Part shown: positions 1 to 32,000 of the stretch, in pieces | Layout of the letters: every line of letters starts with the position of its first letter | How positions within the stretch are numbered: position 1 is the stretch's first letter | Source: Dickeya dadantii NCPPB 898 | Lineage (GTDB): Bacteria > Pseudomonadota > Gammaproteobacteria > Enterobacterales > Enterobacteriaceae | NCBI RefSeq assembly: GCF_000406145.1 | Contig: NZ_CM001976.1 | Location: 4,733,677-4,765,676, forward strand | Direction: 5' to 3' | DNA: 32,000 nucleotides | Notes under the pieces: generated by a model | Databases searched by the model: none | What the model was told of the DNA's origin: nothing | The model's input: only the letters and a program-made list of their open reading frames with translations | Position numbers and translations under genes: made by a program

Positions 1-779
1 CGACCATTTCGGCTGCCGCGTTAGGCGACAGCAACACCGGTATGCATTTGGCTATCGGCATCCTGACCGCGTACATCGGCCGTCAGAAGACCGGCAAAGG
101 GCAGAAAGTCGCCTGCGCCATGCAGGATGCGGTGCTTAACCTCTGCCGCGTCAAAATGCGCGATCAGCTGCGTCTGGACAAAGTCGGCTATCTGGAAGAG
201 TACCCGCAGTATCCGCATGAAGCGTTCACCGACGTGGTGCCGCGCGGCGGTAATGCCGGCGGCGGCGGCCAGCCAGGTTGGATCCTCAAGTGCAAAGGCT
301 GGGAGACCGACCCCAATGCTTACATCTACTTCACAGTACAGGACCTGGTCTGGACGCCGATTTGCGACGCGATAGAACGCCCGGAATGGCGAGACGATCC
401 CGCCTATACCACCCCGAAGGCGCGTCAACCGCACATCATGGATATTTTCGGCGCCATTGAGAGTTTCATTTTGAGGGCCGGTAAAAGCAAGTTCGACGCG
501 GTGGAGTACTTCGGGAAGTTCGGCATCCCCTGTGCGCCAGTGATGTCGATGAAGGAACTGCTGCACGACGAATCGCTGCGTAAGAGCGGCTCCATCGTCG
601 AAGTGCCGCACAAAGTGCGCGGCAGTTACTGGACCGTCGGCTGCCCGATCAAGTTCTCGGCTCTCAAACCTGAGATCACCGCCTCGCCGCTGCTCGGTGA
701 GCACACCGACGACGTGCTGGCGGAACTGGGCTACTCGAAAGAGCAGATTGCGCTCATTCACACAGCCAAAGCGGTGTAA
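1..779 (+). CDS. frc: formyl-CoA:oxalate CoA-transferase (family III CoA-transferase), C-terminal ~258 aa; 5' end lies outside the window
   Basis: The frame is open from the window edge (frame 3: [19 protein letters not shown]...). It is colinear with my recollection of E. coli YfdW/Frc, including the GDSNTG catalytic-Asp motif, [11 protein letters not shown], and the glycine loop [28 protein letters not shown]. Stop TAA at 777-779. Confidence 0.9.
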
Positions 780-781
780 GC

Positions 782-1216
782 ATGATGGCACTCACGCTAC
801 CGCAGTTCCTCACGGTGATAGGTGACGCCGTCATTATTTGCGATGTCGACGGCACCATCACCGCCTGGAACCCCGCAGCCGAACGTCTGTTCGGCTTCAC
901 CCAGAGCGAGGCGTTGGGTGCCTCGCTCAACATCATCATTCCCGAGCGACAACGCCAGCGGCACTGGTCCGGCTACCACCAGACCATGCAAAGCGGCCTG
1001 ACCCGGTACGGAACATCACTACTTCACGTACCGGCCCTGACGCGTGAAGGCGGCACGATTTCCATCGCCTTCACCGTGGCCCTGCTACCCGGAGAGGACG
1101 GCAAGCCGGCGTCAATCATCGCCATCATCCGCGATGAGACCGCGCGCTTCAACGAGGAACGCGCATTGCGCCAACGTCTGGCCGAGGCGGAGCAGCGAGC
1201 AACACCGCCGTCATAA
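782..1216 (+). CDS. stand-alone PAS-domain protein (144 aa, no output domain)
   Basis: ATG lies 2 nt after the frc stop, suggesting translational coupling. The pattern DAVIICDVDGTITAWNPAAERLFGFTQSEALGASLNIIIPE...ISIAFTVALL...IIAIIRDETARF is a typical PAS S-box fold pattern. The C-terminus is a short charged tail only. Confidence 0.75.
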   Translation: MMALTLPQFLTVIGDAVIICDVDGTITAWNPAAERLFGFTQSEALGASLNIIIPERQRQRHWSGYHQTMQSGLTRYGTSLLHVPALTREGGTISIAFTVALLPGEDGKPASIIAIIRDETARFNEERALRQRLAEAEQRATPPS

Positions 1217-1317
1217 CCAGGCGGCTGATGACACGCCCTGACCGTCGCCGCTGACTCTCAGGGCGAACAAACCCGAGGAATGATGAATAGAGGTGAATAG
1301 ATTCGAGGAGAATTTTC

Positions 1318-2565
1318 ATGAGCAAGGCATTAGACGGGATCAGAATTATTGATTTTACCCATGTACAGTCTGGCCCGAGCTGTACCCAGTTGCTCGCCTG
1401 GATGGGCGCAGACGTGATCAAGATCGAACGCGTCGGCGAGGGTGACGCGACACGCAAGCAACTACGCGACATTCCCGGCGTGGACAGTCTGTATTTTACC
1501 ATGCTGAACCACAACAAACGCGCCGTCACACTCAACACCAAGACACCCGAAGGCCTACAGGTGCTGGATAGCCTGATCAAGCGCTGCGACGTGCTGGTGG
1601 AGAACTTTGCTCCCGGCGCGCTCGACCGCATGGGGCTGACCTGGGAGCACATCCACGCCGTCAATCCGCGGATGATCCTCGCGTCGGTCAAAGGCTTTGG
1701 TCCCGGTCGTTACGAAGACTGCAAATCCTACGAAAACGTGGCGCAATGCGCCGGCGGCGCCGCATCGACCACCGGCTTCAACGATGGCCCGCCGATTGTC
1801 ACCGGCGCCCAGATCGGCGATTCAGGTTCGGGTTTGCACCTCGCGCTGGGTATTGTCTCCGCGCTTTTCCAGCGTCACACCTCCGGACGCGGACAAAAGG
1901 TCTCGGTATCAATGCAAGACGCCGTGCTCAATCTATGCCGGGTAAAACTGCGTGACCAGCAACGGCTGGAACGTACCGGCGTATTGGAAGAGTATCCACA
2001 ATACCCGGATGGTCTTTTTGGCGAGGCGGTGCCACGCGCCGGTAATGCTTCTGGCGGGGGACAACCGGGGTCGATCCTCAAATGCAAAGGATGGGAAACC
2101 GATCACAACGCCTATATCTATTTCATCGCTCAGGCGGCGATTTGGCCGGCGATATGCAACCTGATCGGCGAAAATGGCTGGGTCGAGGACGCGTGTTTCA
2201 ACACGCCCGCCGCCCGTCTGCCGAGATTAAAAGCAATCTTCCAGCGTATCGAACAGTGGACGATGACCAAGAGTAAGTTCGAGGCGATGGAAATTCTCAA
2301 CCACTATGACATCCCCTGCGGCCCGGTGCTTTCAATGAAAGAGATCGCCAGAGATGATGCCCTGCGCGCCAGCGGCACTATCGTCGAGGTCGATCACCCG
2401 ACGCGCGGCAGGTACACCACCGTTGGCATGCCGATAAAAATGTCCGATAGCCCGGTCGACATCACCCGCTCCCCTTTGCACGGCGAACACACCGAGGAGG
2501 TTCTGCATGAACTGGGCTATGACAGCAAGGCCGTGGCGGCCCTGCGCGACAAGAACGTGATCTGA
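1318..2565 (+). CDS. frc: formyl-CoA transferase paralogue (family III CoA-transferase, 415 aa, full length)
   Basis: GAGGAG RBS at 1304-1309. The N-terminus [39 protein letters not shown] closely matches E. coli YfdW. GDSGSG (catalytic Asp) and the loop [28 protein letters not shown] are retained. By eye it is about half identical to the upstream partial copy. Confidence 0.9.
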
Positions 2566-2797
2566 TGGCGTGATGCCTCCCGCCGACCAGATCGGGTGAG
2601 GGCCGGTGGCGTCGCATCCCATGCCGTGCAACAACGTACCGGCAAACCCCTGTACCGGGAGCGACATAGCAACCGTGTGCTCTGCCGGTACACCGCCAGT
2701 GTAATGTCACGGTAATTTTCGGCGTCAGCGTTATCACCACCGCTGCCGCCTCGCCAGCCTGAAATAGTCGTACCGCTTTTCTTCCATCCTGCGTATT

Positions 2798-2853
2798 CTC
2801 ATGAAAACAACATCATGCAAACAAGATCATGAAAACAGGATCATGAAAACAAT
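2798..2853. repeat. four head-to-tail 14-bp direct repeats (consensus ATCATGAAAACANN) just upstream of the SerC-like gene
   Basis: Units: ctcatgaaaacaac (2798), atcatgcaaacaag (2812), atcatgaaaacagg (2826), atcatgaaaacaat (2840). The period is exactly 14 bp. The array ends about 10 nt before the RBS AGGAG (2863-2867). Confidence 0.9.
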
Positions 2854-2874
2854 ACGAAACCAGAGGAGAAACGC

Positions 2875-3996
2875 GTGGCGATAACCCTTCCTGAAGCACT
2901 GATTCCGGCCGACCCCCGTTTTGGCTGCGGCCCGTCGCTGATTCAGCTTGATGACCTGACGCACCTGAAAGATAAAGGGCCGCACCTGCTGGGCACCAGC
3001 CACCGCAAAGAACCGGTACGCGCGCTGTGCCGCGAGATTCAACAAGGCCTGCGGGATTACCTGTCGGTGCCGGACGGCTACAGCATCGTGCTGGGCAACG
3101 GCGGCGCCACCGCGCTGTTCGACATGGTCGGCCTCGGGCTGGTCAGAAAGCGCATCGTCCATCACACCTGCGGCGAGTTCTCGGAGAAGTGGTTTAAAGC
3201 CTCGCGCCGGATTCCGTGGATTCAGGCGGACAACGTCACGGTGGAATACGGTCAGGCCAACACCGCCTTTGTGACGGAAGGCGCGGACGTGGTGGCCTGC
3301 ACGCTGAACGAAACCTCCACCGGGGTGATGAATACCCGTTTACCCGAGGTCGGCGAAGATTGCCTGCTGGCGGTAGACGCCACCAGCGGCGCAGGGCAAA
3401 TCGCCTGCGACCTGTCCCGCGTGGATGTGTTCTTCTTCTCGCCGCAAAAGGTGTTCGCCAGTGAAGGCGGATTGTTTGTCGCTATTTTGTCGCCGAAAGC
3501 CAAAGCGCGGATCGCCGAGATCGCCGCCGATCCCAGCCGCTATATCCCGGCGTTCGCCGACTGGCGGCTGGCGCTGAGCAACAGCGAACAGCAGCAGACT
3601 TACAATACTCCGGCGGTGGTGACGCTGTTCCTGTTCGCCGAACAGGTCAAACGCATGAATGCGCTGGGCTTCGCCGAGGTGGAGCGTCAGGCCGCCGCCA
3701 AAGCGGCGCTGCTGTACCAGTGGGCCGCCGACCGGGATTATCTGTCCGCCTATGTGGCCGACCCGGCGTTTCGCTCCACCACCGTCGCCGCCATCGACCT
3801 GGCGGATACGATTTCCGTGGATAAACTGACCCGTTATCTGGACGAACAAGGGCTGGCGCACGGCATCGAAGGTTATCGGGCGCTGGGGCGCAATCAGTTA
3901 CGCATCGCGCTGTTTCACAACATCGCCTTTGACGACCTGAAAACGCTGACCGCGTTGATCGATTTTCTGGTCGCCAGCGGCGAATTCGCCGCCTGA
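2875..3996 (+). CDS. class-V PLP aminotransferase, phosphoserine-aminotransferase (SerC)-like, 373 aa
   Basis: GTG start at 2875, preceded by AGGAG. N-terminal PADPRFGCGPS, GNGGATALFD, and FFFSPQKVFASEGG (SPQK PLP-lysine motif) resemble the ~370-aa SerC type I recall from actinobacteria. No competing ORF. Confidence 0.7.
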   Translation: MAITLPEALIPADPRFGCGPSLIQLDDLTHLKDKGPHLLGTSHRKEPVRALCREIQQGLRDYLSVPDGYSIVLGNGGATALFDMVGLGLVRKRIVHHTCGEFSEKWFKASRRIPWIQADNVTVEYGQANTAFVTEGADVVACTLNETSTGVMNTRLPEVGEDCLLAVDATSGAGQIACDLSRVDVFFFSPQKVFASEGGLFVAILSPKAKARIAEIAADPSRYIPAFADWRLALSNSEQQQTYNTPAVVTLFLFAEQVKRMNALGFAEVERQAAAKAALLYQWAADRDYLSAYVADPAFRSTTVAAIDLADTISVDKLTRYLDEQGLAHGIEGYRALGRNQLRIALFHNIAFDDLKTLTALIDFLVASGEFAA

Positions 3997-3998
3997 GG

Positions 3999-4469
3999 TC
4001 ACACCGTCGCCTTAACCGGCAGCGCGGTTTTGTGAATCAGCCGCCGCAGTGAAAACGAGGACTGCACATCACGCAGTCCTTCGATTTTGATCAGTTTCTT
4101 CTGCAAGAACTTCTCGAAATCCGACAGGCTGGCGGCCACCACCCGTAGCATGAAATCGTGGCTGCCGGACATCAGGTGACACTCCATCACCTCGTCAAAG
4201 GTGGCGATCTGCTGTTCAAACCTGCGGAAGGTGGCTTCCGACTTCGGCTCCAGCGTCAGCGATATGTAGGCGTTCACCGGAAACCCGGCTTTTTCCTGAT
4301 CCAGCAGCGTGACGTAGCGGTCGATCATGCCCGCGTCTTCCAACTGTTTCAGCCGCCGGGTGCAGGGCGTGGCCGACAGGCACACCCGTTCGGCCAGCTC
4401 GGTGGTTTTCAGCCGCGCATCCTGTTGTAGCTCATTCAAAATCTGTGCGTCGATGCGGTCGATCTTCAT
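3999..4469 (-). CDS. Lrp/AsnC family transcriptional regulator (156 aa)
   Basis: N-terminal HTH region IDAQILNELQQDARLKTTELAERVCLSATPCTRRLKQLEDAGMI, followed by an RAM/ASNC-type C-terminal domain (VNAYISL...EVMECHLMSGSHDFMLRV). Convergent with the SerC-like gene; the two stops are 2 nt apart. Confidence 0.9.
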   Translation of the reverse strand: MKIDRIDAQILNELQQDARLKTTELAERVCLSATPCTRRLKQLEDAGMIDRYVTLLDQEKAGFPVNAYISLTLEPKSEATFRRFEQQIATFDEVMECHLMSGSHDFMLRVVAASLSDFEKFLQKKLIKIEGLRDVQSSFSLRRLIHKTALPVKATV

Positions 4470-4668
4470 GAGTGAAAACCTCTATTTATGCCATTTCCAT
4501 GAGTGATAATCCCTAATCTAATCGATAAACGGCTTTTCTTTTAGTTAAAACTCACTCCGTGATCAATGTTAATTTGAGCGTCATCAGTGAATGTTCAGTC
4601 ATGAAATTCGAAGATATATGCATTTCTTATGGCTAAACGAATGAAATCGAATTGATGAGGTCACCCCC

Positions 4669-5316
4669 ATGCTAAAAGAGTCTGTCGCGCTAGCCAAGGC
4701 AGCGGAAACCGGCCGGAAACCGGGGCTGGCTCACACCCTGAAAGACGACGTATACGGCCTGATGCTGGGGGTGATGTTTATTGCGATCGGCCTGAATTTG
4801 CTCAAACTCTCAGGCATGATCACCGGCGGGATTGCCGGCATCGCTTTACTGCTCTCCTACTTTATTCCGCTGTCGATCGGCGTGCTGTTTATCCTCGCCA
4901 ATATCCCATTCATGATTTTCTGCTACTTCAGCATGGGGCGCGCCTTTACGCTGAAAACGCTGATCGTCAATATCGCCCTGAGCGCCGCCACCCAGGCGGT
5001 GCCCGGTCTGCTGACCATCAACTATATCCACCCACTGTTTTCCGCGCTGGTGGGCGGCACCTTTCTCGGCATGGGCATTCTCTCGCTGGCGCGCCACAAT
5101 GCGTCGGTCGGCGGCACCGGCGTCGTCACCCTGTGGCTCTACAAACGCTTCAATATCAATGCCGGCAAAAGCCAGATGCTGCTGGATATGCTGGTGTTCG
5201 CCGTGTCCATATTCACCATGCCCGCTCACCTGCTGCTGTGGTCGGCGCTCAGCGCGCTGGCGATGAACGCCATGCTGATGAACTGGCATAAGCCGGGGCG
5301 GTATCAAGGCGGGTAA
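4669..5316 (+). CDS. YitT/DUF161-like polytopic inner-membrane protein (215 aa)
   Basis: At least five hydrophobic segments with GG-rich motifs (MITGGIAGIALLL, VGGTGVVTL) typical of the YitT family as I recall it. Divergent from the Lrp-family regulator. Its last 52 nt are duplicated at 9870-9921. Confidence 0.55.
   Translation: MLKESVALAKAAETGRKPGLAHTLKDDVYGLMLGVMFIAIGLNLLKLSGMITGGIAGIALLLSYFIPLSIGVLFILANIPFMIFCYFSMGRAFTLKTLIVNIALSAATQAVPGLLTINYIHPLFSALVGGTFLGMGILSLARHNASVGGTGVVTLWLYKRFNINAGKSQMLLDMLVFAVSIFTMPAHLLLWSALSALAMNAMLMNWHKPGRYQGG
5265..5316 (+). repeat. left copy of the 52-bp direct repeat (functional 3' end plus stop of the YitT-like gene)
   Basis: gaacgccatgctgatgaactggcataaGccggggcggtatcaAggcgggtaa matches 9870-9921 at a 4605-bp offset, 50/52 identical. 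Confidence 0.95.
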
Positions 5317-5361
5317 GATGGCGGTGTAATGGTAGCCATCAGGCGAACGGCTATTCCGCTA

Positions 5362-6570
5362 TTACTGAGTTGCATTCAGTAATGCCACAAACTGCTGCCA
5401 TAGCGCGTCAGCACTACGCTCGTACCCTTGCTGGGTAAGATGAATCAAGTCAGGACGTGCAATTCCCTGTTGTTGCCAGCGTTCAATAGCGCAGTCTCCC
5501 CCCATGTAATCAAACCAGTTCCAAAACAGCGTGTGATAGGATTGGGCAACCTCTCGCTGGGCCTGAATAACCGGTTTTAGCAAAGCCGGCTGGAGCTGCT
5601 GGCAAGATGCGCCATTTTTATTGCTGATGCTGCTACCGGGGCCAACCAGCAGAATGACCGCTTCCGGCAACACACGCCTGATAGCCTGTACATATTCGCT
5701 ATAATTTTGCTGATAACGTTGGATATCAAGTTGTTGGTCAAAGGCTTCGTTCGTGCCGTACGCCATGATGACCATATCCGGCTTCAGCATTTGTAACGTG
5801 GATAACCAGTTATCGCGCCATTTATCCAGCATGGAAACCCGGGCGCCGTTGATACCAAGCGCACTCAACATGACGCCACCGCTGTTACTGGACGACAGTA
5901 GCCACCCGGCCAGTTGGCTCCCTCCCGAAGGCGCCAGCGAATACCTGACAGGCGACTGGACAGTCACCGGCTGGCTCAATGTCCAGCGGGACTGACTGCA
6001 TGGCAGAACAACCGTCCGATGCTGGATCTGTATCTTCCCGTTCGCCTGATTACGATACAGCGCTTGCATTAAAAAGGCCGGGTCAGTGTCACGCACAATC
6101 AGCTCTGCGTTATTATTGTCCTGACGTGGCGTGGCGATATTACCGCCCAATGTAAATCCAGCATTCGTGGTTTTTCGACTGGTTATCATGTCCCAGCCTT
6201 TAGCATTGGCGAACAAGACGTTATCAGACCGGTTGCCAGATATTGCCAAAGGACTAATAAAACCGACGCCGCCGTCTCCATACTGCTGTTTAAAATGACG
6301 ACGCAGCTGCCCGGAAAAAAAATCCGACGCGGTATGCGAATCACCCAATTGCAGGATGTGAATCTTTTCTCTATCGCTATGACTTAATTTATATTTGAGT
6401 TGCTGCAACCCTGGATCGCCATAATCGATTAACTGAATCGCATTTCCCCCGGCCACAGGAAACGTAGTGGCTTGAGGAAAACTGTTATTTCCCCGGCCAC
6501 AGGATGTAAGCTGAATCAGACAGAGCGTCATCATCAAACACCTGTTTTTACCCATCATTTTATCTGGCAT
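5362..6570 (-). CDS. SGNH/GDSL hydrolase lipoprotein, Ape1-like O-acetylpeptidoglycan esterase candidate (402 aa)
   Basis: Signal peptide with lipobox LTSC (Cys24). SGNH blocks: GDSH (Ser78), SALGINGA (about Gly239-242), GTNE (Asn274), DLIH (Asp374/His377). A ~150-aa insertion lies between blocks I and II. The spacing closely parallels my recollection of N. meningitidis Ape1 (S80, G236, N268, D366, H369). Its start lies 1 nt after the upstream stop. Confidence 0.65.
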   Translation of the reverse strand: MPDKMMGKNRCLMMTLCLIQLTSCGRGNNSFPQATTFPVAGGNAIQLIDYGDPGLQQLKYKLSHSDREKIHILQLGDSHTASDFFSGQLRRHFKQQYGDGGVGFISPLAISGNRSDNVLFANAKGWDMITSRKTTNAGFTLGGNIATPRQDNNNAELIVRDTDPAFLMQALYRNQANGKIQIQHRTVVLPCSQSRWTLSQPVTVQSPVRYSLAPSGGSQLAGWLLSSSNSGGVMLSALGINGARVSMLDKWRDNWLSTLQMLKPDMVIMAYGTNEAFDQQLDIQRYQQNYSEYVQAIRRVLPEAVILLVGPGSSISNKNGASCQQLQPALLKPVIQAQREVAQSYHTLFWNWFDYMGGDCAIERWQQQGIARPDLIHLTQQGYERSADALWQQFVALLNATQ

Positions 6571-6571
6571 T

Positions 6572-7648
6572 CTAATGAGTTACCTCATTCAATGAGGGCC
6601 TCACGCTTATTTTCGAAAAAATACGTTCGGCAATCATTTTTTGTCCCGTTAGCGAGAAATGAACACCGTCATTAGTGCGGATACGCACTTTCGCCTTATC
6701 CTGTTCCATATCAGGAGAATAGATACTGCTCTGATAGCCAAAAATCTCATTCACCCGAATAGATATTTCATTTTCAGCTTTTACTTCAGACTCAAACAAA
6801 CCATTAATATAATTAACCCCATGATTTAGCTTCTTATTCTCCACATTCGGGGGAGAAACCCATATGACTGGAATCCGTTTTTCACGCGCTAAATTCAGGA
6901 TAGAGCGAATACGGTCACGATACGCGCTCTCCCATGCCGGCGACTCAAACTTCAGGAAATTCTTACCATTGCCAGACGGCATATCCCAGGGATCGTTTGA
7001 TCCTAAAAACACCACCAGCGCTCCAATATCCTGCCGTTTTTCCAACTCATGGCTCAATATTAACGGCCAGTTGAAAAAATGGGGGTACGTCAGGCCAGTG
7101 CTACGTTTACTTAAATCAATCCCCTCCACACTATAGCGATCGCGTAACATTTTAATGACGTGAGGTGCCACCCCTTCCATCATAGAATCACCGATAAAAA
7201 GGACCGCCTGCCCGGCTTTTAATACCACATGGTTGTCCCCAATATTGGTACTGGCAGCACGAGTGGCTGAATTGCCGTCAACATGAGTGTCCGGCTCTTT
7301 GACAGTGGGTGGCAACAACTTTTCCCGGGGAGCGACTGGCCTCGCAGCTTGCCGTGGTGCAACAGGCGCGTCATCAGGTATCGACTGCCGTGCGTTACCT
7401 CCAGGAGCCGATGTCAGGCTCTCTACAAATGAATCTTTGGCTGCCTGTGAGGCTTCCATCAGACGATCACCGAATACCCATGACGGACTGGTGATGCCAT
7501 CCCACGGACTTTTAGTATGAAAATGTAGCTCCCAATAACTATTGATTGATTGCTGATACAACCATATCAACCCAATCATACAACTCAGTATCACAAGCAG
7601 GCTCTTAAAGACCTGAGCCAATATGGTGCGGTATTCAGAAGTTTGCAT
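6572..7648 (-). CDS. membrane-anchored SGNH/GDSL protein, PatB-like O-acetyltransferase candidate (358 aa)
   Basis: N-terminal TM anchor (LLVILSCMIGLIWL) and a Pro/Ala-rich linker with an internal duplication (APVAPRQ / ARPVAPRE). SGNH blocks: FIGDSM (Ser155), TGL, GSND, DGVH (Asp327/His330). The Ser-to-His distance of 175 aa compares with about 172 in gonococcal PatB as I recall. Overlaps the MBOAT gene by 14 nt. Confidence 0.6.
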   Translation of the reverse strand: MQTSEYRTILAQVFKSLLVILSCMIGLIWLYQQSINSYWELHFHTKSPWDGITSPSWVFGDRLMEASQAAKDSFVESLTSAPGGNARQSIPDDAPVAPRQAARPVAPREKLLPPTVKEPDTHVDGNSATRAASTNIGDNHVVLKAGQAVLFIGDSMMEGVAPHVIKMLRDRYSVEGIDLSKRSTGLTYPHFFNWPLILSHELEKRQDIGALVVFLGSNDPWDMPSGNGKNFLKFESPAWESAYRDRIRSILNLAREKRIPVIWVSPPNVENKKLNHGVNYINGLFESEVKAENEISIRVNEIFGYQSSIYSPDMEQDKAKVRIRTNDGVHFSLTGQKMIAERIFSKISVRPSLNEVTH

Positions 7649-9038
7649 AAATAAATCCCGGCACGCCAGAAGGCGAAAACAAGAAAACCAACGCTAAAAA
7701 TGAAAAGATCACGAAAGGCACCAGATACCATTCGAGGCGCCTCAGCGTATTAGCGATAATTTCACGCAGCGTTATTAACGATGGATAGATAATTAATAAA
7801 ACAATAAAACCAGCAATTCCCCACATATCGTTTACCGTCAACTGCGCCACATCTGCTCTGGAGATAACCCTCAACATGAGCAACGCATCATGCACACTGC
7901 CAGCCTTAAAGAAAATCCAGGCCAGACAAACAAAATGAAAGGTGAATAGCCGCGCGATAACGCCAAGTATCGGAATTATTTTTTTCTTCTGACGATACTT
8001 AACCCAGAAATTGTAGAAAATCAAACCAACACCATGTATTCCCCCCCAAATTAAAAAGGTAATACTTGTGCCATGCCAGATACCAGACAATACCATCGCA
8101 ATGAAAATATTAAGCTGCGTATTCCACCATCCCTGACGACTTCCTCCTAACGGGATATAGATATAATCACGAATGAACGAAGACAGACTGATGTGCCATC
8201 TTCGCCAAAAATCCTTTATATTCTCAGCAACATAAGGATGTGAAAAATTTGTGCCTATCTGGAAGCCAAGTAAAATAGCAATTCCTGTTACCAAATTAGT
8301 ATAACCAGAAAAGTTGAAATAAATCTGCCAGGCCCACGCGTAAGTTGCCAATATACACTGCCAGCCAGTATAGTTTTCGGGATCAATGAATACAGAGGAA
8401 ACATAGTTTTCATCCAGCCATTCGTTTAAGCAGAATAACTTGGCTATCGCCAGTGCAATAAGAAACAGAGCCCGTGGCCACTCCGTTAGCTGGCGTGGAC
8501 GTTTTGTCTCTATCTGGGGTAACAGCCTGTCTGCCCGGTTGATAGGGCCGGAAAGAAAGGTGGGGAAAAAGTTCAGATAAAGCAAAGTATTAAAAAAATT
8601 ACTTTGTTTTATCTCTCCTTTTGCAACTGAAACAATCAGGCTAACGGCGTTAAATATATAAAATGATAGCCCAATAGGAAGCAATACATTAAGCACGGGA
8701 AGCGTGACAGCAATATGATACTCACTAAGTGTCATTTGCAAATCATCACGCAAACCTGAGTAATACTTAAACATAACAAAGAAAAAAACAGTAAAAAAAA
8801 TCAACAAATAAACAGAAAGCTTCCTAAATTCAGCATGTGCCGCTAAATTTAAAAGAAAGCAAATACAAGCACTAAACAACAACAATACTGTCAGAGACTG
8901 CCAGCTGGACAACAGAACAAGGCCATAACCCGCCACAAGAAGAATAAGATTCTGTACTTTTATCCAGGGAGATAAAAGCCAGTAAATCAAAAACAAAACG
9001 AGGAAGCAAAAGGAAAATTCGACAGAAATTAAATTCAT
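7635..9038 (-). CDS. MBOAT-family membrane O-acyltransferase (PatA/AlgI/DltB-like, ~467 aa)
   Basis: Polytopic protein with MBOAT hallmarks: FWRRWHISLSSFIRDYIYIPLGGSR and SGIWHG (conserved His). The ORF opens at 9050 (MVILMN...), but the ATG at 9038 (MNLISVEF...) fits the usual MBOAT N-terminus. The start is uncertain by 12 nt. Very AT-rich. Confidence 0.85.
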   Translation of the reverse strand: MNLISVEFSFCFLVLFLIYWLLSPWIKVQNLILLVAGYGLVLLSSWQSLTVLLLFSACICFLLNLAAHAEFRKLSVYLLIFFTVFFFVMFKYYSGLRDDLQMTLSEYHIAVTLPVLNVLLPIGLSFYIFNAVSLIVSVAKGEIKQSNFFNTLLYLNFFPTFLSGPINRADRLLPQIETKRPRQLTEWPRALFLIALAIAKLFCLNEWLDENYVSSVFIDPENYTGWQCILATYAWAWQIYFNFSGYTNLVTGIAILLGFQIGTNFSHPYVAENIKDFWRRWHISLSSFIRDYIYIPLGGSRQGWWNTQLNIFIAMVLSGIWHGTSITFLIWGGIHGVGLIFYNFWVKYRQKKKIIPILGVIARLFTFHFVCLAWIFFKAGSVHDALLMLRVISRADVAQLTVNDMWGIAGFIVLLIIYPSLITLREIIANTLRRLEWYLVPFVIFSFLALVFLFSPSGVPGFIYANF

Positions 9039-9415
9039 TAATATCACCATGCACTTATTAAAAATGCGATTTAGAAATACACTCTTACCCGTTGTTTCAT
9101 CTCCAGAAAATAAAAATAAAATTTAACAAAAACAATCTATCAGGAATGAAAAATAGGATTTTCACCTCACCGAAAATTCACCACGCAAATTGATATCATC
9201 AGGATTAAATCGACTAAAAATTCTACTAAAAAAAAGAAAAAATTAAAGATAACGATGACAATCACATCATCAGACACTTCTGAAAAATAATTACACGTCT
9301 ATTTCCCAGAGTTTCTTTTCATGAAATATCATTGCAGGTTGGCGGCAAATAATTACAAAGTTCTGCGGTGAAAATTACTAAAATTACTCAGGAAACAAAC
9401 AACTTAATAAATGCC

Positions 9416-9757
9416 TATACCCTAAATAATTCGAGTTGCAGGACAACACGCTCGCGTGTTGAACAACGCAACGCGTTGGCCCGTCAGGGCAAGGCTCATT
9501 AAGAGCCTTGTAACGCGGCAAGCGAGTGACAAATTCGTCGGGAACGAATTTGACCAGCCAACGGCTGGCCTCCGGTGAGAGACAGGATGTCTCTCATTTA
9601 ATCCCGATGAGCTTACTCGGGTAAGTGATTCGGGTGAACGACAAATCTGCCGGGAGCAAATTTGAACGCAGCTTGCTGCGGCCCTGAAAGGGCGAGGCCC
9701 AAGGAGGGGCCGAGTAACGCAGCCAACACACCTGCAACTTGAAGTATGACGGGTATA
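9416..9757. repeat. ERIC/IRU element, expanded composite form (342 bp)
   Basis: Canonical ERIC termini are present: tataccctaaataattcgagttgcagg (9416-) and cctgcaacttgaagtatgacgggtata (-9757). The core aatcccgatgagcttactcgggtaagtgattcgggtgaacg matches the ERIC1R/ERIC2 primer regions. The arms are interrupted by extra hairpin-forming inserts. Confidence 0.8.
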
Positions 9758-9869
9758 TACTCAACACATTGCCACCCTCAGCAATCTGGTGGAGTGACCC
9801 AGCATGGTTCCGATATGAAAAATAACGAAATGCTCCGCAGTTATGATTGATGTTCAGCACGTCAACGAC

Positions 9870-9921
9870 GAACGCCATGCTGATGAACTGGCATAAACCG
9901 GGGCGGTATCAGGGCGGGTAA
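9870..9921 (+). repeat. right copy of the 52-bp direct repeat (orphan 3' end of a YitT-like gene, encodes ...NAMLMNWHKPGRYQGG*)
   Basis: Identical to 5265-5316 except 9897 (A vs G) and 9912 (G vs A). Both fall on third codon positions and are synonymous (Lys AAG/AAA, Gln CAA/CAG). Confidence 0.95.
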
Positions 9922-9939
9922 AAGCGCCGTCAGCCGACG

Positions 9940-10674
9940 CTAGCCATTACCATCGTGGTGTTTCAGAACGATCGAACAGGTATATCGCCCGGCGGGATGA
10001 ATGGAGATGGTCGTTTCAAAGGTTTCGCCGTTGCGATCCAGATAGCGCCGTATGATTTTCAACGCCGGCGACCCGGTTTCCACCCCCAGCTGTTTCGCAA
10101 TCTTGGCCGGCACGCCAACCGCCGTAATGGTCTGGTGTACTTCCTTGCTTTGCACGCCATAGTGATTTTCGATCAAATCGCTGATCAGCGAAAACGGGTC
10201 ACTGCGCACAAGACGCCTGACCTTGTCGTAGGCAACGCTGGCATAGCTGTCCGTCCAGCAAATCGGCGCGTCCGGCTTGATGCTATCTTCCCGAATACTC
10301 GCGATATGCAGCCAACGCGACCCCGGCGGGCAACCAATGATTTGCGACAATTCATAATCGGCGACGATCTCATCAATCTTTTTCACCACCCGCACATTAT
10401 TCCTGGCCAGCGCCAGCAAATCTTCCAGGTTTGCCAGCGGGTGGTTCGTGTTCCCGTTTCTGGCATCGGTGACGTGGGTCCCGGCGCCTTTGCGTCTTGA
10501 GATCAGCCCTTGCTCGGTAAGCTCGCGCAGGGCTTCCCGCACGGTATGCCGGCTGGCCTGATACACCTCGCAGAGCGCCTTTTCGGTCGGGAAAAGTGAA
10601 CCTGCCGGGTACTTGCCGGAAACGATGTCCTGCGCCAGTTCTCGGGCAATCCGCTTATAGAGGGACTCTTTCAT
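9940..10674 (-). CDS. GntR-family transcriptional regulator, HutC subfamily (wHTH plus UTRA effector domain, 244 aa)
   Basis: N-terminal LPTEKALCEVYQASRHTVREALRELTEQGLISRRKGAGTHV is the GntR wHTH signature. The ~160-aa C-terminus is of UTRA-like length and pattern. Divergent from the lyase/transporter pair. Confidence 0.9.
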   Translation of the reverse strand: MKESLYKRIARELAQDIVSGKYPAGSLFPTEKALCEVYQASRHTVREALRELTEQGLISRRKGAGTHVTDARNGNTNHPLANLEDLLALARNNVRVVKKIDEIVADYELSQIIGCPPGSRWLHIASIREDSIKPDAPICWTDSYASVAYDKVRRLVRSDPFSLISDLIENHYGVQSKEVHQTITAVGVPAKIAKQLGVETGSPALKIIRRYLDRNGETFETTISIHPAGRYTCSIVLKHHDGNG

Positions 10675-10756
10675 AGAGATACGTTCTTCGAAAAATTAAT
10701 GATCGCTATCACAAAGCGGTGAGTAAACACTTCCGCTGACTATGCACGCTCGCTAT

Positions 10757-10820
10757 AAATGTCCGTACATTTAAAATATGTCCGGACATTTTCATCACCC
10801 TTATCGGTCGTTACGGACAT
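10757..10820. promoter_or_regulatory. three copies of an ATGTCCG(G/T)ACAT-type palindromic operator (candidate GntR/HutC binding sites) in the divergent promoter region
   Basis: Site 1 AAATGTCCGTACATTT (10757-10772), site 2 the perfect 12-bp palindrome ATGTCCGGACAT (10778-10789), site 3 gttacggacat (10810-10820, opposite orientation). All fit the GT-N(x)-AC architecture of GntR-family operators. A TATAAA -10-like hexamer (10754-10759) abuts site 1. Confidence 0.6.
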
Positions 10821-10882
10821 ACCGTACCGAGACCGTTGTTAGCGGTCAGTCTATCACTAAATCACACCCGGGAGGGGCCACT

Positions 10883-12235
10883 ATGGCATCGAATGTTCTT
10901 GATTCTATTCTGTTCAGGGACTCGTTCGGCACGCCTGAAATGCGCGCCGTCTTTGACGACCATGAATTGATTCGGAAATACGTTGAGGTAGAGATCGCGC
11001 TGGCGAAAGCCGAAGCCCGCTGCGGCGTTATCCCGCAGCAAGCCGCCGACGAGATCGCCAAAACCTGCAACGCCGACACGCTGGATTTCGACCTCCTGCG
11101 CCATGAAACCGAAATCGTCGGCTACCCGATTTTACCGCTGGTCCATCAGATCTCGAAACAGGCCGGGGCATCCGGCGGCTACGTGCACTGGGGCGCGACC
11201 ACGCAGGACATCATGGATACGGCGGTGGTGTTGCAAATCCGCGACGCCTTCGATCTGATTGAAGCGGATATCCGGTCGCTGCGTAACACGCTCGCCGATC
11301 TGGCGCGGCGCTACCGCAATACCCCGATGGCGGGCAGAACCCATCTGCAACAGGCGTTGCCCATCACTTTCGGCTACAAGGCCGCCATCTGGCTGGATAT
11401 GTTTGACCGCCACGCCGAACGCCTCGAACAGGCGCGCCCGCGCATTCTGGTCGGCGAATTCGCCGGCGCCGCCGGCACGCTGGCCTCGCTGGGCGACAAC
11501 GGTCTGGTGGTGCAGAAAGCGATGATGGAAGAGCTGAAACTGGGCGTGCCGACCTCCACCTGGCATGTGGCGCGCGACGGCTTCGCCGAAGCGGTGAATT
11601 TGCTGGCCGTCATCACCGGATCGCTGGGGAAAATCGCCTATGACGTCATGCTGCTGGCCTCCAACGAGTTTGGCGAACTGTACGAACCCTTTGTCAAAGG
11701 CCGCGGCGCCAGCAGCACCATGCCGCAAAAACGTAACCCGATCTCCAGCGAACTGATGCTGGCCTGCGCCAAAGGCGTACGTCAGCACGCCGGCCTCATG
11801 CTGGATGCGATGGTGCAGGATCTGGAACGCGCCACCGGCCCGTGGCATGCGGAATGGATCGCGATTCCGGAAAGTTTCGTGCTGGCCGCCGGCGCGCTCA
11901 ATCAGGCTAAATTCATGCTCAGCGGCCTGATTGTCGACGAACAGGCGATGGCGAAAAACCTCGATATGACCAAAGGGCTGATCGTGGCGGAAGCCGTAAT
12001 GATGGGGCTGGCGCCTTACATAGGTCGGCAAGACGCGCACGACGTGGTTTACGACGCCTGCCGTATCGTCAATACGCAGGGCGGTCGCCTGGCCGACGTG
12101 CTGAACGCCATGCCTCAGGTATCCAGCCGCCTCAAACCGGAATTAATCGAGCAGTTGACGGACCCGGTCAATTACCTCGGCATCGCGCCGGAAATGGTTG
12201 ATCAGGTGCTGGAAAAATCCGCCAAACGGCAATAA
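10883..12235 (+). CDS. fumarate-lyase superfamily enzyme (adenylosuccinate lyase / 3-carboxy-cis,cis-muconate cycloisomerase-like, 450 aa)
   Basis: Superfamily signature GASSTMPQKRNP, HWGATTQDI, and MAGRTHLQQALPITFG. I prefer the ATG at 10883 (GGGAGGGG RBS at 10869-10876). The ORF-track start 10778 lies inside operator site 2 and adds a non-conserved 35-aa extension. Confidence 0.85.
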   Translation: MASNVLDSILFRDSFGTPEMRAVFDDHELIRKYVEVEIALAKAEARCGVIPQQAADEIAKTCNADTLDFDLLRHETEIVGYPILPLVHQISKQAGASGGYVHWGATTQDIMDTAVVLQIRDAFDLIEADIRSLRNTLADLARRYRNTPMAGRTHLQQALPITFGYKAAIWLDMFDRHAERLEQARPRILVGEFAGAAGTLASLGDNGLVVQKAMMEELKLGVPTSTWHVARDGFAEAVNLLAVITGSLGKIAYDVMLLASNEFGELYEPFVKGRGASSTMPQKRNPISSELMLACAKGVRQHAGLMLDAMVQDLERATGPWHAEWIAIPESFVLAAGALNQAKFMLSGLIVDEQAMAKNLDMTKGLIVAEAVMMGLAPYIGRQDAHDVVYDACRIVNTQGGRLADVLNAMPQVSSRLKPELIEQLTDPVNYLGIAPEMVDQVLEKSAKRQ

Positions 12236-12271
12236 CCCCAGCCAATAACCCGTAAGATTGAGGAGATGATC

Positions 12272-13693
12272 ATGTCATCTGATTCATCTAAGGGAAAATC
12301 AATCGTCGCCTTTATGGTTCCCCTGTTATTGGGAACCATAATCTGGTTTTCCCCTGTACCCGAAGGATTAACACCGCAGGCATGGCATATGTTTGCCATT
12401 TTTCTCGCCACCATCGCCGCGATATTAACCCAGCCGCTGCCCTCCGGCGCAGTCATGATTATTGCGCTATGCGTCGTTATTTTTACGCAGACGCTGCCGG
12501 AAGCGAAAGCGCTGGCAGGCTTTTCCAGCGGAACCGTCTGGTTAATCTTCTGTGCGTATATTCTGTCTCTGGGATTCGTCACCTCCGGTCTCGGCAAAAG
12601 AATCGCCTATAAAATGCTGTCGTTATTCGGCGGCAGCAGTCTGGGCATCGCCTATTCATTAGGGGTTTCCGACCTGATTATGGCGCCGGCCATGCCGTCG
12701 GTCACCGCACGCTCAGGGGGCATTATTTTCCCTATCGTGCGTTCCATCAACGAAGTATTGGGTTCTACGCCGGGTGAGTCAGGGAAAAAAATCGGTGATT
12801 TCCTGATCATGGTCTGTTTCCAGTTCACCCCTATAACCGGCGCCATTTTTCTGACGGGCATGGCGGCGAATCCGCTGGTGGGCAGCCTGGCGAAATCCTC
12901 GCTAAATGTCGAAATTACCTGGGGAAGTTGGTTTATCGCCGCGGTAGTACCAGCCATGGTGTGTTTCTGTCTGATGCCGCTGCTGGTCTACAAGCTGCTA
13001 AACCCCGAATTGAAACGCACCCCGGAAGCCAGACAGATGGGGAAACAGGCGCTCGCCGAGCTGGGAACGATGACGCCCGCCGAGAAAAAAGTCGCGCTGG
13101 GATTTCTGCTGGCGCTGATTGGCTGGGGAACCAGCCTGGTTACCGGGCTATCGGCCACCGCCGTTGGGCTGGGTCTTGCCGCCTATCTGTTTGCCTCACG
13201 CGCGGTTGACTGGAAAGCCCTGCTCAAAGACCACGCCGCCTGGGATACCGTCATTTGGTTTAGCGTGATCATCAGCCTGGCCGGCGGCCTGTCCGATTTG
13301 GGTTTCATCAAATGGATGACGGTTAAAATGGGCGGCGCCATTCACGGCTTCGGCGCGATGGGCACGTTTATCTTACTCGGGCTGATCTATATTTACGTCC
13401 ACTACCTGTTCGCCACCGCGACCGGTCACGTCGCCGCGCTGTATGCGCCTTTTGCCGCCACCGCGATTGCCGCAGGCGCGCCCCCGGTCATGGTGGCGAT
13501 ATGCTTTGGTATTTTCAGCAACCTGATGTGGGGAAATACCGAATACGGCGGCGGGCCGGGGCCGATTTATTTTGCTCAGGGCTATTTTGAACGACCGCGG
13601 TTTTACAAAATCAATTTATGCGTGGTGACGGTCAATGTCATCGTGACCTTTGCCGTCGGGCTGGTGTGGTGGAATCTGCTGGGGTATTACTGA
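12272..13693 (+). CDS. DASS-family anion permease (CitT/TtdT-like di/tricarboxylate transporter, ~473 aa)
   Basis: Polytopic protein. The N-terminal pattern WFSPVPEGLTPQAWHMFAIFLATIAAILTQPLP and repeated hairpin motifs (MPSVTARSGGIIFPI, GNTEYGGGPGPIYF) are typical of the CitT/SLC13 family. AGGAG at 12261-12265 favours ATG 12272 over ATG 12266. The gap from the lyase gene is 30-36 nt, so they probably form an operon. Confidence 0.85.
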   Translation: MSSDSSKGKSIVAFMVPLLLGTIIWFSPVPEGLTPQAWHMFAIFLATIAAILTQPLPSGAVMIIALCVVIFTQTLPEAKALAGFSSGTVWLIFCAYILSLGFVTSGLGKRIAYKMLSLFGGSSLGIAYSLGVSDLIMAPAMPSVTARSGGIIFPIVRSINEVLGSTPGESGKKIGDFLIMVCFQFTPITGAIFLTGMAANPLVGSLAKSSLNVEITWGSWFIAAVVPAMVCFCLMPLLVYKLLNPELKRTPEARQMGKQALAELGTMTPAEKKVALGFLLALIGWGTSLVTGLSATAVGLGLAAYLFASRAVDWKALLKDHAAWDTVIWFSVIISLAGGLSDLGFIKWMTVKMGGAIHGFGAMGTFILLGLIYIYVHYLFATATGHVAALYAPFAATAIAAGAPPVMVAICFGIFSNLMWGNTEYGGGPGPIYFAQGYFERPRFYKINLCVVTVNVIVTFAVGLVWWNLLGYY

Positions 13694-13717
13694 CCTTACT
13701 CGTTATTTTCCTTAATA

Positions 13718-13747
13718 AATCAGGGTGAGGATTACCTCACCCTGATT
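13718..13747. terminator. perfect 13-bp stem hairpin between the convergent transporter and gor genes
   Basis: aatcagggtgagg-atta-cctcaccctgatt. There is no clean U-tract on either side, so its terminator function is inferred from position. Confidence 0.55.
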
Positions 13748-13781
13748 GTCACCACGACGTAAGCACATCACGGTTTCGGCG

Positions 13782-15134
13782 TTATCGCATAGTCACAAAC
13801 TCTTCCGCCGCCGTTGGATGAATCGCCACCGTGTCGTCGAAGTCTTTTTTGGTCGCGCCCATCTTCACCGCCACCGCAAAGCCCTGCAGGATTTCATCCA
13901 TACCGAAGCCGATGCCGTGCACGCCGACGATTTTCTCTTCCGGCCCCACGCACACCAGCTTCATGCGGCACGGCTGACGGTGCTGCGTCACCGCAGTGTA
14001 CATGGCGGTAAACGCGGACTTATACACCTTAACCTGATCGTCGCCATACTGCTCGCGCGCCTGCGGCTCGGTCAGCCCGACGGTGCCGATCGGCGGGTGG
14101 CTGAACACCACGGTCGGGATATTGCTGTAATCCAGATGCTCGTCCGGCTTGTTGTTGAACAACCGTTCGGACAGACGACGCCCCGCCGCCACGGCGACCG
14201 GCGTCAGCTCAACGGCGCCGGTGTTATCGCCCACCGCGTAGATACCCGGCACCGTGGTGTTCTGGAATTTATCCACCACGATGTAGCCTTTGCTGTTGAG
14301 CGCCACACCCGCCGCATCCAGATTGATCTTATCGTTCGCCGGTTCGCGGCCGATCGCCCAGATCAGGCAATCTACGGTTTGCTCATGCCCGCTTTCCAGT
14401 TGCAGCGTCAGGCTACCGTCGGCGTTTTTCACCACTGCCCTGGGGATAGACTCGGTGTGCAGCCCCGGGCCTTCGGTGTTCATCACCTCCACCAGCGTGT
14501 CCACAATCAGCGGGTCGAACTGGCGCAGCGGCGCGTGCTTGCGCACAAACAGGTGAACCTCGGAGCCAAGCGCGTTCAGCACGCCGGCGATTTCCACCGC
14601 GATATAACCGGCGCCCACCACGGCAACCCGTTGCGGCAGCGCGGTCAGTGCAAAGAAACCATCGGAATCAATACCGTACTCCGCACCGGGAATCGACGGG
14701 CGCGTCGGCCGGCCGCCGGTGGCGATCAGGATATGGTCGGCGGTGATGCGCTCGCCGTTCACTTCCACCGTCTTCGCATCCACGAAACGGGCAAAGCCCT
14801 GAATCACCTCGACCTGATTTTTCCCCAGTACGTTATTGTAAGACTGGTGGATACGGTCAATGTAGGCGCTGCGGTTTTTCAGCAACGTATCCCAGTTAAA
14901 CTGATTGACGGTGACATCAAAACCATAGTCCGGCCCGTAGTGGTGAATGGCTTCGGCAATCTGAGCGGCATGCCACATCACCTTTTTCGGCACGCACCCG
15001 ACATTGACGCAGGTGCCGCCCAGGTATTTGGCTTCGATCAGCGCGCATTTCTTTCCATACATGGCCGCACGGTTGATGGAGGCAATGCCGCCGCTGCCGC
15101 CACCAATGGCGAGATAGTCATAATGTCTGGTCAT
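13782..15134 (-). CDS. gor: glutathione-disulfide reductase (450 aa)
   Basis: Near-colinear with E. coli Gor: [47 protein letters not shown] (redox-active CVNVGC) and a C-terminal [12 protein letters not shown]. Confidence 0.97.
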
Positions 15135-15237
15135 CAGGGCTCCACGTTTGCTTTCGATAAACGTTCAATAAAAGTAGATAGACCGTATCCCGCCGCCGCA
15201 CCAATGCTGGCGCCCAATGGCGGAATACGGCTCACAG

Positions 15238-15335
15238 TGTAACGCTGGCGAAACAAATCCAACGCCGACGAGATGTAACATCAACGAGATGCAACATCAG
15301 CGAGATATAACGCCAGCGAAAAGTGTAACGCCAGC
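15238..15335. repeat. iterated T(G/A)(T/C)AAC-containing motif: three tandem 16-bp units plus two flanking degenerate copies in the gor/rbn divergent intergenic region
   Basis: Units cgagatgtaacatcaa (15269), cgagatgcaacatcag (15285), cgagatataacgccag (15301). Related copies are tgtaacgctggcg (15238) and cgaaaagtgtaacgccagc (15317). Confidence 0.8.
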
Positions 15336-15468
15336 AGTCGGTATCCGGCAAAGACAGAAAGCGGGATTGTATGAAGAAATGCGCAGCGGTTCGCAACGGT
15401 TTTGAAAATCGGTGCGATAGGTAAAATAACGCGATGTGAAAAAAACGGGTTAACTTTCGGAGCGTTGC

Positions 15469-16383
15469 ATGGAACTGATTTTTCTCGGCACTAACGCCGG
15501 CGTGCCCACCAAAGAGCGCAACGTCACCAGCATCGCGCTCGATCTGCACGGCATTCGCCCGGCATTCTGGCTGTTTGACTGCGGTGAAGGCACCCAGCAC
15601 CAAATTTTGCGCACCCCGGTCAAACCCGGCAAGCTGGAGAAGATTTTCATCACCCATCTGCACGGCGATCATCTGTTCGGGCTGCCCGGCCTGCTTTGCT
15701 CGCGCTCCATGGCAGGCATTGAGACGCCGCTGACGCTCTACGGCCCGGCCGGGCTGAAAGCCTTTGTCGAAGCCACGCTTACGCTGAGCGGTTCCTGGCT
15801 CACTTATCCACTGGAGGTGGTGGAGGTCGTTCCCGGTACGGTGTTTGAAGACCATCAGTTTAGGGTGACGGCGCATGAGCTGTCGCACACCCTGTATTGC
15901 GTGGGATACCGCATTGAAGAGCGCCCCAAACCGGGCCCGCTGGACGTGCGCAAACTGGCGGCGGAGGGCGTCAAACCCGGCGCCTATTTCCAGCAGTTAA
16001 AACGCGGGGAAACCGTGACGCTGGACGACGGGCGGGTGCTGAACGGCTGGGATTACGTCGGCCCCGGCTTGCCGGGCAAGTCGCTGGCGATTTTCGGCGA
16101 CACCCGCCCGACGCCGGAAGCGCTCAAACTGGCCGCCGGCGTCGATGTGATGGTGCATGAAGCCACTCTGGAAGGAGCGATGGCGGAGCGCGCCGACGAG
16201 CGCGGGCATTCCACCACCCTGCAAACCGCCGCCACCGCGCGGGACGCCGGCGCCAAGCGGTTGATCATCACCCATTTTAGCGCCCGCTACGGCCGGGAAG
16301 ATCTGATACGCCTGTGTCAGGAATGTCAGACGCTGTTCCCGGCCACCGAGGTCGCTACCGATCTGGCCACTTTTCGGGTATAG
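15469..16383 (+). CDS. rbn: ribonuclease BN / RNase Z (metallo-beta-lactamase fold, 304 aa)
   Basis: [17 protein letters not shown]...[12 protein letters not shown] and the [19 protein letters not shown] zinc motif match E. coli Rbn/ElaC along the full length. Confidence 0.95.
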
Positions 16384-16395
16384 CGCCGGGCAGCG

Positions 16396-16422
16396 CTAAG
16401 CACCTATTGAATAGGTGCTTAG
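16396..16422. terminator. palindromic hairpin between convergent rbn and rlmJ
   Basis: ctaagcacctatt-g-aataggtgcttag is a 12-13 bp stem. No U-tract; function inferred from position. Confidence 0.45.
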
Positions 16423-16441
16423 AGCCAATATAGAAAAGGGT

Positions 16442-17284
16442 TTATTCCGGCACCACCCACTCAACGCGCGTGTGGCCGGTGCCGGCAGGCACCAGTGCCT
16501 GATGCAGCCACGGCAGCACGCTTTTCATTTGGGATTCCAGCTTCCACGGCGGGTTGATGACAATCATGCCGGAGGCGGTCATACCGTGACGATCGCTGTC
16601 CGGCAGCACCGCCAGTTCGATTTGCAGGATACGGCGGATACCGGTGTCTTCCAGGTCTTTGAGCAGGCGCTTGATGTGCTGGCGCAGCACCACCGGATAC
16701 CACAGCGCGAACACGCCGGTAGCAAAGCGGCGATAGCCTTCCTGAATGCCTTTCACCACCGCCTGATAATCGGTTTTCAGTTCATACGGCGGGTCGATCA
16801 GAATCAATCCGCGGCGCGACGGCGGCGGCAACTGGGCCTTCAACTGCTGGTAACCGTCTTCACGTATCACCCGCGCCCGGTCGTCACGCAGAAATTCCTG
16901 ACGCAGCAGCGGAAAATCGCTGGGGTGCAGCTCGGTGAGATGAATTTTGTCATGCTCGCGCAGCAACTGGCGGGCAATCAGCGGCGAGCCGGGGTAATAG
17001 CGCAGCCTGTCGCCGGAATTATAGGAACGCACCACTTGCATGTACGGCTCCAGTTCCGCCGGAATGTCATCCCGCTGCCAGATGCGGCCAATGCCGTCGA
17101 GGTACTCGCCGGTGCGCTCGGCGTGTTCGCTCTGCAGCTGATAACGGCCCGCGCCGGAGTGCGTATCCAGATACAGGAACGGTTTGTCCTTCTCTTTCAT
17201 CGCGGTAATGATCAGGCTTTGGACGGTGTGTTTCAGCACGTCGGCATGATTGCCGGCATGAAAACTGTGGCGATAACTCAGCAT
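16442..17284 (-). CDS. rlmJ: 23S rRNA (adenine2030-N6)-methyltransferase (280 aa)
   Basis: From the ATG at 17284 the product MLSYRHSFHAGNHADVLKHTVQSLII...VPE is colinear with E. coli RlmJ (YhiR). The 7-codon upstream extension in the ORF track is not conserved. Confidence 0.93.
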   Translation of the reverse strand: MLSYRHSFHAGNHADVLKHTVQSLIITAMKEKDKPFLYLDTHSGAGRYQLQSEHAERTGEYLDGIGRIWQRDDIPAELEPYMQVVRSYNSGDRLRYYPGSPLIARQLLREHDKIHLTELHPSDFPLLRQEFLRDDRARVIREDGYQQLKAQLPPPSRRGLILIDPPYELKTDYQAVVKGIQEGYRRFATGVFALWYPVVLRQHIKRLLKDLEDTGIRRILQIELAVLPDSDRHGMTASGMIVINPPWKLESQMKSVLPWLHQALVPAGTGHTRVEWVVPE

Positions 17285-17335
17285 AAAGTGTGGATTTCCG
17301 GTCAATGAGGGCGCGTTTGCCGCTAATCGCCATAG

Positions 17336-17354
17336 TATACCCTAAATAATTCGA
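17336..17354. repeat. isolated ERIC left-terminus fragment (19 nt)
   Basis: tataccctaaataattcga is identical to 9416-9434. The rest of the element is absent. Confidence 0.6.
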
Positions 17355-17470
17355 ACGGTTAGCGCCGCAAAATACCCCAACAATCACCGCTATCCGCTAC
17401 GGGATAGTGCAATAACCGACCTTTTTCGTTATATAATAATTTATATATCGAAAACCCGGAAACGACCTTC

Positions 17471-17755
17471 ATGAAAAACCACTTTGGCGACGGTATTCTG
17501 GCAGGGTTGCAAGCCTCCACGCCGCAATCGATGAGCGACATCCGTCATTACTGCGATGATTACCGCCGCGGCTATGTCTGCGGTTACGCCCATCAACGGG
17601 CCTCGCTGCGGGGCAGACAACAGGCCGCGTTCGAAGCCGGGCAATTGTGCCGCCGTTACGGGCTGATGCGCGATATCGTGGCGGAGTTCTTTACCGACGT
17701 CAGCAACCCGTCGCTGGTGGCATGGTTTTACGCCGGTTATAACCAGTCGCCCTGA
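17471..17755 (+). CDS. small conserved protein, YghW/DUF2623-like (94 aa)
   Basis: The pattern M.NHFG.G..AGL.A...YC.DY.RG.V.GY.H...EAG...RRYGL...FF...F.AGY matches my recollection of E. coli YghW. A TATAAT-like hexamer lies about 35 nt upstream. The antisense 120-aa ORF has no recognisable features. Confidence 0.55.
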   Translation: MKNHFGDGILAGLQASTPQSMSDIRHYCDDYRRGYVCGYAHQRASLRGRQQAAFEAGQLCRRYGLMRDIVAEFFTDVSNPSLVAWFYAGYNQSP

Positions 17756-17823
17756 GTCCTCTCGCCTGTACTGCGATGAATAACGCTTTTTTCCGGTCGG
17801 CATGGCGCGGTTATACCCCGGCC

Positions 17824-17852
17824 ATTGATTTTCCCCGCGTTACCCCCCATGT
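17824..17852 (+). promoter_or_regulatory. sigma32 (heat-shock)-type promoter candidate for prlC
   Basis: ATTGATT (-35-like, 17824-17830), a 14-nt spacer, then CCCCATGT (17845-17852), which fits the CCCCATNT -10 consensus. It ends 34 nt before the prlC ATG. E. coli prlC is a known RpoH regulon member. Confidence 0.45.
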
Positions 17853-17885
17853 TAAGTCATCATCACTACATTTCAGGACTGTGCC

Positions 17886-19928
17886 ATGACCAATCCATTA
17901 CTTTCCTCGTTTACCCTGCCGCCGTTCTCCCAGATCCAGATTGAACACATCCTCCCTGCCGTGCAGGCCGCGCTGGACGACTGTCGTCAGACCGTCGAGC
18001 ACGTGGTGGCGCAGCCGGGTCCGTTCACCTGGGATAACCTGTGTCAGCCGTTAGCGGAAAGTGATGATCGGCTGGGGCGGATTTTCTCGCCGGTCAGCCA
18101 CCTGAATTCGGTCAAAAACAGCCCGGAACTGCGCAGCGCCTATGAACAGTGCCTGCCGCTGCTGTCCGAATACGGCACCTGGGTGGGCCAGCACGCCGGG
18201 TTGTACCGTGCCTACCGCGACCTGCGCGACGGCGAGCATTACGCCGGCCTGAGCGTGGCGCAAAAAAAAGCGGTGGATAACGCCCTGCGCGACTTCGAAC
18301 TGTCCGGAATTGCATTGCCGCCGGAACAACAGAAACGCTACGGCGACATCGCTTCCCGTCTGTCCGAACTGGGTTCGCAATTCAGCAACAATGTGCTGGA
18401 CGCCACCATGGGCTGGACCAAACTGATCACCGACGTCAACGAACTGGCCGGTATGCCGGAAAGCGCCCTGGCGGCCGCCAACGCGCTGGCGGAAGCCAAA
18501 GAGCAGCAGGGCTGGCTGTTGACGCTGGATATTCCGAGTTACCTGCCGGTAATGACCTACTGTTCCAATCAGGCGCTGCGCGAAGAGATGTACCGCGCCT
18601 ACGTGACCCGCGCGTCCGAGCAAGGCCCGAACGCCGGTAAGTGGGACAACGGCGAGGTGATGGCGGAAACGCTGGCGCTGCGCCATGAACTGGCGCAATT
18701 GCTGGGCTTCGCCAGCTTCGCCGACAAATCGCTGGCCACCAAAATGGCGGAAAACCCGCAGCAGGTGCTGGACTTCCTGACCGATCTGGCCAAACGCGCC
18801 CGTCCGCAAGGGGAGCAGGAGCTGGCGCAACTGCGCGCGTTCGCCAAAGAACATTTCGGCGTCGAAGAGTTGAACCCGTGGGACATCAGCTACTACGCCG
18901 AACAGCAGAAACAGCACCTGTATTCCATCAGCGATGAACTGCTGCGCCCCTACTTCCCGGAACCGCGCGTACTGGAAGGGCTGTTCGAGGTGGTGAAACG
19001 CATCTACGGCATCACCGCCAAAGAGCGTCAGGGCGTCGACGTCTGGCATCCGGAAGTGCGTTTCTTCGACCTGTTCAGCGACAGCGGCGAATTGCTGGGC
19101 AGCTTCTACCTTGATCTGTACGCCCGCGAGCACAAACGCGGCGGCGCCTGGATGGACGACTGCGTCGGCCGTCTGGGTAAAGCCAACGGCGAGCTGCAAA
19201 AACCGGTGGCCTACCTGACCTGTAACTTCAACCGCCCGATCAACGGCAAACCGGCGCTGTTTACCCACGACGAAGTCACCACCCTGTTCCACGAATTCGG
19301 TCACGGGTTGCACCACATGCTGACCCGCATCGACACCGCCGGGGTATCCGGCATCAACGGCGTGCCGTGGGACGCCGTCGAACTGCCGAGTCAGTTCATG
19401 GAAAACTGGTGTTGGGAGCCGGACGCGCTGGCGTTCATTTCCGGTCACTACGAAACCGGCGAGCCGCTGCCGCAGGCGATGCTGGACAAGATGCTGGCGG
19501 CCAAGAATTATCAGGCGGCGCTGTTCATCCTGCGTCAGCTGGAATTCGGCCTGTTCGATTTCCGCCTGCACGCCGGTTATGACCCGGCCAACGGCGCGCG
19601 CGTGCTGGAGACGCTGGCGGAGGTGAAAGCGCAGGTTTCCGTGGTGAAAAGCCCGGAATGGAACCGCTTCACGCACTCCTTCAGCCACATCTTCGCCGGC
19701 GGTTACGCCGCGGGTTACTACAGCTACCTGTGGGCCGACGTGCTGGCGGCGGATGCCTTCTCCCGCTTTGAAGAGGAAGGCATTTTTAACCGCGACACCG
19801 GCTTGTCGTTCCTGGAGAACATTCTGTCCCGCGGCGGCTCTGAAGAGCCGATGGTGCTGTTCAAACGCTTCCGCGGTCGTGAACCCAAACTGGACGCCAT
19901 GCTGAAACACTACGGCATCCAGGAATGA
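17886..19928 (+). CDS. prlC: oligopeptidase A (M3 zinc metallopeptidase, 680 aa)
   Basis: Colinear with E. coli PrlC/OpdA from MTNPLL onward. The HEFGHGLHH zinc-binding motif is present. Confidence 0.97.
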
Positions 19929-20677
19929 GGATTGGTTTACTGACCGAAGCCGGTGCCGACCCCGAGGCGCTGGCGGTACTGGCCCGGCGCTGGGGGCTGG
20001 AGAATGACGCCGCCGCATCGCTGGCGCTGGTGCTCACTCCCGAACGGCTGGAATTGCGTAAATGCGACGAACCCAAGCTGGGCGCCATCTGTGTGGATTT
20101 CGCCGCCGGCGCGATGGCGCACCGTCGCCGTTTCGGCGGCGGACGCGGCGAAGCGGTCGCCAAAGCGGTCGGTATTAAAAAGGACTACCTGCCCGACGTG
20201 GTGGATGCCACCGCCGGCCTTGGCCGCGACGCCTTTGTGCTGGCGGCGCTCGGTTGCCGGGTACGGATGGTGGAACGTCACCCGGTGGTCGCCGCACTGC
20301 TGGATGATGGCTTGCAGCGCGGCTATCAGGACCCGGAAATCGGCGGCTGGCTGCGTGAGCGCCTGACGCTGGTGCATGCATCCAGCATTGACGCGTTGTC
20401 CGCCATCACCCCGCCGCCGGACGTGGTCTACCTCGACCCGATGTTTCCCCACCGCCAGAAAAGCGCGCTGGTGAAAAAGGAAATGCGGGTATTCCAGACG
20501 CTGGTCGGCGCCGACAATGACGCCGATGCCCTGCTGGCGCCGGCGCGCCGTCTGGCGAAAAAGCGGGTGGTGGTCAAACGCCCGGACTACGCGCCGCCGC
20601 TGGCAGGCGTGCCCGCCCAGTCGGCGCTGGAAACCAAAAGCCACCGGTTTGATTTTTATCTGCCGCTGACGGAGTAA
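19925..20677 (+). CDS. rsmJ: 16S rRNA (guanine1516-N2)-methyltransferase (250 aa)
   Basis: ATGA start/stop overlap with prl[37 protein letters not shown] and [22 protein letters not shown] match E. coli RsmJ (YhiQ). Confidence 0.95.
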
Positions 20678-20871
20678 CACCCGGTTCTGGCTGCACTTTT
20701 TAACAGCAGCAGCCAGATGCCTTGCTTTCCGCCATCGACCGCCCTGTTACATCCTTTCTAATTTTAAACCCCTCGACTTAAAAGATAGACGGCTAACCGT
20801 TCTGGCGATATGTTAACCTTATTGCTGAATCCGTCCTTGCGCGCCCGCGCATTCAATCTATTAAAATAACG

Positions 20872-22056
20872 ATGAAAACAAATAAGTTACCACTACTGGC
20901 GCAGGTTTCCGCCGCTCACTGGGTTAGTCATTTTCACATGATGGTGCTGCCGGCGCTGATGCCGCTGATCTCCGCGCAGCGCGGCATCAGTTATGTGGAA
21001 ATCGGTGTTGCTCTGGGCGTGTTCAACGTTGTTTCCGCTCTTGTGCAGACGCCGATCGGCTTTGCCGTCGACCGCATCGGGCCGCGCCGCACGCTGATTG
21101 CCGGGTTGACGCTGGGTAGCCTGTGCTTTTTGTCGCTCGGCCTGTTTACCAGCTACAGCTGGATGCTGATCGCCATGGCGCTGGCGGGGCTGGCCAACGC
21201 GGTCTACCACCCGTCCGATTACGCACTGTTGTCGCGTGGCATCGCGGAAAATCGGATGGGGCGCGCCTTCTCGGTCCATACCTTTTCCGGCTTCCTCGGC
21301 ACCGCCGTCGCGCCAGCCATTCTGCTGGCGGTGGCGTCCGTCACCAGCATCGAATTCGCGTTTGTACTGTCCGGGATATTCGGGCTGCTGACCGTGCCGA
21401 TGCTGTTGGGCGAACGGGAAACGCTCCCCTCCGCCGCCGCACAGAATAAGCACAGCCAGGTGCCGAAGGTAGCGGTGTTCACTCTGCCGATTCTGTCGCT
21501 GCTGGTGCTGTTCATGCTGCTCAACCTCAGCACCAACTCGATTCAGAATTTCTCGGTTACCGCACTGGTGAACGGTTACGGTATGCCGCTGACCGAAGCC
21601 AACCTGGCGCTGACCGCGTTTCTGTTTACCAGCGCGTTTGGCGTGCTGGCGGGCGGCTCGCTGGCGGATAAAACCCGGCATCACGGTATGGTCGCCACTG
21701 GCTCGCTGGTCATCACCGCCGTGCTGGTCGCCATCGTGGCGATGTATACGCTGCCGTCGCTGGCGACCATCCTGATTCTGGCCGTCGCCGGTTTTCTTTC
21801 CGGTATTATCGCGCCATCGCGGGATATGCTGGTGCGCAACGCTTCCCCGGCCGGCGCCGAAGGTCGGGTGTTCGGCGTGGTCACCACCGGTTTCAATATC
21901 GGCGGCGCCGGCGGCCCGGTGGTATTTGGCTGGCTGCTGGATCAGGGTCATCCGTCCGCCATTTTCTGGTCGGCGGTGATATTTATGGTGATTACCGCCG
22001 TGATGGCGCTGGCGCAGGAACTGTACAGCACCCGGCAGCGGGCGCTGGCCGCATAA
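20872..22056 (+). CDS. MFS transporter (394 aa, substrate unknown)
   Basis: About 12 hydrophobic segments. An MFS-type loop motif GFAVDRIGPRR lies between TM2 and TM3. The long antisense ORF 20893-21951 is a GC-bias shadow. Confidence 0.85.
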   Translation: MKTNKLPLLAQVSAAHWVSHFHMMVLPALMPLISAQRGISYVEIGVALGVFNVVSALVQTPIGFAVDRIGPRRTLIAGLTLGSLCFLSLGLFTSYSWMLIAMALAGLANAVYHPSDYALLSRGIAENRMGRAFSVHTFSGFLGTAVAPAILLAVASVTSIEFAFVLSGIFGLLTVPMLLGERETLPSAAAQNKHSQVPKVAVFTLPILSLLVLFMLLNLSTNSIQNFSVTALVNGYGMPLTEANLALTAFLFTSAFGVLAGGSLADKTRHHGMVATGSLVITAVLVAIVAMYTLPSLATILILAVAGFLSGIIAPSRDMLVRNASPAGAEGRVFGVVTTGFNIGGAGGPVVFGWLLDQGHPSAIFWSAVIFMVITAVMALAQELYSTRQRALAA

Positions 22057-22067
22057 GAAATATGGGG

Positions 22068-22105
22068 TTCAAAAAGCAGAAACCCGCGTCTGACGCGGGT
22101 TTCTG
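22068..22105 (-). terminator. rho-independent terminator of gyrB (may also stop the convergent MFS gene)
   Basis: 13-bp stem cagaaacccgcgt / acgcgggtttctg with a 3-nt loop, followed on the minus strand by GCTTTTTG. Confidence 0.8.
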
Positions 22106-22134
22106 TAGGTCACAATCAGACGGAAAACCGCCGA

Positions 22135-25649
<3,515 letters not shown>

Positions 25650-25701
25650 GTCACAACCATTCTGCTTGATTTCTTGCCCATGCCGGACGTTTTTGCATTC
25701 C

Positions 25702-25737
25702 CAACGTTGCACTCTCAACCAACGTTGCACTTTCAAC
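25702..25737. repeat. 18-bp tandem duplication, each unit carrying the palindrome CAACGTTG, in the dnaN-recF spacer
   Basis: caacgttgcactctcaac (25702-25719) and caacgttgcactttcaac (25720-25737), 17/18 identical. Confidence 0.9.
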
Positions 25738-25755
25738 GCCGTCCTGCCGATAACA

Positions 25756-25783
25756 ACACGCCGCACCTGATGGCGCGGCGTGT
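25756..25783 (-). terminator. GC-rich hairpin 35 nt downstream of the dnaN stop (possible attenuator before recF)
   Basis: acacgccgc / gcggcgtgt 9-bp stem with a 10-nt loop. The minus-strand tail TGTTATCGG is only weakly U-rich. Confidence 0.3.
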
Positions 25784-25817
25784 GAAACGGGCAAACGCGG
25801 ACGCCCGCCGCTCGGGA

Positions 25818-26918
25818 TTACAGACGCATCGGCATGACCACGTAGGCCGCCGCCTGACTGGCCGCATCCTCAATCTGGACGCTGGATACCGAATCGGTCA
25901 GCAGCAGACGCACGTCTTCGCATTTCAGCGCGTTGAGCACATCCAGCACATAGCTGACGTTAAAACCGATTTCCATCTCCGTACCGCCGTATTCCACATC
26001 CAGAATCTCTTCCGCCTCTTCCTGTTCCGGATTGTTGGCGGTGATCCGCAACTGGTTCTGGTTCAGGTACAGCCGCACGCCGCGGAATTTCTCGTTCGAC
26101 AGGATCGCCGCACGGGAGAACGCCTGACGCAGCAGGTCGCAGCTTGCTTCCAGCGTCTTGTCCGGATTTTTCGGCAGCACGCGGCGGTAATCCGGGAAAC
26201 GGCCATCCACCAGTTTGGAGGTAAAGATAAAATCGCCGACATGGGCGCGGATATTATTGCTGCCGATCTGCAACTGCAGCGGCGTATCGCCGCCATCCAG
26301 CAGACGCACCAGCTCCATCACCCCTTTACGCGGCACGATCACCGAATGCGACGGCAGCGACTGCCCGACCGGCATGGAGCACACCGCCAGACGGTGACCG
26401 TCGGTCGCCACGGTGCGCAGCTCTTCGCCGCCGGTTTCGAACAGCATGCCGTTGAGGTAGTAACGCACATCCTGATGCGCCATCGAGAACTGGGTGGCTT
26501 CGATCAGGCGTTTCAGCGTCGCCTGCGGCAAGGTGAACTCCACCTCGCTTTGCCAGTCGTCCAGATTGGGGAAGTCCGCCGCCGGCAGCGTGGACAAGGA
26601 GAAACGGCTACGCCCGGAGCGCACCAGCATCCGATCCCCTTCCAGCGTAACGGAAATCTCCGCGCCGTCCGGCAGACCACGGCAAATATCGAACAGCTTG
26701 CGGGCCGGAACGGTAGTCGCGCCCGGTTCATGGGGCTGCGTCAGCGCCAGATGCGCCACCATCTCCATTTCCAGATCGGTACCGGTCAGCGATAACCGGC
26801 CTTCGCTGACCTGCAACAACAGGTTGCCCAGAATCGGCAACGTCGGTCGCCCGCCCAGCGGGCTGCTGACCTGTTGCAACGGTTTTAACAGATGCTCACG
26901 CTCAACGATAAATTTCAT
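25818..26918 (-). CDS. dnaN: DNA polymerase III beta sliding clamp (366 aa)
   Basis: MKF.VEREHLLKPLQQVS.PLGGRPTLPILGNLLLQV ... AAYVVMPMRL is colinear with E. coli DnaN. Confidence 0.98.
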   Translation of the reverse strand: MKFIVEREHLLKPLQQVSSPLGGRPTLPILGNLLLQVSEGRLSLTGTDLEMEMVAHLALTQPHEPGATTVPARKLFDICRGLPDGAEISVTLEGDRMLVRSGRSRFSLSTLPAADFPNLDDWQSEVEFTLPQATLKRLIEATQFSMAHQDVRYYLNGMLFETGGEELRTVATDGHRLAVCSMPVGQSLPSHSVIVPRKGVMELVRLLDGGDTPLQLQIGSNNIRAHVGDFIFTSKLVDGRFPDYRRVLPKNPDKTLEASCDLLRQAFSRAAILSNEKFRGVRLYLNQNQLRITANNPEQEEAEEILDVEYGGTEMEIGFNVSYVLDVLNALKCEDVRLLLTDSVSSVQIEDAASQAAAYVVMPMRL

Positions 26919-26922
26919 GATG

Positions 26923-28311
26923 TTATGAGGATAAGGTTCGGATTAAATTGGAAAAATCTTCTTTGATGTCGTGACTTTCCTCGCGCAGCTGCTCGATTTT
27001 GCGGCAGGCATGCAACACGGTGGTATGGTCACGGCCACCGAACGCGTCGCCGATCTCCGGCAGGCTGTGGTTGGTCAGCTCTTTGGCCAGCGCCATCGCC
27101 ATCTGACGCGGACGGGCCACCGAACGTGAACGCCGTTTGGACAACAGGTCGGCCACTTTAATCTTATAGTACTCCGCCACCGTCTTCTGAATATTGTCGA
27201 TGGTGACCAGTTTTTCCTGCAACGCCAGCAGGTCGCGCAGCGCTTCGCGCACAAAATCGATGGTGATCGACCGGCCGGTGAAATTGGCGTTGGCGATCAC
27301 GCGGTTCAGCGCGCCTTCCAGCTCACGCACGTTGGAACGCAGACGCTTGGCGATAAAAAACGCCACTTCGCCCGGCAGGCGGATATCGTTTTCGTCCGCC
27401 TTCTTCATCAGGATCGCCACGCGGGTTTCCAGCTCCGGCGGCTCGATCGCGACGGTCAACCCCCAGCCGAAGCGGGACTTGAGACGATCTTCCACCCCGT
27501 TGATCTCTTTAGGGTAACGATCCGACGTCAGGATGATCTGTTGGTTGCCTTCCAACAACGCGTTGAAAGTGTGGAAAAACTCTTCCTGCGAACGCTCTTT
27601 ATTGGCAAAAAATTGGATGTCATCGATCAGCAGTGCGTCTACCGAGCGGTAATAGCGTTTGAATTCTTCGATGGCGTTATTCTGCAACGCCTTAACCATA
27701 TCCTGCACGAAACGCTCGGAGTGCATGTACACCACTTTGGCATTCGGCTTGCGAGCGATAATGCCATTGCCCACCGCGTGCAGCAGGTGGGTTTTACCCA
27801 GACCGGTGCCGCCGTACAGGAACAACGGATTGTAGGCTCCGCCGGGATTGTCCGCCACCTGACGCGCCGCCGCGCGGGCCAATTGGTTGGACTTACCTTC
27901 CACGAAGTTGTCGAAGGTGTGCTTGGGGTTCACGTTGGAGCGATAGGTGTGCTCGGCCGGCGCCGCAGGGGTTTCCCAGCTCGGACGCACCGGCGAGGCG
28001 GCGCGCGCCTGAGGCGCGGGTGCGGCGGCGCTGTGGTGGCCGGTTGACACAACAACAGGCGTCATCGGCTTGCTGCCGACTTCAAAACGCAGCAACGGCG
28101 CATCCATGCCGCAGAAATCATTCAACAGTCCATTGATATTATTGATGTATTTATCGCGTACCCAATCCAGTACAAAACGATTCGGGGCGTAAAGCGCCAG
28201 AGTGTTGTCACTCAGTTCCGCCTGTAACGGGCGTATCCACATACTGAATTCTGTGGCAGGTAACTCATCCTGCAAACGGGCAAGACACTGCTGCCAAAGC
28301 GAAAGTGACAC
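26923..28311 (-). CDS. dnaA: chromosomal replication initiator protein DnaA (462 aa)
   Basis: GTG start at 28311 gives [32 protein letters not shown]..., as in E. coli (which also uses GTG). Walker [12 protein letters not shown] is present, and the C-terminal DNA-binding domain ends ...[11 protein letters not shown]. The 10-codon upstream extension in the ORF track is not conserved. Confidence 0.97.
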
Positions 28312-28448
28312 GGCGGACTCCACTCGAACAAGGTCAATCAAGAAAAGGAACAGACGTTAGTTATGTAACTCATGATTTTCAGGCACCCGGCTACGCATGG
28401 ATACGGCTGCGCCGGGGTGCGCCGCGCGGAAAGCGGCTTTACCGTGAC

Positions 28449-28710
28449 GATCCCGATCCAGGGATCGCTAGCGGGACGGCGGATCATAACCTAAACCACG
28501 CCAGAGATCTCCCCTTTCTACACAGTTTTGATCCTTTTTATCCACAGGCTCTTCTTATAGTATGCGCCAACTCCGGCTTTCCATACGGGCCATCCGTGCG
28601 GTTACCCACAACCCGCCCGTGGATCTCAAAAAGGTCTTAAGCATAAACGTAATCGGCACGATCAGTGGTGACGCGGATCATGATCCCGCCGACAGGATCG
28701 TGGGCGGATC
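28449..28710. promoter_or_regulatory. dnaA promoter/autoregulation region with a dense GATC (Dam/SeqA) cluster
   Basis: 12 GATC sites at 28449, 28455, 28463, 28482, 28506, 28530, 28622, 28660, 28676, 28682, 28696 and 28707. About one would be expected by chance in this length. Confidence 0.75.
28538..28546 (+). promoter_or_regulatory. consensus DnaA box TTATCCACA
   Basis: Exact 9/9 match to the R-box consensus, about 230 bp upstream of the dnaA start and flanked by GATC sites. A one-mismatch box TTACCCACA lies at 28602-28610. Confidence 0.75.
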
Positions 28711-28711
28711 C

Positions 28712-28739
28712 TTGCGCTTTATTGTAGAGTCCGTATAAT
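28712..28739 (+). promoter_or_regulatory. sigma70 promoter (distal rpmH promoter candidate)
   Basis: TTGCGC, 16 nt, TATAAT (28734-28739). Confidence 0.6.
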
Positions 28740-28759
28740 TCCCAGCCTGCGCGTAGCGC

Positions 28760-28799
28760 CTGTTTTCTGTGCTGAGTAGCTGTTTTTTGTGCTGAGCAA
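28760..28799. repeat. 20-bp tandem duplication between the two rpmH promoters
   Basis: ctgttttctgtgctgagtag (28760-28779) and ctgttttttgtgctgagcaa (28780-28799), 17/20 identical. Confidence 0.9.
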
Positions 28800-28853
28800 A
28801 CAGAAAGTCCGGGACAACCGGAAAGTTTCAGGCGGGTAAAACGCGGATGTTAA

Positions 28854-28882
28854 TTGACTCGGGACTGTACAATTATTACAAT
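28854..28882 (+). promoter_or_regulatory. strong sigma70 promoter (proximal rpmH promoter candidate)
   Basis: TTGACT (28854-28859), 17 nt, TACAAT (28877-28882), about 100 nt upstream of the rpmH ATG. Confidence 0.7.
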
Positions 28883-28972
28883 CCCGCCTCTTTATTATGC
28901 GATAGAGGCGTCGGTCATTTTTCACGCCGAGTAGCCAAACGCGTTTACTGTGAAGTCTTAAATCAAGTTTAG

Positions 28973-29125
<153 letters not shown>

Positions 29126-29143
29126 TAAAAGCTAACCCTTCGA

Positions 29144-29503
29144 GTGGTTACGCTCGCTTTTCCCAGGGAGTTACGTCTGTTAACTCCCAGCCATTTCTCT
29201 TTCGTCTTCCAGCAGCCACAACGGGCCGGTACGCCGCAGATCACCATCCTCGGTCGCCCCAATACGCTGGGACACCCTCGTATTGGTCTTACCGTCGCAA
29301 AAAAGCACGTCAGACGGGCTCACGAACGCAACCGCATCAAGCGCCTGACGCGTGAAAGTTTTCGTTTGCATCAGCACGAACTGCCCGCGATGGACTTTGT
29401 CGTCATCGCCAAAAAAGGGGTGTCTGAACTGGATAACCGTACACTAACGGAAGCGTTGGAAAAATTATGGCGCCGTCACTGTCGTTTGGCTCACGCCTGC
29501 TGA
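29144..29503 (+). CDS. rnpA: ribonuclease P protein component (119 aa)
   Basis: GTG start. [69 protein letters not shown] matches E. coli RnpA. Confidence 0.97.
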
Positions 29504-29724
29504 TTGGCCTGATACGCGGGTATCAACGCTTTATCAGTCCGCTACTTGGACCGCACTGCCGCTTTCAGCCGTCGTGCTCCCAATATGGCATTGAAGCAAT
29601 ACGCCGGTTCGGCATGATAAAAGGCAGTTGGTTGACGCTTAAACGCGTATTAAAATGCCACCCTTTGAACCCTGGTGGTGATGATCCCGTACCGCCAAAA
29701 CCCGACAATAACAGAGAACACTAA
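29467..29724 (+). CDS. yidD: membrane protein insertion efficiency factor YidD (85 aa)
   Basis: [48 protein letters not shown] matches E. coli YidD. It overlaps rnpA by 37 nt, as in other enterobacteria. Confidence 0.93.
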
Positions 29725-29726
29725 CG

Positions 29727-31358
29727 ATGGATTCGCAACGCAATCTTCTTCTCATCGCTCTGCTATTCGTAACGTTCATGATCTGGCAGCAGTGGGAAAC
29801 GGACAAAAATCCACCCGCGGCGACCCAGACCACGCAACAGGCGAATGGCGCTGTGGGCGATGCAGCCAACCAGGGCGTACCTGCCAGCGGTCAGGGTAAA
29901 CTGATCACCGTGAAAACCGACGTGTTGTCGCTGAACATCAACACCCGCGGCGGCGACATCGAAGAAGCCGACCTGCTGGCCTACCCGGCGGAACTGGGCT
30001 CCAGCCAGCCGTTCAAACTGCTGGAAACCACCCCGGCCTTTACTTATCAGGCACAAAGCGGCCTGACCGGCAAAAACGGCCCGGACAACCCAGCCAATGG
30101 CTCACGCCCGCTGTACACCGCGCCGGCGGATCGCTTTGAACTGGCTGCGGGCCAGAATGAACTGCGGATTCCGTTGACCTACACCGACGCCAACGGCGTT
30201 AGCTTCACCAAAACCTTCGTGCTGAAACGCGGCGAATACGCGCTGAATGTGGAATACGGCGTCAATAACGCCAGCGCCCAGCCGCTGGAGCTGACCCTGT
30301 TCGGCCAGTTGAAGCAGTCCATTGATTTGCCGTCGCACCGCGACACCGGCAGCAACAACTTCGCCTTGCACACCTACCGTGGCGCGGCGTTCTCTTCCAG
30401 CGACGACAAATATCGCAAATACAGCTTCAGCGATATGAAAGAGAACCTGAACATCACCACGCAGGGCGGCTGGGTTGCCATGCTGCAGCAGTATTTCGCC
30501 ACCGCCTGGGTACCGGCGGCCACGGGTAACAACACGTTCTACAGCGCCAATCTGGGTAATGGCTTAGCCGCCATCGGCTTTAAGGCCCCGCCGGTTATCA
30601 TACAGCCGGGCAGCCAGCAGAACCTGAACGCCACCCTGTGGGTCGGCCCGGAAATTCAGGATAAGATGGCGACGGTCGCGCCGCATCTGGACCTGACCGT
30701 GGATTACGGCTGGCTGTGGTTCATCTCCCAGCCACTGTTCAAACTGCTGAAATTCCTGCACGGCTTTATCGGCAACTGGGGCTTCTCGATCATCGCCATC
30801 ACCTTTATCGTGCGCGGCATCATGTACCCGCTGACCAAAGCGCAGTACACCTCGATGGCGAAAATGCGCATGCTGCAGCCGAAACTGCAGGCAATGCGCG
30901 AGCGCATCGGCGACGATAAACAGCGCATGAGTCAGGAAATGATGGCGTTGTACAAGGCTGAGAAAGTGAATCCGCTGGGCGGCTGCTTCCCGCTGCTGAT
31001 CCAGATGCCGATCTTCCTGGCGTTGTACTACATGCTGATGGGTTCGGTAGAGCTGCGCCACGCGCCGTTCGCACTGTGGATTCATGACCTGTCGGCGCAG
31101 GACCCGTACTACGTGCTGCCGATCCTGATGGGTCTGACCATGTTCTTCATTCAGAAGATGTCGCCGACTACCGTCACCGACCCGATGCAGCAGAAGATCA
31201 TGACCTACATGCCGGTGATCTTCACCGTGTTCTTCCTGTGGTTCCCGTCGGGCCTGGTGCTGTACTATATCGTCAGCAACCTGGTGACCATCGCCCAGCA
31301 GCAGCTGATTTATCGCGGGCTGGAAAAACGCGGCCTGCATAGCCGCGAGAAGAAATAA
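29727..31358 (+). CDS. yidC: membrane protein insertase YidC (543 aa)
   Basis: [21 protein letters not shown]-terminus, a large periplasmic P1 domain, and the conserved C-terminal TM core ([38 protein letters not shown]...). Confidence 0.97.
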
Positions 31359-31387
31359 CCGGTTGATTGCCCAATCAATCTCAATGT

Positions 31388-31416
31388 AAGGCGGTCACTG
31401 ACCGCCTTATTTTTTA
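31388..31416 (+). terminator. rho-independent terminator of yidC
   Basis: aaggcggt-cactg-accgcctt stem-loop, followed by ATTTTTTA. Confidence 0.85.
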
Positions 31417-31473
31417 CGTTAAGACAATCCCATAACAGCGTCTGAAAACAGGCGCGAGCGCAGAGAGAACACC

Positions 31474-32000
31474 ATGAGCCATACCGACACCATCGTTGCC
31501 CAAGCCACCCCGCCGGGACGCGGCGGCGTAGGTATTCTGCGTATCTCCGGCCGCACCGCCGCCGCCGTGGCGCAGGCGGTGCTGGGCAAGCTGCCCAAAC
31601 CGCGTTACGCCGATTATCTGCCTTTCCATGACGCCGACGGCAGCGTGCTCGATCAAGGCATTGCCCTGTGGTTCCCCGGCCCGAACTCCTTTACCGGCGA
31701 AGACGTGCTGGAGCTACAGGGGCACGGCGGCCCGGTGATTCTCGACCTGCTGCTCAAACGGATAGTGGCGCTGCCAGACGTGCGCATCGCCCACCCCGGC
31801 GAGTTCTCCGAACGGGCGTTTCTGAACGACAAGCTGGATCTGGCGCAGGCCGAAGCCATCGCCGATCTGATCGACGCCAGTTCCGAGCAGGCGGCTCGTT
31901 CCGCCGTCAACTCGTTGCAGGGCGTGTTTTCTACCCGTATCCATCAACTGGTGGAAGCACTCACTCACCTGCGAATCTATGTGGAGGCCGCGATTGATTT
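31474..32000 (+). CDS. mnmE: tRNA modification GTPase MnmE (TrmE/ThdF), N-terminal 175 aa; continues past the window end
   Basis: Manual translation from ATG 31474 gives [26 protein letters not shown]...[57 protein letters not shown]..., which matches E. coli MnmE. It is absent from the ORF track because it is open-ended. Confidence 0.95.

Follow-up and report, generated by a model that had tools for sequence, protein, structure and literature searches.

The 4.6-kb block of low GC content that follows the yitT gene in the DNA of the plant pathogen Dickeya dadantii analysed here (the window, a single stretch of 32 kb) is, by its protein matches, the known patA-patB-ape1 operon for peptidoglycan O-acetylation (OAP). 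It lies in the interval between two convergent core genes, yitT and gor, which is a hypervariable region of Dickeya, and the direct repeat that borders it is most likely the scar of ordinary recombination and not the footprint of a self-mobile element. An earlier sequence-only reading of the same DNA had placed a foreign block behind the 3' end of yitT, with a copy of that gene end on either side, and this description holds.

Coordinates of the features in the yitT-gor interval of the window
Feature	Position	Strand	Evidence or remark
YitT-family membrane protein gene (yitT), 215 aa	4669-5316	+	Pfam YitT_membrane 2.3e-31
Direct-repeat copy 1, functional yitT 3' end with stop codon	5265-5316	+	
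ape1, O-acetylpeptidoglycan esterase (predicted), 402 aa	5362-6570	-	Pfam Ape1_N 9.8e-13, Lipase_GDSL_2 4.4e-17
patB, peptidoglycan O-acetyltransferase B (predicted), SGNH/DUF459, 358 aa	6572-7648	-	Pfam DUF459 2.7e-58
patA, MBOAT acetyl translocase (predicted)	7635-9050	-	Pfam MBOAT 4.6e-24
AT-rich leader upstream of patA, presumed promoter region	9051-9415		29.9% GC
Enlarged ERIC-like intergenic repeat, 342 nt	9416-9757		27-nt terminal inverted repeats
Decayed older orphan segment, yitT positions -85 to -53	9837-9869	+	19/33 identical in register
Direct-repeat copy 2, orphan yitT 3' end	9870-9921	+	50/52 identical
GntR/UTRA regulator, first gene of the GntR-lyase-symporter block	9940-10674	-	Pfam GntR 3.3e-20, UTRA 2.2e-14
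Lyase_1 gene	10778-12235	+	ORF; Pfam family from gene tables of matching loci
Na/sulfate-symporter-family gene	12266-13693	+	ORF; Pfam family from gene tables of matching loci
gor-like pyridine-nucleotide disulfide oxidoreductase, 450 aa	13782-15134	-	ORF; Pyr_redox_2 in all loci

Cargo and composition of the island

Matches in Pfam, NCBIfam and the PDB assign the three island genes to Ape1, PatB and an MBOAT protein, the genes being co-directional, overlapping (by 14 nt between patA and patB) and in canonical order. The ape1 product aligns over residues 42-394 with the solved Ape1 of N. meningitidis (4k3u; 1.7e-51), with the GDSHT, GTNEA and D-x-x-H blocks all in line, while the patB product matches solved PatB (7tjb) at 2e-48 and the NCBIfam PatB model at 7.7e-76, and the patA product matches the DltB structures 6bug and 8jem at about 1e-24. 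The longest patA ORF has 471 aa and the database protein 467 aa, with its start at 9038; the product is identical (100%) to a D. dadantii protein, P0001. D. dadantii already appears in a published list of species with an OAP cluster (PMC6174289).

In this pathway PatA moves acetyl groups across the inner membrane, PatB puts them on the C6-OH of MurNAc in peptidoglycan and Ape1 takes them off again; from the gene content, lysozyme resistance and control of lytic transglycosylases would be the expected effects. The Dickeya locus resembles the OAP clusters of Neisseria, Campylobacter, Proteus and other Gram-negatives in having the three proteins in identical order, with an MBOAT PatA, an SGNH/DUF459 PatB and an Ape1 with an N-terminal domain, and in the strength with which its PatB and Ape1 match solved structures. 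It differs in that its proteins are divergent (PatB reaches 255.6 bits against an equivalog cut-off of 580), in that peptidoglycan O-acetylation in Dickeya is a prediction from the genes, and in forming a swappable cassette in a core-gene slot, which is absent from the family description.

Between the two repeat copies (5317-9869) the GC content is 44.7%, compared with 58.4% and 58.5% in the flanks, and GC3 is 0.42-0.55 in the three island genes against 0.69-0.79 in the flanking genes. The foreign composition proposed by the sequence-only reading is therefore borne out for the island as a whole, although its estimate of 30-45% GC was too low for part of it: ape1 has 50.5%, patB 46.4% and patA 39.5%, and the ERIC-like segment 53.8%. 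The gradient of GC from ape1 through patB to patA is kept across the compared OAP loci, and the leader is homologous to the equivalent region of D. solani and D. chrysanthemi. The ERIC-like repeat is a secondary insertion, absent in D. solani (locus L036); most of the 190 plasmid records returned contain dispersed copies that match its right-hand part (about 9515-9758). That the island carries no recombinase, as had been stated, agrees with our searches, in which no integrase or transposase domain was found in the island ORFs (Pfam, NCBIfam) and no tRNA in the 32-kb window.

The yitT-gor interval as a variable slot

yitT, whose orthologues are 83-100% identical in amino-acid sequence in every Dickeya species returned, is a core gene of the genus and the left edge of the slot; the gor-like gene, also core, is its right edge. 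In a survey of one or a few genomes per Dickeya species, the slot was found empty (155 nt) in D. oryzae and D. zeae, occupied by OAP alone in D. chrysanthemi and D. aquatica, by the GntR block alone in D. fangzhongdai and D. undicola, and by OAP, then an orphan yitT end, then the GntR block in D. dadantii, D. solani and D. dianthicola. The GntR block, the remainder of which consists of the Lyase_1 and symporter genes (10778-13693), is a variable occupant in its own right, and D. chrysanthemi, D. aquatica, D. oryzae and D. zeae lack it. Further arrangements include a DRT3 cassette and an orphan preceding OAP and a second orphan (D. dadantii CP110362), a UvrD-helicase cassette and an orphan preceding OAP (D. 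chrysanthemi CP128510), and Fic/PDC-S04 or PIN_12 cassettes (CP146224-7). The empty geometry predicted earlier for the site is real, the stop codons of yitT and of the GntR gene lying 1-14 nt apart in D. undicola and D. fangzhongdai.

Repeats of the yitT end border several of these cassettes, their lengths being unequal (52, 66, 72-75 and 232 nt), and the 232-nt repeat, at 100% identity, borders a very recent insertion; no such repeat was found around the Fic and PIN cassettes in the slot. None of the slot cassettes, of which there are six or more types, contains a recombinase domain. OAP itself occurs in two allele classes, about 65-70% identical, and both coexist within D. dadantii: in locus L038 the flanks are 97% identical to those of the window, whereas the OAP genes are 63-68% identical at the amino-acid level and nearer to D. 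aquatica. The window's patB is nearer to D. chrysanthemi (90.5% nt) than to D. solani (88.8% nt), and its flanks show the opposite.

The repeat, the orphan and their joints

Copy 1 of the repeat, GAACGCCATGCTGATGAACTGGCATAAGCCGGGGCGGTATCAAGGCGGGTAA, recurs at an offset of 4605 nt as the orphan, which is followed by an 18-nt spacer and then by the stop codon of the GntR gene. Direct reading of the sequence confirmed the 52-nt repeat with two synonymous mismatches that had been reported: the copies differ only at 5292 (G in copy 1, A in copy 2) and 5307 (A and G respectively), both third positions in the yitT frame (AAG/AAA for Lys and CAA/CAG for Gln). A pattern search allowing up to three mismatches gave two copies of the 52-mer in the whole window, and none of 100 shuffled sequences contained a match. 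Since a search of 72,556 plasmid records gave a single yitT homologue, in one Aeromonas record, the 52-mer is not a dispersed repeat, a possibility that the sequence-only reading had named against its own interpretation.

The similarity to yitT continues for 33 nt upstream of copy 2, where 13 of the 14 mismatches are transitions, and none of 4487 other island 33-mers reaches 19/33 against yitT. The orphan thus extends over 85 nt or more, its upstream part having decayed by transitions. Its divergence is 42% in these 33 nt and 4% in the last 52 nt. The left junction of the orphan is common to three species, with identical placement at the identical junction in D. dadantii 3937, D. solani and D. 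dianthicola, and so the insertion is neither recent nor strain-specific. Two D. solani-specific bases are common to the D. solani orphan and to that species' own yitT copy, and in D. dianthicola, where yitT has been lost, the orphan is far more diverged. That both mismatches are synonymous fits better with a recent recopying of the last 52 nt from a functional yitT allele. Such a gene conversion of a 52-nt tract would have refreshed this part of the window's orphan; it is deduced only from two sites that co-vary and from the abrupt change in divergence.

Other joints are found elsewhere. At the end of the DRT3 cassette lies a 311-nt internal gor fragment, joined to yitT position -66, and the gor fragment beside the orphan yitT end (loci L031 and L038) matches 14189-14574 of the window; at the fusion point AGCGCG is present in both parent sequences, constituting a 6-nt microhomology. 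The joint in L038 is identical but stands beside a different cassette. The middle copy of L031 is a hybrid, its left part being of the gor-fused orphan type and its right part (CAA), together with the downstream flank, being the recipient's gene end. No gor fragment adjoins the window's own orphan. As neither a donor flank nor a microhomology is identifiable at the window's own joint (around 9836/9837), its mechanism is argued by analogy from the 66-nt class, and this ancient joint may have arisen in the same way.

Origin of the arrangement and its relatives

These arrangements were probably produced by homology-anchored recombination with one illegitimate joint, after which the orphan acted as a portable homology arm. 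A foreign Dickeya allele of the yitT locus would have entered by recombination, with the left crossover inside the homologous yitT gene and the right end joined illegitimately within the recipient's yitT 3' region, a process that can be called homology-facilitated illegitimate recombination or, just as well, an unequal crossover of two alleles. Homology-facilitated illegitimate recombination is reportedly associated with the work of de Vries and Wackernagel in 2002. The incoming DNA would bring an intact yitT end, leaving the resident end stranded downstream as an orphan, and the repeat would be no att site but what has stayed well preserved at the end of an older yitT orphan (at least 85 nt). 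From then on the orphan would provide a portable right-hand homology arm, and two ordinary crossovers between homologous sequences would suffice to move a cassette lying between yitT and the orphan into any genome that has yitT. Capture by homology from a relative, which the earlier reading had offered as its second option, is near to the picture given by the comparative data. Homology-facilitated illegitimate recombination has been invoked for strings of orphaned 3' regions (Kirchberger et al. 2017, PMC5361080), although it is experimentally rare (PMC5361080). Also to be set against this explanation, the position of three unrelated cassettes, each about 4.2-4.6 kb in size, immediately behind an intact yitT resembles targeting as well, and the empty sites of D. 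fangzhongdai and D. undicola may reflect the ancestral state instead of deletions.

The repeat could also be the scar of a local tandem duplication, made without foreign DNA, in which a segment reaching from the yitT 3' region across the cassette and into gor was copied in place by microhomology-mediated unequal exchange and the two resulting slots later received different cassettes by homologous replacement. The gor/yitT joint at its 6-nt microhomology is exactly the novel junction so predicted, and cassette alleles are demonstrably replaceable; we nevertheless consider such a duplication unlikely, as the cassettes flanking each orphan are unrelated in all arrays (OAP and GntR block, DRT3 and OAP, UvrD and OAP), the window's orphan lacks the adjoining gor fragment, and exchange between two different alleles gives the observed structures in one step. 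Quite improbable, in our view, is site-specific integration, with the yitT 3' end as attB, the repeats as attL and attR, a cassette attP mimicking the gene end, and a tyrosine or serine recombinase since lost or supplied in trans. It would account for repeats exactly at the gene end that regenerate an intact yitT, for the empty sites and for three different cassettes of similar size in tandem at one place, and a crossover between the mismatches would turn a D. undicola-like attB (AAG..CAG) and an attP with AAA..CAA into the observed pair. The attL/attR account of a decayed or trans-mobilised cassette, favoured by the sequence-only reading, nevertheless runs against the variable repeat length (52 to 232 nt), the orphan joined to an internal gor fragment at a microhomology, the repeat-free Fic and PIN cassettes and the absence of any integrase or remnant in six or more cassette types, including the one within the 232-nt repeat, which is too recent for integrase decay; the window is also free of tRNA. 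Purely vertical inheritance, by which the operon would be ancestral here, its low GC intrinsic and the similarity of the 52-mers devoid of mechanistic meaning, is suggested by OAP adjoining yitT in basal D. aquatica and in both main clades and by the conserved GC gradient. It is highly improbable given that the 50/52 match never arose by chance in the shuffles, that GC3 differs between island and flanks, that two such distant allele classes coexist within D. dadantii, that gene identities conflict with flank identities, and that the slot is empty or otherwise filled in close relatives.

The Dickeya slot is a fresh example of an already known type of process. With integrase-borne islands at gene or tRNA 3' ends it shares direct repeats that regenerate the target 3' end, empty sites, tandem arrays and foreign composition, and it differs in its lack of integrase, in repeats that vary in length or are missing, and in one joint at which a microhomology links the orphan to a second core gene. 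In C-terminal displacement arrays (Rhs, CDI and T6SS effector-immunity loci), as in Dickeya, a conserved upstream gene anchors incoming DNA, the new module is placed directly after the anchor, the old 3' region is shoved downstream as an orphan, and the array grows by successive events; the displaced piece there is a toxin tip with its immunity gene, whereas in Dickeya it is a short non-functional gene end (52-232 nt), the anchor product is unchanged and the cargo is unrelated to the anchor gene. Homologous recombination in the flanking sequence reportedly drives the turnover of accessory and defence cassettes at core-gene hotspots (Oliveira, Touchon and Rocha, 2017), and defence-island hotspots of E. 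coli are said to have been described by Hochhauser et al. in 2023. Like such hotspots, the Dickeya slot has fixed core flanks with many alternative occupants, holds defence systems (DRT3, a GajB-like helicase, Fic/PDC-S04), is without mobility genes and exchanges alleles across species; unlike them, it bears scars, namely a microhomology joint and orphan pieces of yitT as well as of gor, which show cassettes stacking instead of simply replacing one another.

If the orphan is indeed a portable homology arm, this can explain the tandem accretion of cassettes, the replacement of their alleles and their loss by recombination between repeat copies, deletion being possible by this route, while patchy conversion would keep the last 52-72 nt near the functional yitT allele, leaving synonymous differences only.

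The repeat, the island and its cargo

As the sequence-only reading had claimed, the last 52 nt of yitT recur 4605 nt downstream when the sequence is read directly, and the two mismatches reported between the copies, at 5292 (G/A) and 5307 (A/G), were both seen and are synonymous, falling in third codon positions (AAG/AAA and CAA/CAG) of an ORF which domain search assigns to the YitT family of membrane proteins. With up to three mismatches allowed, a pattern search for the 52-mer picked up these two copies alone in the window, and 100 shuffles gave no match. Among 72,556 plasmid records the only yitT homologue retrieved was chromosomal and came from an entry for Aeromonas, so that the 52-mer is not a dispersed repeat. 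The block between the copies, hereafter the island, had been called compositionally foreign, and this holds, its GC content being 44.7% against 58.4% and 58.5% in the flanks and its genes having GC3 values of 0.42–0.55 compared with 0.69–0.79 in flanking genes; only the by-eye range of 30–45% proved somewhat low for ape1 and the ERIC-like segment. The window contains no tRNA, and domain searches of the island ORFs found no recombinase domain, both in line with the earlier reading. An Rfam search of the island gave no match, and promoter and terminator scans performed no better than on shuffles.

Features of the yitT–gor interval in the window
Feature	Positions	Strand	GC (%)	Remarks
yitT	4669-5316			YitT-family membrane protein; core gene
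First repeat copy	5265-5316			End of yitT
Island	5317-9869
ape1	5362-6570	-	50.5	Ape1_N 9.8e-13 and Lipase_GDSL_2 (SGNH) 4.4e-17; N. meningitidis Ape1 (4k3u) 1.7e-51
patB	6572-7648	-		DUF459/SGNH, DUF459 2.7e-58; solved PatB (7tjb) matched at 2e-48
patA	7635-9050	-		Pfam MBOAT 4.6e-24 over residues 51-378; DltB structures matched at ~1e-24
AT-rich leader	9051-9415		29.9
ERIC-like repeat	9416-9757		53.8	Enlarged, 342 nt
Terminal inverted repeats of ERIC-like element	9416-9442, 9731-9757			27 nt each
Second repeat copy (orphan)	9870-9921			Detached yitT 3' end
gor-like oxidoreductase	13782-15134			Core gene, convergent with yitT

Most of the island is occupied by three minus-strand genes running in the same direction, in which patA and patB overlap by 14 nt and ape1 is encoded downstream of patB after a gap of 1 nt, and this order and spacing are those of the canonical O-acetylpeptidoglycan (OAP) cluster. 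The cargo is a known system and one already on record for D. dadantii, which a review (PMC6174289) lists, like D. zeae, as carrying an OAP cluster. For PatA, a D. dadantii protein with 100% identity was retrieved. In PatB, the blocks FIGDSMM and NDGVHF line up with the GDS and D-x-x-H catalytic motifs in the alignment with 7tjb; the NCBIfam PatB model is matched at 7.7e-76 and 255.6 bits, under its equivalog cut-off of 580, and the window protein is a divergent homologue of the sequences represented by that model.

The remaining 820 nt of the island comprise an AT-rich leader, an ERIC-like repeat and approximately 110 nt running into the orphan. The repeat is identified as ERIC (enterobacterial repetitive intergenic consensus), an imperfect palindrome with conserved ends that is dispersed between genes in Enterobacterales, partly through its resemblance to that consensus; of the 190 plasmid records retrieved, most hold dispersed copies of its right-hand part, and it is missing from D. 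solani. The homologous leader of D. chrysanthemi CP128510 has a canonical 127-nt ERIC copy inserted elsewhere, and that of D. poaceiphila a further ERIC-like piece. A 94-aa ORF at 9594-9878 was rejected as a gene, having no family match and overlapping both the ERIC element and the orphan.

A related patA-patB-ape1 operon (~70% nucleotide identity) was also observed at positions 5937-9612 of a locus retrieved from a mobilizable IncFIB/IncFII plasmid of Citrobacter portucalensis (NZ_CP134684.1), adjoining alpha-2-macroglobulin and ElyC-family genes, and the operon therefore travels on plasmids too. No yitT context was found around this copy.

Occupants of the interval across Dickeya

The locus was retrieved from many genomes, the closest being that of strain 3937 with 98.4% identity to the window over 16 kb. 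yitT was found in every Dickeya species returned, and the interval between it and the gor-like gene (the slot) is hypervariable, with seven occupancy states and with unrelated alternative cassettes lying between the same core genes. Outside Dickeya, yitT does not adjoin OAP, GntR or gor genes, and no yitT-OAP or yitT-gor adjacency within 8 kb was found in Brenneria, Symbiopectobacterium, Serratia, Aeromonas or Winslowiella.

Occupants of the slot in genomes retrieved for comparison
Genomes	Occupant
D. oryzae, D. zeae	Empty, 155 nt
CP146224, CP146225, CP146227	Fic/PDC-S04 cassette
CP146226	PIN_12 cassette
D. fangzhongdai	GntR-lyase-symporter
D. undicola (two assemblies)	GntR only
D. chrysanthemi Ech1591, D. 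aquatica	OAP
D. dadantii, D. solani, D. dianthicola	OAP, then orphan, then GntR block (GntR regulator, lyase and symporter genes)

In D. poaceiphila yitT-OAP is present with a different right flank. The Fic/PDC-S04 cassette has three genes (10649-13258 of the CP146224 locus) and the PIN_12 cassette two (10649-12351 of the CP146226 locus), both without a yitT repeat. Orphans were searched for beside the Fic and PIN cassettes, the GntR block and the D. aquatica OAP operon, and none was detectable. A motif of about 25 nt following the yitT stop is seemingly common to the empty, DRT3, UvrD and PIN alleles, but having been noticed by eye and lying below BLAST detection it was kept out of the evidence.

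Other insertions at the same gene end did leave copies of it. D. dadantii CP110362 (locus L031) carries three copies of the yitT end, with a 4.6-kb DRT type 3 defence system (Drt3a 1.6e-129, Drt3b 8e-201) between yitT and the middle copy, whose homology to yitT extends over 66 nt; the anti-phage system, lying between yitT and ape1 at 13775-18336 of that locus, is complete. In D. chrysanthemi CP128510 (L039), a UvrD/GajB-like helicase cassette separates yitT from a second copy of its end, 232 nt long with 100% identity and itself annotated as a 64-aa ORF. The cassette (10649-14893 of the locus) encodes a 770-aa helicase and a 292-aa protein without a family match, possibly an uncharacterised defence pair. 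The repeat is 75 nt in D. dadantii JAIZFY01 (L038), and in D. solani its homology covers approximately 72 nt.

Two further observations concern the surroundings of the slot. At 2566-2874 the window is without a four-gene cluster (radical SAM, ATP-grasp, 2OG-Fe oxygenase, MFS transporter) that sits between CoA-transferase and aminotransferase genes in strain 3937, D. solani and D. fangzhongdai, constituting a second presence/absence polymorphism 2 kb left of yitT. An Rfam match to AsdA, the antisense RNA of dnaA mRNA, was obtained at 27736-27816 (86.9 bits), and gyrB is annotated just past the corresponding region in related loci, which suggests that the window lies in the replication-origin region.

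Joints, decay and allele exchange

The DRT3 cassette terminates on its right side in 311 nt from the interior of gor, which align to window 14189-14574 at 72% with internal deletions and are joined straight to yitT at -66, counted back from the gene end. The fusion point, with ggagccAAGCGCGttcag on the gor side and gcgctcAGCGCGctggcgat on the yitT side, falls in AGCGCG, a 6-nt microhomology common to both parents in L031 and L038. L038 has the identical joint, with a gor remnant of 49 nt, on the right-hand side of another cassette; an orphan of one core gene was therefore fused through microhomology to an orphan of the other, and the module travelled with differing cargo. Two alleles of the same locus give such a joint when they undergo unequal or illegitimate exchange, and an integrase does not. 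The L031 gor fragment, a pseudogene remnant, is annotated as an ORF of 111 aa that matches Pyr_redox_2 weakly. Fragments of the flanking core genes were also searched for in the window island and in the UvrD, Fic and PIN cassettes, and as none was found, the gor-fragment evidence is confined to L031 and L038. The joint that can be read is that of the 66-nt orphan class; near 9836/9837, where the window orphan would have its own, no parent sequence was recognisable. The middle yitT copy of L031 is a hybrid, its left part being of the gor-fused orphan type and its right part (CAA) and downstream flank those of the recipient gene end, as would be expected of a double crossover for which the orphan had provided the homology on the right.

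Other evidence comes from the decay of the orphan in the window. Its left junction (aaaaataacgaaat...) is common to D. dadantii, D. solani and D. dianthicola, and the 33 nt upstream of the 52-mer (9837-9869) match yitT at 19/33 positions, a value reached by 0 of 4487 other island 33-mers. Of the 14 changes in this patch 13 are transitions (14/15 in strain 3937), and divergence from yitT is 42% up to 9869 but 4% from 9870 onwards; the corresponding step in D. solani is displaced upstream by about 20 nt, and the orphan there has two D. solani-specific bases in common with the yitT copy of that species. Two positions of the patch differ between two D. dadantii strains (comparison with loci L030 and L036, the latter from D. 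solani). The window orphan is old, and we infer that functional yitT alleles served as the template from which its terminal part was copied anew, through conversion or through crossovers with an end within it, which would explain why the differences are synonymous only.

In D. dianthicola (VZQE01000026.1, locus L056, 11696-11974) yitT itself is lost through deletion and the Lrp/AsnC gene next to it is cut to 53 aa, but the orphan survives between the GntR gene and patA, much more diverged and with an indel. A decayed orphan in D. chrysanthemi was not significant over a wide search space; when the search was limited to the expected 135 nt, 13–27 of 2000 shuffles reached the observed score, and with a post-hoc transition-tolerant score none of 2000 did. 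A heavily transition-decayed orphan at the right end of the D. chrysanthemi OAP operon is thus probable.

Nucleotide identity of the flanking genes to the window is 96–97% in D. solani and 87–93% in D. chrysanthemi, whereas that of patB is 88.8% and 90.5% and that of patA 89.3% and 88.0%, respectively, and in L038, with flanks 97% identical to the window, the OAP genes have just 63–68% amino acid identity and are nearer those of D. aquatica (73–78%). At this slot, therefore, the OAP operon is exchanged both inside species and across their boundaries.

Origin and meaning of the arrangement

The best explanation is that recombination anchored by homology, in a hotspot between core genes, left the repeats as a scar and that the orphan was later reused as a homology arm. 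Reuse of the orphan would allow cassettes to stack, a DRT3 or UvrD cassette being placed ahead of OAP, alleles to be replaced, as in OAP classes A and B, and the orphan itself to be patchily converted; OAP may possibly also have been lost through recombination between repeat copies, orphan-spacer-GntR in the window being collinear with yitT-spacer-GntR as found in D. fangzhongdai and D. undicola. A close variant, in which a segment was duplicated in tandem in place and the cassette replaced afterwards, we consider rather unlikely, and vertical inheritance only is contradicted by composition and allele patterns.

Attachment-site-type integration had been the lead of the sequence-only reading, whose observation stands and whose interpretation does so in part: the direct repeats rebuild the target gene and relatives have an empty site, as an integrase island would lead one to find. 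However, no recombinase gene is present in the window island or in the DRT3, UvrD, Fic and PIN cassettes, and independent insertions show no constant core or crossover position, their repeats being 52, 66, 72–75 and 232 nt in length. In L039 the missing integrase is not due to decay, since a perfect 232-nt repeat cannot be old. Site-specific integration by a recombinase now absent is improbable, and more improbable still is that an unrecognised recombination system acting in trans targets the yitT 3' end and shuttles integrase-less cassettes of ~4–5 kb among Dickeya (the cell-wall acetylation operon, the DRT3 system and the helicase-based defence system), rebuilding the gene end each time, with the repeat lengths reflecting differing attP mimics. 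Gene-end-regenerating direct repeats are, by themselves, insufficient evidence for site-specific integration.

Integration hotspots between core genes are a known phenomenon, and the process favoured here, homology-anchored recombination, matches them. At the yitT-gor slot it also matches the 'C-terminal displacement' arrays of orphaned 3' regions attributed to homology-facilitated illegitimate recombination (PMC5361080). What is new is a clean, well-scarred case in which a single slot brings together a cell-wall operon and defence systems.

Predicted peptidoglycan O-acetylation in Dickeya is a trait that differs from strain to strain and from species to species, its alleles forming two deeply divergent classes, and this variation could affect resistance to lysozyme-like enzymes, to the cell-wall-degrading effectors of competitors or to phage endolysins. 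The scars make it readable how a chromosome stacks and swaps accessory modules, here a cell-wall modification operon and anti-phage systems, between core genes without mobile-element machinery, and the conversion of a stranded gene end into a reusable homology arm may be a general route by which integrase-free 'defence hotspots' grow.

Follow-up and report, generated by a model that had tools for sequence, protein, structure and literature searches.

The minus-strand gene cluster examined here raises two questions: which polymer its products modify, and how the cluster is carried by Dickeya genomes. It lies in the window, i.e., the whole 32,000-nucleotide stretch of Dickeya dadantii NCPPB 898 DNA that was analyzed, and the original prediction read it as a PatA/PatB/Ape1 set for the O-acetylation and de-O-acetylation of peptidoglycan. 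Profile, sequence, and structure searches support this reading, and the locus is very probably a Dickeya operon for peptidoglycan O-acetylation (OAP), patA-patB-ape. An OAP cluster in D. dadantii is already known, as D. dadantii and D. zeae are among the species with PatA/PatB and Ape clusters in Table 1 of a 2018 review (PMC6174289); in databases, the proteins have only generic names. The new features are the 52-nt repeat bracketing the cassette, the empty site in related Dickeya, and a diverged cassette in a near-conspecific genome.

The three genes are contiguous, co-oriented, and intact (Table 1). As predicted, they are tightly packed on the minus strand, with a 14-nt overlap of patA and patB and a 1-nt gap between patB and ape, both read on the sequence. 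patA, patB, and ape are thus encoded together, which is an OAP cluster in the usage of Table 1 of PMC6174289. The neighboring genes are yitT, asnC, gntR, a lyase gene, and a symporter gene, and no polysaccharide synthase gene, export gene, algF, or dltACD was found near the operon among the ORFs of the window and the neighbor genes. The operon promoter presumably lies in the noncoding region upstream of patA, where a simple scan for sigma-70 promoters gave no clear candidate on the minus strand and where no alignment is possible between the two cassette alleles.

Table 1. Coordinates (window positions) of the operon and of the cassette features
Feature	Position	Strand	Description
Left direct-repeat copy	5265..5316	+	Genuine yitT 3' end (final 52 nt with the stop codon); aligned to the empty site
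ape (ape1-like)	5362..6570	-	Putative O-acetylpeptidoglycan esterase, predicted lipoprotein; 402 aa; open from ATG to stop
patB	6572..7648	-	Putative membrane-anchored SGNH O-acetyltransferase; 358 aa; open from ATG to stop
patA	7635..9050	-	Putative MBOAT acetyl-translocase; 471 aa; open from ATG to stop
Upstream region of patA	9051..9415	-	Noncoding, AT-rich (GC 0.299); presumed operon promoter/regulatory region
ERIC-like dispersed repeat	9416..9757	.	342 bp, inside the cassette; 27-nt inverted ends TATACCC...GGGTATA
Right direct-repeat copy	9870..9921	+	Stranded second copy of the yitT 3' end; 52 nt with 2 mismatches

PatA matches the Pfam MBOAT profile (4.6e-24; 85.8 bits; cut-off, 27) and is 38% identical to Neisseria gonorrhoeae PatA (NgPatA) over its full length (E value, 4.5e-95). 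The His residues of its GIWHG motif at 323 (His326) and WHISL motif at 285 (His286) align with NgPatA H329 and H289 and also with both conserved His residues of DltB, so the protein is an MBOAT membrane protein with the invariant catalytic His. Its C terminus, F466-I-Y468-A-N-F471 (FIYANF), is identical to F473-F478 of NgPatA and has the form of the FxYxxF hexapeptide, the PatA acetyl-shuttle motif with an acetyl-accepting Tyr (PMC12148441); the sequence GVPGFIYANF is invariant across all five Dickeya alleles. PatA also matches DltB in the PDB (7e-25), and its best NCBIfam match is DltB (TIGR04091), with a score of 162.9 bits (cut-off, 375); no NCBIfam model exists for PatA or Ape1. An identity as DltB, which functions in teichoic acid D-alanylation, was rejected on the basis of this subthreshold score and of the lack of dltA, dltC, or dltD partners in the window.

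PatB matches Pfam DUF459 (2.7e-58; 197 bits; cut-off, 27.2) and, in the PDB, PatB of N. gonorrhoeae (7tjb/7trr; 2e-48) and Campylobacter jejuni (8tlb; 2e-35), with 32% identity to the former. Its triad, formed by Ser155 of the GDS motif and D327 and H330 of the DGVH motif, corresponds to NgPatB S133/D302/H305. S183 in block II is equivalent to Ng S161, N218 in block III is equivalent to Ng N196, and L274/V329 form a hydrophobic wall equivalent to Ng L250/I304 and Cj L254/V309, so that all seven NgPatB functional residues (S133/S161/N196/L250/D302/I304/H305) map onto the protein. A Ser or Asn in place of the block II Gly, the block III Asn, and the hydrophobic wall are transferase-type features of PatB (PMC12148441), and PatB thus has a transferase-type active site, with the wall behind the Ser. 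The predicted structure superposes overall on the PatB-specific fold, whose SGNH core bears two beta-hairpin wings, with TM scores of 0.93 to 7tjb and 0.91 to 8tlb (range, 0.89 to 0.93) over 210 to 225 columns, whereas the next fold reaches only about 0.6 to 0.7. In the same model, a confidently predicted helix at about residues 4 to 30, the putative N-terminal membrane anchor, is followed by a disordered Pro/Ala-rich linker (residues 81 to 132) and the SGNH domain (residues 140 to 353), in agreement with the anchored SGNH protein with Ser155, Asp327, and His330 that had been proposed. The sole NCBIfam match is PatB (NF045704), which covers model positions 5 to 339 of 347; because its score, 255.6 bits, is below the equivalog cut-off of 580 bits, the NCBI name is only "SGNH family hydrolase."

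Ape matches two Pfam profiles, Lipase_GDSL_2 (4.4e-17) and Ape1_N (9.8e-13; 49 bits; cut-off, 27), the latter at residues 100 to 200. The Pfam matches to MBOAT, DUF459, and Ape1_N are far too strong to be due to chance. The CBM35-like Ape1_N domain sits between blocks I and II, where an insertion had been proposed, and gives the protein the two-domain arrangement of Ape1, an O-acetylpeptidoglycan esterase of family CE3. Ser78 (GDSH), N274 (GTN), and D374 and H377 (DLIH) were correctly predicted, but the oxyanion-hole Gly, placed at about 239 in the original prediction, is G242 in the alignment, the second G of GINGA, 164 aa from Ser78 and equivalent to Gly236 of Neisseria Ape1; this was the only motif residue in the three proteins that needed correction. 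S78/G242/N274/D374/H377 correspond to N. gonorrhoeae Ape1 S80/G236/N268/D366/H369, whose roles in the triad and the Gly/Asn oxyanion hole are described in PMC6174289, and are invariant in 17 homologs. Ape is thus an SGNH protein with a Ser/His/Asp triad and a Gly/Asn oxyanion hole. The Neisseria residue numbers given in the prediction agree with the N. gonorrhoeae locus, PMC12148441, and PMC6174289. Ape is 33% identical to N. gonorrhoeae Ape1 and matches Neisseria meningitidis Ape1 (4k3u; 1.8e-51) and C. jejuni Ape1 (3e-27) in the PDB. Its model (pLDDT 86) has TM scores of 0.91 to 0.92 to 4k3u and 0.82 to 0.84 to C. jejuni Ape1, and the next fold reaches only about 0.35. The lipobox, L-T-S-C, has its Cys at position 24, which is at least 90% conserved among the 17 homologs and suggests an outer-membrane location.

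The homology, fold, and catalytic residues of the proteins, the synteny and cassette structure of the genes, and purifying selection on them are observed, and from these we infer enzyme activity, the substrate used in Dickeya, expression, and the outer-membrane location of Ape; the searchable literature yielded no biochemical or muropeptide data for Dickeya. On the basis of homology to the Neisseria and Campylobacter systems, PatA, an inner-membrane MBOAT protein, would take acetyl from cytoplasmic acetyl-CoA, and its His326 would mediate acetylation of Tyr468 in the FIYANF tail at the periplasmic face. PatB, anchored in the inner membrane through a single helix plus a flexible linker, would receive the acetyl on Ser155 (triad S155/H330/D327; Ser183/Asn218 oxyanion hole) and pass it on to the MurNAc C6-OH of peptidoglycan. 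Ape, a putative outer-membrane-directed lipoprotein (triad S78/H377/D374), would strip acetyl groups, allowing lytic transglycosylases, which need a free C6-OH, to cut the glycan. Overall, the system may provide a tunable block on lysozyme-type muramidases together with control of the cell's own autolysins.

The operon lies within a 4.55-kb low-GC cassette (5317-9869) at the yitT 3' end, between 52-nt direct repeats. The right repeat copy is 18 bp from the gntR stop codon and, with its downstream sequence, equals the empty-site junction of two Dickeya loci (L087 and L088); the empty site is seen in related Dickeya genomes. Windowed GC drops to 0.35 to 0.47 versus about 0.59, and GC3 is 0.42, 0.47, and 0.55 in the three cassette genes versus 0.69 to 0.79 in flanking genes. 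The cassette also contains a 342-bp repeat, which we take to resemble the ERIC consensus and whose ends recur in many other Enterobacterales loci. Some Dickeya genomes carry the cassette, some lack it, and in others a different allele has taken its place; in one near-conspecific genome, the flanks are 97% identical and the cassette proteins only 58 to 67% identical. This composition and distribution fit the proposed portable island, but no mobility gene is present in the Dickeya cassette. The Dickeya genes group in a clade of their own, with identities of no more than 53% to other Enterobacterales members, and therefore point to old acquisition and exchange within the genus rather than recent import. 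Against Dickeya poaceiphila alleles, dN/dS is 0.12 to 0.20 for the cassette genes and therefore indicates selection for function. A tentative and, on balance, doubtful extension is that the operon, rather than being fixed in Dickeya, is a replaceable cassette at a yitT-gor recombination hot spot, which may be empty or occupied by one of three or more deeply diverged allele lineages, two of which occur in near-conspecific strains, and that these states may alter peptidoglycan O-acetylation by strain. If so, states with differing O-acetylation levels or patterns would be an unrecognized strain-level determinant that could affect the resistance of this plant/insect pathogen to host lysozyme-like hydrolases and to phage or competitor muramidases, as well as the release of peptidoglycan fragments to host immune receptors.

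Acetylated pectin is degraded by Dickeya, which has other acetylesterases as well, and the third protein could be a general carbohydrate acetylesterase, acting, e.g., on acetylated plant polymers, with the MBOAT-SGNH pair acetylating an alginate-like polymer, cellulose, another exopolysaccharide, LPS, or some other envelope or secreted polymer. MBOAT-SGNH pairs do serve several polymers (PMC12148441), Neisseria Ape is described as substrate promiscuous in vitro (PMC6174289), and the best, although subthreshold, NCBIfam match of PatA is DltB. This assignment is nevertheless highly improbable, given that the SGNH partner is of the PatB type (DUF459), that the esterase has the Ape1-specific two-domain fold, far from any other, that the PatA tail is identical to that of NgPatA, that polysaccharide synthase, export, and dltACD genes are absent nearby, and that synteny with known OAP clusters is strict. 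AlgI-AlgJ-AlgX-AlgF and WssH-WssI systems were rejected, as no such Pfam domain was found at an E value of ≤0.1 and the top structural matches of the two SGNH proteins are solely PatB and Ape1; the prediction thus withstood both the profile and the structure searches that it had named as able to refute it. The lack of AlgX/AlgJ/WssI-type matches and the presence of an Ape1-type esterase likewise favor its peptidoglycan target over alginate or cellulose.

It also appears quite unlikely that the cassette is intact yet silent or decaying foreign DNA with no part in Dickeya cell wall chemistry. Its foreign composition and 30%-GC upstream region would be typical of xenogeneically silenced DNA, and, with the outcome of the promoter scan, fit this explanation, as do the Dickeya genomes that lack the cassette with no obvious replacement and a truncated PatB (218 to 231 aa) in one Dickeya solani cluster member. 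However, the three ORFs are intact in each allele examined, the catalytic residues, lipobox, and FIYANF tail are kept across alleles at saturated synonymous divergence, and the cassette dN/dS is like that of the housekeeping-type neighbor yitT (0.10 to 0.12). An OAP operon maintained by selection may still be silenced under laboratory conditions, a possibility suggested by its AT-rich upstream region and foreign composition.

Compared with known systems, the Dickeya operon shares an MBOAT membrane component with the invariant His with the AlgI/AlgJ/AlgX, WssH/WssI, and DltB systems, and a periplasmic SGNH transferase and a C-terminal Tyr shuttle with the first two (PMC12148441), but it differs from all of them in having an Ape1-type esterase and in lacking an AlgX/AlgJ/WssI-type domain and their partner genes. 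C. jejuni likewise has the MBOAT His, FxYxxF tail, PatB triad, non-Gly block II, and two-domain Ape1, and its structures 8tlb, 8gld, and 8gkd are matched by the Dickeya proteins. It is more distant, with E values of 2e-35 (PatB) and 3e-27 (Ape1), an Asn in block II of PatB where Dickeya and NgPatB have Ser, and a FIYSSF rather than FIYANF PatA tail. The patA-patB-ape order is kept at 79 of 80 related genome loci, including Proteus mirabilis, and the exception is a cluster cut by a contig end. P. mirabilis has long been known to O-acetylate its peptidoglycan. Other Enterobacterales clusters occur in Proteus, Providencia, Morganella, Photorhabdus, Xenorhabdus, Citrobacter, Enterobacter, and Yersinia pekkanenii, with identities to Dickeya of 41 to 52% (Ape), 43 to 52% (PatA), and 34 to 44% (PatB); the lipobox Cys is shared, but the chromosomal contexts differ. 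The triad is carried by a mobilizable IncFIB/IncFII plasmid in Citrobacter portucalensis and lies inside an integrase- and IS66-bearing island in a few draft Escherichia coli genomes.

The N. gonorrhoeae and N. meningitidis clusters share the three genes, their order, and their strand with Dickeya, and the patA/patB overlap in N. gonorrhoeae is likewise 14 nt. The catalytic, oxyanion-hole, and hydrophobic-wall residues of Neisseria PatB and the five Ape1 residues are all kept, and the predicted Dickeya folds have TM scores of 0.91 to 0.93 to Neisseria PatB and Ape1, although identities to the characterized N. gonorrhoeae PatA, PatB, and Ape1 are only 38, 32, and 33%. The PatB linker is longer in Dickeya and Pro/Ala rich, and patB and ape are separated by a 1-nt gap rather than overlapping by 4 nt. 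In Dickeya, Ape is a predicted outer-membrane lipoprotein (Cys24), in contrast to Neisseria Ape1 with its plain signal peptide, and the localization and perhaps the regulation of Ape may therefore differ. A further difference from Neisseria is that the cluster forms a low-GC cassette in Dickeya, with variable presence across the genus.

The window encodes a peptidoglycan O-acetylation (OAP) cluster, patA-patB-ape, whose products show all the sequence and fold hallmarks of PatA, PatB, and Ape1. The three successive minus-strand ORFs lie exactly where the original prediction had placed them, and the predicted 14-nt overlap of patA with patB and 1-nt gap between patB and ape are both present. Sequence checks also located the MBOAT motifs WHISL (285) and GIWHG (323) in PatA and the residues Ser155, D327, and H330 in PatB, as anticipated. 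For Ape, Ser78, N274, D374, and H377 had been assigned correctly, but the glycine placed at G239 is instead G242, the second Gly of GINGA and the equivalent of Gly236 in Neisseria Ape1. In addition, Ape has an LTSC lipobox with Cys24.

Features of the OAP cassette and its surroundings in the window
Feature	Positions	Strand	Description
patA	7635-9050	minus	ORF, 471 aa; MBOAT protein
patB	6572-7648	minus	ORF, 358 aa; anchored SGNH protein
PatB linker	7195-7450		Residues ~67-151; Pro/Ala-rich
ape	5362-6570	minus	ORF, 402 aa; SGNH esterase, predicted lipoprotein
Cassette	5317-9869		4.55 kb; three genes, AT-rich upstream region, and ERIC-like repeat
Left direct-repeat copy	5265-5316		Last 52 nt of yitT, including stop codon
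Right direct-repeat copy	9870-9921		2 mismatches versus left copy; 18 bp from stop codon of convergent gntR
ERIC-like repeat	9416-9757		342 bp; 27-nt imperfect inverted ends, TATACCC...GGGTATA
94-aa ORF	9594-9878		Within ERIC-like repeat; probably spurious
gntR-lyase-symporter module	9940-13693		gntR (UTRA), lyase (Lyase_1/ADSL_C), Na/sulfate-type symporter; between cassette and gor
dnaA	26923-28341	minus	
AsdA (Rfam)	27736-27816	plus	Antisense RNA of dnaA mRNA, within dnaA; 86.9 bits versus gathering score of 52

PatA gives a Pfam MBOAT match (4.6e-24), and its nearest solved relative is DltB. PatB matches Pfam DUF459 (2.7e-58), and its sole NCBIfam match is the PatB model, at 255.6 bits, which is under the equivalog cutoff of 580 bits. 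In Ape, an Ape1_N domain is set within the SGNH domain (49 bits versus a Pfam cutoff of 27). In searches against the PDB, PatB matched the PatB structures of Neisseria gonorrhoeae (7tjb/7trr; E, 2e-48) and Campylobacter jejuni (8tlb; E, 2e-35), and Ape matched Ape1 of Neisseria meningitidis (4k3u; E, 1.8e-51) and C. jejuni (E, 3e-27). AlphaFold models built from homologue alignments were then compared with the PDB. The only close matches of the Ape model (pLDDT, 86) are Ape1 structures, with TM scores of 0.91 to 0.92 and 0.82 to 0.84, and the next fold scores ~0.35. The PatB model has a confident N-terminal helix, a disordered linker, and an SGNH domain with a pLDDT of >90, and its five best matches are all PatB (TM, 0.89 to 0.93), the next scoring ~0.6 to 0.7. 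The two SGNH proteins match PatB and Ape1, and no AlgX-, AlgJ-, or WssI-type match was found in profile, sequence, or structure searches of the window proteins; the search outcome that the original prediction had named as its refutation therefore did not arise. The original reading of the triad as PatA/PatB/Ape1 is supported by the profiles, PDB matches, models, gonococcal residue mapping, and synteny. The PatB linker, predicted to be disordered (pLDDT of ~30 for residues 81 to 132), is the least conserved coding stretch of the cassette between alleles (36 to 45% DNA identity, with gaps), and this variability fits the published dispensability of the N-terminal region for in vitro catalysis.

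The cassette region is compositionally foreign. The GC3 values of patA, patB, and ape are 0.42, 0.47, and 0.55, compared with 0.69 to 0.79 in the adjoining genes, and the 365 bp 5′ of patA has a GC content of 30%. A promoter and terminator scan found sites no more numerous than in shuffled sequence, with no clear minus-strand promoter 5′ of patA. The cassette is flanked by direct copies of the yitT 3′ end, and weaker similarity between the two sides extends to 5232-5325 and 9837-9930 (79%). The ends of the 342-bp element upstream of patA recur at many Enterobacterales loci, and it looks like an enlarged ERIC/IRU-type intergenic repeat. Nothing reached the gathering score when Rfam was searched over the cassette, and two AaHKsRNA22 matches in this repeat were dismissed as subthreshold (E, 0.15 and 0.45). 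Megablast of the locus against plasmids matched nothing beyond 90 bp of Klebsiella sequence within yitT, and the window is therefore not a plasmid. It contains no tRNA genes. No integrase or transposase was found inside or beside the cassette, and a classical integrative island is therefore rejected for the present structure.

Comparison among Dickeya genomes shows how variable this site is. In two other Dickeya genomes (L087 and L088; YitT 93% identical), the cassette is missing and a 14-bp spacer separates yitT from the gntR that follows it; this junction is exactly the empty site predicted by the repeat. A genome labeled D. dadantii (GCA_020406675.1; locus L084) is ~97% identical to the window in the DNA of both flanks, with sharp identity breaks at the repeat copies (~5317 and ~9865), whereas its cassette (4941-9237 of that locus) encodes proteins only 66, 58, and 67% identical to those of the window. 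In this comparison, the cassette genes show synonymous divergence ranging from 1.7 up to saturation, versus 0.10 for the adjoining yitT. The L084 cassette represents a third Dickeya allele lineage, nearest the D. aquatica/lacustris type (71 to 78%), and the yitT copy on its right side measures 66 nt, versus ~52 nt in the window. The arrangement gor-patA-patB-ape(-yitT), without the second yitT copy and without the gntR-lyase-symporter module, occurs in D. aquatica, D. chrysanthemi, and D. dianthicola and at a lacustris/aquatica-type locus (L082). The module, itself variably present, is also absent from D. zeae; a D. zeae genome (L089) has unrelated cargo in this interval, with DUF3237 and esterase genes where the module would be. 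The whole yitT-gor interval behaves as a recombination hot spot. It lies in the same window as dnaN, recF, gyrB, and yidC, with the cassette ~17 kb from dnaA.

Ape identity is 62 to 91% among Dickeya alleles versus at most 53% to any non-Dickeya locus, and we therefore reject a recent import from a non-Dickeya source. Diversifying selection as the source of allele divergence was likewise rejected, since dN/dS is 0.12 to 0.20 for the cassette genes versus the D. poaceiphila alleles. We infer that Dickeya gained the OAP cluster a single time, early in the history of the genus, from a lower-GC donor, and that its lineages have since then lost and regained the cluster, or swapped it among themselves, at the yitT-gor hot spot. 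The yitT repeat would be the scar of a homology-anchored insertion, either Campbell type or homology-facilitated illegitimate. The repeat could also serve as a route of precise cassette loss, and the event in each lineage could have run in either direction.

Outside Dickeya, one genome per species was scanned with a degenerate pattern; the scan returned no Dickeya loci (the Dickeya contexts were gathered one by one) and found esterase relatives encoded at 427 loci. Among the best 80 of these, 79 have the three genes side by side on one strand in the order patA-patB-ape, and the exception is truncated by a contig end. The loci occur in Proteus, Providencia, Morganella, Photorhabdus, and Xenorhabdus and in scattered species of Citrobacter, Enterobacter, Yersinia, Pantoea, and Pseudomonas. 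In Citrobacter portucalensis, the triad is carried by a mobilizable IncFIB/IncFII plasmid. In a few draft Escherichia coli genomes (loci L093/L094, 5527-9197), it lies within an island that contains IS66 and encodes a phage-type integrase and a group II intron reverse transcriptase. Megablast with the E. coli-type triad gave no match among complete genomes of E. coli (n = 5,426), and the triad is therefore rare in this species. An ElyC/SanA/YdcF-family gene (49 to 58% identical) adjoins the triad on the C. portucalensis plasmid (L086, 4405-9134) and at three other loci (L003, L006, and L031), and it may be a fourth cotraveling envelope gene in some lineages; it is absent from Dickeya. L006, from a record titled Chryseobacterium sp. 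18061, has the triad in the same order, with proteins 47 to 50% identical to those of Dickeya. Because an Enterobacterales-type triad is odd in a Bacteroidota genome, this suggests that the assembly is contaminated or mislabeled.

Peptidoglycan O-acetylation is a recognized mechanism of lysozyme resistance and autolysin control in animal pathogens. An exact-sequence lookup assigned the window to D. dadantii/solani. For Dickeya, Table 1 of Sychantha et al. 2018 (PMC6174289), which covers known and hypothetical species, lists D. dadantii and D. zeae with PatA/PatB clusters including Ape, and the D. dadantii cluster had therefore already been identified bioinformatically. Public databases use only the generic names "MBOAT family," "DUF459/SGNH hydrolase," and "SGNH/GDSL hydrolase," and the practical value of the present assignment lies mainly in annotating these proteins. 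The direct repeat, the empty site, and the allele swap add a modest new observation on module movement. Our literature search found no experimental work on peptidoglycan O-acetylation in Dickeya or in any plant pathogen. The cassette occurs in the model strain D. dadantii 3937 (cluster members ADN00690/ADN00691), and natural strains with the cassette present, absent, or in an alternative allele exist; therefore, its role in a plant pathogen is directly testable. The remaining interest lies in this plant-pathogen setting and in the cassette polymorphism.

Two other accounts of the cluster were weighed. That patA-patB-ape act on a polymer other than peptidoglycan is very unlikely, given partner proteins of the PatB/Ape1 type, an identical FIYANF tail peptide, strict synteny, and no polysaccharide genes nearby; an AlgI/WssH-type system was judged through the partner proteins and synteny. 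It is also quite unlikely that the cassette is a silent relic, since the ORFs are intact, dN/dS is low, and the catalytic residues are kept despite saturated synonymous divergence. For a functioning peptidoglycan system, homology predicts that PatA would take acetyl from cytoplasmic acetyl-CoA and pass it to Tyr468 of its periplasmic tail and that PatB, anchored in the inner membrane, would accept it on Ser155 and transfer it to the MurNAc C6-OH. Ape would then strip the acetyl group, allowing lytic transglycosylases to act. Both lysozymes and lytic transglycosylases are blocked by O-acetylation (PMC6174289).

The OAP system here is an ordinary member of a well-characterized family. The gonococcal reference locus, taken from an N. 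gonorrhoeae chromosome record filed among plasmids, has the same 14-nt patA/patB overlap, and its products share identities of 38% for PatA (over the full length; E, 4.5e-95), 32% for PatB, and 33% for Ape1 with those of the window. The C-terminal FIYANF of PatA is that of gonococcal PatA, and both conserved His residues align. Anderson et al. 2025 report that PatA autoacetylates the Tyr of a C-terminal FxYxxF, that an invariant MBOAT His is required, and that acetyl-FIYANF is the donor used by gonococcal PatB; what sets PatB apart from SGNH hydrolases is Ser or Asn at the Gly position of block II, together with a hydrophobic wall that backs the nucleophile (PMC12148441). Gonococcal PatB S133, S161, N196, L250, D302, I304, and H305 correspond to S155, S183, N218, L274, D327, V329, and H330 in the window. 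Neisseria Ape1 S80, G236, N268, D366, and H369, whose roles are documented (PMC6174289), correspond to S78, G242, N274, D374, and H377. The signal peptide of Neisseria Ape1 is of the ordinary type, whereas the lipobox is conserved in Ape here (Cys24, at least 90%), and no Dickeya allele compared has Asp at position +2 after the Cys. By the E. coli sorting rule, lipoproteins without Asp at +2 go to the outer membrane, and Ape is therefore predicted to be an outer-membrane lipoprotein. This would place the writer at the inner-membrane side and the eraser at the outer-membrane side of the sacculus.
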